Part shown: positions 1 to 64,000 of the stretch, one piece after another | Layout of the letters: the number at the start of each line of letters is the position of its first letter | How positions within the stretch are numbered: the stretch's first letter is position 1 | Source of the DNA: Phycisphaerales bacterium JB040 | GTDB lineage: Bacteria; Planctomycetota; Phycisphaerae; Phycisphaerales; UBA1924 | Direction: 5' to 3' | Length of the DNA stretch: 64,000 nt | Assembly: GCA_043101615.1 (NCBI GenBank) | Contig: JBICID010000101.1 | Coordinates: 16,206 to 80,205, forward strand | Made by a program: the position numbers and the translations under genes | The notes under the pieces: generated by a model | The model's database searches: none | Told to the model about the DNA's origin: nothing | Seen by the model: only the letters and a program-made list of their open reading frames with translations

Positions 1-1014
1 GGGGACGCTCGACGCGGCCATCGCCTGCGCCTCGCGCAGCTCGGCCCACTCGGACTCCTGGGGCTCGTCCGCCCGCTCTTTGAAGTTGGCGAGCTGGACG
101 AAGTAGAAGGGCATGTCCGGCTGGCCGAACGCGTCGCGCCACGACTCGATCATGGCGGGGAAGAGCGTGCGGTACTGCTCGGCTCGCCCGGCGTTCGATT
201 CGCCCTGGTACCAGATCGCACCGGAGACTTTGAGCGGCGTGAGCGGGTGGATCATCGCGTTGTAGAGAGAGCCGGAGGAGCGGTGGTCCGCCGCGCCCTG
301 CTCCTGATCGCGCTTCAGGATGCCCTCGTAGCCGCCGGCCTGCACCACGGGCTGGGGCGTCCAGGCCTCGCAGCGTGTGCCGCCCCAGTTGGTGCTGATC
401 AGCCCGATCGGGACGCCCTCGTGCTCGCGCAGCACTGCTCCGAAGTGGTACGCCACCGCGGAGAAGGTGCGGGCCGTCTCGGGCGTGGTGGGGGACCAGC
501 CGCTGGACTCGGCCTGTGTCTGCGGCTCCGCGGCGGTCTGGTGCGGGAGCGTGATCAGGCGGAGCCGGTCGTCGTCGGCGCCCGCGATGAACTCCTCGCC
601 GTGGGTTGTGGCGTGCAGGGGCCACTCCATGTTGGACTGGCCTCCCGCGAGCCACACGTCGCCGAAGAGGATGTCGGCGCGGGAGGTGAACTCGGGGACG
701 GCGTCGCCGTGCGTGCCGGAGGCGGTGACAGTCAGCGTGTGCGGCCCGCCCGCGGGCGAGGGCGGGAGTGTGACGGACCAGCGCCCGTCGGCGTCGGCGG
801 CGGTGACGGCGTCGTGGCCGGCGAGCTCGACGGTGATGTTGGCCCGCGGATCGGCGATCCCCCAGATCGTGCAGTCCGCGTCGCGCTGCAGCACGGCGTG
901 GTCGGAGAACCACGAGGGCAGCTCGGGCGGGGCCGCGAGGCAGGCTCCGGCGTGCGTGGCCAGGGCGGCGAGCGAGATTGCGAGCGTGGGGGGGCAGGCG
1001 GGTGTGGTCGGCAT
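1..1014 (-). CDS. sialate O-acetylesterase-like carbohydrate esterase (N-terminal part; the C-terminus lies beyond the left edge)
   Basis: Absent from the ORF track because it runs off the edge. My minus-strand translation from the ATG (cat at 1012-1014) gives MPTTPACPPTLAISLAALATHAGA (signal-peptide-like), then GDVWLAGGQSNMEW, ISTNWGGTRCEAW, LYNAMIHPL and GAIWYQGESN, the conserved blocks of the sialate 9-O-acetylesterase family. Confidence 0.8.
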   Translation of the reverse strand, partial: MPTTPACPPTLAISLAALATHAGACLAAPPELPSWFSDHAVLQRDADCTIWGIADPRANITVELAGHDAVTAADADGRWSVTLPPSPAGGPHTLTVTASGTHGDAVPEFTSRADILFGDVWLAGGQSNMEWPLHATTHGEEFIAGADDDRLRLITLPHQTAAEPQTQAESSGWSPTTPETARTFSAVAYHFGAVLREHEGVPIGLISTNWGGTRCEAWTPQPVVQAGGYEGILKRDQEQGAADHRSSGSLYNAMIHPLTPLKVSGAIWYQGESNAGRAEQYRTLFPAMIESWRDAFGQPDMPFYFVQLANFKERADEPQESEWAELREAQAMAASSVP

Positions 1015-1063
1015 GGGGGCTCCTCTCGGGGCCCAGCCTACCGCGCATCCTGTGACGAGCAGA

Positions 1064-1312
1064 TCAGTTCGGGTGACAGCCACACCCCGCGCCGCACCCG
1101 CCGCCGGGGAAGGACGGGCCGGCGTCGGGCTTGGAGCCGGACACGAAGCTGAGGCTCAGGATCTTCTCGACGGGCGATTTCCGTGGCGTGTCGCCGGGGT
1201 CGATCTCGGCCAGGTCGCACACCTCGCCCCACGTGCGCACGGTGCGGCTCATCGGGTGCTGGACCTCGATCACGCGGTCGTTGGCCTCGCAGCGGTACTC
1301 GTAGGTGGGCAT
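1064..1312 (-). CDS. FmdB-family zinc-ribbon protein
   Basis: The N-terminus MPTYEYRCEANDRVIEV is the canonical FmdB/CxxC_CxxC_SSSS start. The tail is Cys/Gly-rich (GGCGAGCGCH). 82 aa. Confidence 0.85.
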   Translation of the reverse strand: MPTYEYRCEANDRVIEVQHPMSRTVRTWGEVCDLAEIDPGDTPRKSPVEKILSLSFVSGSKPDAGPSFPGGGCGAGCGCHPN

Positions 1313-1325
1313 GGGGAATCCTATG

Positions 1326-3875
1326 TCAGCCGCCGGAATCGGTGGTGGCGGCCGCGTCCAGGGCGCGGGTCACCACGGGCGCGGGGTAGCGCGGGTCGGC
1401 GTTGAGTTCGCGTGCAAACGACGAGAAGGCCGGCTCCTCGGGGAACCGCAGCGCCAGGTTCGCGACCACGAGGCGCTTGAGGTACAGCTGCATCGTGAGC
1501 TGGCGGACGTCGCCGGGGTCCGGCGCGGACTCGGCGTTCAGCCACGCGGCGCACTGGCGCTGCTCGGCGTCGCCCTGCGACAGGGCGGACACGGCGCGGC
1601 CGAGATAGCCCGCGTGGCTGGGGTCAACGACCGGGGTCGCCAGCGCCGAGAGCAGCAGGGTGTTGAGATCGATCGAGTCGGGCTCGAACTCGTCGAGCGC
1701 GAGGGCGAGGGCTTCCGGGTCGCGGTCGAGCATCGCCGCGGCGAGGGCGTCCTCGGCGTACTGGGAGTTGCGCCAGAAGCTCGCGGCGGCCTCGATGCGC
1801 CCCGAGGCGATGTCGAGCAGGGCCATGAGCTCGGCGAGGTACTCGTTGTCGGTGTCGAGCACGCCGTCCGTCGTGCCGGAGGCGTACTCGCGCAGGATGG
1901 ACGCACCCCGGTCGGCACGCCCCCGACGTTCCTCGACCCAGGCGAGCAGGACCGGATCGATCCAGTCCGCGTACGAGTCCGCGTGGGTCGCGATGGCCTC
2001 GAGATCGCCGACACCCACCACAGCGTCGGTCCGCAGCGCGATCAGGTCGTCCTGGAGCGGGCCGTCGGGGTTCTCGGAGAGTTCGGCCGCGTCCGCGTAG
2101 CGTGCGGCCGCGAGGAACCCGAAGACGAGCGAGACGCGTGCCCTGGGCGCGGCGTCGGGGTGGCCCGAGGCCATCGCGGTGCGGAGCAGCGGCTCGGCCT
2201 CGTCGAGGCGCGGGAGCAGGCGGGCGTAGAGGTAGTCCGCCACGGGCTCGTCGGGCGTGCCCGCGACTTCCCGGCGCAGCGCGTCGTACTCGGCCAGCAG
2301 GTCGTCGAGGGCGGTGTCGGGCTCGCGCAGGGTCTGGGAGGCGCGGTGGGCCTCCATCAGCAGCGGGCGCTGCGCGCCGAGCTCCTCGAAGAGCGGGAGG
2401 TCTTCTTCGGTCGCCAACGCCGCGAGCGACTGCACGCCGTCCGCGTCGGTCGGGACGACACGGACGTAGTCTCGCAGCCAGGCCTGGCCGGTGCCGGGGT
2501 TCTCGCCCTCCATGTGGACCGCGATCGTGAACGGGTCGGCCGCGAGCACGCCGACGCGGTTGCGGGCCACGGCGTTGTTGCCGGGCAGCTCGACCTCGGC
2601 CGGGAAGGCCTCGAACGGGTGGTCGATCTTGCCGAAGTCGTACACGGGCTCGCCCGCGTGCAGCATGTAGGCGTCGGAGGGGAGCGAGGCGTTGCCGGTC
2701 GTCGAGTAGGTCGTGCTCTCGTACTCGATCACCCCGACGCGGTCGGGGTTGACCACCACGGTGCGCCGGACGAAGGGAGCCGCGAAGAAGTTGACACTCA
2801 GATCGAGCTGAAACGGCTCGAACCAGGGCGCGGGGTCGGCCTGGGTGACGTCGTGCACCCCGGCGCCCAGCGCCACGTCGCGGCTCAGCCCGGGGCTCAG
2901 GGTGATCGGATCACCGGCGATGGTCACGGTGTACGCGGCGTCGGTCGCGTTCAGGAGGTGGGCGCTCTGTCCGGCGCTGGCCACCTGGGCCCAGGTGAGG
3001 TACCCCATCCCCAGCCCCAGCACCGCGATATACGGGATATAGGAGATGATCGACCACGCCGCCCGGTTCTCGTTCAGGGGTGTCGCGGGGTCCCAGCCGG
3101 TGACGCCCCGGTACTTGGTCGGCTTGGCCACCAGCTTCTCGGCCTGCTTGCGCATGGGCTTGAAGACCTTCTTCTCCTCCAGCTCGGGCAGGCGCTGCTC
3201 GAGGCCGTCCATGGTGGACAGGGCGTCCTCGGCCCGCCCCGCGGACAGCAGGGCGTCGAGGTAGAGCGCGTACAGCGTCGTGTGGTCGATCTCGGGGCGA
3301 TCGAGGAAACGGCGCACCGACGGCTCGGCGTCGTCGAGCCGGCCCCACAGCAGCAGGTAATAGCAGTGTCGCGCGGCGGTCGCGTCGGCGTCGGTGATCG
3401 CGCGCGACGCCTCCCACACCCGGTCGGCGTCGTCGCGCCGTTCGAAGAAGGCGTGCCCGGTGGCGAGCGCGTCCAGCAGCTCGGCGTCGCTCGGGAAGCG
3501 GGACTCGATGTCGGACTCGAGCTCTTCGAAGAGAGCGCGGTCCTGAGACGCCACCGAGCCCGCGATCACCTCGACCGCCTGGTCGCGCGTGTGCTGGGCC
3601 CGGTAGATGTCCGCGCTGGTCTGCACGTTGGCGACGATCTGTCGCTGCCACGTGGCGTGCTTCACGCGGCTGTGCTTGGTGCAGGACGGGCACTCGTCGA
3701 CGATGCGCAGCGTGCCCATGGGCAGCACGGGCACGAAGAGCAGCACGAAGTACTTTCGGGTGTCGAACGAGCGCAGCTCGACGCTGGCCCCGCAGTGCGG
3801 GCACAGGTCGCGCCGCGTGAAGGTGTTCCGGCGGCCCCAGTACCAGGTGCCGATCCCGTTGACCACGTGTGGCAT
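1326..3875 (-). CDS. hypothetical membrane protein with an N-terminal double zinc ribbon (849 aa)
   Basis: CPHC...CPSC zinc-ribbon pairs lie in the first 70 aa. A hydrophobic helix (AAWSIISYIPYIAVLGLGMGYLTWAQV) sits mid-protein. Composition is normal, unlike the Arg/Gly-rich antisense ORF 1305..3899. Confidence 0.75.
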   Translation of the reverse strand: MPHVVNGIGTWYWGRRNTFTRRDLCPHCGASVELRSFDTRKYFVLLFVPVLPMGTLRIVDECPSCTKHSRVKHATWQRQIVANVQTSADIYRAQHTRDQAVEVIAGSVASQDRALFEELESDIESRFPSDAELLDALATGHAFFERRDDADRVWEASRAITDADATAARHCYYLLLWGRLDDAEPSVRRFLDRPEIDHTTLYALYLDALLSAGRAEDALSTMDGLEQRLPELEEKKVFKPMRKQAEKLVAKPTKYRGVTGWDPATPLNENRAAWSIISYIPYIAVLGLGMGYLTWAQVASAGQSAHLLNATDAAYTVTIAGDPITLSPGLSRDVALGAGVHDVTQADPAPWFEPFQLDLSVNFFAAPFVRRTVVVNPDRVGVIEYESTTYSTTGNASLPSDAYMLHAGEPVYDFGKIDHPFEAFPAEVELPGNNAVARNRVGVLAADPFTIAVHMEGENPGTGQAWLRDYVRVVPTDADGVQSLAALATEEDLPLFEELGAQRPLLMEAHRASQTLREPDTALDDLLAEYDALRREVAGTPDEPVADYLYARLLPRLDEAEPLLRTAMASGHPDAAPRARVSLVFGFLAAARYADAAELSENPDGPLQDDLIALRTDAVVGVGDLEAIATHADSYADWIDPVLLAWVEERRGRADRGASILREYASGTTDGVLDTDNEYLAELMALLDIASGRIEAAASFWRNSQYAEDALAAAMLDRDPEALALALDEFEPDSIDLNTLLLSALATPVVDPSHAGYLGRAVSALSQGDAEQRQCAAWLNAESAPDPGDVRQLTMQLYLKRLVVANLALRFPEEPAFSSFARELNADPRYPAPVVTRALDAAATTDSGG

Positions 3876-3955
3876 GCCGCCTCCTCAACGCCGGGGTGAG
3901 GGGGCAGTATGACCGAATTCCGGTGTCTGGTGCGCGGATTCCGGGCGGGCCGGTG

Positions 3956-5449
3956 TTAATCCTGGGCGAGCAGCTCGGCCAGCAGGCGGGTGCCGAAGCC
4001 GGTCGGGCCGGGGTTGAACGGGCCGGACTGCTTCTCGGTGGCGTGCACGCCGGCGATGTCGATGTGGGCCCAGGGGATGCCCTTCTCGACGAAGTGGGAC
4101 AGGAACGCGGCGCCCTGGATCGGGTGCGCCTCGCGCACCGGGGCCGAGTTCACGATGTCCGCCACCGGCGACTTCATCATCTGGTTGTACTCGGGGTGGT
4201 GCGGCAGACGCCACAGGCGCTCGCCGGAGACCTTGGCCGCCTGCTGCAGGCGCTGGCGGAGGTCGTCGTCGTCGCACCACATCCCGGCGAAGGTCGAGCC
4301 CAGCGCCACCACCACGCCCCCGGTCAGGGTGGCCATGTCGATGATGTAGGCCGGGTCTTCCTTGGCGCAGGCCCAGCACAGGGCGTCGGCCATGACCAGG
4401 CGACCCTCGGCGTCGGTGTTGGTGATCTCGACCGTCACGCCGTTCTTGAAGGTGATCACGTCGTCGGGCCGGTAGGCCTCGTCGGAGATCGAGTTCTCGG
4501 CGCAGGCCAGCAGGGCGACCACGCGCTGCCCGGGCTTGATGACGGTCGCGATGGCGTGCATGGCGCCGAAGACGGCGCACCCGCCGTCCTTGTCGCGCTT
4601 CATGCCCCGCATCGAGCCCCCCACCTTGATCGACAGCCCGCCCGAGTCGTACGTCATGGTCTTGCCGACGAACACCGCGGGCTTGCCGTTCTTCTTGCCG
4701 TTGCCCGCGGGCGTGTACTCCAGCCGGATCAGGCAGGGCGGGTTCTCCGAGGCCTTGCCCACGTTGATCAGGCCCTGCAGGCCCTCCTTCTCGAGGGCGG
4801 CGCCCTTGATCACGGTGCACTTCAGGTTCGGGTTCGCCTTGGCCAGCTGCATCGCCCGGTCCGCGATGTACGTCGTCGTCGCGATGTTCGGGGGTGTCTG
4901 CGACAGGTCGCGGCACACCCCGGCGGACTCGGCCATCGCCAGCCCGCGCTTCAGACCGGCCACAAAGTCGCGGTCCGAGGCACGCAGCGACAGCTTGGAG
5001 GTCTTGGGCTCGTCGGTCGCCTTGCCCCGCAGAGAGGTGTAGTTCCAGGTGCACAGCCCGACGCCCTCGCCGAAGGCGTTCCCGGCCTCGTGCTCGTCCA
5101 CGGCCTCCTTCAGGGAGCCCAGCGCCCCGTCCAGCTCGATCTGGACGCTGGAGATCTGGGCCCGGTCGGCCAGGCGGGCCAGGGCGGCGCCGGCGGCGCG
5201 GAGCCGCCCGGGGCCGAAGGTGTCCTTGTCGCCCAGCCCCAGGATCACGACCCGCTTGTACTTGCTGTTGCCCTCGGGGAAGGCCTCGACCAGCGAGCCG
5301 AGGTCGCCGGTGGCCTCGGGGCGTCCCGCGGCCTTCACCGCCGGGGCGCTCAGCTTGGCGGAGGTCTTGTCGAGCTTCTTGCCCTTGAACTGCCCGAGCA
5401 CCAGGGTGTTGGCCCCGGCGCGGGTGCTGACGGTGAGGTCGGTGATCAT
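3956..5449 (-). CDS. pepA: leucyl aminopeptidase (M17)
   Basis: NTDAEGRLVMADAL signature. 497 aa. GAGGAG lies about 7 nt upstream of the ATG. Confidence 0.95.
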   Translation of the reverse strand: MITDLTVSTRAGANTLVLGQFKGKKLDKTSAKLSAPAVKAAGRPEATGDLGSLVEAFPEGNSKYKRVVILGLGDKDTFGPGRLRAAGAALARLADRAQISSVQIELDGALGSLKEAVDEHEAGNAFGEGVGLCTWNYTSLRGKATDEPKTSKLSLRASDRDFVAGLKRGLAMAESAGVCRDLSQTPPNIATTTYIADRAMQLAKANPNLKCTVIKGAALEKEGLQGLINVGKASENPPCLIRLEYTPAGNGKKNGKPAVFVGKTMTYDSGGLSIKVGGSMRGMKRDKDGGCAVFGAMHAIATVIKPGQRVVALLACAENSISDEAYRPDDVITFKNGVTVEITNTDAEGRLVMADALCWACAKEDPAYIIDMATLTGGVVVALGSTFAGMWCDDDDLRQRLQQAAKVSGERLWRLPHHPEYNQMMKSPVADIVNSAPVREAHPIQGAAFLSHFVEKGIPWAHIDIAGVHATEKQSGPFNPGPTGFGTRLLAELLAQD

Positions 5450-5569
5450 GCAGACTCCTCAAGTCCGGACGTGGGCGGCGATGGCTCAGAACTGAGCGAT
5501 GGAAACGGGGAAATCGAGTCGCGGGGGCAAGTCTAGGGGCGGCGGCACGCCCCGGGCTAAACTGGGCGA

Positions 5570-6118
5570 ATGGCAGCTCCCGTCCCGCAACACGATCAAA
5601 GCAGCGGGGATGCGCTCTGGGCGCCCTGGCGACTGGAATACCTCGAGACCGTGGACGACGACGCCGACTCACGGCGCGACCCCGGCGCCACCTTCCTGAG
5701 CGACTACTGGGCCAATCCGGATCGGGACGTCGAGAATCTCGTCGTCCATCGCGACGCCCACGGCATGGTGCTGCTCAACCGCTACCCCTACTCCAACGGG
5801 CACCTGCTGGTGGCGCTGGGCGAGGCGCGCGGACGACTGCTGGACTACTCGCCCGAGCAGCGGGCCCGCCTGTGGGGGCTGGTCGACCGCGCGATGGCGC
5901 TGGTGGAGACCACCCTGGAGCCGCAGGGCGTGAACGTGGGGGTGAACCAGGGTCGTGCCGCGGGGGCTGGGGTGCCGGGTCACCTGCACGTGCACCTGGT
6001 GCCGCGCTGGGGCGGGGACGTGAACTTCATGAGCGTGGTGGGGCGGGTGCGTGTGATCCCGGCGTCGCTGGAGGCGATGTACGAGCGGTACGTGCTGGCG
6101 CGCGAGCGGATGGGGTAG
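5570..6118 (+). CDS. HIT-family protein (Ap4A phosphorylase/adenylyltransferase-like)
   Basis: Histidine triad GHLHVHLVPRW, plus an N-terminal LWAPWRLEY motif typical of this HIT subgroup. Confidence 0.9.
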   Translation: MAAPVPQHDQSSGDALWAPWRLEYLETVDDDADSRRDPGATFLSDYWANPDRDVENLVVHRDAHGMVLLNRYPYSNGHLLVALGEARGRLLDYSPEQRARLWGLVDRAMALVETTLEPQGVNVGVNQGRAAGAGVPGHLHVHLVPRWGGDVNFMSVVGRVRVIPASLEAMYERYVLARERMG

Positions 6119-6131
6119 TGGGAGAAATCTA

Positions 6132-6152
6132 CCTCGGCGCAAGCCGAGGGAG
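6132..6152. repeat. REP-like GC hairpin cctcggc-gcaa-gccgagg(gag); an exact inverted copy lies at 22670..22690
   Basis: The 21-nt string cctcggcgcaagccgagggag here is the reverse complement of ctccctcggcttgcgccgagg at 22670..22690. It forms a 7-bp stem with a GCAA tetraloop and lies between convergent genes. Confidence 0.8.
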
Positions 6153-6224
6153 CCGAGACGCGTCGTGCTCTTGGAAAAGCTCAGGCCGCGCGATGGGTCA
6201 TCGAGCCGGGCAACCTGCTTTGGC

Positions 6225-6557
6225 TCAAGCCACGCAGACCGAGGCGTCGCAGAAGACGCCGATGCGGAAGCCCTCGTCGGCGCGGTGGCAGCGGACGATG
6301 GTGCCGGAGCGCCCGGGCAGGTCGGAGCCGTTGAAGTGCAGGCGGACGTGGGCGCCGGTGGGCAGGTCCATCGGGCTGGTCAGGCCCAGCCCGGCGGGGG
6401 AGGCGTCGACGAGGCGGACGGTGGTGACGATGCGTCGGGCGCCGAGCTCGGCGATGGCGATCGCGCTGCCCTCGGCCGGGTAGCGGACGCACTCGCGTCG
6501 GTTGCGGTGGAGGGGCTTGACCTCGCAGAGTTCTGGGCGCGTCGCGTGGAAGTGCAT
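6225..6557 (-). CDS. PilZ domain protein (putative c-di-GMP receptor)
   Basis: RNRRECVRY (RxxxR-type motif) and DASPAGLGL (D/NxSxxG motif) occur at PilZ-like spacing. 110 aa. Confidence 0.75.
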   Translation of the reverse strand: MHFHATRPELCEVKPLHRNRRECVRYPAEGSAIAIAELGARRIVTTVRLVDASPAGLGLTSPMDLPTGAHVRLHFNGSDLPGRSGTIVRCHRADEGFRIGVFCDASVCVA

Positions 6558-6646
6558 CGTGTGCTCCCGGTGGGTACCCGAGGTATCGGGCCGTGGGGAG
6601 AACAGGTCCGGAACGGATCACTCGTCCGCAAGAGGGAAGGTGTTTC

Positions 6647-8041
6647 TCAGCCCGCCTGTGCGGGACGCCCCCCGAGACGGGTGGCCAGCAGGAAGGCCAG
6701 CTCCAGGCTCTGGGCGTAGTTCAGGCGGGGGTCGCACGGGCTGGCGTAGTTGGTGTGCAGGTCGTCCTCGGTCACGCCCGCGGCTCCGCCCACGCACTCG
6801 GTGACGTCGTCTCCGGTCAATTCGAAGTGGACGCCTCCCAGCACGGTTCCGGCCGCGGCGTGGGTGTCGATGGTCTGTTCGAGCTCGCTGAGGATGTCGT
6901 CGAAGTTGCGTGTCTTGATGCCGCCCTGGGTGGTGACGCCGTTGCCGTGCATGGGGTCGCACATCCAGAGGACGGGGCGTCCGTCCTGCGCGACGGCGTC
7001 GAGGAGGGGTGGGAGGGCGCGTTCGACGTTGCGTGCCCCCATCCGGGCGATCAGGACCAGCTTGCCGGGCTCGCCCTCGGGGTTGAGCGTGTCGATGAGG
7101 GCCCGGACCTCGTCCCCGGAGGCGGCGGGGCCGACCTTGACGCCCACGGGGTTGCGGATGCCGCGTGCGAACTCGACGTGGGCGCCGTCGAGCTGGCGTG
7201 TGCGCTCGCCGAGCCAGGGCAGGTGGGTGGTGAGGTCGTAGTAGCCGTCGCGGCGCGGGACGGTGCGGGTCTGGGCGGACTCGTAGTGGAGGTTGAGGGC
7301 CTCGTGGCTGGTGAAGAACTCGACGCGGGTGAGCTCGTCCACCCGCGCCTCACCCAGGTTCTCCATGAAGGAGATGCCGTCGGCCAGCGTGGCGGTCATG
7401 CGTTCGTAGACGGCCCTGCGGTCTGGGGCGAGGCCGGCGTGCTCGAGGAAGGAGAGGTTCCAGTACTCGGGGTGGTGCAGGTCGGCGAAGCCGCCCTCGA
7501 GCAGGGAGCGGATGAAGTTGAGGGTCATCGCGGCGTGCTGGTACCCCCGGACCATGAGGTGCGGGTTGGGGGTGCGGGCCTCGGGCGAGAAGGCGGCCTC
7601 GTTGACCAGGTCGCCGAAGTAGCTGGGCAGCTCGGTGGGGGCCCCGCCCAGGTCGCGGGTCTCGGTCGGGCTGGAGCGGGGCTTGGCGTACTGCCCGGCG
7701 AAGCGTCCGACCCGGGTGACCGGGCGCTTGAGCTCGTGGATCAGCACCAGGCTCATCTGGAGCAGGATCTTGAGCTTGTTGGTGATGACTTCCGGGCGGC
7801 AGTCGGCCAGCGTCTCGGCGCAGTCGCCCCCCTGCAGGATGAAGCGCTGCCCCCGCTGGGCCTGGGCCAGTTCGCTCTTGAGGCGTTCGATCTCCCAACT
7901 GGTGACCAGCGGGGGGAGGGAGCGGAGCTTGGCGAGCGCAACTTCGAGCGCGTCGCGGTCGGTGTAGCGCACCTGCTGCGCTTCCAGGCGCTGCTTCCAG
8001 GAGTTGGGCGACCAGTCTTGGGGAGTGCGGGGCGTGCTCAT
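6647..8041 (-). CDS. class II 3-deoxy-7-phosphoheptulonate (DAHP) synthase
   Basis: MSTPRTPQDWSPNSWKQRLEAQQVRYTD...FILQGGDCAETL...RFAGQYAKPRS is typical of class II (plant/actinobacterial-type) DAHP synthases. I placed the start at the internal ATG (8039-8041), not at the ORF-track start 8254, whose extra 71 aa are Arg/Pro-rich. Confidence 0.9.
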   Translation of the reverse strand: MSTPRTPQDWSPNSWKQRLEAQQVRYTDRDALEVALAKLRSLPPLVTSWEIERLKSELAQAQRGQRFILQGGDCAETLADCRPEVITNKLKILLQMSLVLIHELKRPVTRVGRFAGQYAKPRSSPTETRDLGGAPTELPSYFGDLVNEAAFSPEARTPNPHLMVRGYQHAAMTLNFIRSLLEGGFADLHHPEYWNLSFLEHAGLAPDRRAVYERMTATLADGISFMENLGEARVDELTRVEFFTSHEALNLHYESAQTRTVPRRDGYYDLTTHLPWLGERTRQLDGAHVEFARGIRNPVGVKVGPAASGDEVRALIDTLNPEGEPGKLVLIARMGARNVERALPPLLDAVAQDGRPVLWMCDPMHGNGVTTQGGIKTRNFDDILSELEQTIDTHAAAGTVLGGVHFELTGDDVTECVGGAAGVTEDDLHTNYASPCDPRLNYAQSLELAFLLATRLGGRPAQAG

Positions 8042-8400
8042 GCGTGGGGAACGGGTACGAAAGTGAGTGTTCAGGCGTGCGCCGGGGGTTCGGGATCGTG
8101 CGAAGGCGTGCGCGCCGGGAGCGAAACTTGAGATTTTGGGCGTGCGCATCGTTGCGTGGTCGCCCGGGGGGGTCGGGCTGGGGCCGCAGAAATTCGCACA
8201 AAGTGTTGAAATCCGTGCCTGAAACTTGATCCGGACCCGTCCGCAAGCCGACACACGCGCTGTCCGAGAACGCGCCGGCGCAGTGCCGGCACGGTCGGAC
8301 GCCGTCGGCTCTCATTGGGAGAGCCGGGACACCACCGCCCGGGGCGAGCCCGGGCATCGAGGGAGCCGAGGCATCGCGCCCGGCCCAATGGAGTATTCCG

Positions 8401-8862
8401 ATGGCAACTCGCAAGACCACCCACGCCCGCACCGCTTCCAAGCGAACCACCGGTCGCAAGACCACGGCGAAGAAACCCGCCGCCCGCAAGAGCACCCGCA
8501 AGGCCACCACCGGTCGCAAGACCACCGCCAAGAAGCCCGCCGCCAAGCGGACCACGGCGAAGAAGTCCACCACCCGCAAGCCCGCGGCCAAGAAGAGCAC
8601 CACCGCTCGCAAGCCCGCCGCCAAGCGCACCACCGCCAAGAAGGCCACCACCGGTCGCAAGACCGCCGCCAAGCGGACGACCGCCAAGCGGACCACGGCC
8701 AAGAAGAGCACGGGCCGCACGACCGCCGCCCGCAAGACCAGCGCCCGCAAGCCCGCCGCCAAGCGGACGACCAACAGCAAGACCAACTCCCGCACCGTCG
8801 TGGGCCGCATCGGCCCGCGCAAGAGCAACGCCCGCACGTCCTCGCGTCGTCGCGCCGCGTGA
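8401..8862 (+). CDS. histone H1-like, lysine/alanine/threonine-rich repetitive DNA-binding protein
   Basis: 153 aa made of about a dozen T-T-x-R-K-P-A-A-K-(K/R)-like repeats. GGAG lies 10 nt upstream. A strong intrinsic terminator follows immediately downstream. Confidence 0.7.
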   Translation: MATRKTTHARTASKRTTGRKTTAKKPAARKSTRKATTGRKTTAKKPAAKRTTAKKSTTRKPAAKKSTTARKPAAKRTTAKKATTGRKTAAKRTTAKRTTAKKSTGRTTAARKTSARKPAAKRTTNSKTNSRTVVGRIGPRKSNARTSSRRRAA

Positions 8863-8887
8863 TCGCTCAGCCGGTCTGAACCACGAA

Positions 8888-8918
8888 CGCCCGGGGCCTG
8901 ACGGCCGCGGGCGTTTTT
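8888..8918 (+). terminator. rho-independent terminator of the histone-like gene
   Basis: cgcccggggcc-tgac-ggccgcgggcg forms an 11-bp stem with one mismatch, followed by TTTTT (8914-8918). Confidence 0.8.
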
Positions 8919-8978
8919 CATGCGCGAGGGCGGTTCGGGGGAGCGTGGCAGGAGGCGAGGGGGGCGGTGGAGGGGGGG

Positions 8979-11666
8979 TCAGGGGGTGGCGGGGGAGGCG
9001 GAGGCGTCCCGGGGTCGGGTGACGACCTGGGCGCTCCCGTTCAGGCCGGGTCGGGCGTGCCCCTGTGTCTCGGGTGTGATGCCCAGGGTCGCCAGGTGGG
9101 TGTGCCAGGCCTCGGTGTGCACCTGCCAGAAGTGCTCGAAGGAGTTGGCGAGGCTGAACTGCTGGATGTAGTGGTGGGCGGCCAGGCCCATCGCCTTGCG
9201 CCGGTCGTGGTCGCAGATGAGGTCGGTCAGGGTCGAGACCCAGGCCTCGTCGTCGTCGTGGTCGAGCACGTAGCCGGAGCGTCCGTGCTCGACGATCTCC
9301 TTGGGCCCGCCGACGTTGGTGACCACCGCGGGCAGCCCGGAGCCCTGGGACTCCATGACGACCTGCCCGAGTGTGTCGGTGGTGGAGGGGAAGGCGAAGA
9401 GGTCGCACCCGGCGTAGATGGAGCTGAGCTCCTCGCCGTGCCGGAAGCCCAGGAAGTGGACCCCCATTCCCTTGAGCTCCCGGGTCATGGTCTGGCGGTA
9501 GGGCCCGTCGCCGACGACGACGAGCTCGGCCTGGACGCCCCGATGGGCGGCGTTCTCGCGCACGCGCGGCCAGATCCGCGCGAGCATGGGCAGGTTCTTC
9601 TCGACGCTGACCCGCCCGCAGTAGATGACCTTGACGGTGGCGGGGTCGAGCCCGAGGCGGGGCCAGAGGCTCTCGTCTCGGAAGCGCGGGTGGAAGACCT
9701 CTGCGTCGAAGCCGGGCATGAGGTGCACGATCCGGTCGCGGTTCATGCCCAGGTTGGCCAGCGAGGTGACGTAGTCGTCCGAGCGTGTGAAGATGGTGGC
9801 GAAGGGCTTGTAGAAGCCCCGCATGAACTTCTCGCAGATCTTGGTGAGGGTGTGGTCCTCGAAGAGTCGCTCGATGTAGGCGGGGAAGTCGGTGTGGTAG
9901 ACGCCCAGGACTGGCACCCTGAGCATCTTGGCGGCCAGGAAGCCGATGCAGCCGACGGGGCCCGGGGTCGAGATGTGGATGACGTCGGGCTTGTGTCGCT
10001 CGACGTGGCTCATGATCCGCATGATCGGGGGCAGGGCGAGGTCCAGGTCGTCGTACTTGGGCATCTTCATCGCGAAGACGGGCTTGAAGTTCGTGATGTT
10101 GGGGGCGTCGGGGCACTCGAGCGGGGAGGAGGTGATGACCTCCAGGTCGCGCCCGGAGGCGTGGGCCCGCTCGGCGACGTTCTGGATGAAGCGGGACACG
10201 CCGTTGACGTCCGCGAGCGTGTCGGTGAACAGGCTGATCTTCATGGGTCGCTCCAGGACGCTGACCCGGCTTCCGGGCGCGGAGGTCTCGTGCTCGAACC
10301 GGTCGAGGAACTGGCGTTCCTTGTTCTGGTAGAACAGGCTGAGCAGGTAGGGGAGCTGGGCGAACTGCAGCATCGCGTAGCTCACCAGGTACTCTGAGAT
10401 CTTGCCGGCGTTGCGCTTGCGCAGGGCCTTCTTGGCGCTGGGGGCCATCGAGCGCGACAGCGCGTCGGTCAGGTCCTGCATGAAGGCCTGCATGTCGTCG
10501 TGCTGGCTGACCGCGGCCCCGTCGACCCAGGTGTCCGGGTTCAGGCGGTCCTTGAGGGCGGGGTAGCGTTCCAGGATCTCGGGCAGGTCGTCCCGGAGTG
10601 CGCGGACGATGGGGAGCGACTTCTTTTTCTTGCCCAGCCAGACCTTCTGGGCGACCTTGTAGGCCGCGACCCGCTTCTTGCTGGGCGACTCCATGTGCAC
10701 GCCGAAGAAGCGGAGCAGCTTGGCGGAGACGTACTTGCCCACGGGTGAGCGTTTGCGGGTGAGGTGTCGCCCGAAGTAGTTGGCCCCGACGGTCGAGATC
10801 TGGTGGGCCAGCAGGGCGGAGTGCCCGCCCAGCCCCTCGGAGCGGCTCTCTCCCCCGGCCATCACGCGCCGCATGAAGTCGTGGGGGTTGGTCAGCACGC
10901 CCCCGGGCGTGTCCAGCTCGGTCCAGGTGCGCCCGATGTTGAGCAGGGCGTGGTCGTCGGAGCCGCCGGTGATGGCCTTGATCCAGGGGCGGTCGTGGCG
11001 TGCCCGCAACGCGTGCTTGGCCTCGAGCGCCTCGACCTGCTCGCGGTCCAGGTCGCTCACGAAGCGGTGGATCGCCCGGTTGAGGTGGTCCGAGTGGGCC
11101 CCGTTGATGCACTCGAAGCCCTTGAACAGCAGCACGCACCGCTCGACGTGCCACCGGGTCAGGCGCCCGTTCTGGATGTACAGCGGGTGGGCGAACGAGT
11201 GCGGGAGGGCGTTCTCCTCCAGCCAGTCCGCGAAGGCGTAGACGTCGGAGCGGAGGCTGTCGCGGTCGATCTGGTCGGCCAGGTCCGGTGTCAGCCCCCA
11301 GACCAAGACGTGCAGCAGGCACTTGTCCTCGGGGAAGCGGACGGAGACCTCCTGGCCGACGATGAAGCGTTCGAAGCCGCGGTCGACCAGCTCCATCGCC
11401 CCGGCGATGGTGTCGTGGTCGGTGATGGTGACCAGGTCCATCCCGCGCGCCACGGCCTGGTCGTACACCTGCTCCGGCTCGGAGTAGCACTCCGGGCAGC
11501 CGATGACCCCGGCCGCGGCCATGACGGGCTTGTCCGAGGCCTTGGAGTGGCAGTGGGTGTCGAGGCGGGTGATCAGGCCGTCGGGCGTGGGGGCGTCGGG
11601 TCCGCCCCCTGTGCGGGTTCGGGCGGGCGCGTCTCCGTTCTGTGTCGCGTGCTGGTCGCGTGTCAT
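8979..11666 (-). CDS. PHP (polymerase/histidinol-phosphatase-like) domain fused to a GT4-type glycosyltransferase
   Basis: The N-terminus has DTHCHSKASD...ITDHD (PHP metal motifs). The C-terminal half (KISLFTDTLADVNGVSRFIQN...GVYHTDFP...FPSTTDTLGQVVMESQGSGLP) is GT4/GT-B-like. I chose the start at MTRDQ (cat 11664-11666) because GAGGAG lies upstream. An alternative start is at 11738. Confidence 0.85.
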   Translation of the reverse strand: MTRDQHATQNGDAPARTRTGGGPDAPTPDGLITRLDTHCHSKASDKPVMAAAGVIGCPECYSEPEQVYDQAVARGMDLVTITDHDTIAGAMELVDRGFERFIVGQEVSVRFPEDKCLLHVLVWGLTPDLADQIDRDSLRSDVYAFADWLEENALPHSFAHPLYIQNGRLTRWHVERCVLLFKGFECINGAHSDHLNRAIHRFVSDLDREQVEALEAKHALRARHDRPWIKAITGGSDDHALLNIGRTWTELDTPGGVLTNPHDFMRRVMAGGESRSEGLGGHSALLAHQISTVGANYFGRHLTRKRSPVGKYVSAKLLRFFGVHMESPSKKRVAAYKVAQKVWLGKKKKSLPIVRALRDDLPEILERYPALKDRLNPDTWVDGAAVSQHDDMQAFMQDLTDALSRSMAPSAKKALRKRNAGKISEYLVSYAMLQFAQLPYLLSLFYQNKERQFLDRFEHETSAPGSRVSVLERPMKISLFTDTLADVNGVSRFIQNVAERAHASGRDLEVITSSPLECPDAPNITNFKPVFAMKMPKYDDLDLALPPIMRIMSHVERHKPDVIHISTPGPVGCIGFLAAKMLRVPVLGVYHTDFPAYIERLFEDHTLTKICEKFMRGFYKPFATIFTRSDDYVTSLANLGMNRDRIVHLMPGFDAEVFHPRFRDESLWPRLGLDPATVKVIYCGRVSVEKNLPMLARIWPRVRENAAHRGVQAELVVVGDGPYRQTMTRELKGMGVHFLGFRHGEELSSIYAGCDLFAFPSTTDTLGQVVMESQGSGLPAVVTNVGGPKEIVEHGRSGYVLDHDDDEAWVSTLTDLICDHDRRKAMGLAAHHYIQQFSLANSFEHFWQVHTEAWHTHLATLGITPETQGHARPGLNGSAQVVTRPRDASASPATP

Positions 11667-11890
11667 CTGGCCATCTCCTCGGCCTGCACCCCGGCGGAGC
11701 GGAGATCGGGCGTCCTGCCCGATGCGTGGCTGCCGCAAGGGTGGGAACGGATGTCTTGCGCCGGCCAGAGTTTATCCGGCGCACCGCCCCGGGCCGTGCG
11801 GCGCCGTGGCGTGTCCCCGATTTCACCGTTCTTTGACAGACCGGGCTGACCGTTTCATCGCGTGTTCTCGGACGGGCGCTCCGGGGGCCC

Positions 11891-11926
11891 AAAAAAACCC
11901 CGCGCCGGGGGGTCACCGGCGCGGGG
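11891..11926 (-). terminator. strong rho-independent terminator on the minus strand, with no CDS upstream of it
   Basis: ccccgcgccgg/ccggcgcgggg forms an 11-bp perfect stem (11898-11908 with 11916-11926) with a 7-nt loop. On the plus strand it is preceded by A7 (11891-11897), which is U7 following the hairpin on the minus strand. Confidence 0.75.
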
Positions 11927-12198
11927 GCATGCAGGGGCAGGCCGCGGGGTCGGGCGGTGGCGACTCCAACCCGACTCCCCGATCCGATGCGGCGAGCCCA
12001 CGGAACTGCGGGCCAAGGGTGCGTTGCGGATCGCGCCGCGACGAACGAGGGGCGGGGGAGGACTGGGGCCCCGGTCGGGCTGTGCGGGCTGGGCAAGGCC
12101 CCGCCCGGTTCCGGGGCCCGGTCGAGGGCGGAGGAGCGACTTCGCGGACCGAGCGTGCCTGCGCGGCCCGGGGGTGGCGGCGTGGGTAGCCTTGCCGG

Positions 12199-12909
12199 AT
12201 GGACCTCCGAGTGATCTCGATCGGCGCCCTCGCGGCTCACCCGTTGCGCAACGAACGCGGCTCCGTGCGCACGGGGCACGCCACCACCAGCCTGGTGCGG
12301 GCCGGGGACGCGGTGATCCTGGTGGACCCGGGGCTGCCCGGGCCAGCGATCGAGGCCCGCCTGGGCGAGCGGGTGGGGCTGAAGCCGTCTGACATCACGC
12401 ACGTGTTCCTGACGAGCTTTCACCCGGAGTGCCGTCGCGGGCTCGGGATCTTCGACAAGGCCGAGTGGCTGCTGAGCGAGCGAGAGCGGGAGGGCGTGGG
12501 GGTGCCGCTGGCGCAGTCGCTGGCGAGGCTGCACGAGAGCGTGGAGGCAGCGAAGCATGCCGGTGAGGCCCCGCCCGAGGACCACGCGCTGATGAGCGAG
12601 GTGGTGCGGACGGACATCGCGGTGCTGCAGAAGTGTCGGGCGGCGCCGGACTCGCTGGCGCCGGGGGTGGACCTGTTCCCGCTGCCGGGCGTCACGCCCG
12701 GGCTGTGCGGGCTGCTGCTGGCCGAGCCGACACGGACGGTGCTGATCTGCGGCGACGCGATCCCGACCGTGGAGCACCTCGAGCAGGGCAAGGTGCTGCC
12801 CGACACCGACGACCGCGAGCAGGCGCAGGAGAGCTTCAAGGAAGCGATCGAGATCGCGGACGTGCTCGTGCTCGGGCGGGACAACTGGGTGGCGAACAAG
12901 ACGCGGTGA
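12199..12909 (+). CDS. MBL-fold-like protein with a degenerate metal motif
   Basis: The layout resembles metallo-beta-lactamase fold proteins (VILVDPG...HVFLTSFHPECRRG...ICGDAIP). The canonical HxHxDH is replaced by SFHPECRR. This is a weak homology call made by eye. Confidence 0.55.
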   Translation: MDLRVISIGALAAHPLRNERGSVRTGHATTSLVRAGDAVILVDPGLPGPAIEARLGERVGLKPSDITHVFLTSFHPECRRGLGIFDKAEWLLSEREREGVGVPLAQSLARLHESVEAAKHAGEAPPEDHALMSEVVRTDIAVLQKCRAAPDSLAPGVDLFPLPGVTPGLCGLLLAEPTRTVLICGDAIPTVEHLEQGKVLPDTDDREQAQESFKEAIEIADVLVLGRDNWVANKTR

Positions 12910-12910
12910 G

Positions 12911-13096
12911 GAAAGACGGGTACGCGGAGGCGCGGAGTGAAGACGCGGAGACGCAGAGAAAGAAAGTACGGGCCTGAACGCGGAGTTCGCGCTCGGGGCT
13001 AGTAAAGAAAAACTGTCTCTCTCCGCGCCCTCCGCGTTCATGCCTGTCTTTCTCTGCGCCTCTGCGGTCCTCCGCGCCTCCGCGTACGGGTCTTTC
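12911..13096. repeat. about 186-bp imperfect inverted repeat (palindromic intergenic element) built from gcgcggag-like words
   Basis: The left arm is 12911-12985 (gaaagacgggtacgcggaggcgcggag...). The right arm is 13030-13096 (...ctccgcgcctccgcgtacgggtctttc) and is its imperfect reverse complement. The central loop carries gcgctcggggctagta, which recurs at 16110-16125. Confidence 0.8.
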
Positions 13097-13124
13097 TGGC
13101 TTTCCTTGTTGCTACGCTGGATCC

Positions 13125-15932
13125 ATGCCCGAAGAGTTTGCTGGCATCCGGTTCGGGGGGACGCTGCGTGACAACCAGGAGCGGGCCGCGGCGGCCATCC
13201 GTAAGCAGCTCGCGCGCGGGGAACGGCGTCTGCACATCGTCGCGCCGCCGGGGTCGGGCAAGACGGTGCTCGGGCTGTACGTGTGGGCGGAGTTGATGCG
13301 AACGCCCGCGGCGGTGCTGAGCCCGACGTCGGCGATCCAGAGCCAGTGGCTGAGCCGTGCGTCGCTGTTCGGGGTGGAGCGTCGTGACGAGCGTCTGAGC
13401 GACGATCCCGGGCGTCCGGGGCTGCTGACCTCGCTGACGTATCAGGCCGTGACGATGCCGGCGCGGGCCGACGAGGAGCTGGATCACGCGGCCCGGTCGC
13501 TGTGGATCGAGACGCTGGTCGCCGACGGGCACGCCGACGATCCGGACGAGGCGGCGGTGTGGGTTGATGACCTGCGCGCGCGCAACCCGGCGTACCACGA
13601 CAAGCGCCTGGCGTCGTACCGCAGGAAGGTGACCGAGGCCCGGACGTACGCGGGCGAGGCGACGAGCACGCTGCACGCGGGCGCGCTCGACGCGATCCGT
13701 CGCCTGCGCGAGCGCGGCGTGGGGCTGGTGATCCTGGACGAGTGCCACCACCTGCTGGGGCACTGGGGGCGTGTGCTGGCCGACGCGCACGACCTGCTCG
13801 ACGGGCCGGTGGTGCTGGGGCTGACCGCGACGCCGCCGGACGAGCGTGGGCGGGACGAGCGGGACACGGCCCGGTACGCCGAGTTCCTGGGTGAGGTGGA
13901 CTTCGAGGTGCCGATCCCGGCGGTGGTGAAGGAGGGGCACCTGGCGCCGTACCAGGACCTGGTGCACTTCGTGCGTCCGACGCCGGACGAGCTGGAGTTC
14001 GTGGCCGGGGCGGACCGTGCCTTGCATGAGCTGGTGGAGGAATTGTGCGCACACAGAGAGCAACCAGCAGTGGAGTCCGGGCGGGTGGCTTCCCTGCCCG
14101 AGTGGCTGGCGGAGACGCTGGCGACTCGCCGCCTGCCGACGGGTACTGCCAAGACATGGAACGCGTTTGCGCGTCGGGACGAGACGCTGGCGTGGGCGGG
14201 GCCGCTGTTCCTGCATCGGCGGGGGGTTGCGATCCCGGAGGGCGTGCCGTCGCCGGACGCGGGGACGCTGGCGGACCCGCCGCCCGAGGACGCGGTGGCG
14301 GTGGCGGTGCTGGACCGGTACGTGCGTCACGCGCTGCGTCGGAGCGCCTCGCCCGAGGACCACGCGCTTGCGGAGCGGGTGGTGGACCGGCTGCGGCTGC
14401 TGGGGGTGCAGATCACGGAGACGGGGTCGAGGCCGTGCGCGTCGCCGGTGGGGCGTGTGCTCGCGTACTCGAAGGCGAAGGCCGCGGGGGTGGTGGAGGT
14501 GCTGAAGGCGGAGCGGCGGACCTTGGGCGAGTCGATCCGGGCGGTGGTGGTGACGGACTTTGAGCGCACGAGCGCTCAACTCGGCGCGGCCGGTGAGGTG
14601 GCGGACGAGACCACGGGCGGGGCGATCGCGGTGTTTCGGGCGCTGCTGAGCGATGAGGAGACGGACGCGCTGGACCCGGTGCTGGTGACGGGCAGCACCA
14701 TTCTGGTGGACGACGACCTGGTGGATCGGTTCCTGGGCGAGGCTCGGGCGTGGCTGGCGGAGCACGCGACCGGGGAGGTCACCCTTGAGGCGGAGATGAA
14801 CGAAGCGTTCGGCGTGGTCACGGGGCGTGGTGAGGGGTGGGGGCCGCGTTTGTACGTCGCGATGATCACGGCACTCTTTCAGGCGGGGGTCACGCGCTGC
14901 CTCGTCGGCACGCGCGGCTTGCTGGGCGAGGGCTGGGACGCGGCCAAGACCAACGTGCTGATCGACCTGACCGCGGTGACGACCTCGATGAGCGTGAATC
15001 AATTGCGCGGGCGGTCGATCCGGCTCGACCCGGAGCTGCCGGGCAAGGTGGCGAACAACTGGGACGTCATCTGCACGGCCGACGAGTTCGCCCGCGGGCT
15101 GAGCGACTACGAGCGGTTCCGCGATCGGCACGCGACGTGGTACGGCGTGACCGAGGACGGGCAAGTGGAGAAGGGCGTGGGGCACGTGCACGCCTCGTTC
15201 ACGGACCTGGCCCCTGAGTCTTTGGCCGAACTCATGCCCGCGATCAACGCGGAGATGCTGGGTCGGGCGTCGCGGCGCGACGAGGCACGCGGGCGCTGGG
15301 ACATCGGCGGCCCGTTCGAGGGCGTGGCGACTCCGATGCTGGAGGCGAGGCCGAGCGTGGCGGCGGAAGGGCAGTCCGGCGGCTTCCCGGTGTTCCAGGG
15401 TCAGAAGGAGGCGTGGAGTGAAGTCAGCCTGACGCGCGCGGTGGCGAAGGCGGTGCTGGGGGCGCTTCGGGACGCGGGGCTGGTGGAGCGGGGTGACGAC
15501 ACGGGTTTGCAGGTCACGGCCCGCTCGGGCGGGTACGTGCGGGTGATGGCGGGGGACCTGGGCGAGGACGAGTGCTCGCTGTTCATGGCGTCGCTGGCGG
15601 AGGCGCTGGGGCCGATCGACCGACCGCGGTACATCATCGAGCGGGTGGTGCGGAACCGGCACGAAACGCTGCTGTCGAGGCTGTTGCCCGGGGTCATCGG
15701 GCGGTACTTCCGGCGGACGCGTCTGGAGGTGGCGATGCTGCACGCGGTGCCGAGTGCGCTGGCGCGGAACAAGGAGCTGGCGGACGTGTACCGGCGTCAT
15801 TGGGGGGCGCACGTCGGGCCGGGTCGCGTGCTGTACACGCACCGGGGCGAGGGGGAGAAGGTGCTGCACGAGGCGTTGGCGGGGGGGATGACGCCGCGTC
15901 ATGGGGCACGGGCGGGGGAGGTGTTCCGGTAG
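13125..15932 (+). CDS. superfamily-2 DEAD/DEAH-box helicase family protein (935 aa) with an uncharacterised C-terminal region
   Basis: Walker A APPGSGKT, motif II ILDECHH, motif III GLTATPP and motif VI QLRGRSIR. About 300 aa of the C-terminus have no motif I recognise. Confidence 0.9.
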   Translation: MPEEFAGIRFGGTLRDNQERAAAAIRKQLARGERRLHIVAPPGSGKTVLGLYVWAELMRTPAAVLSPTSAIQSQWLSRASLFGVERRDERLSDDPGRPGLLTSLTYQAVTMPARADEELDHAARSLWIETLVADGHADDPDEAAVWVDDLRARNPAYHDKRLASYRRKVTEARTYAGEATSTLHAGALDAIRRLRERGVGLVILDECHHLLGHWGRVLADAHDLLDGPVVLGLTATPPDERGRDERDTARYAEFLGEVDFEVPIPAVVKEGHLAPYQDLVHFVRPTPDELEFVAGADRALHELVEELCAHREQPAVESGRVASLPEWLAETLATRRLPTGTAKTWNAFARRDETLAWAGPLFLHRRGVAIPEGVPSPDAGTLADPPPEDAVAVAVLDRYVRHALRRSASPEDHALAERVVDRLRLLGVQITETGSRPCASPVGRVLAYSKAKAAGVVEVLKAERRTLGESIRAVVVTDFERTSAQLGAAGEVADETTGGAIAVFRALLSDEETDALDPVLVTGSTILVDDDLVDRFLGEARAWLAEHATGEVTLEAEMNEAFGVVTGRGEGWGPRLYVAMITALFQAGVTRCLVGTRGLLGEGWDAAKTNVLIDLTAVTTSMSVNQLRGRSIRLDPELPGKVANNWDVICTADEFARGLSDYERFRDRHATWYGVTEDGQVEKGVGHVHASFTDLAPESLAELMPAINAEMLGRASRRDEARGRWDIGGPFEGVATPMLEARPSVAAEGQSGGFPVFQGQKEAWSEVSLTRAVAKAVLGALRDAGLVERGDDTGLQVTARSGGYVRVMAGDLGEDECSLFMASLAEALGPIDRPRYIIERVVRNRHETLLSRLLPGVIGRYFRRTRLEVAMLHAVPSALARNKELADVYRRHWGAHVGPGRVLYTHRGEGEKVLHEALAGGMTPRHGARAGEVFR

Positions 15933-15953
15933 GGGGGAGGGAGGGGGGCGTTC

Positions 15954-16174
15954 ACGGAGGCGCGGAGGACCGCGGAGGCGCGGAGAGAGCGCTTGGGGCG
16001 GTGCCCTGCTTCGACGCGCAGCGCGAAGCAGGCTTTGGGTGGGGAGGCCGCCTTAGCCCTTAGGGTCGAAGGCGGGCACCCGAGCATGTAGACAAGAACC
16101 CCTTCGCTGGCGCTCGGGGCTAGTACTTGGTTTTCTTTGCGTCTTGGCGCTGCTTTGCGTCTTGGCGTTCGCGT
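15954..16174. repeat. composite intergenic repeat region related to the 12911..13096 element
   Basis: 15954-15988 (acggaggcgcggaggaccgcggaggcgcggagag) closely matches the arms of the 12911 element. Other pieces are a hairpin ctgcttcg...cgaagcag (16006-16031), an 18-nt exact inverted copy of 23904-23921 at 16063-16080, gcgctcggggctagta at 16110-16125, and the 15-mer ctttgcgtcttggcg twice (16135-16149 and 16153-16167). Confidence 0.7.
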
Positions 16175-17341
16175 TTAGGCGAGCGCCTGGTCCAGGTCCG
16201 CGATGAGGTCCTCGACGTCCTCGATGCCGACGGAGAGGCGGACGAGGGAGTCGGAGATGCCGAGGGTTTTGCGTTGCTCGGGTGGGACGCTGGCGTGGGT
16301 CATGATGGCGGGGTGCTCGATCAGGGACTCGACGCCGCCGAGCGATTCGGCGAGGCTGAAGAGGCGGGTCTTCTCGAGCATCTTCTTCGCGGCGTCGAGG
16401 CCGCCGGTGAGGTAGATCGTGATCATGCCGCCGTAGCCGTTCTCGGTGTGCATCTGGCGGTTGGCGAGGTCGTGCTGGGGGTGGCTGGGGAGGCCGGGGT
16501 AGATGACCTTCTCGACGGCGGGGTGGTCGTCAAGGTGCTTGGCGATGGCCATGGCGTTCTCGCCGTGGCGCTGCACGCGGATCTGGAGCGTTTTGGTCGA
16601 GCGGAGCATGAGGAAGCACTCGTTGATGCCGGGGACGGCGCCCTCGGAGAGCTGCAGGAACTTGAGTTTCTTGTGCAACTCGTCGTCGTTGGTGATCAGC
16701 GCGCCGCCGATGCAGTCGGAGTGGCCGCCGATGTACTTGGTGAGCGAGTGGCAGACGATGTCGGCCCCGAGGGCGAGCGGGTTCTGCAGGACGGGGCTGG
16801 CGAAGGTGTTGTCCACGGCCAGGATCGCGTTGTGGGCCTTGCTGGCCTTGGCGACCGCGGCGATGTCCACGATCTTGAGTGTCGGGTTGGTCGGCGTCTC
16901 GAGCCAGACGAGCCTGGTGTTGGGCTTGAAGGCCGCTTTGAGGGCCTCGGTGTCGGTCATGTCCACGAGTGAGATCTGGATGCCGAGCTGCTGGAAGACG
17001 CGGTGGAAGAGTCGGTTGGTGCCGCCGTACACGTCGTCGCAGAGCAGGACGTGGTCGCCGGCGGAGAGGAGGTGGATGACGGCGCCGGTCGCGGCGACGC
17101 CGGAGGCGTAGACGAGGCCGTGCGTGCCGCCTTCGAGCGAGGCGAGGTTCTTCTCGAGCGCGGTGCGTGTGGGGTTGGCGGCGCGGGAGTAGTCGTAGTC
17201 CTCGATGAACTCGCCGGGTGACTTCTGGACGAAGGTGGAGGTCTGGTAGATGGGCGTCATGATGGCGCCGGTGGCGGGGTCGGGGTGCTGGCCGGCGTGG
17301 ATGGCGCGGGTGGCGAACTTGTCGGAGGGGGAGTGGGTCAT
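16175..17341 (-). CDS. PLP-dependent trans-sulfuration enzyme (cystathionine gamma-lyase/gamma-synthase family)
   Basis: FATRAIHAGQ...IYQTSTF...SLTKYIGGHSD (PLP-lysine motif). The start is uncertain: MTHSPS at 17341, or 17374. Confidence 0.9.
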   Translation of the reverse strand: MTHSPSDKFATRAIHAGQHPDPATGAIMTPIYQTSTFVQKSPGEFIEDYDYSRAANPTRTALEKNLASLEGGTHGLVYASGVAATGAVIHLLSAGDHVLLCDDVYGGTNRLFHRVFQQLGIQISLVDMTDTEALKAAFKPNTRLVWLETPTNPTLKIVDIAAVAKASKAHNAILAVDNTFASPVLQNPLALGADIVCHSLTKYIGGHSDCIGGALITNDDELHKKLKFLQLSEGAVPGINECFLMLRSTKTLQIRVQRHGENAMAIAKHLDDHPAVEKVIYPGLPSHPQHDLANRQMHTENGYGGMITIYLTGGLDAAKKMLEKTRLFSLAESLGGVESLIEHPAIMTHASVPPEQRKTLGISDSLVRLSVGIEDVEDLIADLDQALA

Positions 17342-17369
17342 GGGGGGCTTTCGGGAGGGAGGACCGGGC

Positions 17370-17389
17370 CCCATTGCTTACGCAATGGG
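17370..17389 (-). repeat. intercistronic hairpin cccattgc-(gtaa on the minus strand)-gcaatggg
   Basis: An 8-bp perfect stem. The tetraloop reads GTAA (GNRA) on the transcribed minus strand. It lies between the CBS stop (17412) and the gamma-lyase start, and is followed by gggctagt, which also occurs in the 12989 and 16110 repeats. Confidence 0.7.
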
Positions 17390-17411
17390 CTAGTTCTTCA
17401 ACGCGGCCGGA

Positions 17412-18782
17412 TCAGGCCTTCTGCTTGGCCATGTGCTCGATGAGGTCGATCTCGGTGAGGACGCCGATGACCTGGCCGTTGTCGACCACGATCGCGGCCT
17501 CGTCGGCTCCGAAGACGCCGAAGAGTTCCTCGGCCTGGGCCTTGGGGTGGACCTGGCCCATGAGCTGGGTCTCGATGTCTTTGACGGGTGACTGGCCGGT
17601 GACCCGGCCGTCGGAGAGGCCTCGGAGCAGGTCGATCTCGTGGACCATGCCGAGCGGCTTGCCGTTGGGGTCGACGATGGGGACCTGGGAGACGCCGGCG
17701 GCCCGCATGCGCCGGACGACGTCGGCGACGGATTCGTTCTCGGTGGCGGTGATGACGGTGCGGCCCGGGTCGAGCAGGTCCTCGATGAGTCCGAGCCCGC
17801 GCCGGGGCTCGAGGAAGCCGTGCATCTTCATCCAGGCGTCGTCGAGGTACTTGGTGAGGTAGCGGGAGGCGTTGTCGGGCAGGACGACGACGACCTTTTT
17901 GCCGGGGCCCATCTCCCTGGCGATCCTGACGGCGATGTGTGCCATGCCGCCCGACGAGCCGCCGCAGAAGAGGCCTTCTTCGCGGGTGAGGCGGCGTGCC
18001 ATGGTGAAGCACTCGTAGTCGTTGACCTGGTACATCTCGTCGAGGTACTGGGGGAGGAAGGCCTCGCACCTGATGTCCTCGCCGAGGCCCTCGACCTTGT
18101 AGACGTAGGGGGTGGGGAGCTCGCCGGTCTTGAACAGGTGGTAGTGCACGGAGCCGAGGGGGTCGACGCCGATGATCTGGCAGGGCGAGTTCTTCTCCTT
18201 GAAGAACTGTCCGATGCCGGACGCGGTGCCGCCGGTGCCGGTGCCGACGACGATGGCGTCGATCTGCCCTCCGTCGGTCTGGTCCCAGATCTCCTGGCCT
18301 GTGGAGAGCTTGTGTGCCTCGACGTTCCACTGTGAGTGGTACTGGTCCATGTAGAAGGAGCCGGGGGTGTCGGCGGCGATCTTCTTGGCGCGGTTGACGT
18401 AGTGGTCGGGGGAGTCGCCGGGCACGTCGGTGGGGGTGATGATGACCTCGGCGCCGAAGGCGCGCAGGCCGTCGATCTTCTCCTGGCTCATCTTGTCGGG
18501 CATGGTGAAGACGCAGCGGTAGCCCTTGGCGGCGGCGACCATGGCGGCGCCCATGCCGGTGTTGCCGGAGGTGTTCTCGACGATGGTGCCGCCGGGCTTG
18601 AGCAGCCCCTCCTCCTCGGCGCGTTTGATGATGTGGGCGGCCATGCGGTCCTTGATGGAGCCGGCTGGGTTCATGAACTCGCACTTGGCGTAGACGTCGG
18701 CGGAGTTGGGCTCGACGACGCGCCGCAGCCTCACCAGCGGGGTGTTGCCGATGGCGTCGATGATGGTGTCGTAGGTCTGCAT
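17412..18782 (-). CDS. cystathionine beta-synthase (PLP domain plus a C-terminal CBS-domain pair)
   Basis: MQTYDTIIDAIGNTPLV...PAGSIKDR...SGNTG. The C-terminal pair of CBS motifs is (VITATENESVADVV...VPIVD, VVDNGQVIGVLTEIDL). GAGGGAG lies upstream of the ATG at 18780-18782. The 1089-aa ORF-track entry is an artefactual upstream extension. Confidence 0.92.
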   Translation of the reverse strand: MQTYDTIIDAIGNTPLVRLRRVVEPNSADVYAKCEFMNPAGSIKDRMAAHIIKRAEEEGLLKPGGTIVENTSGNTGMGAAMVAAAKGYRCVFTMPDKMSQEKIDGLRAFGAEVIITPTDVPGDSPDHYVNRAKKIAADTPGSFYMDQYHSQWNVEAHKLSTGQEIWDQTDGGQIDAIVVGTGTGGTASGIGQFFKEKNSPCQIIGVDPLGSVHYHLFKTGELPTPYVYKVEGLGEDIRCEAFLPQYLDEMYQVNDYECFTMARRLTREEGLFCGGSSGGMAHIAVRIAREMGPGKKVVVVLPDNASRYLTKYLDDAWMKMHGFLEPRRGLGLIEDLLDPGRTVITATENESVADVVRRMRAAGVSQVPIVDPNGKPLGMVHEIDLLRGLSDGRVTGQSPVKDIETQLMGQVHPKAQAEELFGVFGADEAAIVVDNGQVIGVLTEIDLIEHMAKQKA

Positions 18783-19020
18783 GGGGCTCCCTCGGAAGTC
18801 CCGGCAAGCCCGCGAAAATCGGGGTCCGGGACGGGGAGGATAGCGGGGCGTGGGCGGAAAAACCGCGAACCGGACCGGGCCCGGGGCGTATCTGAGGGCG
18901 AGCGCGGGCGATCGCCCGCGTCCACCAACCGATCGAACTTTGACCGGCCTGAGCGAGCCCGGGAGCGTCCCCGGTGCCGCTGCCGGTCTGCGCTCGTTCT
19001 CGGGGTAGACGGGGCGAAGC

Positions 19021-19866
19021 ATGTGCGGGTGCGGATTCGAGATGTCGCTGGGGGACACCGTGGTGCTGCTCGGGCTGCAGTGGGGGCTGGGCGTGCCGGT
19101 CTTCGGGTTCCGGCGACGGCGCGAGCGTGTCCGCGGGGGCCCGGACCGGAGCGACCACGCGTGCGCGGGGTGCGGGTACAGCCTCGAGGGGCTCGACGAG
19201 CGGGCCCGGTGCCCGGAGTGCGGGCGGGACGACGCGCGCCTGAGGTTCCGGCAGGAGCGGGTGGCGGTGCGTTGGAGCCCGTGCGTGCGGACGCTGCTCG
19301 CCGGGACGGCGCTCGGGAGCGCGGTCGTCGCGTCGTGCGTGATGCGGATGGAGCTGATCCGGGGCGCGGCCGAGCGCGTGTACGGCTTCCCGCTGCTCGA
19401 CCGCTTCTTCCGTGAGGACTTCAACTGGGGGTACCTGCTGATGCTGCTGGTGTGGCCGCTCGCGCTGGTGATCGGGCGGGCGCACCGGGCGCCGCTCGTC
19501 GGCTCGCTGCTGTGCTCGGCGGCCCTGTTCGGGGCGGTGTGCGTGCAGACGTGGAGCGCGGGCGTGTTCACGCCCGGGGCGGAGCTGAAGTTCTGGGCGA
19601 ACGTGTCGGGCCTGCTGGGCGTGTGCGCCGCGTTGGTGCTGTCGGTGCTGATCGCCGAGGGCGCTGCACGGCGTAGGATGCCGCACCAAACGGAAGCGAG
19701 CGAGACCCCCCCATGCGCATCCTCCTCACCAACGACGACGGCATCGACGCGCCCGGCATCCGGGCCCTGCACGCGGCGCTCACGGCGAGCGACCCCGCCT
19801 CGCGCGACGCGTTCGGCGGGCCGATCGGCGGGCCCGAGACCGAGGTCTTCACCGTGGCCCCGATGA
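19021..19866 (+). CDS. hypothetical zinc-ribbon membrane protein
   Basis: CAGCGYSLEGLDERARCPECG zinc ribbon followed by 3-4 hydrophobic helices. Third-position G+C is very high. The last roughly 50 codons overlap surE in another frame and are Pro/Ser/Arg-rich. Confidence 0.6.
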   Translation: MCGCGFEMSLGDTVVLLGLQWGLGVPVFGFRRRRERVRGGPDRSDHACAGCGYSLEGLDERARCPECGRDDARLRFRQERVAVRWSPCVRTLLAGTALGSAVVASCVMRMELIRGAAERVYGFPLLDRFFREDFNWGYLLMLLVWPLALVIGRAHRAPLVGSLLCSAALFGAVCVQTWSAGVFTPGAELKFWANVSGLLGVCAALVLSVLIAEGAARRRMPHQTEASETPPCASSSPTTTASTRPASGPCTRRSRRATPPRATRSAGRSAGPRPRSSPWPR

Positions 19867-20735
19867 CGGTGCAGAGCGCCACCAGCCACGGCGTGACGTT
19901 CCACCAGCCGCTGATGACCCGCCCGGCCACGATCAACGGGCGTGCGGGCGTCGCGGTGGACGGGCGCCCGGCGGACTGCATGAAGCTGGCGCTCTCGACG
20001 CTGTGGCCGGAGCGGTTCGGCGAGGGCGAACGCCCGGACCTGGTCGTGAGCGGGATGAACGCGGGTGCGAACGCGGGGATCAACATCATTTATTCGGGCA
20101 CGGTGGCGGCGGCGATCGAGGCGGCGTTCCTGGGCGTGCCCGCGGTGGCAGTCAGCCTGCACCTGGGGCGGGGCAACCCGGACTTCGGGGCGGGGGCGCG
20201 TCACGCGCGTCGTGCGATCGAGCGTGTGATCGCCGCGGACGGCAAGGGCCCGGGCGAGGTGGGGCTGGACCCGCACGAGGTGATCAACATCAACGTGCCT
20301 CGTTGCGAGGCGCCGGCGCCCGAGGTGCCCGAGACCGAGGAGGAGCGTGTGAGCCGCCTGGTGAGGGCAGGTCTGCCGTCGCAGGCGCCGTCCCGGGGCG
20401 ACCCGACGAACGCCTCGGGCTTCTTCCCGGACCCGCTGCTGGCCGGCCCGGACGCCGACCAGCCGCACGACCCGGAGGCGGAGCTGCCCGTGGTGGTCTG
20501 CCCGATGAACTGCCACGGTCACGCCGACCAGTACGAGCGCCGCTCGACACCCAGCGGGCAGTCGTACTACTGGGCCGCGGCGGGCGGGTTCGACTTCCAC
20601 GAGATCGACGCGGGGTCGGACGTGGAGCTGCTGTTCAAGCGTTGCATCACGGTGACGCCGCTGCGGTACGACCTGACGCACGCCGAGCGTGCGGTGGTGT
20701 GGGCCCAGCGCCTGGGCGAGATGAGCGCGTCATGA
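19713..20735 (+). CDS. surE: 5'/3'-nucleotidase SurE (with a low-complexity insertion)
   Basis: Canonical N-terminus MRILLTNDDGIDAPGI, then GMNAGANAG and IYSGTVAAA. At 340 aa it is longer than the roughly 250 aa I recall as typical, because of an acidic/Pro-rich insert (EAPAPEVPETEEERVS...). Confidence 0.9.
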   Translation: MRILLTNDDGIDAPGIRALHAALTASDPASRDAFGGPIGGPETEVFTVAPMTVQSATSHGVTFHQPLMTRPATINGRAGVAVDGRPADCMKLALSTLWPERFGEGERPDLVVSGMNAGANAGINIIYSGTVAAAIEAAFLGVPAVAVSLHLGRGNPDFGAGARHARRAIERVIAADGKGPGEVGLDPHEVININVPRCEAPAPEVPETEEERVSRLVRAGLPSQAPSRGDPTNASGFFPDPLLAGPDADQPHDPEAELPVVVCPMNCHGHADQYERRSTPSGQSYYWAAAGGFDFHEIDAGSDVELLFKRCITVTPLRYDLTHAERAVVWAQRLGEMSAS

Positions 20736-22051
20736 GTGTGGGCCGGGGTGCGTGGCCGGGGTGGTGGGTGCTGGGGTGGCTGTGCGCGGGGGCGTCGGCC
20801 CAGCCGGGGGGGTGCGACGAGACGGTGGATTGCGACCCGCCGGATGCGAGCGGGGCGTACGTGCTCAACGAGCCGGGCCCGCTGGGGTACACCTCCGACC
20901 TGGCGGGCTTCACGCCGGACCGTCGCCCGATCGCGGTGATCTCGCCGTTCAACGGGTCGCGCTCGCCCGAGGACGGTCTGGGCTTTGTGCCGGCGTTCGT
21001 GGACTGCCCCGGGGCGGAGGCGTGGCTGCTGGGCGAGCTCGAGCGTGCGTGGGGGGCCGGGTTCCGGCGGTTCATCCTGAACCGTCCGGGCGGGCTGCCG
21101 GCGAGCAACGGGCACGTGGCGCAGCAGCAGTTCCAGCACCTGGAGCGGTGGCGCAAGGCGGTGTACGCGGACGCGGTCGGGGGCTGGTTCTCCGAGAAGC
21201 TCGCGGAGGACCCGGACGCCGAGCTGGGCGTGTTCATCGGGTCCACGCAGAACAACGCGTGCGACCCGTGCCACACGCCGCGTGCCGGGGTGGAGCGTGG
21301 CGAGTTGCTGTACGACTGTACCGGGACCGACTCGACCCTGACGCGCAACATGAGCGCCGCGGAGCGGGCCAGCGCCGAGCTGACGTACCAGAACACGCGC
21401 CCGTGGATCGAGGCGGGCTACAACGCCTTCTGGTTCGACGCGACCTCGCGGACCGAGGTGGTCGATGCGCACGGGTTCTCGGAGCCGGACACCATCCTCG
21501 CGATGGCGGACAACCCCGACTACGCGGGGGTCAAGATCGCGGGCGAGGCGGTGCCGGTGGCGCGCGGGCGTCCGATCGAGCGGTACACGCGCGGGGCGGC
21601 GTGGATCGGGCTGCACCGGTTCTTCGAGAACTCGCGTCTGAACGCGGCCACGCTCGACCCGGGCACGACCGAGGTGGTCTGCGCGTTCCAGGGCCCGGAG
21701 GGGGGGCGCGGGTACCCGGCGTACGACCTGGCGTTGGTCGCCCGGTACCGGGACCGGGGGTTTGTGCTGGCGTCCTGGCGGTCGGACTCGTACCCGCACC
21801 TGCGCCGCGTGCTGGACGTGCTGGACGGGACGCTCTCGCCCCGGGAGCTCGCCGACTTCGACGCCGACGGGACGCCCGACTGCGACGACTGGGACCTGTT
21901 CCACGCCCGGTGGCGGCTCCACCGGGGGGAGACCGACACCGACCCGGCGGTCTGGGACGGCGACGCGGACGACGACGGTGACGTCGACGACGACGACCGG
22001 GCCCACTTCGTGCGGAACTGGCGCAGGCTGGGGCTGGAGCCCTGCGGCTGA
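20732..22051 (+). CDS. hypothetical secreted protein with a degenerate double EF-hand (dockerin-like) C-terminus
   Basis: The start ATG overlaps the surE stop (ATGA at 20732-20735). The signal-like N-terminus is MSVGRGAWPGWWVLGWLCAGASAQ. The C-terminus has DFDADGTPDCDD and DADDDGDVDDDD loops and ends in ...EPCG. Confidence 0.7.
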   Translation: MSVGRGAWPGWWVLGWLCAGASAQPGGCDETVDCDPPDASGAYVLNEPGPLGYTSDLAGFTPDRRPIAVISPFNGSRSPEDGLGFVPAFVDCPGAEAWLLGELERAWGAGFRRFILNRPGGLPASNGHVAQQQFQHLERWRKAVYADAVGGWFSEKLAEDPDAELGVFIGSTQNNACDPCHTPRAGVERGELLYDCTGTDSTLTRNMSAAERASAELTYQNTRPWIEAGYNAFWFDATSRTEVVDAHGFSEPDTILAMADNPDYAGVKIAGEAVPVARGRPIERYTRGAAWIGLHRFFENSRLNAATLDPGTTEVVCAFQGPEGGRGYPAYDLALVARYRDRGFVLASWRSDSYPHLRRVLDVLDGTLSPRELADFDADGTPDCDDWDLFHARWRLHRGETDTDPAVWDGDADDDGDVDDDDRAHFVRNWRRLGLEPCG

Positions 22052-22105
22052 CGGTGCGGGCGGGGGTGGCCCGCCGGTAGACTGCGCCCAGCCGGGAGGT
22101 GACCC

Positions 22106-22642
22106 ATGGGCGGCAAGCAGTCGGTCCCCGCGACGAAGTTCGACCCGAAGCTCTTCGCGCGACAGGTGCAGCGGGTCAGGAACGATCAGAAGAAGAACTT
22201 CTACGACTGGATCGACCGGGAGTGCGCGTCGCTCGAGAAGTCGCTGGAGCCGTTCGCCAAGGGGAAGGTGAAGCCGGACAGGGCGCCCGCGGAGATCAAG
22301 AAGCTGGTCAGGGCGCAGAAGAAGGGGCTGGACAAGCTCGAGAAGGCCGCGCGCGACAAGGCGAACTACCCGGAGGCGTTGCGCACGCTGCTCGAGACCG
22401 CGCCGGACGACCTGGACGACAAGACGAAGCTGGTCGTCACCAAGCTCGCCGAGACCGGCGCGGGGCAGACCGAGGACGAGCGTCGCGAGCGGGAGAAGCA
22501 GCTCAAGACCACGCTGGAGCACATCGCGCGCAACCGCGGGCAGATGGAGAAGGTCTACGGCTCCGAGGTGGCCGAGCCCGTCACGGTGCTGACGCTTGCG
22601 CTTGCGCTGTTGCTGGACTATGTGAGCCGGAAGAAGAGGTAG
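22106..22642 (+). CDS. hypothetical charged/coiled-coil protein with a C-terminal hydrophobic anchor
   Basis: GGGAGGTGACCC precedes the ATG. 178 aa, Lys/Glu-rich, ending in VTVLTLALALLLDYVSRKKR. No family recognised. Confidence 0.65.
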   Translation: MGGKQSVPATKFDPKLFARQVQRVRNDQKKNFYDWIDRECASLEKSLEPFAKGKVKPDRAPAEIKKLVRAQKKGLDKLEKAARDKANYPEALRTLLETAPDDLDDKTKLVVTKLAETGAGQTEDERREREKQLKTTLEHIARNRGQMEKVYGSEVAEPVTVLTLALALLLDYVSRKKR

Positions 22643-22669
22643 GGGTGTTTCTTCGGTTGCCCCGGAGGT

Positions 22670-22690
22670 CTCCCTCGGCTTGCGCCGAGG
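22670..22690. repeat. REP-like hairpin, inverted copy of 6132..6152
   Basis: ctccctcggcttgcgccgagg is the exact reverse complement of the 21-mer at 6132..6152. It lies between convergent genes. Confidence 0.8.
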
Positions 22691-22857
22691 GCTCGCTCCG
22701 TGGTGGGCGCACTCGCCTGATGCGCAGAGTAGAGGAGGGCGCAAAGTGAACGGCTGCTGATTGCTCGGCAGCCGCTCGGAGGGAGAGAGAGAGATTCGGA
22801 TGCGGGGCGGGCGATGGCGCGTCGCCCCGCGTGGTGTGTCTGGTGCGTCCCGTCGTG

Positions 22858-23736
22858 TCAGAGGGTGGAGTCGATGGACTCGAAGACCTCGGGCAGCGCG
22901 GCCCGGATGGAGTCGATCTGCTCCTGGCTGATGTTGAGCTGCTGGCGGACCTCCTGCGAGATCTCGAGGCTGGGCAGGTCGAGGCGGAAGCCGCCGCACT
23001 CGGCCGCGAGGCGGTCGGCGATGTAGACGATCGCGCACAGGGTCTTGTTGTCGCTTGCGACGGCGGAGGGGTCGTGGTGGTGGCCGGTGACGGTGATGAA
23101 CGGGGCGGGGAACTTCCACTTCTCGCACAGGGCCTTGCCGAAGTCCTGGTGTGTCGCGCCGAAGACGCGCTCCTCGGCCTCGAGCAGGCCCACCGCGGGC
23201 ACGCCGTCCTCGTCGGCCCCGCACAGCTCGATCGTCTCGATGAGCTTGTTGCGGTCGTACTGCATCTCGACCATGAGGCCGATGTCGTGGATCAGTCCGG
23301 CGAGGTAGGCCTCGTCGCCCAGGCCGAGCTTGAGCTTGTCGGCGATGATCTTGCAGGCCATCGCGACTTGGTTGGAGTGCGTCCACAGGTCCTTGGCGCT
23401 GAAGGTGCTGGTCAGCTCGCCGCCGCGGAACAGCTTGGCGAGGCTGGCTGCGATGGCGATGTTCTTCACGGCGTTGAGGCCGAGCATGACGATCGCCCGG
23501 TTGATCGAGGCGATCTGCCCGGGCAGGCCGTAGAAGGACGAGTTGACGACCTTCAGGATGCGTGAGCACAGGGCCGGATCGTTGCTGATCACCGCGTGCA
23601 GGTCCTGGGCGGTCGAGGAGGGGTCCTCGACGAGGTCGATGATCTTGAGGGTGATCTCGGGGAGCGTCGCGATGTGGCTGATCTCGCGGATGGCGCTCTG
23701 GACGATCTGCTCGCGCTGCTCGGTGGAAATGGCCAT
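22858..23736 (-). CDS. HDOD domain signalling protein
   Basis: LPEITLKIIDLVEDPSSTAQDLHAVISNDPALCSRILKVVNSSFYGLPGQIASINRAIVMLGLNAVKNIA is the typical HDOD N-terminal region, followed by an HD-like GLIHDIG. Confidence 0.88.
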   Translation of the reverse strand: MAISTEQREQIVQSAIREISHIATLPEITLKIIDLVEDPSSTAQDLHAVISNDPALCSRILKVVNSSFYGLPGQIASINRAIVMLGLNAVKNIAIAASLAKLFRGGELTSTFSAKDLWTHSNQVAMACKIIADKLKLGLGDEAYLAGLIHDIGLMVEMQYDRNKLIETIELCGADEDGVPAVGLLEAEERVFGATHQDFGKALCEKWKFPAPFITVTGHHHDPSAVASDNKTLCAIVYIADRLAAECGGFRLDLPSLEISQEVRQQLNISQEQIDSIRAALPEVFESIDSTL

Positions 23737-24040
23737 GCCGGTCTCCTTGAGGGTGTCGCGACCAGCATCGACCGCTGACCCTGCCGACTTTTCCGAACCG
23801 TCCGTTTTTTCCGAGTCCCATCACATCGGGGCGCGCCGCGGGCCCCCGGACACCCATAACGGTGGGGACGTAGCGTCGCAGGCTGCCCGGATGGGGTGTC
23901 TTTGGTGCCCGCCTTCGACCCGGAGGGCGAAGGCGGAAGCGAGCGGAGTAGGTTCGGGCGTGCTTTGCCCTGCGGGTCAAAGCACGGCACCGCAACCTGT
24001 GGCGATCCGTGGAGAAGGCCGCGCCGTCTCCACGCCACCC

Positions 24041-25255
24041 TTAATACGCGCAACGCTTCCGCAGCCGGCGCTCGTCGTGCGGGTCGTGCGTGGCGAGAGC
24101 CTCGGCGATGCGGACGCCCGCCAGCCCGTCGCCGAAGGGGTGGCTCGCGCCGCCCTCGTCGGACGTGTCGCACTGGGCCGCGCGGTCGAGGGCCCCGCGG
24201 ATCGCCTCGGCGTCCTCCGCCGCCCAGAAGGTCAGGCCCTCGGCCCGCTCGCGACCCGCCTGGCGCTGCCCGATGTCCACGGTGGGGCACCCGAGGGCCG
24301 CGGCCTCGATCAGGCCCGAGGACGAGTTGCCGACCAGCACCCCCCCCCGGGAGTCTGGCTTGTCGTCCGCGTGCTGCTCGGCCAGGCGCTTCAGCACGCC
24401 GACGAACTCGTCGCGCGTCAGGTGGCGTTCCAGGTGGACCGCGTCGCCAGCGTTGACCAGCGCCCGCAGCACGCCCTCGCGCCCGGGGTCGAAGTTCGGG
24501 TGCAGCGCCAGCACGCGTCGGCCTTCCAGGGCCTCCAGCACCAGGCTGGTCGCGTGCTCCTCGGCCTCGTCGGTGCGCCCGATCGGGTGCATCAGCAGCA
24601 CGGCGTCCGGGGCGCCCAGCTCGGCCCATCGCTTGTCGCCGATCGGGCGGACCGAGGCGAGCCCGTCGAGCGCCGGCGAGCCGACCACGACCACGTCCTG
24701 CGGGCGCTCGCCCATCTTGCGGATGCGCTCGCCGGAGGTCACGGTCGCCGCGAGGTGCAGGTGGGCGAGCTTGGTGATCGCGTGTCGCATCGACTCGTCG
24801 GCGACGCCCTCGGCCCGGTCCCCGCCGTGGATGTGGGCCAGGGCCAGCCCGCCCAGGCTCGCGGCGGTCGCGGCCGCGTACGCCTCGACCCGGTCCCCCA
24901 GCACCACCACCCACTCGGGCGCGTGTGCCCGGAACGAGCGTCCGAAGCGCGAGATCCCCTTGCCGACCGCTTCCACGTCGGCCCAGCGTCCGACCTTCCC
25001 GGCGACCTGCATCGGGACCGAGTCCGCGACGTCGAAGTCCCGCTTCACGTCGTAGAAGGTCAGCCCGGGCTGGATGAGGTGCGAGCCCGAGGCGATCACG
25101 AGCAGTTCCAGGTCGCGGCGTGTCTGGATCGCGTGCATCACGGGGCGCAGCAGCCCGTAGTCGGCGCGCGAGCCGGTCACCACCGCCACGCGGCGCGGGC
25201 GGTCGGCCTCCGCGGTCCCGCTGCGTTCGTCGCCCGCCCAGTCCGGTCCGATCAT
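24041..25255 (-). CDS. neuC: UDP-N-acetylglucosamine 2-epimerase (hydrolysing), NeuC-like
   Basis: VAVVTGSRADYGLLRPV...HIHGGDRAEGVADESMRHAITKLAHLH...GNSSSGLIEAA, the NeuC/hydrolysing-epimerase blocks. Confidence 0.85.
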   Translation of the reverse strand: MIGPDWAGDERSGTAEADRPRRVAVVTGSRADYGLLRPVMHAIQTRRDLELLVIASGSHLIQPGLTFYDVKRDFDVADSVPMQVAGKVGRWADVEAVGKGISRFGRSFRAHAPEWVVVLGDRVEAYAAATAASLGGLALAHIHGGDRAEGVADESMRHAITKLAHLHLAATVTSGERIRKMGERPQDVVVVGSPALDGLASVRPIGDKRWAELGAPDAVLLMHPIGRTDEAEEHATSLVLEALEGRRVLALHPNFDPGREGVLRALVNAGDAVHLERHLTRDEFVGVLKRLAEQHADDKPDSRGGVLVGNSSSGLIEAAALGCPTVDIGQRQAGRERAEGLTFWAAEDAEAIRGALDRAAQCDTSDEGGASHPFGDGLAGVRIAEALATHDPHDERRLRKRCAY

Positions 25256-25331
25256 GCGCTGCCTCGCGTTCCGTCGGGGGGCGGTGGGGGCGTGCCATGC
25301 CGCCCTCGCCCCGGGCCACTACGCTTGCCCG

Positions 25332-26603
25332 ATGCCTCCCGGAGCATACACCCCGCCCGTCCGAACCACTCGTCGCGATCCCGAGCGACCGGTGCGAGTC
25401 CTCGTGCTGGGTTCGACGGGCTCCATCGGGACGCAGACGCTCGACGTGATCGACCATCTCAACGCCCTCGCGGAACGCGGCGAGACGGCGCAACGCTTTG
25501 CCGTCGTGGGCCTTGCGGGCGGCAACAGCTCGGACCTGCTCGACGCGCAGGCGCACACGCACGGGGTCTCGCGCGTGGTGCGGGCGTCCGACGACGAGCC
25601 GGGCCGCCCCGGCTCTGGCGCCGAGCGACTGGTGCGCGAGCTGGGCGAGGACGACGCGCTCCGCCCGGACATCGTCGTGGCCTCGATCGTGGGGGCCGCG
25701 GGCATCCGGTCCACGCTGGCCGCGGCGGGGCTGGGGCTGGACCTGGCGCTGGCGAACAAGGAGTCGCTGGTCGCGGCGGGGGAGCTGGTGGTGAGCGCCT
25801 GTCGCGCGTCCGGGGCGAGGCTGCTGCCGGTCGATTCCGAGCACGCGGCGCTGTGGCACGCGTCGATGTCGTTCGCCGGCCCGGGCTACGCCCCGCCCGC
25901 GCCGCTGCCGGCGGGCGTGCGCCGACTCGTTCTCACCGCCTCGGGCGGCCCGTTCCGCGACGCGGACGAGTGGCCCGCGGACCGGCTCGCGAGCGTCACG
26001 CCCGAGCAGGCGCTCGCCCACCCCACCTGGGACATGGGCCCCAAGGTCACCATCGACTGCGCCAGCCTCACCAACAAGGCGCTGGAGCTGATCGAGGCCC
26101 ACTGGCTGTACGGCGTCGGCGAGGACCGGCTCGACGTGCTGGTGCACCCGCAGTCCACGGTGCACTCGATGGTCGAGGGGGCCGACGGGTCGTTCGTGGC
26201 CCAGCTCGGCCCGACGGACATGCGGGCCCCGATCCAGCAGGCGCTGACCTTCCCGGAGCGCGTCGAGCCCGCGTGCGGTCGGATGGCGCTGGGCGCGCTC
26301 ACCCGCCTGGACTTCCACGCGCCGGACGAGTCGCGCTTCGGGGCGATCGGGCTGGCGCGGCGTGTGATGCGGCTCGGGGGCAGCGCGGGGGCCGTCTTCA
26401 ACGGGGCCAACGAGGAGGCGGTCAGGGCCTTCCTCGACGGACGCCTGGCGTTCGACCGCATCACCGCGCTCGCGGCGGAGGCGATCGACGAGCTGGGCGC
26501 GAGCGAGCTTCGCACCCTGGGGGACGTGTGGGAGGCGGACCGCGCGGCCCGCGAGTTCGTGCGGGCGCGTCTCGCCCCGTCCGGCGCGGGGCGTGCCCCA
26601 TGA
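25332..26603 (+). CDS. dxr: 1-deoxy-D-xylulose-5-phosphate reductoisomerase
   Basis: VLVLGSTGSIGTQTLDV, LANKESLV and PVDSEHAALW. I set the start at MPPGAY (25332). The ORF-track start 25254 adds an implausible extension. Confidence 0.93.
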   Translation: MPPGAYTPPVRTTRRDPERPVRVLVLGSTGSIGTQTLDVIDHLNALAERGETAQRFAVVGLAGGNSSDLLDAQAHTHGVSRVVRASDDEPGRPGSGAERLVRELGEDDALRPDIVVASIVGAAGIRSTLAAAGLGLDLALANKESLVAAGELVVSACRASGARLLPVDSEHAALWHASMSFAGPGYAPPAPLPAGVRRLVLTASGGPFRDADEWPADRLASVTPEQALAHPTWDMGPKVTIDCASLTNKALELIEAHWLYGVGEDRLDVLVHPQSTVHSMVEGADGSFVAQLGPTDMRAPIQQALTFPERVEPACGRMALGALTRLDFHAPDESRFGAIGLARRVMRLGGSAGAVFNGANEEAVRAFLDGRLAFDRITALAAEAIDELGASELRTLGDVWEADRAAREFVRARLAPSGAGRAP

Positions 26604-28393
26604 GCGACCCGAGGATCCTCAGGCAGCTCCAGCAGGCGCACGAGAAGTTCGCGAAGGGGCGTGTGGACGAGGCGATCGCGGGCGCCCGGCGCGCGATCGC
26701 GAAGGCCCCCGGGCACCCCGAGGGCGCCAGGCTGATCTGCCAGATGCTGCTGACCCGCGGGCGTGTGGACGAGGCGCGGTACGCGCTCGAGGGCGCCCTC
26801 CGGACACACCCCGAGCGTGCGGACCTGCACCTGCAGGCCGGCGAGGTCGAGGCGATGGCCGGCGGGCACGCCCCCGCGCTCGGTCACGTCGAGCGGGCGT
26901 TGGAGCTGTCCCCGGGCCTGCCCCGGGCCCTGGCGGTCCGCGGGCGGTTGCTGCTCGGGGCGGGGCGACACACCGAGGCCGTGGCGGATCTCCGCGCCGC
27001 GTCCGAGGAGCTGCCCGACGAGCCGGAGCACCGGTCGAATCTCTCGATGGCGCTGCTGGCGACCGGGCACGCGCCCGAGGCGTGCGACCTGCTGCGCGAG
27101 CTGTGCCGCGAGCGGCCCGCGTTCCTGCCGGCGCGGGCGGCGCTCGCGCAGTCGCTCAACTACCACCCGGACGCCTCGCCCGAGGAGATCGCCGAGGCGC
27201 ACCGGGCGTACGGACGCCTCGCCGAGAGCCAGGTGAACGAGCTCGCCCCGGACCCGGGCGCGCTCAAGGGAGACGGACCGGTCCGCGTGGGGTTCCTGAC
27301 GCGCGACCTGCGCCGGCACTCGTGCGCGTACTTCCTGCTGCCGATCCTGGAGCACCTGGACCGCGCCCGCTTCGAGCCCGTCGCGTACATGGACGACCCG
27401 CACGCCGACGACCTGACCGAGGTCTTCCGGGGACGGTTTGCGCTGTGGCGCGAGACGGCCCGGCTGAGCAACAGGGACCTCGCCGACACGATCCGCAAGG
27501 ACCGCGTCGGGCTGCTGCTCGACCTGGGGGCCCACTTCTTCGGCAACCGATTGGCGGTGATGGCCCACCGCCCCGCACCCGCCAGCGCGACCTACCTGGC
27601 CTACCCCAACACGACCGGCCTGTCGCGCGTGGACGCCCGGATCGTGGACGGGCTGACCGACCCCGAGGGGGGCGAGAGGGGGGCGGACCCCTTCGCGACC
27701 GAGACGCTGGTGCGGCTCGAGGCGCCGCTGTGGTGCTACCGCCCGGACACGGGCCTGCCCGAGCCCGGGGCGTGCCCGGACGGGCAGGCGTTCACCTATG
27801 CGAGCTTCAACGATCTCAAGAAGATCAACGGCCCACTGCTGGACGACTGGGCCGAGATCCTGACCAGGGCCCCCGGCACGCGCCTGCTGCTCAAGACCGG
27901 GGCGCTGGGCGACGACGCGGTCCGCGCGGAGCTGCGCGAGCGTCTCGCGTCGCGCGGCGTCGATCCGGACCGGTTCGAGCTGCTGGGGCACGTCGCGGAC
28001 CACGCCGAGCACCTGGCCCTGTACAGGCGGGCCCACGTCGCGCTCGACACCCACCCCTACTGCGGGACGACGACCACGCTCGAGGCGGCCTGGATGGGCG
28101 TGCCGACCGTGACGCTCGCTCCTGATGTCCCCCGTCACGCGTCCAGGGTCGGGCTGAGCCTGAACACGGCGCTGGGGCTGACGGACTGCATCACGGGATC
28201 ACGCGCCGAGTACGTGAACCGCGCGGTCGAGCTGGCAGAGTCGTTCCAGGCGGATCCCTCGCGGCTCAACACGCTGCGGGTGGGCCTGCGGGAACGGTTC
28301 GAGGGATCGCCCCTGCGAGACGAGGCGGGGTTTACCCGCAGGTTCGAGGCGGCGCTGGAGCGCGTCATCGAGCTCGCCCGCGGGCGCGCATAA
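26600..28393 (+). CDS. TPR-repeat protein fused to a GT41 (SPINDLY/O-GlcNAc-transferase-like) glycosyltransferase domain
   Basis: TPR-like helices at the N-terminus. The C-terminal half (VGFLTRDLRRHSCAYFLLP...SFNDLKKIN...LDTHPYCGTTTTLEAAWMGVPTVT) matches the bacterial SPY/OGT-like family. The ATG overlaps the dxr stop (ATGA at 26600-26603). Confidence 0.85.
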   Translation: MSDPRILRQLQQAHEKFAKGRVDEAIAGARRAIAKAPGHPEGARLICQMLLTRGRVDEARYALEGALRTHPERADLHLQAGEVEAMAGGHAPALGHVERALELSPGLPRALAVRGRLLLGAGRHTEAVADLRAASEELPDEPEHRSNLSMALLATGHAPEACDLLRELCRERPAFLPARAALAQSLNYHPDASPEEIAEAHRAYGRLAESQVNELAPDPGALKGDGPVRVGFLTRDLRRHSCAYFLLPILEHLDRARFEPVAYMDDPHADDLTEVFRGRFALWRETARLSNRDLADTIRKDRVGLLLDLGAHFFGNRLAVMAHRPAPASATYLAYPNTTGLSRVDARIVDGLTDPEGGERGADPFATETLVRLEAPLWCYRPDTGLPEPGACPDGQAFTYASFNDLKKINGPLLDDWAEILTRAPGTRLLLKTGALGDDAVRAELRERLASRGVDPDRFELLGHVADHAEHLALYRRAHVALDTHPYCGTTTTLEAAWMGVPTVTLAPDVPRHASRVGLSLNTALGLTDCITGSRAEYVNRAVELAESFQADPSRLNTLRVGLRERFEGSPLRDEAGFTRRFEAALERVIELARGRA

Positions 28394-28462
28394 CCGCGGT
28401 CTCACCCCCCCCCCCAGCGCCCCGAAGAGCCTGACTCAACCGGGGATCGAGCAGTGGGGGGG

Positions 28463-29281
28463 TCAGCAGCCGGCGAGGAAGGCGTTGACGAAGGCCCCGA
28501 TGTCGCCGTTGTCGATGATGCCGTCCACGGTGAAGTCGGCCGCCGGGTCCTGGGCCAGGAAGAGTGTGATGAAGGCACCGATATCGCCGTTGTCGACCAC
28601 GCCGTCGGCGTTCAGGTCCGGCGGGCAGGGCGGCTCGATCGGGCCGACCGAGATCGCGAACCCGACGGTGGAGAAGCTCGGCCCCTCGGCGACGATCCTC
28701 GCGGAGCGGATCACCGGGGCGGGAAAGTGCACGCCCTTGAAGTCGAGAAACAGCTTCAGATGGATGATGTCCGCGGTGTAGAAGTCCGCGAGCAGGGCCC
28801 CCTCGCCGTTCGGTGCGTCGAAGACCTGGATGCGGTCGCGGTCGTTCGGCGTCAGGCTGGTCGCGAACGGCCCGAGGATGGAGGTGCTGCCGAACGCGGT
28901 CAGTGGCTCGGAGAAGTTGATGATCAGGTCACCGGTGGTCGGTGACGGGTTGGCGTAGTCCCCGTCGAAGTCTCCCGGGTCGACCATCGGGTCGGGGGTG
29001 ATCCGGAAGGAGTCCCAGGTGCTCGGGGTGTAATTGATGCAGCCCGAGGGGAAGCGGTGATCGATGGTGAATTCGCTGTAGTAGGACGCCGTCACGATGT
29101 GCCCGGCGCCCGTGTCGATGGGGATCGAGTCGCGATAGTGCACGCCGCACGGTGAGGGGTTGTCGATGTCGTAAAAGACGGCGTACGGGATGTCTGAGAA
29201 GGAATCGACCACCGTGCCCTGGGCGCGGGCGTGGTTGTTGGTGATCACGACGACGGCCAAACCCGACACGAGCGTGCGCAT
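28463..29281 (-). CDS. secreted hypothetical protein with a C-terminal 54-aa GC-ending dockerin-like module
   Basis: Signal-like MRTLVSGLAVVVITNNHARAQG, with GGAGG upstream. The C-terminus is CPPDLNADGVVDNGDIGAFITLFLAQDPAADFTVDGIIDNGDIGAFVNAFLAGC-stop. Confidence 0.85.
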   Translation of the reverse strand: MRTLVSGLAVVVITNNHARAQGTVVDSFSDIPYAVFYDIDNPSPCGVHYRDSIPIDTGAGHIVTASYYSEFTIDHRFPSGCINYTPSTWDSFRITPDPMVDPGDFDGDYANPSPTTGDLIINFSEPLTAFGSTSILGPFATSLTPNDRDRIQVFDAPNGEGALLADFYTADIIHLKLFLDFKGVHFPAPVIRSARIVAEGPSFSTVGFAISVGPIEPPCPPDLNADGVVDNGDIGAFITLFLAQDPAADFTVDGIIDNGDIGAFVNAFLAGC

Positions 29282-29415
29282 GGGAAGCCTCCGGATGGAT
29301 CGCGCGAGTCTACCCATCCGTGCGCTCGCTTCCACCGGGTGCGCGGGGCTCGCCGTTCGAAAAACACGCGACGGACGGCGGGCGGACGGGGCCGATACGG
29401 TCGCGGTTCGTGTGT

Positions 29416-30834
29416 TCAGCAGCCGGCGAGGTAGGCGGTGACGAAGGCGCCGATGTCGCCGTTGTCGAGGATGCCGTCGCCGGTGAAGTCGGCCGCGAGG
29501 TCCGAGTCGAGGAAGAGCGTGACGAAGGCGTTCAGGTCGCCGTTGTCGAGCACGCCGTCGGCATTGATGTCGGGCGTGCAGACGGTCTCGCACGAGTCGG
29601 CGACGCCGTTGTTGTTGTCGTCCACGGGGTTGGCCGAGACGATGCGTCGCAGCTCGCCGCTGCCGTAGAGCGCCATGTACATCTCGCCGGCGAGGTCCTC
29701 GCCGAAGGAGGTCAGCTCGAACCCGCCCGGCCCGATCTGGTTGGTGAGGTTCTGGAAGTCGGTGCGCGAGACGCCGTCGGTCTTGAGTGCCCAGACCTGT
29801 CCGGTGCAGTAGTCGCCGAAGAGGTACCAGCCGTCCAGCTCGGGCGCGGCGCACCCGCGGTAGACGTACCCGCCGGTGATCGACGCGCACACCTTGCCGA
29901 CGTGCGTGTAGTCGTGAACAGGCTCGGTCAGCGTCGACGGGTCGGGGCAGTTGCCGGTGTTGAAGTCGAAGGTGCCCTCGCGGCAGCGCCAGCCGTAGTT
30001 CTCGCCGCCCACGCTGGACGCGCCCTGAAAGTTGACCTCCTCGCGCGCGTTCTGCCCGACGTCGGCGATGTACAGGTCGCCGGTCTGGCGGTCGAAGCTG
30101 TTCCGCCACGGGTTGCGCAGCCCGTAGGCCCAGATCTCGTCGAGCCCGCTCACGCCCACGAACGGGTTGGACGACGGGACAGCGTAGTTGCGCGCGTTGT
30201 CGGCTGGGAAGTCGTCCCCGTCCACGTCGATCCGCAGCATCTTGCCCAGCAGCGTCTCGAGGCTCTGCCCGTTGCCGACGTCCGGGTTGTGCCCGGCGCC
30301 CGTGTCCCCGCTGCCGCCCCCGTCGCCCGAGGCTATGTACAGGTACCCGTCCGGGCCGAAACCGAGCCACCCCCCGTTGTGGTTCGCCTGCGGCTGCCCG
30401 ATCCGCAGCAGCTCGCGACGGGACGAGGCGTCGGCCCGCGTCGCGGTCAGCGGGTCCCCGTCGGCGGCGTACTCGGCCAGCACCGACGTCCCCGAGAGCT
30501 CGGTGTGGTAGATGTAGAACAGCCCGTTCTGCTCGAACTGCGGGTGGAAGGCCAGCCCCAGCAGCCCCTGCTCGCTGACGGTGCTGGTGCTCGAGGCGAT
30601 GTCGAGGTAGCTCGCCCCCTGCACCTGCCCGCTCGCCAGGTCCACCAGCCGGATCCGCCCCGCCTTCTCGAGCACGTACAGGCGGCCCGCGTCCCCGGGC
30701 GCGTGCGTCACGAACGTCGGAGAGCTCAGGCCCGTCGCGACGGTCTCGGTCGACAGGTCGAGCTGGGCCGACGCGAGCGACGAAGAAACGGCGAGCGCGG
30801 AAGCGGCGAGCACGGTGCTGGGTCTGCGGGGCAT
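29416..30834 (-). CDS. PQQ-dependent (soluble) sugar dehydrogenase-like beta-propeller with a C-terminal GC-ending dockerin-like module
   Basis: GLLGLAFHP, NHNGGWLGFGPDGYLYIASGDGG, GLRNPWRNSFD and the LYIADVGQN blocks are typical of the sorbosone/glucose dehydrogenase family. Signal-like MPRRPSTVLAASALAVSSSLASAQ. The C-terminus is CTPDINADGVLDNGDLNAFVTLFLDSDLAADFTGDGILDNGDIGAFVTAYLAGC. Confidence 0.88.
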   Translation of the reverse strand: MPRRPSTVLAASALAVSSSLASAQLDLSTETVATGLSSPTFVTHAPGDAGRLYVLEKAGRIRLVDLASGQVQGASYLDIASSTSTVSEQGLLGLAFHPQFEQNGLFYIYHTELSGTSVLAEYAADGDPLTATRADASSRRELLRIGQPQANHNGGWLGFGPDGYLYIASGDGGGSGDTGAGHNPDVGNGQSLETLLGKMLRIDVDGDDFPADNARNYAVPSSNPFVGVSGLDEIWAYGLRNPWRNSFDRQTGDLYIADVGQNAREEVNFQGASSVGGENYGWRCREGTFDFNTGNCPDPSTLTEPVHDYTHVGKVCASITGGYVYRGCAAPELDGWYLFGDYCTGQVWALKTDGVSRTDFQNLTNQIGPGGFELTSFGEDLAGEMYMALYGSGELRRIVSANPVDDNNNGVADSCETVCTPDINADGVLDNGDLNAFVTLFLDSDLAADFTGDGILDNGDIGAFVTAYLAGC

Positions 30835-30925
30835 GGTCCCTCCCTTGGAATGGTGCCAGCCCAAGGCTACACGACAACCCGGACCGCTCCAAGGGAATTC
30901 GCAAACCGGAGGTGCGTGTCCGTGC

Positions 30926-32722
30926 TCAGCACCCCGCCAGGAAGCGCTCCACGAACGCGTGTATGTCGCCCTGGTCCACCACGCTGTCGCCGTTCACGTC
31001 GGCCCAGCGCGAGCCGGACAGGAACTCGCTCACGAAGCCGCTGATGTCGCCCAGGTCGAGCACGCCGTCGCCGGTGAACTCGGCCGGGCAGAAGTAGGCG
31101 TTGGGTGTGGCGAGCACGAGCGCCTCGGTGGTGTCCTCAAAGCGGACGGAGAGCAGGACCTGCTTGTGCGCGTTGGCGGAGGCCGGTCGCCCGTGGTGGC
31201 GTCCGTCCGACGGCGTGACGAACACGGCGTCGACGATCCGCACGTCGCCGGGGCCGACCTCCAGCGCGTCGCCGTGACGGAGGATGAGGCGCGGGCGCGG
31301 GGCGGCGTCGGACATCACCGCGGCGTACCCCTCGCCCAGGTCGTCCTCCACCCAGCACCACGCCGCGACGTGCCCGTCTCCGAGCGCCGCCATCGGCGCG
31401 AACGTGAACAGGTCCCAGTTGGCGACGAGGCCGGCGAGGGGCTCGAGGTCGATCGGGACACGGCGCTCGTTCATCAGCCAGCGTTCGTCTCCGCCCTGCG
31501 TGCGCTCGATCAGCCCGTCCATGAGGTCGAGCACCTCGTCGTCGGCCTGGACCATGATGAGCACGTTCCCGTCCTCGTCGGTCTGGTAGTCGCCGATGTG
31601 CTTCACCTCGTCGCCGGGAGCGCCCCCGGGCACCGGGTCGCCCTCCTGCTTGAGCACGCTCAGCACCCCGGCGTTCCACTCCAGCAGCACGTAGGAGCCG
31701 AAGTTGGTCGCCTCTTCCCGGGCCGCGGCGAAGAAGACGATGCGCTGCTCGCCCGCGAACAGCGGGCGGTTGGTCGCGCTCTGGCCCTGCGGGTAGGTCA
31801 GGCTCTGCAGGTAGCGGGGCGGGTCGTACCCGGGCACCTCGTCCCCGCTGATCGCGACCGGGTTCCCGCCCGTGGCCGGGCGGCTGGTGAAGATGCCCGA
31901 GCCCGGCGCGGTCCCGCCGTCCTCCAGCAGGCGAGCGTCCCACAGCAGGCGCCCGTCGCCGCTGGCGCTCAGCGTCCCGAACGCGTGGTAGTTCCAGGCC
32001 GTTTCGCTTCCGAACACCGGGGCCGCGTCGCCGGTCCGGGCCAGCTCCTCGCCGAACTGCCCGTCCGCGGTCACCAGGGCGATCGCGTCCGAGCCGTCGG
32101 CGTAGTTGACGATGACCCCGAGCGAGCCGTCCCGCCCGTACACGACCGGGTCGTTGCGCCCGCGGATGTTCCTGTCCAGGTCCTCGCCCGGGGCGATCCC
32201 GGTCGGCGGGTTCCACGGGTCGAACAGCACGGACGGCTGGTTGTCGTCGGTGCGCCGGAAGACGACGCGGCGCTGGTCGCTCTGGTCCGGGTTGGAGACG
32301 TACGCCGCGAACGCCGCGTCCGCGTCGGACTCGCTGAAGAACAGGTCGAACGGGAAGGTCCGGTCGAGCAGCATGACCTCGCCGGCGACCAGCCCCGGCG
32401 CGGTGTCGCCCTGCTGCGCGATCGCGGAGAGGGCGAGCGGCGCGTTCGGATCGCCCCGCATCAGCACCGCCTCGCCCGCCTGCTCGGTCAGCACGGGGTC
32501 GAAGAGCTGCGCGCCGAACATCGCCCCGGACCGGTCCGAGAGTTCCGGCAGGTGGTAGGACCGCACCCGGTCCACGCCGACGCTCTCGAAATCGAAGCCG
32601 GGGACGGGCGCGCCCTCGGGCAGCCGGGTCGAGGCCACCACGTCCAGGTCGAACGCACGCGGCGGGGGCGTCGCCATCGCCTGGCCCACCACACACGCCA
32701 CGACCGCTGTCTGTGTCCGCAT
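30926..32722 (-). CDS. secreted hypothetical protein (598 aa) with a C-terminal GC-ending dockerin-like module
   Basis: Start at MRTQTAVVACVVGQAMA, with GGGAGGG upstream. The C-terminus is CPAEFTGDGVLDLGDISGFVSEFLSGSRWADVNGDSVVDQGDIHAFVERFLAGC. Confidence 0.8.
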   Translation of the reverse strand: MRTQTAVVACVVGQAMATPPPRAFDLDVVASTRLPEGAPVPGFDFESVGVDRVRSYHLPELSDRSGAMFGAQLFDPVLTEQAGEAVLMRGDPNAPLALSAIAQQGDTAPGLVAGEVMLLDRTFPFDLFFSESDADAAFAAYVSNPDQSDQRRVVFRRTDDNQPSVLFDPWNPPTGIAPGEDLDRNIRGRNDPVVYGRDGSLGVIVNYADGSDAIALVTADGQFGEELARTGDAAPVFGSETAWNYHAFGTLSASGDGRLLWDARLLEDGGTAPGSGIFTSRPATGGNPVAISGDEVPGYDPPRYLQSLTYPQGQSATNRPLFAGEQRIVFFAAAREEATNFGSYVLLEWNAGVLSVLKQEGDPVPGGAPGDEVKHIGDYQTDEDGNVLIMVQADDEVLDLMDGLIERTQGGDERWLMNERRVPIDLEPLAGLVANWDLFTFAPMAALGDGHVAAWCWVEDDLGEGYAAVMSDAAPRPRLILRHGDALEVGPGDVRIVDAVFVTPSDGRHHGRPASANAHKQVLLSVRFEDTTEALVLATPNAYFCPAEFTGDGVLDLGDISGFVSEFLSGSRWADVNGDSVVDQGDIHAFVERFLAGC

Positions 32723-32806
32723 CGCCGAACCCTCCCGGTGCTCCGGACCCATGCTACCGGCGACGGCGGGGCGTGCCAACGGAATTCCGGAGCGGTCGAG
32801 GCGATT

Positions 32807-33712
32807 TCATCCGCCGGACTGGAGCCGGCGCCGACGGAGCGCGGGGCGCTCGTGGATCGCGGTCGAGCCGCCCACGGCCGCGTCCAGGTCTCGCACCGGC
32901 CCGAGGGCGATCCGCTCGGCCGCGTGCTCGGCGTTGGGCTTGGAGTACTCGCACCCGATGAAGCTCCGCCCCATCGCGTGGGCGACCACGCCCGTGGTGC
33001 CGCTGCCCAGGAACGGGTCGAGCACGAGCATGCCGGGGTCCGAGCAGGCCGCGACGACGCGGTGCAGGTAGACCTCTGGGAGCTGGTTGTCGTGCTTGTG
33101 CCGGCGTTCCTTGTTGTTGCCCTGGATGCGTCCCCAGTACTCGCCGTACCAGACGTCCATGGGCACGCGCAGGCCGGCGGGCATGCCGTCCTTCTTGGAC
33201 TCGGTGCGCGGGTCGGCGTAGACCGCCCGCCGGTCGGAGGTCTCGACCACCGCCTCGGGGTTCCACACGCGGTTGGCCCGGTCCTTTGCGAAGTACAGCG
33301 CGTGCACCTTCGAGTTGATGAAGCGGCGCTTGGTGTTCTGCCCGAACCGGTAGTGCCAGATGCACCAGTTCACCATGTCCAGCCCGCGCGACTTGAGGTG
33401 GACCACGATCTCCGCGGCCCAGCTGTCCGGGATGTTGACCCACATCGAGCCGTGCGGCGCCAGCCCGTCCACGCACAGGTCCAGCCAGTCGCGTGTGAAC
33501 GCGAGGTACTCGTCCTCTGACATCGAGGCGTCGTCCCACGCGTCGCCGGTCTGGTGCCGGTCGTAGTCGCGGGCCCAGTTGAAGGGCGGGTCGGCGAAGA
33601 CCAGGTCGAGCCCGCCCGAGGCGACCTCCGGGATCTTCGGCAGCAGCTCGCGACAGTCGCCCCGGTAGATCCGCGTCGTGCAGTCGGCGTGGGCCCGGTT
33701 CGGGATCGACAT
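32807..33712 (-). CDS. site-specific DNA methyltransferase (N4/N6, beta-class motif order), orphan
   Basis: Motif IV FADPPFN lies near the N-terminus and motif I DPFLGSGTTGV near the C-terminus. No endonuclease gene lies next to it. Confidence 0.9.
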   Translation of the reverse strand: MSIPNRAHADCTTRIYRGDCRELLPKIPEVASGGLDLVFADPPFNWARDYDRHQTGDAWDDASMSEDEYLAFTRDWLDLCVDGLAPHGSMWVNIPDSWAAEIVVHLKSRGLDMVNWCIWHYRFGQNTKRRFINSKVHALYFAKDRANRVWNPEAVVETSDRRAVYADPRTESKKDGMPAGLRVPMDVWYGEYWGRIQGNNKERRHKHDNQLPEVYLHRVVAACSDPGMLVLDPFLGSGTTGVVAHAMGRSFIGCEYSKPNAEHAAERIALGPVRDLDAAVGGSTAIHERPALRRRRLQSGG

Positions 33713-33865
33713 CGGGCTCCTGATGGTGCCGGCGCCGGTGAACGGCTTCCTGCGCCGCCCGGCGCGCTCGCCGGGCGCACGGGTGTGTGATGTGCCGGTG
33801 GCGTGTGTCCTAGGGTGGGTGCAATATAGCGCGTGGCGCGCGCCCGCGCCACCGGGGACGCCCTG

Positions 33866-34729
33866 TCAGCCCGCTGATCGGCGCAGGGGGTCGTCCGCGG
33901 GCGTCGCGTCCCCGTGCGCCGTCGCCTCGGCGCGGATCTCGCCCAGCATCGCCCGGGCACGATCTGCGGACACCCCGGCGGCGCTCGACAGCGCCCGCAG
34001 CGCGAAGCCCTCCGGGCACTCGGCCCCGACGCCGCGGGATTCGACCAGCAGCATCTTGATCGCGTGGCGCACGAACGCGTGGTCCGCCCCGCGTCGGTAC
34101 CCCACCCCCACCGTGTCCAGCCAGACCAGCCCGCCGTCCTCGCGCACCAGCACGTTGGAGGGCTTGGGGTCGCGGTTCCACACCCCCGCGCGCGCACACT
34201 TCGCCAGGTCCTCCCCCAGCCGGTCCGCCAGGGACGTGTCCGGCCCGGTTCCCAAGTCCGCGTCGCCCGACGCGATCGCCTCCAGCAGCGTGCGACCGCT
34301 CACCTCGGGCAGCAGCAGCACCTCGCAGCGGGTCTGGCGCGCCCCCAGGCGCAGGCGACCGCGCAGCAGCGCCACCGGGGTCGCCGGCGCGAGCCCGTGG
34401 CGTGCCAGCGTCTCGGCCCCGCGCCACTGGCGGTGGTGCTTGCTGAGCGCGAGCAGGCTCTTGAACCGCTCGACCGGGCCGTCGAGCGGGTTGAGCTTCA
34501 CCACCAGCGCGTGGCGAGCGGTCTCGCGCTTCGACCCCGTCGGCATGCTCAGGCGCAGCGAAAACACCGAGGCGTAGGACGCCCCGGTGTCGGGATGGGT
34601 CGTGGTCTTGAGGACCTGCGACTCGCCCTCCCGGATCGCACGCTCCAGCACGCCGGGGGGGTGGCCCCAGCCGGGCGCGTAGCGGGCCAGGCTCAGGTCC
34701 GTCGGGCGTGTGATCGGGTCGTCGGGCAC
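33866..34729 (-). CDS. protein-kinase-like fold protein (Kdo/WaaP lipopolysaccharide-kinase-like)
   Basis: The catalytic-loop-like NRDPKPSNVLV, followed by WLDTVG (DxG-like). The overall size of 287 aa fits. This is a by-eye call. Confidence 0.6.
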   Translation of the reverse strand: MPDDPITRPTDLSLARYAPGWGHPPGVLERAIREGESQVLKTTTHPDTGASYASVFSLRLSMPTGSKRETARHALVVKLNPLDGPVERFKSLLALSKHHRQWRGAETLARHGLAPATPVALLRGRLRLGARQTRCEVLLLPEVSGRTLLEAIASGDADLGTGPDTSLADRLGEDLAKCARAGVWNRDPKPSNVLVREDGGLVWLDTVGVGYRRGADHAFVRHAIKMLLVESRGVGAECPEGFALRALSSAAGVSADRARAMLGEIRAEATAHGDATPADDPLRRSAG

Positions 34730-34769
34730 ACCGGCATGCTACCGGGCCGGCGCCCCCGTCCGCCCGGGC

Positions 34770-35243
34770 TCACGCGGACTTGGCGAACGTGCCCTCGCCC
34801 TCGCCGGGCATCGGGCGGGCGAACGCGCCGGGCACCGCGGCGGACACCGGGGCGTTGGCGTCGAACCCGGCGTCGCCCTTGGGGCTCGGGCCGTACTTGT
34901 TGGCGCCGGGCTGGCTGTCCATGCAGAACATCACCAGCAGCACCAGCGAGGCGATGATGTTCACGAACGGGACGAGCAGCGACAGCATCCAGAAGCCGCT
35001 CTTGCCCAGATCGTGCAGTCGGCGCACGCTCACGGAGAGCGAGGGCAGCAGGATCGCCAGGTTGAAGGCCCACGCCAGGAAGATCACCGGCGAGATCGAG
35101 TCCGCCGAGCTGGTCACCGCCCCGACGAGGCCCAGCCCGAAGAACACCACGACGTTCAGCAGCGTGAACGTCCAGTACTCGCTCCTGCGTGACCGCCCCT
35201 GAAAGTCCATCGTCCGCTTCCACGCCTGCAGGTACATCTCCAT
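34770..35243 (-). CDS. DUF805 family inner-membrane protein
   Basis: GRSRRSEYWTFTL...VRRLHDLGKSGFWML, the hallmark DUF805 motifs. AAGGAG lies upstream of the ATG at 35241-35243. Confidence 0.85.
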   Translation of the reverse strand: MEMYLQAWKRTMDFQGRSRRSEYWTFTLLNVVVFFGLGLVGAVTSSADSISPVIFLAWAFNLAILLPSLSVSVRRLHDLGKSGFWMLSLLVPFVNIIASLVLLVMFCMDSQPGANKYGPSPKGDAGFDANAPVSAAVPGAFARPMPGEGEGTFAKSA

Positions 35244-35441
35244 CGCACAGCTCCTTCGCCTGGCCGCGCCGTCGCCCCGCCCGACACCGGGCGCGCGCCG
35301 TCGCCGAAACTCTCCACGAACATCGGGAATCGTGGCGCCCCCCGCGACGCCCCCGGGCAAACGCCTCCAGATCGCCCGCCACGCGCCGCCCTGCGCGGGT
35401 CGCCCGGATGACCGGTGCCCCGATAACCCGGGGCGGGGGGC

Positions 35442-35867
35442 TCAGCGGTCGCGCGCCAAACGGCGCGTCAGGGACGCCAGGGCCTCCAGCGTCTCGGTCG
35501 AGCAGTGGTGCTCGATCCCCTCGGCGTCCACCTCGGCCTGCCCCTCGGACACGCCCGCCGCCCGCAGGAACGCCACCACGATCTCGTGGCGCTCCCTCGC
35601 GTGGGCGGCCATCCGCTCGCCCTTGACCGTCAGCACGATCGGCTGGTAGGGCTCGGTCCGCACCAGCCCGTCGCGTTCCAGGCGCGTCACGGTCCGGTTG
35701 ACGGTGACGTGCGAGACCCCCAGCATCTCGGCCAGGTGGGTCACCCGGGCCACGCCCCGACGCTCGATCAGTTCCGCGATGGCCTCGACGTAGTCCTCGG
35801 CGACCTCGAGGGCGTGGGCGGCCCGGGTCGCCTCGAACCGCTCGGGATCGCTCGCGCGCCGGGGCAT
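35442..35867 (-). CDS. DtxR/MntR-family metal-dependent transcriptional repressor
   Basis: EDYVEAIAELIERRGVARVTHLAEMLGVSHVTVNRTVTRLERDGLV (winged HTH) plus a metal-binding/dimerisation region ERHEIVVAFL...IEHH. Confidence 0.88.
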   Translation of the reverse strand: MPRRASDPERFEATRAAHALEVAEDYVEAIAELIERRGVARVTHLAEMLGVSHVTVNRTVTRLERDGLVRTEPYQPIVLTVKGERMAAHARERHEIVVAFLRAAGVSEGQAEVDAEGIEHHCSTETLEALASLTRRLARDR

Positions 35868-36706
35868 CAGCCCGACCCGCCCGCGGGCCCGGCGTCCCGG
35901 TCCTGCTCCAGCTCCAGCAGCATCGCGTGCTTCTGAAGTGTGGCGCTGGCGGTCGCCAGCGCCGCGAGCCAGCCCGCCCGCCCGTCACGCCACGCCTGCT
36001 TGAGCACCATCTGCTTCAGGAACGCCCCGGCGGGCGAGGTCAGGCAGCGCAGGCGCGAGCCGCGCTTGCCCGCCTCGTGCAGGTTCGCCGCCATCAGGCG
36101 GGCGTACCCCGAGTCCTTGGCGAACTGGTCCGCGAACGACTCGAACGAGTCGTGGATCAGCGTCCCGGCCAGGTCGTACTCGCGCACGCTCCGATCGACA
36201 CTCAGCTCCAGCTTGTCGTGCGGGTCCAGCCCGGTCCAGCGCGCCATGGCCCGGGGCACCAGGCGCAGCCGCCACTCCGGCTGCCACGCGTGTCGCAGCA
36301 GTCGCCCGCGGTAGGTCACCCTTCGGTTGACCCGGGCGCACGCGGGGCGTCGCTCGTCGGGCTCCTCTCCCTCGTCCCCGACGAAGGCCCGGATCGAGGA
36401 CGCGAGCTCGTCGTCCACGATCTCGTCGGCGTCCAGGCAGAGCGCCCAGGGGCGCGAGCAGCGGTCCAGCGCGAGCTGCTTGGTCCTGACGTGCCCCAGC
36501 CACTTGTGCTCGTGCACCGTGGCGCCGTGCTCGCGCAGCAGGTCCATCGTCCGGTCGGTCGAGCCCGAGTCCACCGCCACGATCTCGCCCGCCCACTCCG
36601 ACACGCTCTCCAGCACGCGACCGATGGTGCGCTCGGAGTTCTTGCACACGATGGAGATCGAGATCGGCAGGCGCTCGGGCACGCCCAAGCCTACCCCCCC
36701 CCACAT
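35867..36706 (-). CDS. glycosyltransferase family 2 protein
   Basis: ISISIVCKNSERTIGRVLESV...IVAVDSGSTDRT...CLDADE (DxD), a GT-A fold signature. Confidence 0.85.
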   Translation of the reverse strand: MWGGVGLGVPERLPISISIVCKNSERTIGRVLESVSEWAGEIVAVDSGSTDRTMDLLREHGATVHEHKWLGHVRTKQLALDRCSRPWALCLDADEIVDDELASSIRAFVGDEGEEPDERRPACARVNRRVTYRGRLLRHAWQPEWRLRLVPRAMARWTGLDPHDKLELSVDRSVREYDLAGTLIHDSFESFADQFAKDSGYARLMAANLHEAGKRGSRLRCLTSPAGAFLKQMVLKQAWRDGRAGWLAALATASATLQKHAMLLELEQDRDAGPAGGSG

Positions 36707-36813
36707 CGGGACGCATCCGGCGGGAGGCCCCGGAAGTGGGCATGGGGGCCCGGCGCGAGCGCCGGGGCTCGCACGCGCGGAAAGTCCAGGCGGGCGCCTC
36801 CCAATACACTCTC

Positions 36814-37134
36814 ATGCAGATGGCCGCGACCGACCCATTCAACATCCGAGGGCGATTCGGGCACGACTACGAGCGCGTGTCGCGTGTGTACCGCATGGCC
36901 AACGCCCAGCCGTCGTGGGCGGCCCGCATGGCCGCGTTCATCGTCAGCACCATGGTGCTGCTCGTCGTGCTGGTGCTGCTGCTCCCGCTGATCCTGCTCG
37001 TCGCCCTGGCGGTGCTCGCGTTCGTGGCCTACGCCCGCCTGCGCCTCGCCATGGCCAGGCGTGGGTGGTTCACCCGCGACCCCGCCCACGACTCGGCGCG
37101 GCGCAACGTCCGCGTCCGTCGCCCGGAGGAGTGA
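36814..37134 (+). CDS. small hypothetical membrane protein
   Basis: 106 aa with one long hydrophobic stretch (AAFIVSTMVLLVVLVLLLPLILLVALAVLAFVAY). No RBS and no homology recognised. Confidence 0.4.
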   Translation: MQMAATDPFNIRGRFGHDYERVSRVYRMANAQPSWAARMAAFIVSTMVLLVVLVLLLPLILLVALAVLAFVAYARLRLAMARRGWFTRDPAHDSARRNVRVRRPEE

Positions 37135-37144
37135 CGGCGCACGC

Positions 37145-37972
37145 TCAGCCCCCGGGGTCGTACCCCCACGCGTCGCAGGCGTCCCGGTAGTCCGGATTCG
37201 CCAGGCACGCCTCCAGCAGCCCCTCGGGACGCTCCCGGGGCTCCAGGGGCGCGATCGCACGCCGTCGGTTCCCGCGGCTGTCGGCGGTGTCGCCCGTGAC
37301 GTGCCGGTTGTCGGCCCACCCCGACGCCCACCCCTCGTCGAATCCGAGCTCCAGCGTCTGGCACATGGCCCGCAGCGAGGCGCCCGGGTCCGCGCAGAAA
37401 TCCTCATACTTCAGGAGTGTGTGCGCGCTCGGGTCGGCGAGGCGCCCCGCGATGGCCGCCGTCTCGCGCGCGTACGCCGCGCAGGCGGCGAGGTGGGCCT
37501 CCAGCGTCAACGCACGCATCGTCTCGATCTTCCGGATGCTCAGCCAGTGGTCGATCGGGTGACGCACCGTGTCCACCACCCGCAGCGAGAACCGTTCTTC
37601 GAGCGCCCGCGTGGCAACGGGTTCCTGCGTGGGGGTGGCGAAGGGGACCCCGGCGAAGTCCAGGTGGGTCCACTCGCGCAGCAGCAGGCGCGAGGCGCGC
37701 GCCTCGGCCCGGACGTTGAGCTGGGCGATGATGTCCGCGTAGCCCGTCCCGCGTGTGAGCCACGCCTTGCACTCCTGGGGCGTGGTGAGCGCGTGCCACT
37801 CGCGGGCCTGCCCGAGGACGTTGGACCAGCGGCCCAGGGCCTCGGGGTGGGTCTCGCTGAGCAGCATCACGCCGTTCATGCACCCGAGGCACTTGGAGAT
37901 CACGGTCCCCCCGGTGCGTGCGAGGTGGCGTACGAGGCGGAGGGTCGGTCTGGAACCGGGGGCGGGGGGCAC
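37145..37972 (-). CDS. sulfotransferase-like protein (putative GTG start)
   Basis: HLARTGGTVISKCL resembles the H-x-P-K-T-GGT PAPS-binding loop of family-2 sulfotransferases. No in-frame ATG precedes it, so I propose the GTG at 37970-37972. The rest of the 1147-aa ORF-track entry is antisense to the GH57 gene. Confidence 0.5.
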   Translation of the reverse strand: MPPAPGSRPTLRLVRHLARTGGTVISKCLGCMNGVMLLSETHPEALGRWSNVLGQAREWHALTTPQECKAWLTRGTGYADIIAQLNVRAEARASRLLLREWTHLDFAGVPFATPTQEPVATRALEERFSLRVVDTVRHPIDHWLSIRKIETMRALTLEAHLAACAAYARETAAIAGRLADPSAHTLLKYEDFCADPGASLRAMCQTLELGFDEGWASGWADNRHVTGDTADSRGNRRRAIAPLEPRERPEGLLEACLANPDYRDACDAWGYDPGG

Positions 37973-38128
37973 GAGCCCACGGTACGCCGCGTGGGCACGC
38001 GCGTCCGATTCCGGACCCCGAGACCCTGTTCGGGGCGTGCAATTCCTGCGAAAAGTCTTTCGCGATTCGGCCTCGCGCGATACCCTCTCAACGGCACGCA
38101 ACACGTCGTGCCGAGGGAGTCTTGAGCC

Positions 38129-41062
38129 ATGTCGATCCGTCCGAAGCGGATGCTGACCCTCGCGGTCGGCTGTGCCCTGTCCGCAAACACGCTCGCCGGT
38201 GAGGGCGAGGCCGGCCCGGAACAGGCCCGCGCCGGCGGGCCGGTGCAGGTGTCGTTCCTGTGGCACATGCACCAGCCGATCTACGTCCCGTACGTCGACC
38301 CGATGACGGCCAACGGGTTCTTCTCGTTCTCGGTGACCGACGTGCACAACTCGCGGTTCGGCCCGTACACGACGTGGCCGGCCGACGCGGTCGGGATCGG
38401 CGTCTCGATGCCCTACCTGGGTGCCCAGGTCAGCTTCTCCGGCTCGCTGATGGAGAACCTGAACAGCATGGAGTCCGCCGGCATCAACGGCGGGATGTGG
38501 AACAACTGGAGCGGGACGTACGCCGGGGCCCAGTCCATGCTCACCGCGGGGGGCAACCGTCGCCTCGAGCTGGTCGGCTTCGGGTACCACCACCCGCTGA
38601 TGCCGCTGATCGACGAGAAGTCGATCCGCATGCAGGTGCGCCTGCACCGGATGATCGCGGGCGCGGAGATGGGCGCCCCGGCGAGCCGCGGGATCTTCCC
38701 GCCCGAGACCGCGTTCAGCACGAGGATCATCCCGGCGCTGGTGGCCGAGGGCATCGAGTGGGTCATGGTGGACAACATCCACTTCGACCGCGCCAGCCAG
38801 AACTACCCGTGGAACAGCGGCACCAGCATCATCCCGCCCAACCGGGCCGACCAGATCAATCCCGACCCGGCGTCCAACGGCGGGCGGTGGGTGCAGCTCA
38901 ACAACCTCTGGGCCCCCAGCCCGGTCTCCGTGCCCTTCGGCTACCAGCCCGCGTACACGCAGCACGTGGACCCGGAGACCGGCACCGTCACCCAGATGAT
39001 CGCCGTCCCCGCGGCCCGGTACGAGGGCAACGAGGACGGGCGGGGCGGCTACGGGGCCTTCCTGTACGACCAGGTGATGGACGCCTACGTCAACGACTCG
39101 CTCACCGCCGACCGCCCCATGCTCGTGCTGCTGCACCACGACGGCGACAACTTCGGCGGCGGCAGCGAGGCGTACTACCACCACAACTTCCAGAACATGG
39201 TCAACTGGGCCAGCGCCGACCCGGACTACGACGTCACGACCGTCAACGACTACCTCGACCGCTTCCCCGTCCCGGCCAACGCGCTCATCCACATCGAGGA
39301 CGGCTCCTGGGCCGGGGCCGACGCCGGCGACCCCGAGTTCAAGAAGTGGCTCGGCGGGGACGTGAGCGCGGGGGCGGTCAGCCCGGACATCAACTCGTGG
39401 GCCGCCCTCGTCTCGGCCCGCAACACGCTGGCCACCGCGGAGCAGGTCTTCGGGGCGGTCGACGTCACCAACGCCTCGCACATGTCCAACGTCATGCAGG
39501 GCGTCGGCACCGACGTGCAGCGGTCCTGGCACTGGATGCTCGTGGGTCAGGCCAGCGACTACTGGTACTGGGACGGCACCGAGGTGTGGGACTCCAACCC
39601 GACCCGGGCCGCCAACCAGGTGCACGCGATCGCCGGGACGGCCCTGGCCGCCGCCTTCTTCCAGGACCAGACCCCGCCGACGGTCTTCGTCCCGCAGCGC
39701 GAGCCGTACAACCCGGGCGCGTTCGAGTGGAACCAGACGCCCGAGCCGTCCGACTTCGAGGTCTGGACGCTCATCGACGACTGGAGCGGCGTGGCCGACG
39801 CGACGCTCAAATGGCGGATCGACGCCGACGGCGCCAACCCGCTGAGTTCGGTCCAGAACGAGACCTACGCCGGCGGGCCCGAGGTCGGCCCGTGGCAGAG
39901 CGTGCCGATGACGGCGAACGCGGTGCCGACCCCGGCGGGCGTCCTCGCCGCGACCGACAAGGCGGTCCGCTACGGGGGGACGATCGCGGGCCAGCAGAAC
40001 GTGCTGATCGACTACTACGTCGAGGCGACCGACACCGCCGGGAACACGGCGCGATCCGAGATCATGCACGTCTGGGTCGGCGACGGCGCGACCGGGGGCA
40101 CGGGCAGCGCGGTCACGCTGCTGCCCGAGACGCCCGTCGCCGGGCAGCCCGTCACCGTCACCTACGACCCGGCGGGCGGCCCGATCGCGGGGGCGTCCAC
40201 GGTCGTGCTGCACTACGGCTTCAACGGCTGGACCGGCGTCTCCGACGTCGCGATGAGCGGGCCCGACACCGAGGGGCTGTTCAGCGTCACCGTCCCCGTC
40301 CCCTCCACCGCCACCGAGTTCGACTTCGTCTTCAACAACGGCGCGGGCGTCTGGGACAACAACAACGGGCAGGACTGGATCATCCCCGTCAGCGGCGGTG
40401 AGCCCGGACAGCAGTGGGAGATCGACGGTGCCCTCGACACCGAGGCGCAGCAGCTCGCCACCTCGTCCGGCGTCACCCTCTGGGCCGGCCTGATCGACAG
40501 CACGCTCTACCTCGCGACCGAGCCCGCCGGCGCCGGCAACGACCGCTTCCTGTTCCTGGCCGAGACCCCCGGTGCACCCGCCGCGCACCCGTGGGCCAAG
40601 TCCGGCACCGTCGCCCAGTGGGACGCCTACATCGGCAACGAGGCCGACAACGGCTGGGCGGGCTGGTTCGGCGGCGCGGGTGCCACGCTCGCCAGCGGCG
40701 GCGTGCTCGAGACCACCGTGGACCTGGTCGCCATGTTCGGCTCCGTGCCCGAGTCCGTCGCGGTCGCCGTGGGCAGCTACGCGTCGCCCGACGGCGGGGC
40801 GCTGGTCGCCCAGTCCCCCGCGGGCAACGCCGACGGGAACATCGACGCCTCCGAATACCTCGTCATCGACCTCTGCTCGCTCACGCCGGAGGGCTGCTGC
40901 CCGGCCGACGTGAACGGCGACGGCGTGCTGGACAACGGCGACATCGGGGCGTTCGTCACGCTCTTCCTCGCGGGCGACCCGGCCACGGACTTCAACGCCG
41001 ACGGCATCCTCGACAACGGGGATATCGGGGCGTTCGTCACACTTTTCCTCGCCGGGTGCTGA
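38129..41062 (+). CDS. secreted GH57 alpha-glucan-active enzyme with a CBM25-like starch-binding domain and a C-terminal GC-ending dockerin-like module
   Basis: All five GH57 regions are visible: WHMHQPIY, LELVGFGYHHPLMPL, IFPPETAFS, LLHHDGDNFGG and ASDYWYWDG. The CBM25-like segment is VVLHYGFNGW...FDFVFNNGAGVWDNNNGQDW. Signal-like MSIRPKRMLTLAVGCALSANTLAG. The C-terminus is CPADVNGDGVLDNGDIGAFVTLFLAGDPATDFNADGILDNGDIGAFVTLFLAGC. Confidence 0.88.
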   Translation: MSIRPKRMLTLAVGCALSANTLAGEGEAGPEQARAGGPVQVSFLWHMHQPIYVPYVDPMTANGFFSFSVTDVHNSRFGPYTTWPADAVGIGVSMPYLGAQVSFSGSLMENLNSMESAGINGGMWNNWSGTYAGAQSMLTAGGNRRLELVGFGYHHPLMPLIDEKSIRMQVRLHRMIAGAEMGAPASRGIFPPETAFSTRIIPALVAEGIEWVMVDNIHFDRASQNYPWNSGTSIIPPNRADQINPDPASNGGRWVQLNNLWAPSPVSVPFGYQPAYTQHVDPETGTVTQMIAVPAARYEGNEDGRGGYGAFLYDQVMDAYVNDSLTADRPMLVLLHHDGDNFGGGSEAYYHHNFQNMVNWASADPDYDVTTVNDYLDRFPVPANALIHIEDGSWAGADAGDPEFKKWLGGDVSAGAVSPDINSWAALVSARNTLATAEQVFGAVDVTNASHMSNVMQGVGTDVQRSWHWMLVGQASDYWYWDGTEVWDSNPTRAANQVHAIAGTALAAAFFQDQTPPTVFVPQREPYNPGAFEWNQTPEPSDFEVWTLIDDWSGVADATLKWRIDADGANPLSSVQNETYAGGPEVGPWQSVPMTANAVPTPAGVLAATDKAVRYGGTIAGQQNVLIDYYVEATDTAGNTARSEIMHVWVGDGATGGTGSAVTLLPETPVAGQPVTVTYDPAGGPIAGASTVVLHYGFNGWTGVSDVAMSGPDTEGLFSVTVPVPSTATEFDFVFNNGAGVWDNNNGQDWIIPVSGGEPGQQWEIDGALDTEAQQLATSSGVTLWAGLIDSTLYLATEPAGAGNDRFLFLAETPGAPAAHPWAKSGTVAQWDAYIGNEADNGWAGWFGGAGATLASGGVLETTVDLVAMFGSVPESVAVAVGSYASPDGGALVAQSPAGNADGNIDASEYLVIDLCSLTPEGCCPADVNGDGVLDNGDIGAFVTLFLAGDPATDFNADGILDNGDIGAFVTLFLAGC

Positions 41063-41115
41063 CCCGCACGCCCGCCTCCCGAACCGACCGACCGCACGCC
41101 GCGTAAGGACTCACC

Positions 41116-43464
41116 ATGATCTTTTTCAAGCCCGCCCTGTTCCTCGCCTGCTCGCTCGGCGCGTCCGGCGCCCTGGGTGCCGACGCGGACAACAACGTCG
41201 AGTGGAACGGCCTCTCCCACGTGGTCCACCACGACCTGCGCCCGCTCGTCCCGCTCAGCGGCGATGATGTCGTGGTCGAGTTCCAGGCCTACCGGGGCGA
41301 CCTGACCGCCGCCAACGTGCTGCGGACCGTCAACGGCGGCACCACCTCGCACGCGGCGTCGATCGTCGGCCAGCGGGGGCCGTACGACCTGTGGCGGGCC
41401 ACGCTCCCGGGCACCACGCAGAACCAGCTCGCTTACGTCATCGAGGCCATCGACGGGACCGATACCGACTACCTCGGGGCACGCGCCGACCGCCCGCACG
41501 AGTGGGCGGTGAGCGACAACGCCCCCGCCAGCCCCTTCCTGCTCGACTTCACCACGCTCAGCCACGCCCGCAACGGCGCGACGCCGACCTCAAGCGGCGT
41601 GGTCTTCAAGGTCTGGGCCCCCACCAGCGCGACGGCGCACGTCCGCGGCCAGTTCAACAGCTGGTCCACCACGCCCATGGCCAAGCACGGCGAGCACTTC
41701 GTCGCCCACGTCCCCAACGCCTCGCCGGGGCAGATGTACAAGTTCTACTTCAACAACTCGGTCTGGAACACGGACCCTCACGCCGCGCTGCTCAACGAGA
41801 GCGACAACACCAACGCGGTGATCCAGGACCCGCTGGCCTACGAGTGGCGGCACGACGGCTTCACCGCGGTCCCGCGCGACCGGATGGTGATCTACCAGCT
41901 GCACGTGGGCTCGTTCTCCGGCCTGAACGACCCGCTCGGCCCGGCCCCCACGCCCAGCCGCTACTACGACGTCGCCCTGCGGGCCGATCATCTGGCCGAG
42001 CTGGGCGTCAACGCGGTGATGGTGAACCCGATCAACATGTTCCCGGGCGATTTCTCGGGCGGGTACAACCCGACCTCGATGTTCGCGTGGGAGGGCAAGC
42101 TCGGCACGCCCGACCAGCTCAAGTTCATGGTGGACGAGCTGCACGAGCGCGGCATCGCGGTCATCCTCGACGTGGTGTGGAACCACTTCGACTCGGGGGC
42201 CAACTTCCTGTGGAACTACAACGGGTCGCAGCTCTACTTCGACTCGCCGGCGCAGGACACGCCCTGGGGCGCCCAGGCCGACTTCGACGCCGCGGGCGTG
42301 TACGACTACTTCCTGGACTCGGTGCACCACGTGCTGGGCGAGTTCCGCATGGACGGCTACCGCCAGGACGCGGTGATGTACATGACCGACTCGGCCCTGA
42401 CCGGCCAGTGGGGCGTGGGGCAGGACCTGGTCCGCGACATGAACGACCTGATCGACCGGCGCTACGCCGACGGGCTGGCCATCGCGGAGATGTACATCGA
42501 CTCGTCCTGGGTGACCAACCCGAACTTCGGCATCGCGTTCGACGCGCAGTACCACAACGAGTTCAAGGAGGCCGTGCGGTCGGCGACGTTCGGCGCCGCG
42601 TTCGGATCGCCCGACGTGTCGCGCGTCGCCGGCGTCATGGACGGGCAGGGCCCCGGCGTCGAGGGCTCGTTCGTGATGAACTACTTCGAGCTGCACGACG
42701 ACGCGTGGCCCCTCAACGGGCACGAGCGGGCCGTCAAACAGATCGACACCACCTTCCCCCACGACGACCAGTACGCCCGCGGACGCACCACGCTCGCCCA
42801 CGGGCTCGTGCTCACCAGCCGAGGCATCCCCGCGATCCTGTACGGGAGCGAGTGGCTCGAGTCCAACGGCTTCGAGAGCAAGATCGACTGGAGCCGCAGG
42901 GGCGCGAACGACGGCACCTTCGAGTACTTCAAGGACCTGATCGCGCTGCGGACGACCGAGCCCTCGCTCTTCGCCGACGCCCCGATGCGGGTCTCGCATC
43001 TGAGCGAGGGCAACGACGTCTTCGCCATGCACCGCTGGTCCGACGACGGGCGAGACGTGGTGGTGGTCGCCAACTACTCCGACACCGACTGGGGGGCCTA
43101 CGACCTCGGGTTGCCCCAGCCGGGCCAGTGGGACGTGCTGGTCGATTCCCAGTTCAGCGCGTACGACGGCTCGGGCTACGCAGACGCCCAGACCGGCGTC
43201 ACCGCCAGCGGCCCCGCCCGCGACGGCTTCGCCCAGTCCGCCACGCTGCGGATCCCGGCCCGCTCCCTGCTGGTGATGGCCCCCCCGACCGCCGACCCCT
43301 GCCCGGGCGACGTCAACGGGGACGGCGTGCTGGACAACGGGGATATCGGGGCGTTCGTGCAGCTCTTCCTCGCCGGCGACCCCGCGTCCGACTTCAACGG
43401 GGACGGGGTGCTGGACAACGGCGATATCGGGGCCTTCGTGACGGTCTTTCTCGCGGGGTGCTGA
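41116..43464 (+). CDS. secreted GH13 alpha-amylase-family enzyme (CBM48-like N-domain) with a C-terminal GC-ending dockerin-like module
   Basis: VVFKVWAPTSATAHVRGQFNSW (CBM48/E-set-like). GH13 regions are ILDVVWNHF, FRMDGYRQDAV, IAEMY and FELHDD. Signal-like MIFFKPALFLACSLGASGALGA. The C-terminus is CPGDVNGDGVLDNGDIGAFVQLFLAGDPASDFNGDGVLDNGDIGAFVTVFLAGC. Confidence 0.9.
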   Translation: MIFFKPALFLACSLGASGALGADADNNVEWNGLSHVVHHDLRPLVPLSGDDVVVEFQAYRGDLTAANVLRTVNGGTTSHAASIVGQRGPYDLWRATLPGTTQNQLAYVIEAIDGTDTDYLGARADRPHEWAVSDNAPASPFLLDFTTLSHARNGATPTSSGVVFKVWAPTSATAHVRGQFNSWSTTPMAKHGEHFVAHVPNASPGQMYKFYFNNSVWNTDPHAALLNESDNTNAVIQDPLAYEWRHDGFTAVPRDRMVIYQLHVGSFSGLNDPLGPAPTPSRYYDVALRADHLAELGVNAVMVNPINMFPGDFSGGYNPTSMFAWEGKLGTPDQLKFMVDELHERGIAVILDVVWNHFDSGANFLWNYNGSQLYFDSPAQDTPWGAQADFDAAGVYDYFLDSVHHVLGEFRMDGYRQDAVMYMTDSALTGQWGVGQDLVRDMNDLIDRRYADGLAIAEMYIDSSWVTNPNFGIAFDAQYHNEFKEAVRSATFGAAFGSPDVSRVAGVMDGQGPGVEGSFVMNYFELHDDAWPLNGHERAVKQIDTTFPHDDQYARGRTTLAHGLVLTSRGIPAILYGSEWLESNGFESKIDWSRRGANDGTFEYFKDLIALRTTEPSLFADAPMRVSHLSEGNDVFAMHRWSDDGRDVVVVANYSDTDWGAYDLGLPQPGQWDVLVDSQFSAYDGSGYADAQTGVTASGPARDGFAQSATLRIPARSLLVMAPPTADPCPGDVNGDGVLDNGDIGAFVQLFLAGDPASDFNGDGVLDNGDIGAFVTVFLAGC

Positions 43465-43568
43465 GCACGGCCAAACCGGAAAATCTGGAGCGATCACGGG
43501 ATTCCGGGAACCGGTAGACCGAAACGCACCAATGTGGTGGTGTCGCAACTCCGTTCGGAGGCACCGCC

Positions 43569-46058
43569 ATGACCCGCTTGTCCGTGACTGTATTCCTCGT
43601 TGGGCTCGCCCTGATCCGCTGCGTGTCGGAGGCCCAGGTCTGTGAGCCGAGTTTCGAGCTGCCGAATCTGACTCACGTGGAATTCACAGAAAAGTCGGTC
43701 GCGCTGGCCGATTTCAACGGCGACGGGCGTGAGGACGCGCTCCTCGCGGAGCTCGGGCCCATGATCCGCGTGTACTTCGCGGGCGAGTCCGGGGCCTACG
43801 ACGGGGGCGTCGTCTCGATCGACACGGGCCTGCTTCAGAGCCAAATGGCCATCCCGGCGGACATGAACTCGGACGGACATCTGGACGTGCTCGGCATGGC
43901 GAGTGTCGGCTACCAGGTCTCGGACCCTCGTCAGTTGCAGTACTTCCCGGGAGATGGTGCGGGCGGATTCGGGCCGGGCGTCCTCCTCCCCACCACGCAG
44001 TTCTTCACGCTCGGCACCGTGGCACGGGTCGGGGACTTCGACGGCAACGGACGCACCGACGTGGTCTTCCGCACCGGGTCATACAATCAGAAGTACTACC
44101 GGGTGGTGTTCCAGAACACCGACGGCACGTTTGACCAGCCCGTCTCTCTGCCCGCGCCCGGCGTGGCGCCCCCGCGCGTGGCGGATTTCAACGAGGACGG
44201 GCTCGACGACATCGTGTACGAGCACGACAGGGACATGTCCATCGTGTTCGGGCGGGCAGACCGTGTGCTGACGGACCGTCTCGATCTCGGCCCGATCCTG
44301 CCTCCCACAAACGTTCAGCCGCCTTATGGCCCTGCCTACTTCGGAGATCCGTGGATCGGGGACTTCAACGCCGACGGGCACGCCGATCTCTTTCTGAGCA
44401 GGCCCGATACCTTCGGCCCCATGAAGCGTGTTGTCCTGCTCGGTGACGGTGCGGGCTCGATGGTCCTGGGCGACAAGGGGTTTATCCCGACCGGGAGCGT
44501 GATCAGTGGTCTGGCCGACATCGACCGCGACGGCGCAGACGAGCTCATCGCCACATACTTCGGCGACAGCTACCTGGTCGAGTTCGACGGCGACGAGATT
44601 GTCTCGTCCGCCTGGTACTACACCGAGGGACACACGTCCATGATCGCGCTCACCGAGATCGGAAACGGACCCGGGCCCGAGGTCTTCTTGGCGTTCACCG
44701 ACCCCGCAGGAATCCTCGCGGCCGAACTGATGAGCGACCACTTGCCGGCACTGCCGGAGCGAAACGTGTACGGCGCCGGGCACCAGCTCGATCGGGCCGT
44801 CAGGATTGACGCCGACGCCGATGGCTACTCCGAGCTCTTCGCGGAGGCGGGATACAACAACCTCTTCCACGTCCGGCGCGGCACCCAAGGGGGTGGCTTC
44901 GAGAGAGCCACTCAGACCTTTTTGACAGACGAGCGGGGAGAGCTGACGACGTGGACCGTTGGCGAATTCACCGGAGACGGAGTCCCGGATGTGGCTCTCT
45001 CGATGATCCCGTGCGACGGGTGCGAGCCGGAGGAAGCCCCGCACGAGCTGATGGTGCATCCGGGAGGAGTCGGTGCCGAGGGGTACTCCGTCTCGGACTC
45101 CCAGATCCGAAGCGGGGATTCCGGTGTCGACAGTCACGCGTTCGTCTCGATGGCGCCGCTGGATCTCGACGGCGACGGCGTGGACGACCTCGTCGCGACC
45201 CGCTATCTCACCGGGGACGGGCCGTACCTGCTCCGCAACGACGGAACGGGCGTGTTCACGCAGACCACCCTCCCCCCGCCGGACGGGGCCCTCAACCCGT
45301 TCCTCATCGGCGCGTTCGACGCCACCGGGGACGCACTCCCCGATCTGGTCGTCAACGCCGGGAGCAGCATCTACGTCTACCGGGGCACGCACGGACCGGG
45401 CGGGCTCGCGTTCCAGCCGCCCGACTCGCCCGCGGCGCCGGGGTTCTTCACGACCCTCACGGGCGTGTCCTACCCGCGCACGGCGGACCTGAACGGGGAC
45501 GGGCGGACCGACTTCGCGGTCGCCGGTTCGAGCGCCGGGCTCGCCGAGCTTCGCGTCTGGACCAACAACTCCGACGGCACGTTCACGCTCACCGTCCATC
45601 CCACGCAGTCGCCCTCCCCGTCGGGCGTGACCCCAACGCTCGCGCTGGGTGACCTGAACCACGATTCGCACCTGGACGCCGTCGTCGTGGGGGATGTTTC
45701 ACTGACGCTGCTGTCCGGGGACGGGTCCGGTGGATTCGTCGCCGGGACGCCGCAGAGCGTGTTCAAGTCATGCTCCAACTGCGATCCCTTCACGGTGCTC
45801 ATCACCGATGTCAACGGGGACGGGTGGAACGAGCTTCTCTCTGAAGACATATTCGAGCTCGTCGTCTGGCGTGATACCTGTCTGCCGGACCCCTGCCCCG
45901 CCGACGTCAACGCCGACGGCGTGCTCGACAACGCTGACATCGGGGCCTTCGTCAGGCTGTACCTGGGCGCCGACACGGGCGCGGACTTCAACGGGGACGG
46001 CGTCATCGACAGCGCCGATATCGGGGCCTTTGTGAGCGTGTTCCTGGCCGGCTGCTGA
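43569..46058 (+). CDS. secreted FG-GAP/VCBS-repeat protein with a C-terminal GC-ending dockerin-like module
   Basis: Repeated D-x-(N/D)-x-D-G-x-x-D loops in a propeller-like context (FNGDGREDAL, MNSDGHLDVL, GDFDGNGRTDVV, FNEDGLDDIV, FNADGHADLF, LDGDGVDDLV, LNGDGRTDFA). GGAGG precedes the ATG. The C-terminus is CPADVNADGVLDNADIGAFVRLYLGADTGADFNGDGVIDSADIGAFVSVFLAGC. Confidence 0.88.
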   Translation: MTRLSVTVFLVGLALIRCVSEAQVCEPSFELPNLTHVEFTEKSVALADFNGDGREDALLAELGPMIRVYFAGESGAYDGGVVSIDTGLLQSQMAIPADMNSDGHLDVLGMASVGYQVSDPRQLQYFPGDGAGGFGPGVLLPTTQFFTLGTVARVGDFDGNGRTDVVFRTGSYNQKYYRVVFQNTDGTFDQPVSLPAPGVAPPRVADFNEDGLDDIVYEHDRDMSIVFGRADRVLTDRLDLGPILPPTNVQPPYGPAYFGDPWIGDFNADGHADLFLSRPDTFGPMKRVVLLGDGAGSMVLGDKGFIPTGSVISGLADIDRDGADELIATYFGDSYLVEFDGDEIVSSAWYYTEGHTSMIALTEIGNGPGPEVFLAFTDPAGILAAELMSDHLPALPERNVYGAGHQLDRAVRIDADADGYSELFAEAGYNNLFHVRRGTQGGGFERATQTFLTDERGELTTWTVGEFTGDGVPDVALSMIPCDGCEPEEAPHELMVHPGGVGAEGYSVSDSQIRSGDSGVDSHAFVSMAPLDLDGDGVDDLVATRYLTGDGPYLLRNDGTGVFTQTTLPPPDGALNPFLIGAFDATGDALPDLVVNAGSSIYVYRGTHGPGGLAFQPPDSPAAPGFFTTLTGVSYPRTADLNGDGRTDFAVAGSSAGLAELRVWTNNSDGTFTLTVHPTQSPSPSGVTPTLALGDLNHDSHLDAVVVGDVSLTLLSGDGSGGFVAGTPQSVFKSCSNCDPFTVLITDVNGDGWNELLSEDIFELVVWRDTCLPDPCPADVNADGVLDNADIGAFVRLYLGADTGADFNGDGVIDSADIGAFVSVFLAGC

Positions 46059-46084
46059 GCCCGTCCCGGGTACACTGATCGTCG

Positions 46085-47092
<1,008 letters not shown>

Positions 47093-47104
47093 CGAGGAGC
47101 CGCC

Positions 47105-47731
47105 ATGACCGACGAAGAACGACGCCGCCTCGCCACCGACACCGACAACGGCCTGCTGCTCATCATCTCGGGCCCCAGCGGCGTGGGCAAAACCACCATC
47201 ACACGCGGCGTCGAGCGTTCCATCGCCGACTCGGTCTTCTCCGTCTCCGTCACCACACGCACCCCCACCCCCGCCGACGTCGAGGGCGTGGACTACCGCT
47301 TCATCACCGACGACGAGTTCAACCGCCTCATCGAGACCGACGCCCTGCTCGAGCACGCCGACGTCTTCGGCAAGCGCTACGGCACCCGCCGGGCCTGGGT
47401 GGACGAGCAGCTCGCACGCGGGCGACTGGTCATCCTCGAGATCGACGTCGAGGGCGCCCGCCAGGTCAAGGCCAAGATGCCCGAGGCCTACGCCATCTTC
47501 ATCGACCCGCCCAACGAGCAGACCCTCCTCGAACGCCTGCGCGCCCGCCAGCGGGAGGGAGAGGACCAGATCCAGAAACGCTTCGCCGAGGCCACACGCG
47601 AGATGGCCCGCGCCCGCGAACTCCAGATCTACGATGCCTTCATCGTCAACGACCAGCTCGAGCGAGCCATCTCCGAGGCCGTGGCACTCGTCCGCAGCGC
47701 CCGCGATCGGGCGGGCGCCCGGCGCGCCTGA
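47105..47731 (+). CDS. gmk: guanylate kinase
   Basis: ISGPSGVGKTTI P-loop, then SVTTRTPTPADVEGVDYRF. GAGGAG lies upstream. Confidence 0.95.
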   Translation: MTDEERRRLATDTDNGLLLIISGPSGVGKTTITRGVERSIADSVFSVSVTTRTPTPADVEGVDYRFITDDEFNRLIETDALLEHADVFGKRYGTRRAWVDEQLARGRLVILEIDVEGARQVKAKMPEAYAIFIDPPNEQTLLERLRARQREGEDQIQKRFAEATREMARARELQIYDAFIVNDQLERAISEAVALVRSARDRAGARRA

Positions 47732-47735
47732 GCCC

Positions 47736-48134
47736 TCAGGACCGCAGCGGGGCCAGCGCCCGCACCCGCGGGTCGCGCAGCCAGAGCGACACCCACGCCA
47801 GCACCCCCAGCAGCACCGGGACCGCCAGCTCCACCTCCTCCAGGCGGGCGTGGGCCGACGTCGCCCCCCCCAGGTACCCCGTGATCAGGATCGCCCCGAG
47901 CACCGCCGTCTTCGGCAGCAGGTACAACGCGACGCACACGAGCTCGACGATGCCGAGCGCCGGGGCCAGCGACGACGGCCACCCCAGGTCGGCAAAGCCC
48001 TGCTCGACCTGCTCTCCGCCGGCCAGTTTCATCGCCCCGCTCATCGCGAGCATCCCGACGGGCGGCAACGCCGCGACCCAGCCCGCGACGGCCGTCTTGC
48101 TCACGCCGGATCCGGCAGCGGGCTGATCGTTCAT
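47736..48134 (-). CDS. DoxX-family membrane protein
   Basis: 132 aa with four hydrophobic segments and KLAGGEQVEQGFADLGWP...ITGYLGGA, typical of DoxX-like proteins. AGGAG lies upstream of the ATG at 48132-48134. Confidence 0.8.
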   Translation of the reverse strand: MNDQPAAGSGVSKTAVAGWVAALPPVGMLAMSGAMKLAGGEQVEQGFADLGWPSSLAPALGIVELVCVALYLLPKTAVLGAILITGYLGGATSAHARLEEVELAVPVLLGVLAWVSLWLRDPRVRALAPLRS

Positions 48135-48634
48135 GCGTGCTCCTGACCGGGACTGACCGGTCGATTCGACCCGTGGTGCCGGGGTCCACTCTACCGACCC
48201 TCGGAGCGACCCGTGGCGGGTTCCGAGCCAACTGTGGGGGTGGGTGGCACCTGTTCCGGTGGGTGGCTTGTCACAATTTTGACCACGCGCCGATCTCGCG
48301 CCGAACTTTCCCGCACGTTGGTGGTATGACAGGGGCAACGTCCGGTATGTTCCGGCGTTTAGCAACGCTCGATGCGCCTTGGATGCGGTTATCGGGCCAC
48401 GCCATCCGGTTACCGGACGCCCCACCCACACGACGTTCGACGTGTCACACCGGGGCGGTCGGGGACCCGATGAGGGGAGCCGTCTCCCCGGGTGGTGGTC
48501 CGATGCCGCCGGCTCGCGCGAGCACGACAGGTTCAGGTGACGGGCGACCCCCCCGACGTCGGGGGTCGCGGGCCGCAACACGTGACCGGCCCGCACGCCG
48601 CCCCTCACACCGGTTCAACAGTGGAGAAACGGTG

Positions 48635-51600
48635 ATGCAGAACAGACAGCGAAACAAGACCATCACGACGGGGCTGCTGGCCCTCGCGGTCGGCTCGGCG
48701 ATGAGCGTCGCGTGGGCCCCGCAGCCCGCCAACGCGTACGAGCCCCCGGCCGAGGGCGCCGACAGCGCGGTCGCGCCCTCGGGCCTCGAGTCCATCGATC
48801 TGGCGCAGCTGCAGGCGATGGCCCAGGCCCGGGCGTCGTCGAGCGCGCGCAAGGACGACAAGCCCGCGTGGAAGGACGTGTCGGAGGGCTTTACCAAGGT
48901 CATCTCGACCGCCGACGGCGGCAGCCTGTACAACGTCTTCCTCAACAAGGAGAAGAACCAGCTTCTGGCCGAGCTGCCACGTGGGTGGGAGCGCCAGAAG
49001 CACTTCTTCGCGATGACGGTCTCGAGCGGCGAGGAGTTCGCGGGCCTGCAGGCCGGCGACCTGTACGTGCAGTGGCAGAAGATCAACGACCGGCTCGCGC
49101 TGGTGCTGCCCCAGGTCAACGTCCGCTCGCTGGGCGAGGAGGGCTCGCGCGATTCGGTCGAGCGCCTGTTCACCGACCGCGTGCTGCTGTCGGTGCCGAT
49201 CGTCACCAACGGCCCCTCGGGCCAGCCGGTGATCGACCTGGACGACCTGCTGGTGGGCAACGCCGGTCGCTTCTTCGGCGGCTCGGCCGCGGGGCTCAAC
49301 TCGGGCCTGACGACGGTCGAGAAGGTCAAGGCGTTCCCCGAGAACATCGAGGTGACGCTGAAGGGCCCGGTCGCGAACGGGACGTTCAAGTCGTTCCACT
49401 ACTCGATCTCTCGGATCCAGGGCACGCCGGGCTTCCAGCCCCGCAAGGCGGACGAGCGTGTCGGGTTCTTCACGACCTCGTTCCAGGACTACGGGACGTA
49501 CGACCGCAACGAGCTGAACGTGCGGTACGCCAACCGCTGGCACCTGGAGAAGGCGGACCCGAAGCTGAAGATGAGCCCCCCCAAGGAGCCCATCATCTAC
49601 TACGTCGAGCACACCGTGCCCGTGCGCTACCGGCGCTGGGTCAAGGAGGGCATCGAGTACTGGAACAAGGCGTTCGAGAACATCGGCATCATCGGGGCGA
49701 TCGAGGTGCGCTACCAGGACAAGGCGTCCGGGGCGCACATGGAGAAGGACCCCGAGGACGTCCGCTACAACTTCATCCGCTGGCTGCACAACAACGTGTC
49801 CACGGCCATCGGCCCGAGCCGCGTCAACCCCGAGACGGGTGAGATCCTGGACGCCGACGTGGTGCTGACCGACGGCTGGATCCGCGTGTTCACCTACCGC
49901 TGGAGCGAGCTGCTGCCCGACCTGGCGATGGAGGGCATGAGCCCCGAGACCATGGCCTGGCTGGAGGCCAACCCGGAGTGGGACCCGCGCGTGCGTCTGG
50001 CCGAGCCCGCCGAGCGGTCCAACATCCTGGCCGAGCGCCGGGCCCGCGGGGTGTCGCGCTACGGCGGGCACCCGGCGGCGGTGTCGTCCGACTCGCCTCT
50101 GGTGGGCCACAGCGAGTTCGACGGCCTGCACCGCACCTCGCAGTCGGCCGGGCTGTGCCACGCCGCGAGCGGCAAGGCCCTCGCCCTGGCCCAGATGCAG
50201 ATGTACCTCTCGGCGCTGCCGGCGATCACCGCGGCGCAGTGCGTGTGCGACCACGGGACCGAGGCCGGCCTGACCGCCGTCGCCCGCGGCCCGGACGACC
50301 AGCCGGAGCTGGACGAGGACACGATCGAGCGTCTGCGCAAGCAGATCGAGGCCAACCCGGCGCTGGCGGAGATGATCCCCGAGTCGTACAAGGCCGCGCT
50401 CGGACTGACCCAGCCCGAGCAGCCGGAGGAGGCCGAGGACGGGGCCGAGGAGAAGCCCGAGGCCTGCGCCGCCTGCGGCGAGGACGGGTGCACCTGCGCC
50501 GAGGGCGAGTGCACCTGCGCCAAGAAGGACCAGGGCCAGCTGCTGGACGGCAACCCCGAGTGGTTCGTCGGCCCGATGCTCGCCGAGCTGGTCGCGCACG
50601 AGGTCGGTCACACCATCGGCCTGCGTCACAACTTCAAGGGCTCGTCCACCTACGAGTTCAGCGAGATCAACTCCGAGGAGTTCAGGGGCAGCAAGCCCTG
50701 GTCCAACTCGGTGATGGACTACAACGGCATCAACATCCGCATGCCCGGCTTCGCCGACGCGCAGGGTGACTACTCGGTGATCGACATCGGCCCGTACGAC
50801 ATGTGGGCCATCGAGTACGGCTACGGCTTCGGCGACCCCGCCGAGGTCGCCAAGCGTGCCGCGGAGCCCGAGCTGCAGTACGCCACCGACGAGGACACCT
50901 GGGGCCCCGATCCCTACGCCCGCCGGTACGACCTGGCCAAGGACACCATCACCTACGCCCGGAACCAGATGGCCCTGGCCCAGACCCTGCGCGAGTCCAT
51001 CCTCGAGAACTTCGTCGAGGAGGGCGAGAGCTGGTCGAACGCGCGGCGCGGCTACCAGACCACGCTGTCAACCCAGCTCTCCAGCCTGTCCATGATGGCC
51101 AACTGGGTCGGCACGGCGCACGTCTACCGCGACAAGAAGGGCGACCCGAACGGGCGCGCCCCCATCGAGGTCGTGGACGCCGCCAAGCAGCGCGAGGCCC
51201 TCAACTTCGTCATCGAGAACTCGTTCAACGACGAGGCGTACGGCCTGACCCCCGACCTGCTCCAGTACCTGACCGTGGACAAGTGGTGGGACACCGGCGG
51301 CATGAGCTCCATCATGACCGACCCGACCTACCAGATCCACGACACCATCCTGGGCGTGCAGGCCTCGGCGATGACCATGCTGCTCAACCCGACCACCCTG
51401 CAGCGCGTCTACGACCTGGAGCGGTTCGTGCAGGAGGGCGACGACGCCCTCACGCTGCCCGAGGTCATGGGCACCATCTCCGACGCCGCCTGGTCCGAGC
51501 TCGACGGCTCGCACGACGGCTCCTTCACAGCCCGCAAGCCGATGGTGTCCTCGCTGCGGCGCAACCTGCAGCGAGAGCACGTCTCCAGGCTCATCGACCT

Positions 51601-51871
51601 GTCGATGGACCAGGGCGGCTACTCGTCGGCCGGGAAGGCCGTCAAGACGCTGGCCACCCAGCAGCTCCGAGACCTGCACGCCAGGATCGAGAGCGTGCTG
51701 AGCAACGGCGCCCAGGGCAAGGCCGACCCGTACACACGGGCACACTTCAACGAGATCGCCCTCCGCATCGAGAAGGCCCTCGACGCACAGTTCATCTACA
51801 ACACCGACGACATCTCCGCGGGCGGCGGCGGCGTCATCTTCCTCGGACAGACCGCCCAGCCCGGCGAGTAA
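48635..51871 (+). CDS. large secreted zinc-dependent metalloprotease (HExxHxxGxxH)
   Basis: HEVGHTIGLRHNF plus a downstream SVMDY. Signal-like MQNRQRNKTITTGLLALAVGSAMSVAWA. GGAGAAACGGTG precedes the ATG. There is a Cys-rich insert, CAACGEDGCTCAEGECTC. The upstream 166 aa of the ORF-track entry are rejected. Confidence 0.88.
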   Translation: MQNRQRNKTITTGLLALAVGSAMSVAWAPQPANAYEPPAEGADSAVAPSGLESIDLAQLQAMAQARASSSARKDDKPAWKDVSEGFTKVISTADGGSLYNVFLNKEKNQLLAELPRGWERQKHFFAMTVSSGEEFAGLQAGDLYVQWQKINDRLALVLPQVNVRSLGEEGSRDSVERLFTDRVLLSVPIVTNGPSGQPVIDLDDLLVGNAGRFFGGSAAGLNSGLTTVEKVKAFPENIEVTLKGPVANGTFKSFHYSISRIQGTPGFQPRKADERVGFFTTSFQDYGTYDRNELNVRYANRWHLEKADPKLKMSPPKEPIIYYVEHTVPVRYRRWVKEGIEYWNKAFENIGIIGAIEVRYQDKASGAHMEKDPEDVRYNFIRWLHNNVSTAIGPSRVNPETGEILDADVVLTDGWIRVFTYRWSELLPDLAMEGMSPETMAWLEANPEWDPRVRLAEPAERSNILAERRARGVSRYGGHPAAVSSDSPLVGHSEFDGLHRTSQSAGLCHAASGKALALAQMQMYLSALPAITAAQCVCDHGTEAGLTAVARGPDDQPELDEDTIERLRKQIEANPALAEMIPESYKAALGLTQPEQPEEAEDGAEEKPEACAACGEDGCTCAEGECTCAKKDQGQLLDGNPEWFVGPMLAELVAHEVGHTIGLRHNFKGSSTYEFSEINSEEFRGSKPWSNSVMDYNGINIRMPGFADAQGDYSVIDIGPYDMWAIEYGYGFGDPAEVAKRAAEPELQYATDEDTWGPDPYARRYDLAKDTITYARNQMALAQTLRESILENFVEEGESWSNARRGYQTTLSTQLSSLSMMANWVGTAHVYRDKKGDPNGRAPIEVVDAAKQREALNFVIENSFNDEAYGLTPDLLQYLTVDKWWDTGGMSSIMTDPTYQIHDTILGVQASAMTMLLNPTTLQRVYDLERFVQEGDDALTLPEVMGTISDAAWSELDGSHDGSFTARKPMVSSLRRNLQREHVSRLIDLSMDQGGYSSAGKAVKTLATQQLRDLHARIESVLSNGAQGKADPYTRAHFNEIALRIEKALDAQFIYNTDDISAGGGGVIFLGQTAQPGE

Positions 51872-51923
51872 GCACGCCACCACACGGGCGACCTGAACCA
51901 CCGCCCGTACTCGTTTCTCCACG

Positions 51924-51962
51924 GCGGGCGGCCCCGATCACCTCGGGGTCGCCCGCTTCTTT
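51924..51962 (+). terminator. rho-independent terminator of the metalloprotease gene
   Basis: gcgggcggccccga-tcacc-tcggggtcgcccgc forms a 14-bp stem including one G-U pair, followed by ttctttgt. Confidence 0.75.
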
Positions 51963-51963
51963 G

Positions 51964-52154
51964 TAGGCACTAGGCATTAGGCACTAGGCATTAGGTGTTG
52001 GGTCTGTACTGGCTGAAGGGTGGCGCCACCTGGACAGGCGGCGTCCGGCTGATCCATTTCACCGATCAATAGCACCAACTCCTATTGCCTAGTGCCTAAT
52101 GCCTGATGCCTGATACCAAGTGCCTGCTGTCGCGTGCCTACTCCCCGGTGCCTC
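51964..52154. repeat. two opposed arrays of 7-bp-phased heptamers (TAGGCAY on the left, RTGCCTR on the right) flanking an ~86-bp spacer
   Basis: Left, 51964-51998: taggcac taggcat taggcac taggcat taggtgt. Right, 52085-52154: ttgccta gtgccta atgcctg atgcctg ataccaa gtgcctg ctgtcgc gtgccta ctccccg gtgcctc. The two arrays are reverse complements of each other. Local G+C is low. Confidence 0.8.
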
Positions 52155-52169
52155 TCCCTACCATCGCCC

Positions 52170-53084
52170 ATGCCCGATCCCGCTCCCGATGTCTTTCTCA
52201 ACGGCGCCTTCGTGTCTCGGCGCGACGCGCGCGTCTCGGCCTTCGACGCGGCGTTCCAGCACGCCGTGGGCCTCTTCGAGACCATGTCGGCCCGCATCGA
52301 CCCCGAGGGCGTGCCCCACATCGAACGCCTCGAGGCCCACCTCGAGCGTCTCGTCACCTCGGCCATGGAGCTCGGGCTGGTCGAGCGCCTCCGGGCCCAG
52401 CCGCTGGCCGACGCCGCCCTCGAGACCGTCCGCCGGGCGGGGCACGAGCGCGCCCGCGTCCGGCTCACGCTCACCGGGGGCGACCTCAACATGCTCGAGC
52501 AGGGGGCCGGCTCGCAGCACGACCCCACCCTGCTGATCGTCTCCCAGCCGGCCACCCGCTATCCCGATGCGCTCTTCGAGCGCGGGGGCGCCGCGGTCAT
52601 CGCCGACGCCAAGGCCAACCCGCTCGACCCCACCGCGGGCCACAAGACGCTGAACTACTGGTGGCGCCTGCGCGAGCTGCAGCGGGCCGCTCGCGCCGGC
52701 GCGGCCGAGGCGGTCGTCCTCCAGGTCTCCAACCACCTCGCAGGCGGGACGGTCTCCAACCTGTTCGTGGTCAAGGGCGGGACGCTGTTCACCCCGATCG
52801 CACGGGGCGAGGAGGAGGACGTGGGGGGGCCCGGGTCGATCCCCTCTCCGGTGCTGCCCGGGACGACCCGGCATCAGGTGATCGAGCTGGCCGAGTCCAA
52901 GCGCCTCGGGTGTGCCCGGAAGATGCTCGACGTGAACGACCTGCTGGACGCGGACGAGGTGTTCCTTACGAATTCCTCATGGGGCGTTCTCCCCATTGTG
53001 AAGATAGAGAAGGAAGCCATCGCCGACGCCGTGCCCGGCCCGGTGACCCGGGACCTCCGGGCCGCACTTCTGGGCTCCGAGTAG
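52170..53084 (+). CDS. class IV aminotransferase family protein (branched-chain aminotransferase / aminodeoxychorismate-lyase-like)
   Basis: FLNGAFVSRRDARVSAFDAAFQHAVGLFET...GHKTLNYW...LPGTTRHQVIEL...EVFLTNSSWGVLPI, the fold-type IV PLP enzyme blocks. Confidence 0.85.
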   Translation: MPDPAPDVFLNGAFVSRRDARVSAFDAAFQHAVGLFETMSARIDPEGVPHIERLEAHLERLVTSAMELGLVERLRAQPLADAALETVRRAGHERARVRLTLTGGDLNMLEQGAGSQHDPTLLIVSQPATRYPDALFERGGAAVIADAKANPLDPTAGHKTLNYWWRLRELQRAARAGAAEAVVLQVSNHLAGGTVSNLFVVKGGTLFTPIARGEEEDVGGPGSIPSPVLPGTTRHQVIELAESKRLGCARKMLDVNDLLDADEVFLTNSSWGVLPIVKIEKEAIADAVPGPVTRDLRAALLGSE

Positions 53085-53501
53085 CGATAATCCACGACTG
53101 TCGCGTCCCGCACCGACTTTCACATTTCCTTGGTCGATCCGAAACCGGGCCGTCGCGCGGCACGAATCGAAGCACGGCCTTGGCTTGCTCAGGCCGTTCG
53201 AAATGGGGCGTCCCGCCACGATCTGATGCGGGCCATCCGCCCTGGTGTCCGACGCTGGAACGGTCGGACCGCACAACCAACGATCCGCGCGGTCTCAAGC
53301 CGAGATCGCGACCGACCGCCGTCTGATGCCGGGTGGGTAGGACTTCCCAGCACTCAGCGAGCACGCTCCGAGCATTCGCCCCGGACGGGGCGACGGAGTC
53401 TTCACGCCCCGGCGCGATCGCGGGGCGACGATCGAGGAGAGAGGGGGGGCGGTGAGGACGGGGGGAGGGAACCGACCGCCGGAGTGTGTGCCCGGCGGAC
53501 C

Positions 53502-53534
53502 CGGGCCGCGTGTGTGATGCCGCGGCCCGTTTTT
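53502..53534 (+). terminator. plus-strand rho-independent terminator at the end of a roughly 430-bp non-coding region
   Basis: cgggccgcg (53502-53510) pairs perfectly with cgcggcccg (53521-53529) around a 10-nt loop, followed by TTTTT (53530-53534). The T-run overlaps the TAA stop of the convergent sulfotransferase gene. Confidence 0.7.
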
Positions 53535-54360
53535 AGTCGTACCCGTGTTGCGCCATGGCCTCGGCGAACGCGCCCTCGAACGCGTCGTCCAGGCCGGCCC
53601 CCCCCTTGATCGCCTCGTCCAGCCGGCGACCGCTCCGGCCCGAGTGCATGAACAGGGCGCCCTTGCGTGCTCCCGCGGCGTCGCCCACGAACAGGCGCTT
53701 GTCCAGGCTCTTCTTCTTCGGGTCGTTCTTCTCGCGGACCTCCAGGGCCCGCATCGCGTCGAACGAGCCGGCCCTCACCGCGCCAGCCACGGCCTCGTCG
53801 CTCGCCTCGATGCCCAGGAACGCCAGCACCCCGCGCAGCACGCCGGGCGTGTCCGCCTGCAGGTCCTCGTAGCGGACGCGGTGCACCGGGAAGCCGGGCG
53901 CGCTCCAGCTCGACGCGTGCCCGGCCCACGTCCCGAAGCCGCGCTGGGCGAAGCCCGGATCACCGCCCGCGCGGATGAACAGCTCGGCGTAGGCCCGGTC
54001 GCTGAGCTGGCCCGGGGTCGTGCCGGCCAGGCGGAGGTAGTTCAGACCGGAGAGCAGCACGTCGCGCGGGTGACGGATGACGTGCACGGCCCCCCACGTG
54101 CGGTCCAGGTGCGGGTGGCGCTCGGAGAGTTCGAAGTGGGTCTTCATCACGAGACGACCCCCGTACCCCCCGCCCGAGGCGGCCCGGGCCTCGGCCCCGG
54201 CGTCGGTGGGCATGGCACGGTGGACGTCCGGGATGCTGGCCGAGACCTCGACGCTCTGCGCGATGCTCCCGTGCACCGCGGCGTGCAGCAGGAACCGCAG
54301 CCAGGTGTTCCCGCTCTTGGGGTAGGAGGCCAGCCAGACGATCTCGGCGCTGCTCATCAC
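53533..54360 (-). CDS. sulfotransferase domain protein (PAPS-dependent)
   Basis: 5'-PSB loop SYPKSGNTWLRFLL and 3'-PB-like VIRHPRDVLLSG. Confidence 0.88.
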   Translation of the reverse strand: MMSSAEIVWLASYPKSGNTWLRFLLHAAVHGSIAQSVEVSASIPDVHRAMPTDAGAEARAASGGGYGGRLVMKTHFELSERHPHLDRTWGAVHVIRHPRDVLLSGLNYLRLAGTTPGQLSDRAYAELFIRAGGDPGFAQRGFGTWAGHASSWSAPGFPVHRVRYEDLQADTPGVLRGVLAFLGIEASDEAVAGAVRAGSFDAMRALEVREKNDPKKKSLDKRLFVGDAAGARKGALFMHSGRSGRRLDEAIKGGAGLDDAFEGAFAEAMAQHGYD

Positions 54361-54578
54361 CCAATATAGGCCCGGGCCCCTGCGCCCCAGCCGGGCGACC
54401 TATGATCCGTCAGGTCGCGGCCAGAGCGAACCCGGGGGATCTCTCCGCCCGAGCGCCGAAGCACCACGCGCGACCACCACACCAGGCCGAGGAAAGCTGC
54501 GGCGCGGCGTTCGCGACGGGCTCTCCGGTTCGGCGAACCACTCGCCGCGGGCACGAATCCGCGGCCCACAGGCGACCC

Positions 54579-56336
54579 ATGACCGACGAAGACCGCACCC
54601 CCCCCACCCCCCCCACCCCCTCCAAGCCCTCCGAGAACCCCGCCGACACCAGCAGCACCGACGCACCGGCCAAGAAGAAGCGCCGGCGCCGGCGCGGGAA
54701 GCGCGGCGGGAAGAAGACCACCGACGACGCACCCCAGGGCGAGTCCGGCTCCGACGCCGGCTCCGAGTCCGGGTCCGACAACGGCGCCGCGGACGCCCAC
54801 GATCGATCCGACTCGGACGACCGACCCCGGAAGAAGCGGCGCCGGCGAGGCAAGAGCGGGGGGGACGCCGGCGGGCGGGGCGAGGGCGGCGGGCGCCGTC
54901 GCGGGGGACGCGACAAGGACGCCGAGATCGAGCCGGAGCGCAAGCGCCGGGTCGAGCACGCGGTCTTCAGCCCCGAGACCTTCGACACCGACAAGACCTT
55001 CTCTGACCTGGGCCTGGGCGAGAAGACCATCGCGGGCATCGACCACGCCGGCTTCAGGCACCCCACCCACATCCAGTCCACGCTGATCCCCGTCGCCCTC
55101 ACCGGCAAGGACATCATCGGGCAGGCCAAGACCGGCACGGGCAAGACGCTCGCGTTCGGCATCCCCATCCTAGACCGGTGCGAGCCGGGCGTGCCCGGGC
55201 AGGCCCTCATCCTGGGCCCCACGCGCGAGCTGGCGGTGCAGATCCGCCAGGACCTCGACGAGGTCGCCCACGGCACCGGACTCTCCACCGTCGCGGTGTA
55301 CGGCGGGCAGTCCATCAACACCCAGGCCAACAAGCTGCGCGAGGGGCCCGAGATCATCGTCGGCACCCCGGGACGCGTCATGGACATGGTCAACCGCGGC
55401 TACATGTCGTTCTCAGACGTCCGCTTCGCGGTGCTCGACGAGGTCGACCGCATGTTCGACTTCGGCTTCCGCGACGACATGAAGAAGATCCTGTCGGCCT
55501 GCCCGAAGGACCGGCAGACCATCTTCGTCTCCGCCACGATGACCGACGAGATCGAGGGCCTGGCCCGGCGCTACATGCGCGAGCCGGAGAAGCTGGTGGT
55601 CTCGACGGGTTCGCTGACGGTGGACCTGGTCACGCAGAGCTACGTGTCGGTCGAGCCGTGGGACAAGAAGCGGATGCTGGCCCACCTGCTGACGCACGAG
55701 GAGCCCGCGGTCACCCTGGTCTTCTGCCGCATGAAGCGGACCGTGGACTCCGTGGTGCGCTACCTGGAACGCAAGAACATCGACGCGCACGCGATCCACG
55801 GCGACCTGTCGCAGGGCGAGCGCAACAAGGTGATGGGGCGCTTCCGCGACGGCTCGCTGTCGGTGCTGGTCGCGTCCGACCTGGCCAGCCGCGGGATCGA
55901 CGTCGAGGGCATCACGCACGTCGTGAACTTCGACCTGCCCGACGACCCGGACGTGTACGTGCACCGCATCGGACGCACGGCCCGCGCCGGGCGCGAGGGC
56001 GTGGCGTGGTCGCTGGTGCGCTCGGACGAGGGCAAGCTGCTCTCCGAGATCGAGAACCTGATCAACGCCGAGATCCCGGAGCGCAAGTACCCGGACTTCG
56101 AGCCCTCCGAGAAGCCCGAGGGCTGGAAGGACGAGCCGCGCGGCGGGCGCCCGGTGCTCGAGATCAAGGGCGTGGACAGCACGCCCAAGAAGAACCGCCT
56201 GGCCCAGGACGACGTGCCCGACGCGACGAAGATGGACGAGAAGGAACTCGCGGCCAAGTTCCCGGGCGGCGTGGTGCCCAAGAAGAAGCCCCGGCGCACG
56301 CTGGGAGGACGCGTCCGCACCCGCGGCGGGCGGTAA
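54579..56336 (+). CDS. DEAD-box ATP-dependent RNA helicase with a Lys/Arg/Gly-rich N-terminal extension
   Basis: Q-motif region FSDLGL...GFRHPTHIQ, then AKTGTGKT, VLDEVD, SAT and HRIGRTARAG. The N-terminal ~130 aa are KKKRRRRRGKRGG/RRRGGRDKD-like. Confidence 0.92.
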   Translation: MTDEDRTPPTPPTPSKPSENPADTSSTDAPAKKKRRRRRGKRGGKKTTDDAPQGESGSDAGSESGSDNGAADAHDRSDSDDRPRKKRRRRGKSGGDAGGRGEGGGRRRGGRDKDAEIEPERKRRVEHAVFSPETFDTDKTFSDLGLGEKTIAGIDHAGFRHPTHIQSTLIPVALTGKDIIGQAKTGTGKTLAFGIPILDRCEPGVPGQALILGPTRELAVQIRQDLDEVAHGTGLSTVAVYGGQSINTQANKLREGPEIIVGTPGRVMDMVNRGYMSFSDVRFAVLDEVDRMFDFGFRDDMKKILSACPKDRQTIFVSATMTDEIEGLARRYMREPEKLVVSTGSLTVDLVTQSYVSVEPWDKKRMLAHLLTHEEPAVTLVFCRMKRTVDSVVRYLERKNIDAHAIHGDLSQGERNKVMGRFRDGSLSVLVASDLASRGIDVEGITHVVNFDLPDDPDVYVHRIGRTARAGREGVAWSLVRSDEGKLLSEIENLINAEIPERKYPDFEPSEKPEGWKDEPRGGRPVLEIKGVDSTPKKNRLAQDDVPDATKMDEKELAAKFPGGVVPKKKPRRTLGGRVRTRGGR

Positions 56337-56349
56337 ACCCCAGATCCGA

Positions 56350-56439
56350 GCCGCGGGCGTAAGCACGCGGCCTTGTCTCCATTTGAGTCGCGCCAATACC
56401 AGCCGCGTGCGTGAGCACGCGGGGAGGGCGTTGAACGCC
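56350..56439. repeat. two copies of a 21-nt GNRA-capped hairpin plus a third small hairpin
   Basis: gccgcgggcgtaagcacgcgg (56350-56370) and gccgcgtgcgtgagcacgcgg (56402-56422). Stems are 8 bp, with loops GTAA and GTGA. A third hairpin, ggcg-ttgaa-cgcc, is at 56427-56439. Confidence 0.7.
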
Positions 56440-56455
56440 ATGCAATCGACAGAGT

Positions 56456-57379
56456 TTACGTTTCGTCGAAGTAGTCGGTATCGATCGCTTTGACGGTGTA
56501 AGTCGCGGTTTCGGTGACACCGATGCCGAAGTCGATCATGTACCGGGCGAGTTGCTTTCCGTCGATCAGCACGATCTTCTTCTCGATTTTTCGCACGTAG
56601 TCGTGTGCTTCTGAAGAAAACGCTGACGTGGTGATGAAGACGCCTTTCCTCGCACGGAAGCCTTCGAGACTTCCGGCAAATGCCTGGATATCAGGCCGAC
56701 CCACAGTGTTCTGCCAGCGTTTCGCCTGTATGTACACGGCATCGAGACCGAGCTTGTCTTCCTTGATGATCCCATCGATCCCGGCGTCTCCCGAGCGACC
56801 GACTGCCTGGCCCGCATCGGATCTGGAGCCACCATACCCCATGGCGACCAATAGATCGACAACCAGGCGCTCGAATGCTTCGGGCGTGTTCGACTTGATT
56901 GTGGTCAAGAGCTCGTCGGCCAGCGAGGCCCGGATGGTCTCGTAGTTTGCTTGCATGAGCTCTTCGGGTGTTTGCTCATCTCCAATGTCATCGTCTGTCG
57001 GCGAACTGTCCTTTTTCGTTTCTCCTGTTGGTGTCGTGTCCTTCTTGAACTCGACATATCCCTCGTATTGCTCCAGGTCCTTAAGTGTCAGGCCTGATGG
57101 GCTTTGATTCAGGAGCTCAAGACCCGCGCTCGTGATCCTGTACTTTCCTTTGCCTGTGGCTTCGAGCAGCCCCGCTTTTTTGAGGTACTGACAAGCCCAT
57201 GTCACTCGGTTGTACAGGCGTGTCTGGCTCCCGCTGGGGAGTACCGTGGAACGATCTTCCTGGCTCAGATTGAAGTGATCGGCGAGTGGCCCGACTTCTT
57301 CACGCATCCTCTTTTCCTGCCCGTCCTTGGCCCGGGACAGCATCGGTAGCATGAACTCGTGAAACTTTGGTACAGCCAT
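56456..57379 (-). CDS. mrr: Mrr-family restriction endonuclease (Mrr_N winged-helix plus Mrr catalytic domain)
   Basis: The N-terminus MAVPKFHEFMLPMLS...RVTWACQYLKKAGLL matches Mrr_N. The catalytic core is GIDGIIKEDKLGLDAVYIQAKRW. Hand-counted 60-nt stretches give roughly 50-55% G+C, clearly lower than the neighbouring genes. Confidence 0.9.
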   Translation of the reverse strand: MAVPKFHEFMLPMLSRAKDGQEKRMREEVGPLADHFNLSQEDRSTVLPSGSQTRLYNRVTWACQYLKKAGLLEATGKGKYRITSAGLELLNQSPSGLTLKDLEQYEGYVEFKKDTTPTGETKKDSSPTDDDIGDEQTPEELMQANYETIRASLADELLTTIKSNTPEAFERLVVDLLVAMGYGGSRSDAGQAVGRSGDAGIDGIIKEDKLGLDAVYIQAKRWQNTVGRPDIQAFAGSLEGFRARKGVFITTSAFSSEAHDYVRKIEKKIVLIDGKQLARYMIDFGIGVTETATYTVKAIDTDYFDET

Positions 57380-57590
57380 GTGGGCAGAGTACCACCTGAA
57401 GCAATGCTTTGGTCCGTCTCTGATTCGGAGTCGAATGAAGTACGAAAGCCTGATCGGACGTGTCGAAAACTCGGTTCACAGTACGGCTTGAATTCAGAAT
57501 GCCCAATATTTCTGTGTGATCTCACCGCGTGATTGTCGCTCCATTCAGGTCCGCCCATACAAACCGGCCCTCCCGATACACTGAACGATC

Positions 57591-60155
57591 GTGAACGACG
57601 ACCCGACCATACGCACCGACGACACGCCCGATTCCGAGGCCCCGACGACGGACGGGGTGCCGACGGGGCCGCGCACGCCGGGTTCCGGCAAGGGGTCGGG
57701 CACGCCGTCGAACCCGGTCCCGACCCCCGACGACGTCCCGACCTCCGCGGCGTCGCACCCGACCGCCGGTGCCGGTGATGGCGAGCATCCCGATCGGGTC
57801 GGGCGGTACCGCGTCGTGCGGACGCTGGGCGAGGGCGGGTTCGGGATCGTGTACGAGGCCGAGCAGACCGAGCCGGTGCGTCGTCGTGTGGCGCTCAAGC
57901 TGATCAAGCCGGGCATGGACTCGAAGGCGGTGCTCGCGCGGTTTGAGGCCGAGCGCCAGGCGCTGGCGCTCATGGACCACCCGGGCGTCGCCCGGGTCTT
58001 CGACGGGGGGCTGAGCGAGCAGGGGCGCCCGTACTTCGCGATGGAGCTGGTGCGGGGGGTGCCGATCACGAAGTACTGCGACACGAACAAGGTTCCGGTG
58101 CGCGACCGGCTGGAGCTGTTCGCGAAGGTGTGCGAGGCGGTGCAGCACGCGCACAACAAGGGCGTGATCCACCGCGACCTGAAGCCCTCGAACATCCTGG
58201 TGGAAGAGATCGACGGCGAGATGGCGCCCAAGGTCATCGATTTCGGCGTCGCCAAGGCGATCCACCAGCCGCTCACGCAGCAGACGGTGTTCACGCAGCA
58301 CGGCCAGATGATCGGCACGCCCGAGTACATGAGCCCGGAACAGGCGGAGATCGGCGCGGAGGACATCGACACGCGTTCGGACGTGTACTCGCTGGGGGTG
58401 GTGCTGTACGAGTTGCTGACGGGGTCTCGCCCGTTCGAGCCGGAGCGGCTGCGACTGGCCGGCTTCGCCGAGATCCAGCGGATCATCCGGGAGGAGCCCC
58501 CGGCCCGCCCGAGCACGAGGCTGAGCTCGCTGGCGTCGTCGGCGGGCGCCGACCGCGACCGCGCCAGCCGCGCGGCCGAGCAGCGCCGCACCTAGCTCAA
58601 CAGCCTCACCGGACTGTTGAAGCGCGACCTGGACTGGGTCGTGATGCGCTGCCTTGAGAAGGACCGGCGTCGCCGGTACGAGACACCGACCGAGCTGGCC
58701 AGCGAGGTGCGTCGCTTCCTGCACCACCAGCCCGTGCTCGCGGGCCCGCCGTCCGCGGCCTACCGCATGAGCAAGTTCCTGCGCCGCAACCGTGGCCCGG
58801 TCGCGGCGGGGTGCGCCGTGGGGCTGGCATTGGTGTTGGGGCTGGCGGGCACCGCCGCGGGTTTGGCCCGGTCCGCGGCGGCCGAGGAGATCGCGGAGCT
58901 GCGCCGATCCCAGATCGAGTCCTCCGCCCTGCTGGTCGCCTCGATGTTCGACGCGGTCGCGGCCCCCACGCGGGCCGACGCCCCGACCGACCCACGCGGC
59001 ACCGCGATGGCGCTCAGCGAGCGTGTCGAGGCGGTCGCGGGCGACGCGGGCGGCGTGTACGCCCTGCTGGCCGAGACACTGCGCGACGCGGGCGACCTGG
59101 GCACCTGGGCGGAGCTGGAGCGGATGCGGATCCTGGAGCGCGAGCGCGCGGGCGAGCTCGCCCCGGAGCAGGCGTCCGAGCGCCTGGGGAGCGTCGCGGT
59201 CACGCTGCGCGATCGCGGCGTGCCGGACCGGGCGGCGGACCACATGCTGGCGCTGGCGCAGCGTCCGAGCGACGACCCGACCATCCCGGTGATGTGGTAC
59301 CGGCGCGGGGCGGAGCAGCTGCTCATCGCCGACAAGCCCTCGCAGGCCCTGGAGGCGGCGGAGGCCGGCTACCGGCTCGCCGCCCAGCACGTCCCGCTCG
59401 GCGACAAGGGGCGCGTGCTGATGACCGTGGTCTACACCGACGCCCTGCAGCGCGTCGACGACGTGCGGACGGCCCTGGACGTCTGGCAGGCCGAGATCGA
59501 CGGCGACGCCAGCCAGGACGACCGCGAGCGCGCGTCCCGCCTCGAGAACCTGGCCCGCCTGCAACGCTCCGTCGGCGAGCGAGAAGCGGCCGAGCAGACC
59601 TTTACACGCGCCATCGGCCTGTACCAGCAGATGGGCGCCCACGCCTACGACGCCCTGCGCCTGCGCCGAGAGCGGGCGGCGCTGCGCCTCGAGCTGGGCC
59701 AGACCGCGCAGGCCATCGCCGACCTGGAGTCCGTCATCGATGCGTTCGAGCTGATCGTGGAGCCCGGAGACCCGCACCTGCTCTGGGCCAGGCGCTCGCT
59801 CGCCGAGGCGCTGCTCGAGGCCGGCGAGCACGAGCGCGTGGTGCGCGAGCTGCCGCGCACGCTGGTCCGGACGCGCCTGACCTACGGCAGCCTCGACAAC
59901 GGGACGATCAACGCCCTGGAGCTGCTCTCGCACGCGATGCTCGACTCGGGCCTGCACGCCGCGTCGGAGCAGCTCCTGCTCACCGCGATCAACGCGATCG
60001 AGACGCGCGGGTACGAGGCGGACGCCCGCTACCTCCGGTCGGACTACGAGCGGCTGGTCGCACTGTACGAGCGGTGGGGGAACGAGCCGGACCGCCCGGC
60101 CGACCTGGACGAGCGCCGGGCGGAGGCGCAGGCTAGGCTCGAGGCGCTGCGCTGA
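57591..60155 (+). pseudogene. Ser/Thr protein kinase with a TM segment and a TPR-like C-terminal region, interrupted by one in-frame TAG (58593-58595)
   Basis: The kinase motifs [25 protein letters not shown] and [10 protein letters not shown] lie in ORF 57591..58595. The same frame continues after the TAG as LNSLTGLLKRDLDWVVMRCLEKDRRRRYETPTELA..., which is the conserved C-lobe continuation. A TM helix (AAGCAVGLALVLGLAGTAAG) and helical repeats then run to 60155. Confidence 0.8.
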
Positions 60156-60267
60156 GCCCACCGGGTGGCGTGCAGACCGCGAGGCGCTCCCACGAGTCCG
60201 ACCCACCCGCATGGACAAGCCCGCGGCGTGTCCGTGGCACCCGAACGCGGCTCGGTTCGGTGCGGGA

Positions 60268-61287
60268 TCAGCACCCCGCCAGGAAGATCTGCACGAACGC
60301 CCCGATGTCGCCGTTGTCCAGGATGCCGTCGTTGGTGAAGTCCGCCCGCAGGCTCCCCGCGAGGAAGAGCGACACGAACGCCCCGATGTCGCCGTTGTCC
60401 AGCACGCCGTCGTTGTTGATGTCGCCCGGGCAGCTCTGCACCAGCGGCGCGAGCGTCAGCCCGCCGATCGTGTCGGGGTGGTCCACCTGCCCGCCCGAGG
60501 ACCACGCGAGCGGGTTGACGGACAGATCCATCTCGATCTGGTGCCGGCTGAACGCCGCGAAGCTCGGGTCGGAGTTCTGCACCATGTAGGAGTACACCGT
60601 GTTCGTCGCCGGGTCGTGCGTGATGTCGGTCAGGAAGAGCGGGATGGTCCCGAGCTGTGCGAGGCCGGAGGTGTCGAGATTGGTGGTCGTGAGCTGGAGC
60701 GTGTTGAAGTTGGTCCCGTTCACGTCGATCGCGAGGAACTGCCCCGTCAGCGTGTTGAACGCGGAGCTGTCGTTGTCGCGGTCGTTGATCGCGAGCAGGG
60801 ACGTCGCCCCGGTGTCCGGGTCGACGCCGATGATCTCGGACGAGAGGAACAGCTCACCGAACAGGTCGAAGAAGACGTCGTCGGTGTTGGGCACCAGGTA
60901 CAGGTCCCGCCCCGGGTCGTAGGCGATCGAGTCGTACAGCTGCGTCACCGCGGTGTTGCCCAGCGAGAACAGCACGCTGCCGGCCCCGGTCGCCCGGTCG
61001 ATCTCCGCCAGGTACTGGTCCCAGGTGTCGTCGGCGGTGCGGTAGACAAGGTACAGGGTGACCAGCCGGTCCCGGGCCGAGTCGTAGCACAGCTCGCCCA
61101 CGCCGTACGGCGAGCCCTGCGGACGGACGGGCGAGGACAGCCCGTGCGCCCCGACCACGGTGACGTCGGACGGATCCGAGGCGTCCCAACGGACCAGGTC
61201 GGTCCGCGTCAGCCCGTAGACCGTCTGGGCCGAGGCGACGGAGGACAGGGCGGCGAGTGCGGCAACGGCTGCGGCGTGCGTGTTCAT
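60268..61287 (-). CDS. secreted hypothetical protein (339 aa) with a C-terminal GC-ending dockerin-like module
   Basis: Signal-like MNTHAAAVAALAALSSVASAQ. The C-terminus is CPGDINNDGVLDNGDIGAFVSLFLAGSLRADFTNDGILDNGDIGAFVQIFLAGC-stop. Confidence 0.85.
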   Translation of the reverse strand: MNTHAAAVAALAALSSVASAQTVYGLTRTDLVRWDASDPSDVTVVGAHGLSSPVRPQGSPYGVGELCYDSARDRLVTLYLVYRTADDTWDQYLAEIDRATGAGSVLFSLGNTAVTQLYDSIAYDPGRDLYLVPNTDDVFFDLFGELFLSSEIIGVDPDTGATSLLAINDRDNDSSAFNTLTGQFLAIDVNGTNFNTLQLTTTNLDTSGLAQLGTIPLFLTDITHDPATNTVYSYMVQNSDPSFAAFSRHQIEMDLSVNPLAWSSGGQVDHPDTIGGLTLAPLVQSCPGDINNDGVLDNGDIGAFVSLFLAGSLRADFTNDGILDNGDIGAFVQIFLAGC

Positions 61288-61479
61288 GGGGATGCTTCCG
61301 GGGGATTGGCGCACCTGACGCGGGGCGCTCCGCCTCTGTTCTACCAGACTCCGTGCGTAGAACGCCACAAAGTTGTGCAAAATCCTCCCCGATTCCGACG
61401 AAACGGGGCCCGCCGGGCCCCGAACGGGTTGCTGCGACGCGGCGGGATCGGGCGCCGGGAGGGCGGCGCGCCGGGGGGG

Positions 61480-62544
<1,065 letters not shown>

Positions 62545-62699
62545 GGGTCGCTTTCGTGCGGAGAGTTGAGAAACGCTTCGGGGACGGCACCTACGACGCA
62601 CCCGGCCAAACGGTTCGCCGACCGGGGCGTGTGCGGGCCCGGTCGCGGGGACGGATTGTTGTCATCGGGCGACGGTGGGGGTCGATCGAGCGGGAGTTT

Positions 62700-64000
62700 T
62701 TAGGGCCCGGGCGAGGAGCTCGGAGTACGCGGGGGGTCGCCCGGCTCCCTGTTCTCGGGCGTTGTGCCTGGCGCTGCCCCCTCGGGTCTCTCCACGCCGA
62801 AGACGTCCGGGGCTTGCTTGTCGGGGTCGCGGTCGCCACCGAGCACCGCGAGCACCGTGAACGCCCCGAGGAAGCAGGCAAGCGCCGCGAGTGAGGCGAG
62901 CCCGATCGGGAGCGTGCGACGGGGCCCGGGCCCGCGTGCGTGGGTCTCGGCACAGGCGATCGCCATGAGCATCAGCAGGAAGGGCTCGTGGTACCGCTGC
63001 CACACGTTGGCCGAGGCGGTCTGCGACAGCGCAAAGCCCAGCAGCCCCAGCCCCATGATCCAGCGCGAGCGGGGCGAGAGCGCCGCCCCCCACAGCAGCA
63101 GCGCGACCGCGCCAGCGGGGGCCCCCAGCAGGACCAGCACCGAGGTGTGGCCCGCGATCACCGGCAGCCGGCGGACCACGTTCCACCAGCCCGAGGCTCT
63201 CCCCTCGTCGAACGACCACGTGGTCTCCGGAACGATCGCCAGCACGATCGCCGGCACGCACGCGATCACGACGAGCGCGATCGTGCGCCAGTCCGGGCGG
63301 GCCCGGAGCCACCGGGGCAGCAGCCACGGCGCGAAGAAGACCGACAGCACCGCGATCTCCAGCAGCAGGAACGCCGGCAGCGAGGGCGACCACGACTGTG
63401 TCGTCACCTGGAACCGGGGCGGCGTCAGCCCGCCCCACAGCCGGTAGAACCACCCGACGATCGCGAAGGCCGGCAGCGTGCACGCCACGCCCAGCAGCGT
63501 GCGGGGCAGCCGGCGTTTCACGCCCGCCCAGAGCGGTCGCTCCGCGTCGTGGTCGGGGGCCATCCACGCGCCCAGCCACACCAGCCCCGCCGCCCACAGG
63601 TGGATCTGGCGGGTGAACACCAGCAGCGCCAGCAGAACGCCCGAGACCGCAAGCCCGCCCGGCGAGACACGCCCCGCGAGCGTGCGCAGCAGGACCGCCA
63701 GCACCAGCAGCCAGGCCAGGTTGTCTGGCAGCACGAACACGCCGGGCAGCAGCGTGTAGTTCGAGGCGATCAGGGGCAGCGTGAGCGCGACGCCCAGCAG
63801 CGGGGGAGCACGCCTCACCAGCGCCCGCGCCAGCACGAACAGCAGCACGGCCGTGATGACCGCCGAGCACACCCGCATCGACGGGACCGAGTCCAGCCCG
63901 GCGCGCACGGGCAGCGCCAGCAGCAGGTGGTACCCCGGCGTGGTGGCGGTGAGGTAGTTGGAGAAGTCCGGGGCGGGCAACTGCTCGGCCAGGGCGCGGA
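62700..64000 (-). CDS. polytopic integral membrane protein, GT-C-like (ArnT/PMT-type glycosyltransferase?); the N-terminus probably lies beyond the right edge
   Basis: At least 10 hydrophobic segments. The reading frame stays open up to position 64000 (RALAEQLPAPDFSNYL...), so the TTG start in the ORF track is probably not the real start. The family assignment is tentative. Confidence 0.55.
   Translation of the reverse strand, partial: RALAEQLPAPDFSNYLTATTPGYHLLLALPVRAGLDSVPSMRVCSAVITAVLLFVLARALVRRAPPLLGVALTLPLIASNYTLLPGVFVLPDNLAWLLVLAVLLRTLAGRVSPGGLAVSGVLLALLVFTRQIHLWAAGLVWLGAWMAPDHDAERPLWAGVKRRLPRTLLGVACTLPAFAIVGWFYRLWGGLTPPRFQVTTQSWSPSLPAFLLLEIAVLSVFFAPWLLPRWLRARPDWRTIALVVIACVPAIVLAIVPETTWSFDEGRASGWWNVVRRLPVIAGHTSVLVLLGAPAGAVALLLWGAALSPRSRWIMGLGLLGFALSQTASANVWQRYHEPFLLMLMAIACAETHARGPGPRRTLPIGLASLAALACFLGAFTVLAVLGGDRDPDKQAPDVFGVERPEGAAPGTTPENREPGDPPRTPSSSPGP

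What the first reader, a model, noticed from the sequence alone, without database searches (positions are those of the whole stretch)
11891..12198. Strong orphan minus-strand terminator preceded by about 270 nt of highly structured, non-coding, C-rich RNA
- The 460-bp gap between the PHP-GT4 gene (minus strand) and the MBL-like gene (plus strand) contains an 11-bp perfect GC stem followed by U7 on the minus strand (11891-11926).
- No plausible CDS lies upstream of this terminator on that strand.
- The terminator also sits about 225 nt before the PHP-GT4 start codon.
- The minus-strand sequence between 11927 and about 12190 can form several long GC helices. Examples are GGGGAGUCGGG...CCCGACCCC, GGGCGGGGC-CUU-GCCCAGCCC, and a GACCGGGCCCCGG / CCGGGGCCCCAGUC pairing.
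- This looks like either an independent small RNA transcribed divergently from the MBL-like gene, or a terminator-type leader or riboswitch that controls read-through into the PHP-GT4 gene.
- I could not match it by eye to tmRNA, RNase P, SRP or 6S RNA.
Basis: seen in the sequence. Interest (0 to 1): 0.6.

Follow-up and report, generated by a model that had tools for sequence, protein, structure and literature searches.

The report
Conserved Phycisphaerales small RNA gene
The "orphan" terminator ends a short non-coding RNA gene of about 117 bases that has its own promoter, is conserved across the planctomycete order Phycisphaerales and is absent from Rfam; it is probably an ordinary kind of regulatory small RNA in a phylum where almost none are known.

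Summary
The minus-strand terminator is real: an 11-bp all-GC stem at 11926-11898 followed by U7 at 11897-11891. It is conserved, with compensatory changes in 8 of its 12 pairs across 42 distinct homologues.

It ends a single-copy non-coding unit. That unit was detected in 51 of 101 genomes of the same GTDB family and in four other families of the order Phycisphaerales. It was not detected outside the order, and nothing in Rfam 15 matches it.

The "270 nt of highly structured RNA" does not hold up:
- The fold is no better than shuffles (z = -1.33).
- The upstream two thirds reads as DNA-level signal. It has tandem CGCACAG-type repeats, a -35-like box, an 18-nt spacer that carries no information, and an extended -10 box, all at fixed spacing. 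In this genome there is also about 100 nt of non-conserved spacer.
- The RNA most likely starts near 12009 and is about 117 nt long.

It is not a leader of the PHP-GT4 gene. The downstream gene differs between genomes, is convergent in several, and has its own -10-like box.

No conserved ORF exists. Family members carry C/U-rich motifs that resemble the anti-Shine-Dalgarno sequence (CCCCUGC, and a terminator loop of GCCUCC or GACCCC). This suggests a trans-acting RNA that masks ribosome-binding sites.

The parts
12073..12096 (-). Conserved upstream block, TTGCCCAGCC-CGCACAG-CCCGACC. In the family it is a tandem direct repeat, consensus CcGCaCAG-cCgGCACAG-cCCGaCC, with units 10-11 nt apart. Read as a binding site for a transcription factor (inferred).
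   Evidence: The consensus comes from the CM alignment. The distance to the -35-like box is 50-53 nt in 31 of 50 loci, 41-42 nt in 5 and 61-62 nt in 7, that is, steps of about one helical turn. The distance to the divergent gene varies from about 17 to 108 nt.
12040..12045 (-). -35-like box, TTCGTC here. The family consensus is nTGGCc, and lower-GC members have TTGGCC, TTGGCA or TTGGAC.
   Evidence: In the position frequencies T is 0.89 and G 0.96. The next 11 spacer positions carry 0.0-0.2 bits each. The spacer to the -10 box was called as 18 nt in most of the 50 loci and 17 or 19 nt in the rest, though the scoring slightly favoured 18.
12016..12027 (-). Extended -10-like box, GCAACG-CACCCT. 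The family consensus is (G)AAT(C/T)G-(C/G)AnnnT.
   Evidence: The A at hexamer position 2 and the T at position 6 each have frequency 0.96. The upstream A, T and G have 0.74-0.86. The same motif scores high upstream of other likely genes in this genome, where an SD and a start codon follow 50-90 nt downstream.
11891..12009 (-). Predicted small RNA transcript, about 117 nt. The TSS is inferred at G 12009 (plus or minus 2), the 7th base after the -10 hexamer. The 3' end lies in the U-tract.
   Evidence: Promoter geometry. GCAG at the predicted +1 is shared with G001. The length from the -10 box to the terminator varies from 80 to 228 nt among homologues, whereas upstream spacings are fixed. There is no expression data.
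11997..12001 (-). GUGGG, the 5' strand of a predicted helix with CCUGC (11935-11931).
   Evidence: RNAalifold on 8 sequences of this clade pairs G(C/U)GGG with CCUGC in all 8. G000 has one one-sided change, C to U, which keeps the pair. Otherwise the columns are invariant, so this is weak evidence.
11946..11980 (-). Internal hairpin GGGGAGUCGGG ... CCCGACCCC, flanked by GCCGC (11993-11989) and GCGGC (11945-11941).
   Evidence: MFE fold. Read by eye from the pairwise alignment, G001 has GGGAGCC ... GGCUCCC at the same place, with changes on both strands. An outer helix with CG-to-UA changes is seen in the 8-sequence alignment.
11931..11937 (-). Conserved C-rich motif CCCCUGC. It is CCCUGC or CCCUGG in the family and lies 1-6 nt 5' of the terminator stem.
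   Evidence: It is nearly invariant in A3 and A4. It is present in 43 of 49 distinct homologues. The predicted unpaired probability is only 0.33, which equals the background.
11898..11926 (-). Terminator hairpin: stem 11926-11916 with 11908-11898, loop UGACCCC at 11915-11909.
   Evidence: Across the family 97.4% of cells are paired, 8 of 12 pairs change on both sides (39 cells), and 0 of 500 shuffles reach this. The loop holds CCUC in 32 of 49 members and GACCCC in the G000 clade. The mean unpaired probability of the loop motif is 0.88.
11891..11897 (-). U7 tract of the intrinsic terminator.
   Evidence: Most homologues have a T-rich tail, but it is weak in L015 and L057.
11769..11774 (-). Context: a -10-like box TAAACT for the PHP-GT4 gene itself, downstream of the terminator.
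   Evidence: GGATAAACT here corresponds to GGGTAGACT, GGATAGACT and GGCTAAACT at the equivalent place in L015, L057 and L019.
12187..12201 (+). Context: a -10-like box TAGCCT (12187-12192) 6 nt before the ATG (12199) of the MBL-like gene, which therefore looks leaderless.
   Evidence: TAGCCT, TAGCAT, TAGACT or TACAAT lies 6-8 nt before the ATG of MBL or coaD in G000, G001, L015, L057, L043, L025 and L064.

Best explanation
Window 12096-11891 (minus strand) is a complete small-RNA gene.

A sigma-70-type promoter drives a non-coding transcript of about 117 nt:
- The -35-like box is at 12045-12040.
- An 18-nt spacer follows.
- The extended -10 box is at 12027-12016.
- Tandem CGCACAG-type repeats at 12096-12073 lie upstream and probably bind a regulator.
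- The transcript starts near 12009 and ends at the intrinsic terminator 11926-11891.

The RNA has three parts:
- a lineage-variable 5' stem-loop domain;
- the conserved motif CCCCUGC;
- a terminator hairpin whose stem covaries and whose loop carries a conserved C-rich sequence. This is GCCUCC in most of the family and GACCCC in this clade, and both resemble the anti-Shine-Dalgarno core CCUCC.

It is an independent gene, not a leader of PHP-GT4.

The most likely action (inferred) is in trans. The exposed C-rich loop, and perhaps the other C/U-rich tracts, would pair with G-rich ribosome-binding sites of target mRNAs and block translation, as RsaE/RoxS and 6C-type sRNAs are thought to do.

What is shown: conservation, single copy, terminator covariation, fixed promoter geometry, and the absence of an ORF or an Rfam match. 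What is inferred: the transcription start, transcription itself, the regulator, the targets and the pairing mechanism.
For: - The terminator is present. It covaries: 97.4% of cells are paired, 8 of 12 pairs have changes on both sides, and 0 of 500 shuffles reach this.
- Model R1 finds one full-length match per genome in 51 of 101 genomes of the same family. It also finds matches in 9 genomes of four other families of the order. It finds none outside the order.
- The strict conserved 3' pattern (CCCUG plus the CCCGYG stem) has one real copy in G000.
- Spacings are fixed: repeats to -35 at about 52 nt, or 42 or 62 nt, and -35 to -10 mostly 18 nt. The spacer carries almost no information, and A2 and T6 of the -10 hexamer each have frequency 0.96. 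Everything 3' of the -10 box varies from 80 to 228 nt.
- Mean fold z-scores are -0.34 upstream, -0.85 for the RNA body and -3.9 for the terminator.
- The downstream gene is convergent or different in several loci, and PHP-GT4 has its own -10-like box.
- No conserved ORF exists.
- Nothing in Rfam matches, in the window or in 20 homologous loci.
- 6S, SRP and RNase P RNAs lie elsewhere in the genome.
- CCUC is found in the terminator loop of 32 of 49 members, and the loop motif has an unpaired probability of 0.88.
- C/U-rich pentamers average 3.2 per RNA against 1.8 in shuffles (p = 1e-9), while their complements are not enriched.
- For the kind of mechanism, see RsaE/RoxS C-rich regions pairing with SD sequences (PMC4409812).
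Against:
- The start site rests on a promoter motif inferred from these same sequences. In this genome the -35 box (TTCGTC) is a poor match.
- The consensus promoter scan found nothing in the region.
- G000's own copy has lost the CCUCC loop (it has GACCCC) and holds only one C/U-rich pentamer, which is below the shuffle mean.
- CCCCUGC is predicted to be mostly paired (unpaired probability 0.33). In this clade it pairs with G(C/U)GGG near the 5' end, so it may be structural rather than a seed.
- No target was identified. The test against the neighbouring PHP-GT4 5' region was uninformative.
- About half of the family genomes gave no match. In some loci the GT4 gene and coaD are only about 95 nt apart, so the RNA cannot lie between them there. 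The RNA is therefore not universal.
Confidence: 0.6

Rival explanations
1. Long-RNA reading: the whole conserved block from the tandem repeats to the terminator (12096-11891, about 205 nt or more) is transcribed. The 'promoter' boxes would then be RNA motifs, for example a hairpin loop CUGGCC and a single-stranded AUCGCA.
For: - In several homologues the CUGGCC-type box sits in the loop of a hairpin whose stem sequence differs between genomes (CACGCC/GGCGUG, CGCUCG/CGAGCG, GCGUCG/CGACGC).
- The mean z-score of the upstream part is slightly negative (-0.34, p = 0.04).
- GCACA-like words occur three times, twice in the repeats and once in the -10 region.
Against: - Fixed lengths with a spacer that carries no information are typical of promoters, not of RNA helices.
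- The RNA-like 3' part varies freely in length.
- In L043-type loci the repeats begin about 20 nt from the coaD ATG and next to its -10 box. A promoter for a long RNA would then have to lie inside coaD.
- Lower-GC members show near-canonical TTGGCA-N17-GACATT.
- Hairpins of this kind are common by chance at 75% GC.
Confidence: 0.15
2. Cis-acting leader, attenuator or riboswitch: transcription from the upstream promoter reads into PHP-GT4 unless the hairpin terminates it, under control of a ligand or protein.
For: - A PHP-GT4 or GT4 gene follows on the same strand in 18 of 29 loci found by the model.
- In L010, which lacks the RNA, similar tandem repeats lie directly upstream of the PHP gene.
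Against: - The downstream gene is convergent in L017 and in L043, L046, L047 and L077. Other genes intervene in L108, L110, L111 and L113-L115.
- The distance from the terminator to the start codon runs from about 45 to over 1000 nt.
- A conserved -10-like box lies after the terminator.
- No conserved alternative (antiterminator) pairing was found.
- No riboswitch or leader family matches at E <= 1.
Confidence: 0.08
3. A small RNA that acts through a protein rather than by pairing: the nearly invariant stem base GCCCCGYG, the loop and CCCUGC would form a binding site for a protein (sequestration or scaffold).
For: - Several stem pairs are invariant in all 42 sequences (CG in 42 of 42), beyond what a terminator needs.
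- CCCCUGC is conserved although it is predicted to be paired.
- More distant members read CCCUGGAUCGG.
Against: - No candidate partner is encoded next to it. The neighbours are coaD, an MBL-fold protein and a glycosyltransferase.
- Only one or two motif copies occur per RNA, unlike known sponge RNAs.
Confidence: 0.12
4. A small protein gene: in this genome UUG (11968) to UGA (in the loop, 11914-11912) would give the 18-aa peptide MESPPPDPAACPCMPPRR, preceded by GGGGAG.
For: An SD-like GGGGAG lies 5 nt before the UUG, and the frame stays open up to the loop.
Against: - The frame, the start and the stop are not conserved even in G001.
- In the 47 homologues with the motif, its frame and the resulting peptides differ.
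- Indels between G000 and G001 are not multiples of three.
Confidence: 0.03

Closest known systems
RsaE / RoxS of Firmicutes (Rfam RsaE)
   Same: It is a stand-alone small RNA with its own regulated promoter and an intrinsic terminator. It has several conserved C-rich tracts, one of them in a hairpin loop, which can pair with G-rich Shine-Dalgarno regions (PMC4409812). It is single-copy and conserved over a wide clade.
   Different: There is no sequence or model match. The phylum is different. In this family the best-conserved C-rich motif sits in the terminator loop itself. The 5' domain varies greatly in length (80-228 nt from the -10 box to the end). No target or regulator is known.
6C RNA of Actinobacteria (Rfam RF01066)
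   Same: It comes from a high-GC organism, is about 100 nt long, and shows C-rich hairpin loops that are thought to pair with G-rich sites (my own knowledge of the family).
   Different: 6C has two hairpins, each with a loop of at least six C. Here only the terminator loop (ACCCCCC in G000, GCCUCC elsewhere) is of that type. There is no Rfam match at E <= 1.
Alpha-r14 / 'cuckoo' sRNAs (CcsR1-4, NfeR1) of Alphaproteobacteria
   Same: Hairpin loops carry CCUCC-type anti-SD motifs, each copy has its own promoter and terminator, and the family is clade-restricted (my own knowledge; also named in earlier notes of this scan).
   Different: Those are multicopy and often tandem. This one is single-copy and syntenic with coaD. 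There is no model match.
Terminator-type riboswitches and leaders
   Same: A strong intrinsic terminator lies in a long 5' intergenic region upstream of a gene on the same strand.
   Different: The downstream gene is not conserved, it has its own -10-like box, and no aptamer-like conserved core or antiterminator was found.

Membership tests
Any Rfam 15 family (including 6C, RsaE, ar14, riboswitches, 6S, SRP, tmRNA, RNase P) | A match to the family covariance model. | tested here: not met
   There is no match at E <= 1 in 11000-13000. None reaches the gathering score in the whole window. None is found at E <= 0.5 in 20 homologous loci.
6S / SRP / RNase P RNA (a divergent housekeeping RNA) | The genome lacks another copy of that RNA, so that this locus could be it. 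| tested here: not met
   A full-length 6S candidate lies at C101:82201-82385 (31.9 bits, syntenic in G001). SRP RNA is at C79:21090-21188 (54.1 bits). RNase P RNA is at C31:5187-5660 (184.8 bits).
Independent bacterial small-RNA gene | Its own terminator, conserved as a structure. | tested here: met
Independent bacterial small-RNA gene | Its own promoter at a fixed distance, and a position independent of the downstream gene. | tested here: met
   A promoter-like module with fixed spacing. Varying or convergent downstream genes. The promoter is inferred from sequence only.
Independent bacterial small-RNA gene | A discrete transcript is detected. | not testable with these tools
Independent bacterial small-RNA gene | Non-coding. 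| tested here: met
   There is no conserved frame, start, stop or peptide among 49 homologues.
Anti-Shine-Dalgarno-type (C-rich seed) sRNAs such as RsaE/RoxS, 6C, ar14 | Conserved, accessible C/U-rich motifs. | tested here: inconclusive
   For the family: CCUC is found in 32 of 49 terminator loops, the loop is 0.88 unpaired, and C/U pentamers number 3.2 against 1.8. In G000 itself the loop is GACCCC, there is only one such pentamer, and CCCCUGC is predicted to be paired.
Anti-Shine-Dalgarno-type (C-rich seed) sRNAs | Pairing with ribosome-binding sites of target mRNAs. | not tested
   No genome-wide comparative target prediction was run. The one neighbour test was uninformative.
Terminator-type riboswitch or attenuator | A constant position in the 5' leader of one gene family, with no promoter in between. 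| tested here: not met
Terminator-type riboswitch or attenuator | A conserved alternative (antiterminator) pairing or an aptamer core. | tested here: not met
   RNAalifold on 6, 8 and 16 sequences gives only the terminator plus clade-specific helices. The RNA body varies from 80 to 228 nt.

The most novel reading that the evidence does not exclude
This RNA may be one of several unrelated-looking small-RNA families in Phycisphaerales that all display anti-Shine-Dalgarno-like C/U-rich loops; earlier notes of this scan describe others next to nadD/coaD and in tandem arrays. Under that reading, mimicry of the 16S rRNA tail would be the main mode of riboregulation in this order. This single-copy member would be switched by a regulator bound to helically phased tandem repeats, in a control region it shares with the CoA-biosynthesis gene coaD.
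Probability: 0.25. Interest if true: 0.65.

Novelty: new member of a known kind. Interest (0 to 1): 0.5.

Why it matters
I found no described small RNAs for Planctomycetota in the paper library, and Rfam has no model for this one. An order-wide, single-copy sRNA gives an entry point into post-transcriptional control in this phylum, because it comes with a recognisable promoter, a probable regulator site and a covarying terminator. It also yields a working promoter consensus for high-GC Phycisphaerales (nTGGCc - 18 nt - AAT(C/T)G(C/G)AnnnT) and evidence for leaderless neighbouring genes. For annotation, it shows that the long intergenic region before PHP-GT4 is a gene and not a leader.

Tried and rejected
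- Rfam on the region, the window and 20 homologous loci gave nothing.
- A divergent 6S, SRP or RNase P RNA was rejected, because all three lie elsewhere.
- The whole-region fold is not better than shuffles.
- A sigma-54 reading of CTGGC...TCGCA was rejected. The GG-to-GC distance is 20 nt, not 11 (by eye).
- ECF, sigma-32 and sigma-28 consensus sequences, recalled from memory, did not fit.
- I scanned G000 for a regulon of the tandem repeat. CACAG-N-C(C/G)GA(A/C)C has 18 hits against about 15 expected, so there is no enrichment.
- The promoter matrix finds other plausible promoters but no clear class.
- A general helix between the RNA's 5' end and CCCCUGC was not supported. The mean duplex z-score is about 0 over 47 RNAs, and the helix is seen only in the G000/L015/L017 clade.
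- Pairing of the 3' module with PHP-GT4 5' regions was badly controlled (approximate start codons, long duplexes) and was discarded.
- The small-ORF reading was rejected.
- One order-wide search with 300 genomes failed.
- Look-ups of earlier findings by sequence found nothing alike.

Full report
**Observation**

Read on the minus strand, window 11926-11891 is CCCCGCGCCGG-UGACCCC-CCGGCGCGGGG-UUUUUUU. The terminator scan lists it with 11 pairs, all G-C. It is the only strong site of this kind in 10500-13500.

- a PHP plus GT4 glycosyltransferase gene on the minus strand;
- a metallo-beta-lactamase-fold gene on the plus strand, starting at 12199.

The likely PHP-GT4 start is ATG 11666, with GAGGAG 8 nt upstream. 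That is 225 nt beyond the U-tract.

The claim of exceptional structure fails. The 314-nt stretch folds at -162.9 kcal/mol against -155.8 +/- 5.4 for dinucleotide shuffles (z = -1.33). At 75-78% GC, long GC helices are expected by chance.

**Origin and known RNAs**

The window lies in a 3.57-Mb MAG. Relatives of the MBL-like protein are almost all labelled Phycisphaerales or Phycisphaerae, phylum Planctomycetota.

- Rfam 15 has no match at E <= 1 in 11000-13000 and none at gathering score in the window.
- The genome has a 6S candidate, an SRP RNA and an RNase P RNA elsewhere. The element is therefore not a divergent copy of one of these.

**Conservation**

- The same-genus genome G001 has the element at the same place, between PHP-GT4 and MBL. 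Identity is 73% and ends exactly at the U-tract, and the terminator stem carries a compensatory C-G to U-A change.
- Profile searches of loci fetched through the MBL protein found further copies. They are always on the strand opposite to MBL or coaD.
- Covariance model R1 gave one full-length hit per genome in 51 of 101 genomes of the same GTDB family.
- It gave hits in 9 genomes of four other families of the order.
- It gave none outside the order in a sample of 121 genomes of the class.
- In G000 the strict 3' pattern (CCCUG plus the CCCGYG stem) has only one genuine match.
- Twenty homologous loci have no Rfam match at E <= 0.5.

The RNA is not universal. Only about 20 of 76 MBL-linked loci hold it within 3 kb. 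In some genomes a GT4 gene and coaD are about 95 nt apart, which leaves no room for it. L010 has the PHP-MBL gap without it.

**Terminator**

Counts over 42 distinct sequences:

| Measure | Result |
|---|---|
| Cells forming standard pairs | 97.4% |
| Pairs with changes on both sides | 8 of 12 (39 cells) |
| Shuffles reaching the observed values | 0 of 500 |
| Paired cells when partners are slid by 1-3 columns | 40-48% |

The hairpin is therefore under selection as a structure.

**What lies upstream is mostly not RNA**

I aligned 50 loci on their motifs. The result shows four features:
- A tandem repeat block, consensus CcGCaCAG-cCgGCACAG-cCCGaCC.
- A box nTGGCc that lies 50-53 nt downstream of the start of the block in 31 loci, 41-42 nt in 5 and 61-62 nt in 7. 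These are steps of about one helical turn.
- A spacer called as 18 nt in most loci and 17 or 19 nt in the rest. My scoring slightly favoured 18.
- A box (G)AAT(C/T)G-(C/G)AnnnT.

Position frequencies fit a promoter:
- The T and G of the first box have frequencies 0.89 and 0.96.
- Eleven spacer positions carry 0.0-0.2 bits each.
- The A and T at hexamer positions 2 and 6 each have frequency 0.96.

Lower-GC members read almost canonically, for example TTGGCA-N17-GACATT and TTGGAC-N18-GACTCT. By contrast, the distance from this hexamer to the end of the terminator varies from 80 to 228 nt.

Two further points support the promoter reading:
- Mean fold z-scores are -0.34 for the upstream part, -0.85 for the body and -3.9 for the terminator.
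- In L043-type loci the repeat block begins about 20 nt from the coaD start codon and next to its -10 box. A promoter for a longer RNA would have to lie inside coaD.

I therefore read 12096-12016 as regulatory and promoter DNA. I place the start near G 12009, the seventh base after CACCCU. GCAG at that point is shared with G001. The RNA would be about 117 nt.

This step is an inference. The -35 box of G000 (TTCGTC) is weak, and the E. coli-style scan finds no promoter. The roughly 100 nt between the repeats and the MBL start (12097-12183) is poorly conserved even within the genus.

**Not a leader**

- A PHP-GT4 or GT4 gene follows on the same strand in 18 of 29 model-found loci, at distances from about 45 to over 1000 nt.
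- In L017 and in L043, L046, L047 and L077 the next gene is convergent and ends just beyond the hairpin.
- Between the terminator and PHP-GT4 lies a conserved -10-like box. It is GGATAAACT at 11777-11769 here, and GGGTAGACT, GGATAGACT and GGCTAAACT in L015, L057 and L019.
- The linkage that is kept is to the upstream divergent gene. Of the 29 loci, 23 have coaD, or MBL where coaD is absent, next to the element, nearly always divergent. L109 is one exception, where the RNA and coaD lie in tandem.

**Not coding**

The frame of the conserved motif, the starts, the stops and the peptides differ between homologues. The 18-codon frame in G000 is not kept in G001.

**The RNA itself**

Beyond the terminator, the conserved parts are CCCCUGC and the terminator loop.
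- CCCCUGC lies at 11937-11931. The family has CCCUGC or CCCUGG, and the motif is present in 43 of 49 members.
- The terminator loop holds CCUC, as GCCUCC or GCCUCA, in 32 of 49 members. The G000/L015/L017 clade has GACCCC.
- In the G000 clade, RNAalifold pairs G(C/U)GGG (12001-11997) with CCUGC (11935-11931). It adds a short helix with CG-to-UA changes around an inner hairpin.
- Across the whole family, no general pairing between the 5' end and this motif is seen.
- The loop motif is exposed, with unpaired probability 0.88. CCCUG is not, at 0.33 against a background of 0.38.
- C/U-rich pentamers of the anti-SD type average 3.2 per RNA against 1.8 in shuffles (p = 1e-9). Their complements are not enriched. 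G000's own copy has only one.
- Some members have a second CCUCC loop or a UUUCUCUCCC tract near the 5' end, for example L043, L025, L078 and L110.

**Mechanism**

The anatomy is that of a stand-alone regulatory sRNA with C-rich tracts:
- a regulated promoter;
- a variable 5' domain;
- conserved C-rich motifs, one displayed in the terminator loop;
- a U-tail.

RsaE/RoxS is the best-studied example. Its C-rich regions can pair with G-rich Shine-Dalgarno sequences and block initiation (PMC4409812). This organism uses such sites, for example GAGGAG before PHP-GT4 and GGAGG before other starts.

I put about 0.75 on 'independent conserved non-coding RNA gene', about 0.6 on the start near 12009, and about 0.35 on pairing at ribosome-binding sites. 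A protein-binding role is the main alternative at the level of mechanism. No target is known.

**Earlier notes of this scan**

These describe other Phycisphaerales sRNA candidates with anti-SD-like loops. One is a roughly 110-nt gene between nadD and coaD. It may be this family: L043-type members sit beside coaD and have two CCUC-type loops. I could not compare sequences. I treat these notes as leads only.

**Limits**

- The model includes the promoter region, and the large searches used stricter filters, so prevalence is a lower bound.
- A better model could not be calibrated.

**Verdict**

This is a real, conserved, previously uncatalogued small-RNA gene of an ordinary kind.

Noticed in passing
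just outside the window: G000:C101:82201-82385 (+), about 2 kb beyond window end: There is a full-length but sub-threshold 6S RNA match (31.9 bits; gathering score 46.4), syntenic in G001. A site matching the promoter matrix derived here lies inside its 5' part (CTGGCG-N18-GAGCCT at C101:82213). The real RNA may therefore start about 50 nt later than the Rfam alignment suggests.
   Followed up: partly
window 12187-12201 (+); L043, L025, L064 and others: The MBL-like gene, and coaD in relatives, has a -10-like box (TAGCCT, TAGACT or TACAAT) only 6-8 nt before the ATG and no Shine-Dalgarno sequence. These genes look leaderless.
   Followed up: partly
window 11819-11838 (-): A conserved A/T-rich block, TGTCAAAGAACGGTGAAATC, lies between the terminator and the PHP-GT4 -10-like box. 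L015 and L057 have TGTCAAGAAACCGTAAAAC and TGTCAAGAAATCATAAAAC. It may be a regulatory site for PHP-GT4.
   Followed up: no
L010 2725-3000 (-): A relative that lacks the small RNA still has CCCGGCACGCCCGGCACAAC-type tandem repeats directly upstream of its PHP gene. The repeat-binding regulator may therefore also control PHP-GT4.
   Followed up: no
window about 13052 (G000:C101:29257, +) and contigs C1, C16, C56, C76, C117: A dispersed repeat built from words such as CTCTGCG(T/G)CCTCCGCGCCTC(T/C)GCGTAC occurs on several contigs. One copy lies in the palindromic element after the MBL-like gene, which another first-stage note flagged.
   Followed up: partly
window 8979-11666 (-) and loci L030, L031, L033, L039, L040, L049, L098, L099, L103, L104: In many relatives only the GT4 half of the PHP-GT4 protein matches next to coaD. 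The PHP-GT4 fusion is therefore not universal in the order.
   Followed up: no
window 8071-14157 (-): A 2028-codon open frame runs across three real genes and the intergenic region. It is an artefact of the high GC content and not a gene.
   Followed up: no

Follow-up and report, generated by a model that had tools for sequence, protein, structure and literature searches.

What does a short module of 54 residues do at the C-terminus of seven otherwise unrelated exported proteins? Phycisphaerales are abundant polymer degraders in marine and freshwater environments, and we know of no mechanism by which their exoenzymes are retained at the cell surface. The window analyzed here, a 64,000-nucleotide stretch of DNA from Phycisphaerales bacterium JB040, contains seven open reading frames (ORFs) that, upon translation of the seven module intervals, end in one and the same Cys-to-Cys module. 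The source genome is a marine-type Phycisphaerales MAG deposited in GenBank.

Seven carriers of one C-terminal module

A six-frame regular-expression scan of the entire window recovered seven module ends and 14 loop motifs, with zero further copies. Together with the translations it verified all module coordinates of the initial annotation. The module starts with Cys-Pro in six of the seven carriers (Cys-Thr in c2 only) and ends in ...[FY]LAGC with the stop codon immediately after in 7/7, in agreement with the described length of 54 residues from Cys(-Pro/Thr) to a terminal Cys. The carriers and modules are listed below; bit scores refer to the NCBIfam model NF041540 (dockerin_GC), which has a curated cutoff of 29 bits.

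28463..29281, minus strand: c1 carrier, 272 aa; signal-peptide-like N-terminus, ~195-aa passenger without a Pfam family, GC module; 48 bits
28466..28627, minus strand: c1 GC-type dockerin module, 54 aa; CPPD...FLAGC, then stop
29416..30834, minus strand: c2 carrier, 472 aa; signal peptide, PQQ-dependent glucose/sorbosone dehydrogenase beta-propeller, GC module; 41.4 bits
29419..29580, minus strand: c2 GC-type dockerin module; CTPD...YLAGC, then stop
30926..32722, minus strand: c3 carrier, 598 aa; signal-peptide-like N-terminus, DUF7453 passenger, GC module; 40.8 bits
30929..31090, minus strand: c3 GC-type dockerin module; CPAE...FLAGC, then stop
38129..41062, plus strand: c4 carrier, 977 aa; signal peptide, GH57 catalytic domain, CBM53/CBM25 starch-binding module, GC module; 42.2 bits
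40898..41059, plus strand: c4 GC-type dockerin module; sequence used for the AlphaFold model
41116..43464, plus strand: c5 carrier, 782 aa; signal peptide, CBM48, GH13 alpha-amylase-family domain, GC module; 44.4 bits
43300..43461, plus strand: c5 GC-type dockerin module; from translation, regex scan and NF041540
43569..46058, plus strand: c6 carrier, 829 aa; signal peptide, FG-GAP/VCBS-type beta-propeller repeats, GC module; 39.7 bits
45894..46055, plus strand: c6 GC-type dockerin module; from translation, regex scan and NF041540
60268..61287, minus strand: c7 carrier, 339 aa; signal peptide (..SSVASAQ/TV), passenger without a Pfam family, GC module; 45.5 bits
60271..60432, minus strand: c7 GC-type dockerin module; from translation, regex scan and NF041540

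The N-termini had been described as signal-peptide-like, and by inspection all seven display a basic residue followed by a hydrophobic stretch. The passengers are as unrelated as was claimed: GH57 with CBM53/25 in c4 (Pfam Glyco_hydro_57, CBM53, and CBM_25), GH13 with CBM48 in c5 (Alpha-amylase, Alpha-amylase_C, and CBM_48), a PQQ glucose/sorbosone dehydrogenase in c2 (GSDH, E = 3e-35), FG-GAP repeats in c6 (FG-GAP_3, E = 6.5e-48, 11 stretches), DUF7453 in c3 (E = 7e-17), and no Pfam match in the remaining two. Database proteins identical to the carriers were found for c1 (P0010 / MFG0306666.1) and c3 (P0019), both labeled [quoted passage not shown] in GenBank, for c2 (P0158, [quoted passage not shown]), and for c6 (P0034). 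The start of c1 is the one chosen by NCBI; an alternative ATG lies upstream at 29317. An orthologue of c5 in MAG JBLHKT01 (L018:6844-9441) is 64% identical and retains the module, and a relative of c7 (P0018, 84% identical) likewise carries it at the end.

Among the seven window modules 20 of 54 columns are invariant and the mean column identity is 80%, c3 being the most divergent. A local HMM built from the seven scored each at 97-104 bits (E = 1e-28 to 1e-30) in a search of 10,970 six-frame ORFs, and their similarity is far above chance. Synonymous-codon identity among the window modules was close to the codon-bias expectation, indicating that the conservation reflects protein-level selection and not recent gene conversion. 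All seven carriers passed NF041540 (39.7 to 48 bits), and an isolated module scored 50.5 bits with model positions 1-67 covered in full. The family is defined by an extreme C-terminal position and a final Gly-Cys, and all seven end in ...AGC before the stop. The modules are real members of NF041540, a family already catalogued by NCBI, from which they show no difference; NF041540 is an annotation model only, and the window contributes extra dockerin_GC members, not a new kind. The initial annotation had put forward this automated name and knew of no experimental description of its partner or function. The name is confirmed by the model and by the labels on c1 and c3, and a literature search on the term "GC-type dockerin domain-anchored protein" found no paper and no experimental work.

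Predicted fold and the cysteine pair

The module had been described as an internal duplication of a unit of roughly 23 aa. In 177 distinct modules we measured a repeat period of exactly 27 aa instead, with halves 62% identical at that offset and ~5% identical at neighboring offsets. Each half consists of a 12-residue DxNxDGxxDxxD loop and a following helix, and conservation at the Ca-ligand positions (D4/N6/D8/G9/D12/D15 and D31/N33/D35/G36/D39/D42) ranges from 68 to 98% in the same 177 modules. Ligands at loop positions 1, 3, 5, 9, and 12, Gly at 6, a helix after the loop, and two tandem F-hand units are the hallmarks of the dockerin superfamily, and all were found; the module probably binds Ca2+. 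The helix faces ("DNGDIGAF") are near-identical between halves and across paralogues. The module is acidic, with no hydrophobic stretch of 17 or more residues and no Arg/Lys tail.

The AlphaFold model of the c4 module (pLDDT 95.7) has helices at residues 13-24 and 40-52. Foldseek comparison with the PDB gave dockerins from cohesin complexes as all of the best nine matches (2vn5, 4fl4, 2vn6, 2y3n, 4dh2, 2ccl, 2ozn), with TM 0.57-0.61, rmsd 2.3-3.5 A, probability 0.66-0.93, and E values (0.5-1.3) that are not significant at 54 aa. The best matches in a PDB sequence-profile search were also dockerins (E = 0.006-0.09). Polcalcin and calmodulin compared with the module model at TM 0.29-0.35 and rmsd ~8 A. 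A canonical EF-hand pair was rejected: EF-hand_1/5/6/7 reached at most 13.9 bits against cutoffs of ~25, the TM values were poor, and the AlphaFold model lacks an entering helix before the first loop. These comparisons support a predicted dockerin F-hand arrangement, not a canonical EF-hand pair. The initial annotation had offered an EF-hand/dockerin double calcium loop with helix; its dockerin part is upheld by the fold match, and its EF-hand-pair part is not (TM ~0.32, profiles sub-threshold).

The profile comparison it had proposed was also split, in that NCBIfam gave matches (39.7-48 bits) and Pfam Dockerin_1 (PF00404; threshold 22.9 bits) was not reached by any carrier, the best being c5 at 15.2 bits (E = 0.026), with c1 at 11.2 bits; the isolated module gave no Dockerin_1 match at E<=1. 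Bridging proteins that are matched by the module profile do pass Dockerin_1 (P0006, 83.7 bits; P0008, 62.1 bits; P0009, 72.7 bits), and precomputed PF00404 matches are on record for some c2 orthologues with Cys-bounded tails.

The two bounding cysteines occur together. In 84 unique modules both were present in 76, neither in 4, and the pattern was mixed in 4 (Fisher p = 9e-5); the spacing was exactly 54 aa in 97 of 108 matched proteins whose last residue is Cys. In three modules the terminal Cys is present without the Cys at position 1, and for one of the three a Cys lies three residues upstream of that position. Cys1 occupies position -2 relative to the residue preceding the first Ca ligand. 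Slutzki et al. (2013, PMC3821032) found residues -3 to -1 in contact with C-terminal residues in every intact dockerin structure, an intramolecular clasp that stabilizes both the Ca-bound fold and the face that binds cohesin. Cys1 and Cys54 of the GC module lie in the same places. Because the pair sits at the clasp positions, we infer a disulfide clasp, in which a Cys1-Cys54 bond would close the module; known dockerin clasps are non-covalent (aromatic-proline stacking, salt bridges), whereas this one would be covalent. A disulfide and a modification of the terminal Cys had both been suggested earlier. The former is favored and the latter disfavored, because internal tandem copies (P0007, P0024, P0049) retain both cysteines and 22 of the 84 modules have one extra residue beyond the terminal Cys. 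The odd number of cysteines predicted for mature c3 and c7 counts against a disulfide.

Proposed docking to a surface receptor and its alternatives

A related MAG contains at least 62 module copies, and 57 module proteins of one MAG fell into 37 passenger clusters that include S8/M1/M10/M12/M14/M64 peptidases, amylases, FG-GAP, Kelch and LVIVD propellers, CotH, and LTD. The module was located at the extreme C-terminus in nearly all matches, a signal-peptide heuristic was passed by 59% of module ORFs compared to 26% of other ORFs (p = 1e-10), and orthologues across genomes retain the tag. The GC tag directly marks an exoenzyme set (at least 62 proteins in one MAG, seven in the 64-kb window) that spans amylases, many peptidase families, and beta-propeller binding proteins. 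A Cys-bounded double-F-hand module was found by regex at the C-terminal position in at least 66 of 120 close homologues of the c2 passenger, and 14-16 of the 120 carry TM-plus-basic, PEP-CTERM/IPTL-CTERM-like tails at the same position. This replacement suggests a surface-anchoring role for the GC module, and the tagged proteins would then be located at the surface. PQQ sugar dehydrogenases are often periplasmic, which counts against surface exposure.

We hypothesize, and consider this somewhat better than an even prospect, that the module is a minimal, disulfide-closed dockerin that docks exported proteins to a shared envelope receptor protein. It would be a 54-aa member of the dockerin superfamily in which two 27-aa F-hand units pack like those of cellulosomal dockerins, and a disulfide between the C-terminal Cys and the one located two residues ahead of the first loop would provide a covalent version of the intramolecular clasp. 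Fused C-terminally to many unrelated Sec-exported proteins, the module would act as a common docking tag, tethering its carriers to a receptor that may be a cohesin-like module or a functional equivalent; docking would keep exoenzymes and binding proteins on the surface of the Gram-negative Phycisphaerales cell. The earlier proposal of a C-terminal dockerin-like targeting or docking tag is supported by NF041540, by the dockerin-fold match, and by the C-terminal position on unrelated passengers. Proteins with 6-10 tandem modules occur in Planctomycetota MAGs, and two of them (P0024, P0079) share the GC-type GenBank name; such numbers of modules per protein are atypical of cohesin-dockerin systems and count against this explanation. 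The receptor, if found, would establish a means of surface display in a lineage that is Gram-negative and non-cellulolytic, and would bear on a longer-standing question, namely the binding partners of non-cellulosomal dockerins. Such a docking module, of 54 aa, disulfide-locked, and Ca2+-dependent, could also serve as a compact part in designer enzyme assembly.

The initial annotation saw no cohesin-like partner, sortase, or exosortase in the window, and none was matched when its 57 ORFs were compared with Pfam and NCBIfam. No cohesin was present among the families shown for 96 secreted-looking neighbor proteins from related genomes, and a verified CipA cohesin probe (phmmer) gave no match in 10,970 ORFs. 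The cohesin search covered the window and 0.8 Mb of related loci, which are genome fragments and make this a weak negative. Two known types of sorting signal were rejected as identities of the module: the exosortase type (PEP-CTERM, IPTL-CTERM) on account of no TM helix, no basic cluster, and no NCBIfam match, and the T9SS C-terminal sorting domain (a beta-sandwich of ~70-100 aa) on account of the length of 54 aa, the helical fold, and no NCBIfam or Pfam match.

The lack of a detected cohesin in any sequence examined would fit a module that docks to an envelope component other than a protein (LPS or capsular glycan, peptidoglycan), or that is a partnerless Ca2+-dependent, disulfide-locked stabilizing cap. 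Planctomycetes are said to carry far more dockerin-like modules than cohesins, at least 62 tagged proteins per genome would require a very abundant receptor, and glycan-building genes are plentiful in the window (GT4, GT2, GT41, sulfotransferase, GDP-mannose dehydratase, and UDP-GlcNAc 2-epimerase). However, the structural matches are all cohesin-bound dockerins, the near-identical helix faces form the pattern of a conserved protein-recognition surface, and the class Phycisphaerae does have cohesins, in Nemodlikiaceae (PMC6461901) and in Limihaloglobus sulfuriphilus (PMC11557425). We regard this alternative as unlikely, while giving it some weight.

Being C-terminal, carried by dozens of unrelated exported proteins, and exchanged for PEP-CTERM/IPTL-CTERM-like tails in close homologues, the module could instead be an export or sorting signal for outer-membrane machinery, possibly removed later, as an analogue of the T9SS CTD or of PEP-CTERM/exosortase. 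This is distinctly unlikely: the module is acidic, neither a transmembrane segment nor a basic tail is present, and the prediction is of a well-folded, helical Ca-loop domain, whereas the T9SS CTD is a beta-sandwich. NCBIfam models of sorting signals gave no match, the window gave no sortase or exosortase match, and internal tandem arrays exist, unlike what is expected of a terminal signal.

Of similarly low probability is a cohesin-independent display specific to Phycisphaerales, in which each cell would have dozens of exoenzymes docked to an unrecognized receptor fold or, through pairing between modules, to poly-module scaffolds, the near-terminal Cys would act as a covalent disulfide-exchange lock on the complex, and single-unit "half modules", which in a related MAG retain both cysteines, would be obligate intermolecular partners. 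Mutual pairing of modules through F-hands and/or intermolecular disulfides, with proteins of 6-10 modules scaffolding single-module enzymes and no cohesin involved, could accommodate the poly-module proteins P0024 and P0079, the undetected cohesin, and half modules that are unlikely to self-close and could pair between molecules, but it is very improbable, as the AlphaFold monomer is confidently self-closed, the strict 54-aa spacing suits an intramolecular clasp, and dockerin-dockerin assembly has to our knowledge no precedent.

Relation to known docking and anchoring systems

The GC module resembles clostridial type I dockerins (C. cellulolyticum Cel5A, 2VN5/2VN6; C. thermocellum Xyn10B, 1OHZ/2CCL) in its duplicated DxNxDGxxxxxD Ca2+ loops with helices, in near-perfect internal two-fold sequence symmetry, in its C-terminal position on secreted enzymes, and in a predicted fold that superposes at TM ~0.6 and rmsd 2.3-3.5 A. 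In contrast to these, it has 54 aa and a minimal inter-repeat linker (~60-70 aa in the clostridial domains), is bounded by two conserved cysteines, and is sub-threshold for Pfam Dockerin_1. Unlike in clostridial cellulosomes, the host is a Gram-negative member of Phycisphaerales, the passengers are mostly not plant-cell-wall enzymes, and no cohesin was found in the sequence examined.

Another parallel is the "Planctosome", a hypothesized non-cellulosomal cohesin-dockerin surface assembly of Nemodlikiaceae (CL500-3, Phycisphaerae), in which M12B and M14 peptidases are proposed to be carried together with an anchor that contains LTD (Andrei et al. 2019, PMC6461901). The GC-tagged set of the related MAG likewise contains M12, M14, and LTD proteins. 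The Planctosome proposal draws on freshwater MAGs in which Pfam detects cohesin and dockerin domains, whereas no cohesin accompanied the GC modules in the sequence examined. PEP-CTERM and IPTL-CTERM tails take the same C-terminal position on c2-passenger homologues of 50-57% identity, a "choice-of-anchor" pattern suggesting equivalent surface retention; they consist of a motif, a transmembrane helix, and a basic tail and are processed by exosortase, whereas the GC module is acidic, soluble, and folded as a domain. The half modules of the related MAG have a precedent in the "group-2" dockerins of Ruminococcus flavefaciens, which are naturally truncated to one Ca loop yet functional (Duarte et al. 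2025, PMC12270676). The GC half modules differ from these in that both bounding cysteines are retained.

Modules and carriers in the window

Each of the seven intervals assigned to a GC module by the initial annotation translated into a 54-residue peptide. The modules, which are double calcium-loop units closing the proteins c1-c7, begin with C-P in six cases and C-T in one, run exactly 54 residues from this cysteine to the terminal one as had been claimed, and end in ...[FY]LAGC with the stop codon immediately after (7/7). A six-frame scan of the whole 64 kb returned the seven module ends and 14 calcium-loop motifs and no others, and with the translation it confirmed all seven coordinates. 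Among the seven modules 20 of 54 columns were invariant and mean column identity was 80%. Where residues agreed, the same codon was used with a frequency of 0.62-0.85, and codon bias by itself would give 0.64; gene conversion was therefore rejected as the main cause of module similarity, and conservation reflects selection on the peptide. Because the window has a G+C content of 70.3%, genes were assigned by third-position GC, and the assignments were confirmed with family searches.

NCBIfam model NF041540 ("dockerin_GC") matched all seven carriers and the isolated module over the whole model, scoring 39.7-50.5 bits (curated cutoff 29). The Pfam half of the scan proposed earlier gave the opposite result, as no window module reached the threshold of Dockerin_1 or of an EF-hand model. 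Records named "GC-type dockerin domain-anchored protein" are identical to c3 and to c1 (MFG0306666.1 in the latter case); the name given by the initial annotation was exactly right. The record of c2 is named "PQQ-dependent sugar dehydrogenase". A full-text literature search for "GC-type dockerin" found no paper. The family is already curated, and window proteins bear its name. To this the present analysis adds the 27-aa period, placement of the fold with dockerins and not EF-hands, a statistical argument for a Cys-Cys clasp at the positions canonical for dockerin clasps, the scale and repertoire per genome, the choice-of-anchor pattern, and the occurrence of half modules and of poly-module proteins.

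The N-termini of all seven carriers are basic and then hydrophobic, in keeping with the signal peptides suggested for them. Family searches likewise upheld the view that the passengers (carriers minus the GC module) are unrelated to one another:

c1 and c7: two unknowns
c2: PQQ glucose/sorbosone dehydrogenase
c3, 30926-32722, minus strand: DUF7453 (Pfam)
c4: GH57 with CBM53/25
c5: GH13 with CBM48
c6: FG-GAP propeller

The tagged alpha-glucan enzymes c4 and c5 are adjacent (38129-43464, plus strand) and look like a pair for extracellular starch or glycogen degradation. AlphaFold modelling of mature c1 without an alignment, run to ask if its passenger is cohesin-like, gave an unusable model (pLDDT 31.6).

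Repeat unit, fold and cysteine pair

Repeat anatomy was analysed in 177 distinct 54-aa modules pooled from all searches. Aligned with an offset of exactly 27 residues, the two halves shared 62% identity, which fell to about 5% at neighbouring offsets; the unit is therefore 27 aa long, and not ~23 aa as first described. Each unit contains a loop D-x-N-x-D-G-x-x-D-x-x-D (D4/N6/D8/G9/D12/D15 and D31/N33/D35/G36/D39/D42), with positions mostly 85-98% conserved, followed by a helix D-I-G-A-F-V-x-x-F-L-A-G.

With a seven-sequence alignment, AlphaFold2 predicted helices at 13-24 and 40-52 and a short turn at 28-30 (pLDDT 95.7). The top nine Foldseek matches of this model in the PDB were all dockerins co-crystallised with cohesins (2VN5, 4FL4, 2VN6, 2Y3N, 4DH2, 2CCL, 2OZN; TM 0.57-0.61, rmsd 2.3-3.5 Å), whereas the genuine EF-hand pairs polcalcin and calmodulin gave a TM of ~0.3 and an rmsd of ~8 Å. 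For a query this short, Foldseek E-values of 0.5-1.3 do not reach significance, and the case for a dockerin fold therefore rests on the unanimous ranking together with a sequence-profile search of the PDB, in which dockerins again came top (E 0.006-0.09). Relatives found with the module profile passed Pfam Dockerin_1 (P0006, 83.7 bits; P0008, 62.1; P0009, 72.7). The description that fits the module best is that of a divergent, minimal dockerin-superfamily member, neither a Pfam Dockerin_1 member nor an EF-hand pair. From the earlier designation "double EF-hand (dockerin-like)", the likeness to dockerins is retained and the EF-hand pair is dropped, given the low TM and the sub-threshold EF-hand models.

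A profile search of 1.84 billion representatives was performed, and the termini of the best 151 proteins were examined. Eighty-three of them ended in LAGC, and 97 of the 108 ending in Cys had exactly 54 residues from Cys to Cys. Unique strong modules from the fetched genomic loci had both cysteines in 76 of 84 cases, neither in four and one in four (Fisher p = 9e-5). One residue, often Pro, followed the last Cys in 22 of these 84, and internal tandem copies in the homologous proteins P0007, P0024 and P0049 keep both cysteines, which argues against a function requiring a free C-terminal Cys. Slutzki et al. (PMC3821032) showed that in every intact dockerin structure residues -3 to -1, ahead of the first Ca loop, contact C-terminal residues in an "intramolecular clasp", and that this clasp stabilises the Ca-bound fold and cohesin binding. 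In the GC module Cys1 occupies position -2 and Cys54 ends the chain. With the cysteines at these matching sites, the most economical reading is that a Cys1-Cys54 disulfide would form a covalent clasp.

Distribution and search for a partner

Scanning species-representative genomes yielded at least 76 loci, and MAGs assigned to Phycisphaerales, Phycisphaeraceae or Planctomycetota accounted for nearly all of them. Assemblies with the module also include CP060234.1 (HK-STAS-PLAN-6), OZ243106.1 and CP159477.1, the last from the cultured strain ac7, whose tag is a variant. Among the matches listed, the Phycisphaerales MAG JBLHKT01 was closest (67-83% identity), and the ~0.4 Mb fetched from it contained 62 distinct full-length modules. 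Its 57 non-redundant carriers formed 37 passenger clusters, including FG-GAP, LVIVD and Kelch propellers, subtilases, M1, M10, M12, M14 and M64 peptidases, alpha-amylases, CotH, LTD and a SASA esterase, and the tag is kept in its orthologues of c2 and c5 (GH13). A crude signal-peptide test was passed by 59% of module-bearing ORFs versus 26% of other ORFs (p = 1e-10).

Models for cohesin, sortase and exosortase matched none of the 57 window ORFs scanned, in agreement with the initial annotation. A CipA cohesin sequence, verified as a cohesin against the PDB, had no match in 10,970 six-frame ORFs from the window and 77 loci (best E 2.8), a single-sequence probe of this kind being of low sensitivity. 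When 96 secreted-looking, module-free proteins adjoining module genes in related genomes were checked for recurrent families, the only one was DUF1559/N-methyl pseudopilin-like (8 members); this family is ubiquitous in Planctomycetota and was rejected as a specific partner. The neighbourhood of the homologue P0002 in JBLHKT01 contained signalling genes and SecA only and was uninformative. These negatives are weak, as they cover the window and fragments of related genomes. Cohesins do occur in the class Phycisphaerae. A "planctosome" of cohesin/dockerin proteins with M12B and M14 peptidases was proposed in Nemodlikiaceae (Andrei et al., PMC6461901), and in Limihaloglobus sulfuriphilus one Coh-Doc-Coh protein is accompanied by 13 dockerin fusions (PMC11557425).

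Proposed role, alternatives and module variants

We consider it probable that the GC module is a Ca2+-loaded, disulfide-clasped mini-dockerin. Its two calcium loops would bind Ca2+, the Cys1-Cys54 disulfide would hold the domain closed, and the clasped domain would attach a large number of exported proteins to one common receptor in the envelope. It seems rather unlikely that the module instead binds an envelope component other than a protein, or that its role is purely stabilising. Where the tag is supposed to bind a glycan, the glycan-building genes of the window are relevant (GT4, UDP-GlcNAc 2-epimerase, TPR-GT41, GT2, sulfotransferase and GDP-mannose 4,6-dehydratase; 8979-11771, 24041-25318, 26600-28393, 35867-36811, 53533-54399 and 61480-62661); they are numerous and consistent with an envelope or capsule polysaccharide being actively made.

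Choice of anchor was examined with the c2 passenger, in its 120 best homologues (50-76% identity). Some end in a 54-aa GC module of identical type; at least 66 of the 120 carry other Cys-bounded double-F-hand modules by strict regex (48 with both Cys), and by eye the remainder mostly do too. A tail of the PEP-CTERM/IPTL-CTERM kind, a hydrophobic helix plus a basic tail, was found in 14 of the 120 and in two more by eye (P0205 ends "...IPVPTLSEWGLVVLLFLLLAVGSTVIKRRSIA" and P0259 ends "...VPEPAAMVIVALGFVGVLWRQRGSRT"), and homologues with no C-terminal element were rare. The GC module thus fills, on the same enzyme, the slot of recognised cell-surface sorting signals, which lends indirect support to a retention or anchoring role. 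That it is itself a secretion or sorting signal is improbable, as the module is predicted to be a folded, acidic helix-loop unit and also occurs in internal tandem arrays. A word-indexed search with the c3 (DUF7453) passenger matched c3 alone. This passenger had a sub-threshold match (18.4 bits, cutoff 50) to the NCBIfam family "choice-of-anchor tandem repeat NxxGxxAF", named for C-terminal anchors that differ across lineages.

Some JBLHKT01 proteins are closed by a single 27-29-aa F-hand unit with a Cys start and a ...GC end:

L008:3681-4643, plus strand: half-module protein
L012:6519-8363, plus strand: half-module protein
L020:9652-11610, plus strand: half-module protein
L030:1250-1846, minus strand: half-module protein
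L005:3917-4663, plus strand: half-module protein

Their appearance is that of a module from which precisely one repeat period was lost. Because closure of a single unit on itself is implausible, half modules may pair intermolecularly; in R. flavefaciens, dockerins with a single loop are known to function (PMC12270676). At the other extreme, five to ten internal tandem Cys-bounded modules were found in P0007, P0024, P0049 and P0079 (1003-1293 aa), which have a signal peptide and a ~500-aa N-domain with a weak astacin-like match, and in P0006, P0008 and P0027 (487-609 aa), a group that passes Pfam Dockerin_1. Such a poly-dockerin architecture is unusual, and P0024 and P0079 carry the GC-type dockerin name in GenBank. 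Module-module assembly on these poly-module proteins as scaffolds appears very improbable.

Distinct sub-types of Cys-bounded C-terminal double-F-hand modules were present in other Phycisphaerales/Planctomycetota lineages: a ..GCP type (loci L035, L039, L044), a DLADLNxVLxxFG type (L059, L063, L064, L066, L071, L073) and a long-linker type with extra Cys (L041, L043, L048, L051). The wider family spans the phylum, and the GC type forms one of its branches.

Four further genes of the window were recorded:

32807-33865, minus strand: N6/N4 DNA methylase, directly upstream of c3, with no evident link to the module
56456-57379, minus strand: Mrr-type restriction endonuclease, with no evident link to the module
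47885-51871, plus strand: met-zincin protein (DUF4953 + DUF5117; ~1,240-1,330 aa) without a GC module or NCBIfam match
1-1155, minus strand: SASA-family carbohydrate esterase, cut by the window edge, its C-terminus outside the window

The met-zincin may be another exported peptidase, differently anchored. In front of the SASA esterase lies an Ig-like domain, which matched "Ca2+-stabilized repeat adhesin" below threshold.

Follow-up and report, generated by a model that had tools for sequence, protein, structure and literature searches.

Three adjacent genes in the MAG Phycisphaerales bacterium JB040 raise the question of whether a marine-type planctomycete assembles alpha-glucan-degrading enzymes into a dedicated machine on its cell surface. 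The genes encode a GH57 protein, a GH13 protein, and an FG-GAP/VCBS repeat protein, and the initial annotation proposed an amylosome-like surface assembly, in which all three would dock through C-terminal dockerin-like modules on a cohesin-bearing scaffoldin. We analyzed these genes within a 64-kb stretch of DNA from this MAG (here called the window) and compared the locus with those of related bacteria. The features discussed below are listed in Table 1.

Table 1. Coordinates of genes and protein modules at the JB040 locus, numbered from the first letter of the window.
Feature	Coordinates	Strand	Evidence
GH57 alpha-glucan enzyme gene, 977 aa	38129..41062	+	ORF, Pfam
Catalytic region of GH57 (about aa 38-510) with E193 (candidate nucleophile) and D338 (candidate acid/base)	38240..39658	+	Pfam, motifs, fold
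CBM25/CBM53 starch-binding module of GH57, aa 674-754	40148..40390	+	Pfam, PDB sequence match
GC-type dockerin of GH57, aa 924-977	40898..41059	+	NF041540, 42.2 bits
GH13 alpha-glucan enzyme gene, 782 aa	41116..43464	+	ORF, Pfam, NCBIfam
CBM48 module of GH13, aa 154-215	41575..41760	+	PF02922, 37.8 bits (cut-off 22.4)
GC-type dockerin of GH13, aa 729-782	43300..43461	+	NF041540, 44.4 bits
FG-GAP/VCBS beta-propeller-repeat protein gene, 829 aa, GC-type dockerin	43569..46058	+	ORF, Pfam
GC-type dockerin of FG-GAP protein; right-hand boundary of variable slot	45894..46055	+	NF041540, 39.7 bits
pyrB, aspartate carbamoyltransferase catalytic subunit	46085..47092	+	NF002032, 329 bits (cut-off 263)
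gmk, guanylate kinase	47105..47731	+	TIGR03263, 200.5 bits (cut-off 160.45)
Secreted protein, 272 aa, unclassified family, GC-type dockerin; identical to P0126	28463..29281	-	Module match
Glucose/sorbosone-dehydrogenase-like protein, GC-type dockerin tail	29416..30864	-	L001 ortholog: Pfam GSDH, same tail
DUF7453 protein, GC-type dockerin tail	30926..32779	-	PF24251, 61.8 bits
Secreted protein, about 340-370 aa, unclassified family, GC-type dockerin tail	60268..61380	-	Module match

The GH57 and GH13 genes encode predicted exported alpha-glucan enzymes

The ORF list and the Pfam assignments confirmed the arrangement originally described, with the GH57, GH13, and FG-GAP genes all on the same strand and separated by spacers of 53 and 104 nt. 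Because these gaps are short and we found no promoter- or terminator-like sites within the intergenic gaps, the GH57 and GH13 genes are probably cotranscribed in the JB040 lineage. The N termini of all three products have a charged segment followed by a hydrophobic and then an Ala-rich segment, in keeping with the signal peptides that had been assigned to them.

The GH57 protein consists of a signal-peptide-like N terminus, a catalytic domain, beta-sandwich domains, a CBM25/53 module, a further beta-sandwich, and a C-terminal GC-type dockerin. Its Pfam Glyco_hydro_57 match (PF03065; 62 bits, cut-off 21.2) covers aa 42 to 229, and the five signature regions of the family noted earlier could all be located (HMHQP at 46-50, RLELV at 145-149, FPPETA at 190-195, HHDGDNFG at 336-343, and SDYWYW at 476-481). 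Across 121 GH57 orthologs, the candidate catalytic residues E193 (region 3) and D338 (region 4) are invariant, as are H48-Q49-P50 and S476/D477/W479-W481. In the AF2 model (pLDDT 86.8), residues 1 to 34 are disordered and the conserved domain begins at about residue 38; the best Foldseek matches of this model are solved GH57 enzymes (1k1x, E = 4e-15; 7e1y, E = 8e-13), followed by 2b5d, 3p0b, and 9jlq. The assignment of a CBM25-like domain was also borne out, with Pfam scores of 46.3 bits for CBM53 (threshold 27.6) and 33.3 bits for CBM_25 (threshold 27.3) and a PDB sequence match to 2c3v, the CBM25 of a Bacillus halodurans amylase (E = 1e-5).

The JB040 protein thus has in common with solved GH57 enzymes the Pfam match, the five conserved regions, the catalytic Glu and Asp, and the fold; these comparators include the T. 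litoralis 4-alpha-glucanotransferase (1k1w/1k1x), the S. marinus and A. aeolicus amylopullulanases, T. maritima AmyC, and GH57 branching enzymes. However, it is distant from them in sequence (best PDB sequence match, E = 1.4e-3; Foldseek alignments 8 to 13% identical) and larger than characterized members, with its CBM25/53, extra beta-sandwich domains, and dockerin, and its host is a mesophile-type, high-G+C planctomycete, unlike the sources of characterized GH57 enzymes. The protein has more than 1,491 homologs, the best 120 of which are 54 to 88% identical to it. This family of GH57 proteins of about 975 aa with a CBM25/53 is conserved across Planctomycetota and uncharacterized, which makes it of interest to CAZyme specialists.

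In the GH13 protein, a signal peptide and an N-terminal domain precede a CBM48, the catalytic barrel, an Alpha-amylase_C domain, and a GC-type dockerin. Pfam scores are 52.4 bits for Alpha-amylase (PF00128) and 50.8 bits for Alpha-amylase_C (PF02806), and the CBM48-like domain reported in the initial annotation exceeds its gathering threshold (Table 1), as do both matches of the GH57 starch-binding module; all of these are predicted starch- or glycogen-binding modules. The Asp-Glu-Asp triad (D418, E458, and D528) is invariant across 120 orthologs, together with H357 and H527. The nearest PDB sequences are a GlgB (9u77), whose alignment spans regions I and II, and TreZ (1eha), both at E values of about 1e-28, but the NCBIfam equivalog scores for TreZ and GlgB are far under their cut-offs, and we therefore assign the protein to no GH13 subfamily. 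The protein is 100% identical to an NCBI entry named alpha-amylase family glycosyl hydrolase [Phycisphaerales bacterium JB040]. By family, both the GH57 and the GH13 protein are bona fide alpha-glucan enzymes as judged from their sequences, and their action on alpha-glucans is predicted from these family assignments.

All three proteins end in a catalogued dockerin-type domain

The C termini of the GH57, GH13, and FG-GAP proteins each match the NCBIfam model NF041540 (dockerin_GC) above its curated cut-off of 29 bits (Table 1), at the extreme end of the protein and with both an upstream Cys and a terminal GC. The three proteins had been described as carrying the same 54-aa GC-ending module; we found that the modules do belong to one family but are not identical copies, with pairwise identities of 70 to 89%, the highest being that between the GH13 and GH57 modules (89% at the amino acid and 83% at the nucleotide level). 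The layout of the GH57 module is CP-[Ca loop-helix]-linker-[Ca loop-helix]-GC. In an alignment of seven modules from the window, the ligand positions of the Ca loops are kept in all seven, and C4 and G56-C57 (alignment numbering) are invariant. All seven tails exceed the NF041540 cut-off and agree with the family in their C-terminal position, two Ca-loop/helix repeats, upstream Cys, and terminal GC, and at 54 aa against the 67 positions of the profile they represent a short-linker variant. The initial annotation had described the disulfide-bracketed form as a different dockerin variant; this tag is not new, as it is already curated as NF041540, a family defined by computation alone, and NCBI already labels orthologs of the GH57 protein "GC-type dockerin domain-anchored protein." We did not find the name GC-type dockerin in any paper of the literature searched.

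The AF2 model of the module (pLDDT 93.7) has two helices in a loop-helix/loop-helix arrangement, and its best five Foldseek matches are solved dockerins (TM scores of 0.55 to 0.60), with E values of 0.7 to 2.2 that are nonsignificant for this short domain. A PDB sequence search gave 2y3n (E = 0.006), 2jnk, 6kg9, and 8ajy, all dockerins, and EF-hand proteins afterwards. Individually, the sequence and structure matches to solved dockerins are nonsignificant (E values of 0.006 to 2), and Pfam Dockerin_1 did not match the window modules at an E value of ≤0.01. We infer that the tail is a domain of about 54 residues in which two EF-hand-like loops would bind Ca2+ alongside two helices, and which would be closed by a disulfide between the Cys near its start and the Cys at its C-terminal end.

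The tail is a general tag of the Phycisphaerales exoproteome

At least seven genes within the 64-kb window encode the tail (Table 1). Two of them, those for the 272-aa protein and the DUF7453 protein, are missing from the closest relative (L001, whose GH57 is 88% identical to that of JB040), and on either side of the indel at the former lie two dockerin modules arranged in tandem, which are 84% identical at the nucleotide level. A profile built from the window modules matched 11,875 cluster representatives at an E value of ≤1e-3 and 625 at ≤1e-10, nearly always at the extreme C terminus and in proteins of 60 to 1,300 aa. Among 89 carriers, we found members of the LVIVD, FG-GAP, reprolysin, M1, GH66, GH10, PA14, and LTD families. 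One related MAG contains at least 35 tagged loci; the cargo of the 30 that were scanned includes M10, M14, and M64 peptidases, an SASA esterase, GSDH proteins, alpha/beta-hydrolases, a nuclease/phosphatase, and FG-GAP proteins, and an Alpha-amylase match was present in only 1 of the 30. No single substrate dominates among the carriers, which comprise peptidases, esterases, nucleases, dehydrogenases, beta-propellers, and assorted GH enzymes. The tail is thus a general C-terminal tag that is found on dozens of proteins per genome and is not specific for starch.

The gene cluster is not conserved

In L001, the GH57 and GH13 genes are also adjacent, and three different tagged genes lie between them and pyrB-gmk. 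This adjacency was seen in L001 only. In three other related loci (L002, L004, and L005), the GH57 gene stands alone, with no GH13 gene found within 8 to 10 kb, although a GH13 ortholog is still present on the same chromosome or contig. Orthologs of the two genes belong to the core gene set of the Phycisphaerae, but they are usually unlinked. The order GH57-GH13-FG-GAP did not recur in the related genomes, and the FG-GAP gene was found in JB040 only.

The FG-GAP protein (FG-GAP_3, 161.6 bits over nine stretches) has a sole identical match, in JB040 itself; the next best match is 26% identical, and a database search found no ortholog. Its gene has a GC3 of 0.855, the lowest among 18 window genes. 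Homology to L001 stops just after the FG-GAP signal-peptide codons and restarts at the P-C-P-A-D codons that open its dockerin module, from where it continues into pyrB. We conclude that the FG-GAP gene is an orphan specific to this strain, that it occupies a variable slot, and that it has no conserved partnership with the enzymes. In our reading, its product is one more tagged, strain-specific surface protein, and the slot, which has the signal-peptide codons and the dockerin module of the FG-GAP gene as its edges, is prone to recombination. The best reading of the GH57 and GH13 products is that they are two independent enzymes with predicted Sec-dependent export.

Comparison with known cohesin-dockerin systems

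The precedent for a starch-degrading assembly is the amylosome of Ruminococcus bromii, in which GH13 amylases are joined by cohesin-dockerin pairs (PMC4611034). JB040 resembles it in that its alpha-glucan enzymes are of an exported type and combine starch-binding CBMs with a dockerin-type module, and the short gaps between the genes and the dockerin-type fold predicted for the tail also fit the idea that the three proteins dock on a scaffoldin. Within the Phycisphaerae, a cohesin/dockerin "planctosome" has been proposed for the Nemodlikiaceae (Andrei et al., 2019, PMC6461901), purely in silico, on the basis of cohesin-containing proteins and an LTD anchor, and a two-cohesin scaffoldin has been reported in Limihaloglobus sulfuriphilus (PMC11557425). 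The suggestion in the initial annotation that such an arrangement would be new in a Planctomycetota-like genome is thus not supported, since this class already has such a proposal. The system described here shares with the planctosome a peptidase cargo (reprolysin M12B and M14) and noncellulase exoenzymes that bear dockerins, and it differs in its Cys-bracketed GC variant of the tail.

In contrast to both systems, we found no cohesin at the JB040 locus. The check covered this window together with related loci totaling about 150 kb. Neither a Pfam cohesin match nor a scaffoldin was found in the 25 window proteins scanned, and cohesin was not among the families assigned to the 119 tagged cargo proteins that were scanned. 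The FG-GAP protein, which had been suggested as a scaffold component, contains no Pfam cohesin match, itself carries the dockerin tag, and occupies the variable slot described above. JB040 further departs from R. bromii in its Gram-negative-type envelope, in using a GH57 enzyme, and in having a tag that is not enriched on starch enzymes and a gene cluster that is not conserved. Because the tag is a general one, carried by many exoproteins that are unrelated to one another, we do not interpret the locus as a dedicated amylosome, and we consider a scaffoldin-borne surface machine of these three proteins to be improbable. What stands of the amylosome-like proposal is the pair of exported-type enzymes with starch-binding modules and a dockerin; the trio as a conserved, starch-specific unit does not. 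The tagging system is ordinary and already catalogued, and it provides no evidence for a dedicated starch-degrading machine.

Possible roles of the C-terminal tag

Our preferred interpretation, which we hold with a probability of about 60%, is that the locus encodes two independent exported alpha-glucan enzymes, each with a generic envelope-retention tag. In its most likely role, suggested by the predicted fold, the tail would hold exported proteins at the cell envelope in a Ca2+-dependent manner by docking to a putative receptor.

The C termini of orthologs bear on a different role, in which the tail is a sorting or secretion signal for dedicated machinery, like the T9SS C-terminal domain (CTD) or PEP-CTERM/exosortase, and its terminal Cys might be a processing or covalent-attachment site rather than part of a reversible docking domain. 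Of the best 120 GH57 orthologs, about 69 contain a Cys among their four C-terminal residues, 8 of Pirellulales type have a dockerin-like repeat plus PEP-CTERM, and others have classical Cys-free dockerin pairs. Of the best 120 GH13 orthologs, 99 end in a Cys-bracketed tail; in about 13, T9SS-type C-terminal domains (PF18962/PF13860) take its place. The C-terminal position of these enzymes thus behaves as an anchoring or sorting slot, since in other lineages PEP-CTERM (on GH57) and T9SS domains (on GH13) occupy the position that the GC tail takes in JB040. The GC tail also resembles these signals in its strict placement at the extreme C terminus with a near-invariant terminal GC, in its exoenzyme and repeat-protein cargo, and in its many copies per genome, and the NCBI name itself speaks of a domain-anchored protein. 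However, the tail is predicted to have a helical Ca-binding dockerin fold, modeled with a confidence that favors a binding domain, and it is followed by neither a transmembrane helix nor a cleavage motif. A Cys as the very last residue is not required, as many family members end in GCP, GCG, or GCS, and the terminal Cys is usually paired with an upstream Cys, as an internal disulfide would predict. We also found no candidate sorting enzyme in the window, and we regard a sorting function as unlikely.

Planctomycetes can bring polysaccharides into the periplasm, and retention by the tail could serve to tether the enzymes in the enlarged planctomycetal periplasm, where they would degrade imported or endogenous glucan without surface display. 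The Sec-type signals, with no feature for outer membrane translocation, would suit such a location, as would a disulfide-stabilized tail in an oxidizing periplasm and the similarity of the GH13 protein to GlgB, TreZ, and debranching-type enzymes. On the other hand, the typical ligand of CBM25/53 modules is granular or insoluble starch, GH13 orthologs of other phyla have T9SS domains that send proteins across the outer membrane, and the other proteins with the tag are typical exoenzymes. A purely periplasmic role therefore seems doubtful to us.

A broader and more speculative possibility, which we would not expect to hold but consider worth stating, is that the GC-type dockerin is a universal Ca2+-dependent plug by which dozens of exoenzymes attach to a noncanonical outer membrane receptor, forming a Gram-negative "planctosome" in which the GH57 and GH13 enzymes are the starch cargo and the conserved signal-peptide and dockerin codons serve as recombination boundaries for cargo swapping. 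The locus itself is routine annotation, comprising two alpha-glucan enzymes of the planctomycetal core gene set and an orphan repeat protein, all with a catalogued C-terminal domain. The wider question that it raises is which partners are bound by the thousands of GC-type dockerins of the Phycisphaerae and whether they mediate surface display in a Gram-negative-type envelope.

The pyrB and gmk genes reflect conserved packing

The pyrB gene begins 26 nt after the FG-GAP gene and gmk 12 nt after pyrB, and both products exceed their NCBIfam equivalog cut-offs (Table 1). The initial annotation had regarded this as an unusual pairing of housekeeping genes with secreted enzymes. The same packing is kept in L001, where pyrB occupies the same position, with a 25-nt gap behind a different GC-dockerin gene, and we conclude that the adjacency is conserved packing of housekeeping genes with no functional link to the enzymes.

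Gene layout and enzymes of the GH57-GH13-FG-GAP trio

The gene arrangement that had been described for this region was confirmed, in that the three co-directional genes encode a GH57, a GH13 and an FG-GAP protein as in the initial annotation, with spacers of 53 nt between GH57 and GH13 and 104 nt between GH13 and FG-GAP. The pyrB and gmk genes follow, as claimed, after spacers of 26 and 12 nt, and both pass NCBIfam equivalog cut-offs. A promoter/terminator scan of 36.5-48.5 kb found no promoter-like sites and one terminator-like hairpin, which is within the FG-GAP ORF; this number is below the shuffled expectation.

Features of the window discussed in the text
Feature	Position	Strand	Assignment
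272-aa unknown protein, tagged	28463-29281	-	
Glucose/sorbosone-dehydrogenase-like protein, tagged	29416-30864	-	
DUF7453 protein, tagged	30926-32779	-	
Sulfotransferase-family gene	37145-38000	-	
GH57 protein ORF, 977 aa	38129-41062	+	Pfam Glyco_hydro_57, CBM53, CBM_25
GH13 protein ORF, 782 aa	41116-43464	+	Pfam CBM_48, Alpha-amylase, Alpha-amylase_C
FG-GAP protein ORF, 829 aa	43569-46058	+	Pfam, nine FG-GAP_3 stretches
pyrB	46085-47092	+	NCBIfam equivalog
gmk	47105-47731	+	NCBIfam equivalog
Sulfotransferase-family gene	53533-54360	-	
Ser/Thr protein kinase gene, TPR C-terminal part	57591-60155	+	
Unknown protein, about 370 aa, tagged	60268-61380	-	

The GH57 protein contains all five GH57 signature regions, and its candidate nucleophile E193, acid/base D338, HQP motif and S-D-x-W-Y-W motif are invariant in 121 orthologs. 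The CBM25-like starch-binding domain attributed to it was borne out by the CBM53 and CBM_25 matches. In the full-length AlphaFold model (pLDDT 86.8), residues 1 to 34 are disordered, as would be expected for a signal peptide. We considered whether this N terminus (LAVGC15) could be a lipoprotein signal, but the motif is not kept in the orthologs, many of which are without any signal-peptide Cys. The top structural matches of the model were the Thermococcus litoralis 4-alpha-glucanotransferase (E 4e-15) and the S. marinus amylopullulanase (E 8e-13), with AmyC, branching enzymes and the A. aeolicus amylopullulanase also among the best, while its sequence is only remotely related to those of solved GH57 enzymes (best PDB E-value, 1.4e-3). 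The best 120 of its more than 1,491 homologs are full-length, 54 to 88% identical, and range over Phycisphaerae, Pirellulales and Planctomycetia; they make up a planctomycete-wide, uncharacterised GH57-CBM25/53 enzyme family.

In the GH13 enzyme, the D418/E458/D528 triad is invariant in 120 orthologs, and the reported CBM48-like N-domain corresponds to the Pfam CBM_48 match. Its nearest PDB entries are of the GlgB and TreZ type (about 1e-28); NCBIfam equivalog scores fall far under their cut-offs, so this likeness does not fix its specificity. The enzyme has 914 homologs, and because homologs of both enzymes are so numerous, GH57 and GH13 are both core enzymes.

The C-terminal module is a known GC-type dockerin

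All three proteins end in a 54-aa module with the pattern C-P-x-D-x-N-x-D-G-V-L-D-N-G-D-I-G-A-F-V…, a second loop and helix copy, and the ending …F-L-A-G-C. The initial annotation had assigned each protein a signal peptide and the same module; all do bear both (the N termini are signal-peptide-like), but the modules are 70 to 89% identical in pairs rather than the same. The three tails score 39.7 to 44.4 bits with NCBIfam NF041540, "GC-type dockerin domain-anchored protein" (cut-off, 29 bits), a name that several GH57 orthologs already bear at NCBI. The tail is thus a known module, not a new one, and the trio proteins are new members of the known families GH57, GH13, FG-GAP and NF041540. We did not find "GC-type dockerin" by name in the literature searched; the biology of this module is of modest interest.

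Window modules had no match to Pfam Dockerin_1 at E<=0.01. In the PDB sequence search, a profile of the window modules placed solved dockerins first (2y3n, E 0.006) and EF-hand proteins next, and the best five Foldseek matches were all solved dockerins (2vn5, 4dh2, 2y3n, 2ozn; TM 0.55-0.60). The matches obtained with the 57-aa module are consistent but statistically weak, and for Foldseek the shortness of the domain accounts for the poor E-values. AlphaFold models the module as loop-helix, linker, loop-helix (pLDDT 93.7). Both loops of the seven window copies have Asp at Ca2+-ligand positions 1, 5, 9 and 12 and Asn or Thr at position 3, the one exception being a copy whose first loop has Glu at position 1. 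Since the upstream and terminal Cys mostly co-occur in the tails of orthologs, we infer that they probably form a disulfide clasp.

Extra cysteines (L-C-x(4-6)-C-C-P-A-D) directly precede the module of the GH57 protein (window 40871-40909, aa 915-927) and are common to most of its orthologs; they suggest a second small disulfide loop beside the Cys bracket. Some Cys-bracketed, GCP-ending tails, for example in the GH57 orthologs P0027, P0029, P0005 and P0028, have loops without canonical Ca2+ ligands (e.g., ADLAAPLGQLSFADISTF), so part of the GC-type family may be Ca2+ independent. We also considered recent gene conversion as the source of the near-identity of the modules. Orthologous pairs (window versus L001, the JGI contig of the closest relative) are 81 to 90% identical in nucleotide sequence and paralogous pairs 64 to 84%, which indicates strong conservation and no clear concerted evolution.

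The tail is a generic tag of exported proteins

At least seven genes in the window are tagged, the trio and four others, all with signal-peptide-like N termini. A profile search with the window modules against 1.84 billion cluster representatives matched 11,875 proteins with E<=1e-3, of which 625 reached E<=1e-10, with the match almost always at the extreme C terminus of proteins of 60 to 1,300 aa. Pfam analysis of 89 carriers identified propellers (LVIVD, FG-GAP), peptidases (M12B, M1) and the domains GH66, GH10, PA14 and LTD, among others. In a scan of species-representative genomes, the great majority of tagged loci belonged to Phycisphaerales, Phycisphaeraceae and other Planctomycetota, with at least 35 in one related MAG. 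Of the thirty tagged proteins of this MAG that were scanned, only one is an alpha-amylase; the others include peptidases (M10, M14, M64, reprolysin), SASA esterase, alpha/beta-hydrolases, a nuclease/phosphatase, GSDH, and proteins of the FG-GAP and LVIVD types. The tail is a generic tag.

These data bear on the proposal that the trio forms an amylosome-like complex. The Ruminococcus bromii amylosome is defined by cohesin scaffoldins and substrate-focused cargo (PMC4611034), and it has in common with the window only the idea of dockerin-tagged amylases. In contrast to that system, no cohesin was found in the 25 window proteins scanned or among the families listed for the 89 carriers and 30 MAG cargo proteins, and the tagged cargo is not substrate focused. 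A dedicated amylosome is therefore quite improbable. For Phycisphaerae, a cohesin/dockerin "planctosome" for peptidases has already been proposed in silico (PMC6461901), and Limihaloglobus sulfuriphilus is reported to have a scaffoldin with two cohesins (PMC11557425).

At the same C-terminal position, some GH57 orthologs have classical Cys-free dockerin pairs, and those of Pirellulales type have a dockerin-like repeat followed by PEP-CTERM; GH13 orthologs outside Planctomycetota carry T9SS-type C-terminal domains there. The C terminus of both enzymes is therefore a lineage-specific anchoring or sorting slot, which fits a GC-type dockerin that would hold exported proteins at the envelope. Among the rival readings, it is unlikely that the tail is a processed sorting signal, and we likewise doubt that it serves for periplasmic tethering. 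We favor retention of exported proteins at the envelope through Ca2+-dependent docking of the tail to a putative receptor, and give this overall picture a probability of roughly 0.6.

The FG-GAP gene occupies a variable slot

In L001, whose GH57 is 88% identical to that of the window, the order is sulfotransferase, GH57, GH13, a 724-aa LVIVD-like protein, a 932-aa protein, a 280-aa HpiC1-like protein, pyrB and gmk. All five genes between sulfotransferase and pyrB have the GC-dockerin tail, and the FG-GAP gene is absent from this locus. Three more distant genomes have GH57 alone, and the replicon or contig that carries it encodes a GH13 ortholog at another site. The GH13 and FG-GAP proteins of the window are 100% identical to proteins of the MAG Phycisphaerales bacterium JB040; no database entry was found for GH57 as delimited here. 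Among 5.8 billion proteins searched, the FG-GAP protein occurs only in JB040 (next best match, 26% identical); its gene is also present on a 3.3-kb Logan contig and has the lowest GC3 of 18 window genes (0.855). The trio is not a unit, and this distribution does not support its reading as a joint assembly.

DNA homology between the window and L001 extends past the end of GH13 and over the intergenic spacer and FG-GAP signal-peptide codons, is lost across the FG-GAP body, and returns at the opening codons of the dockerin, CCC-TGC-CCC-GCC-GAC (P-C-P-A-D), to continue into pyrB and gmk. Because homology is found only at its two edges, the body is swappable cargo between a conserved export signal and a conserved tail. 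The cargo is entirely different, one FG-GAP body in the window versus three genes in L001, which suggests that export signal and tail mark the limits at which recombination swaps the cargo. The edges of the GH13-pyrB slot are at 43486-43660 and 45891-46058 in the window versus 15429-15599 and 21463-21630 in L001.

At about 15513-15670 of L001, a short ORF with homology to the signal peptide of the FG-GAP protein (MARRPVSVVSVGFAQIIIVVGAQACEPSF…) stops at a TGA after about 50 codons; the 724-aa LVIVD-like gene is called from a different frame and overlaps this ORF. The arrangement reflects either a frameshift or a cargo-swap remnant.

Compared with L001, the 272-aa gene is an indel (window 28463-29581, minus strand) that lies between two tandem same-strand modules, 28466-28627 and 29419-29580, which are the most similar paralogous pair (84% nucleotide identity). 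Recombination between these modules would yield exactly the L001 arrangement. The DUF7453 gene is also missing from L001.

In a Phycisphaeraceae MAG (CP060234.1), a 1,127-aa protein with a signal peptide and no Pfam matches is encoded directly after GH57 (12917-16300 of the locus). Its C terminus, …GGTRF, has a final Phe, which we take to be typical of outer-membrane beta-barrels; if it is one, the protein is a possible transport partner.

Other genes of the window

The Ser/Thr protein kinase gene is broken by a single in-frame TAG (58593-58595) within the kinase domain (…AEQRRT*LNSLTGLLKRDLDWVVMRCLEKD…), which could mean that the gene is a pseudogene, that the assembly has an error here or that the stop is read through. 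The surroundings of the trio are rich in envelope-glycan genes. Besides the two sulfotransferase-family genes (called as Sulfotransfer_3 via the L001 ortholog and as Sulfotransfer_1/3 via Pfam), one of which is divergent from GH57, the window has several glycosyltransferases (GT2, GT4, GT41-TPR), a UDP-GlcNAc 2-epimerase and a probable GDP-mannose dehydratase.
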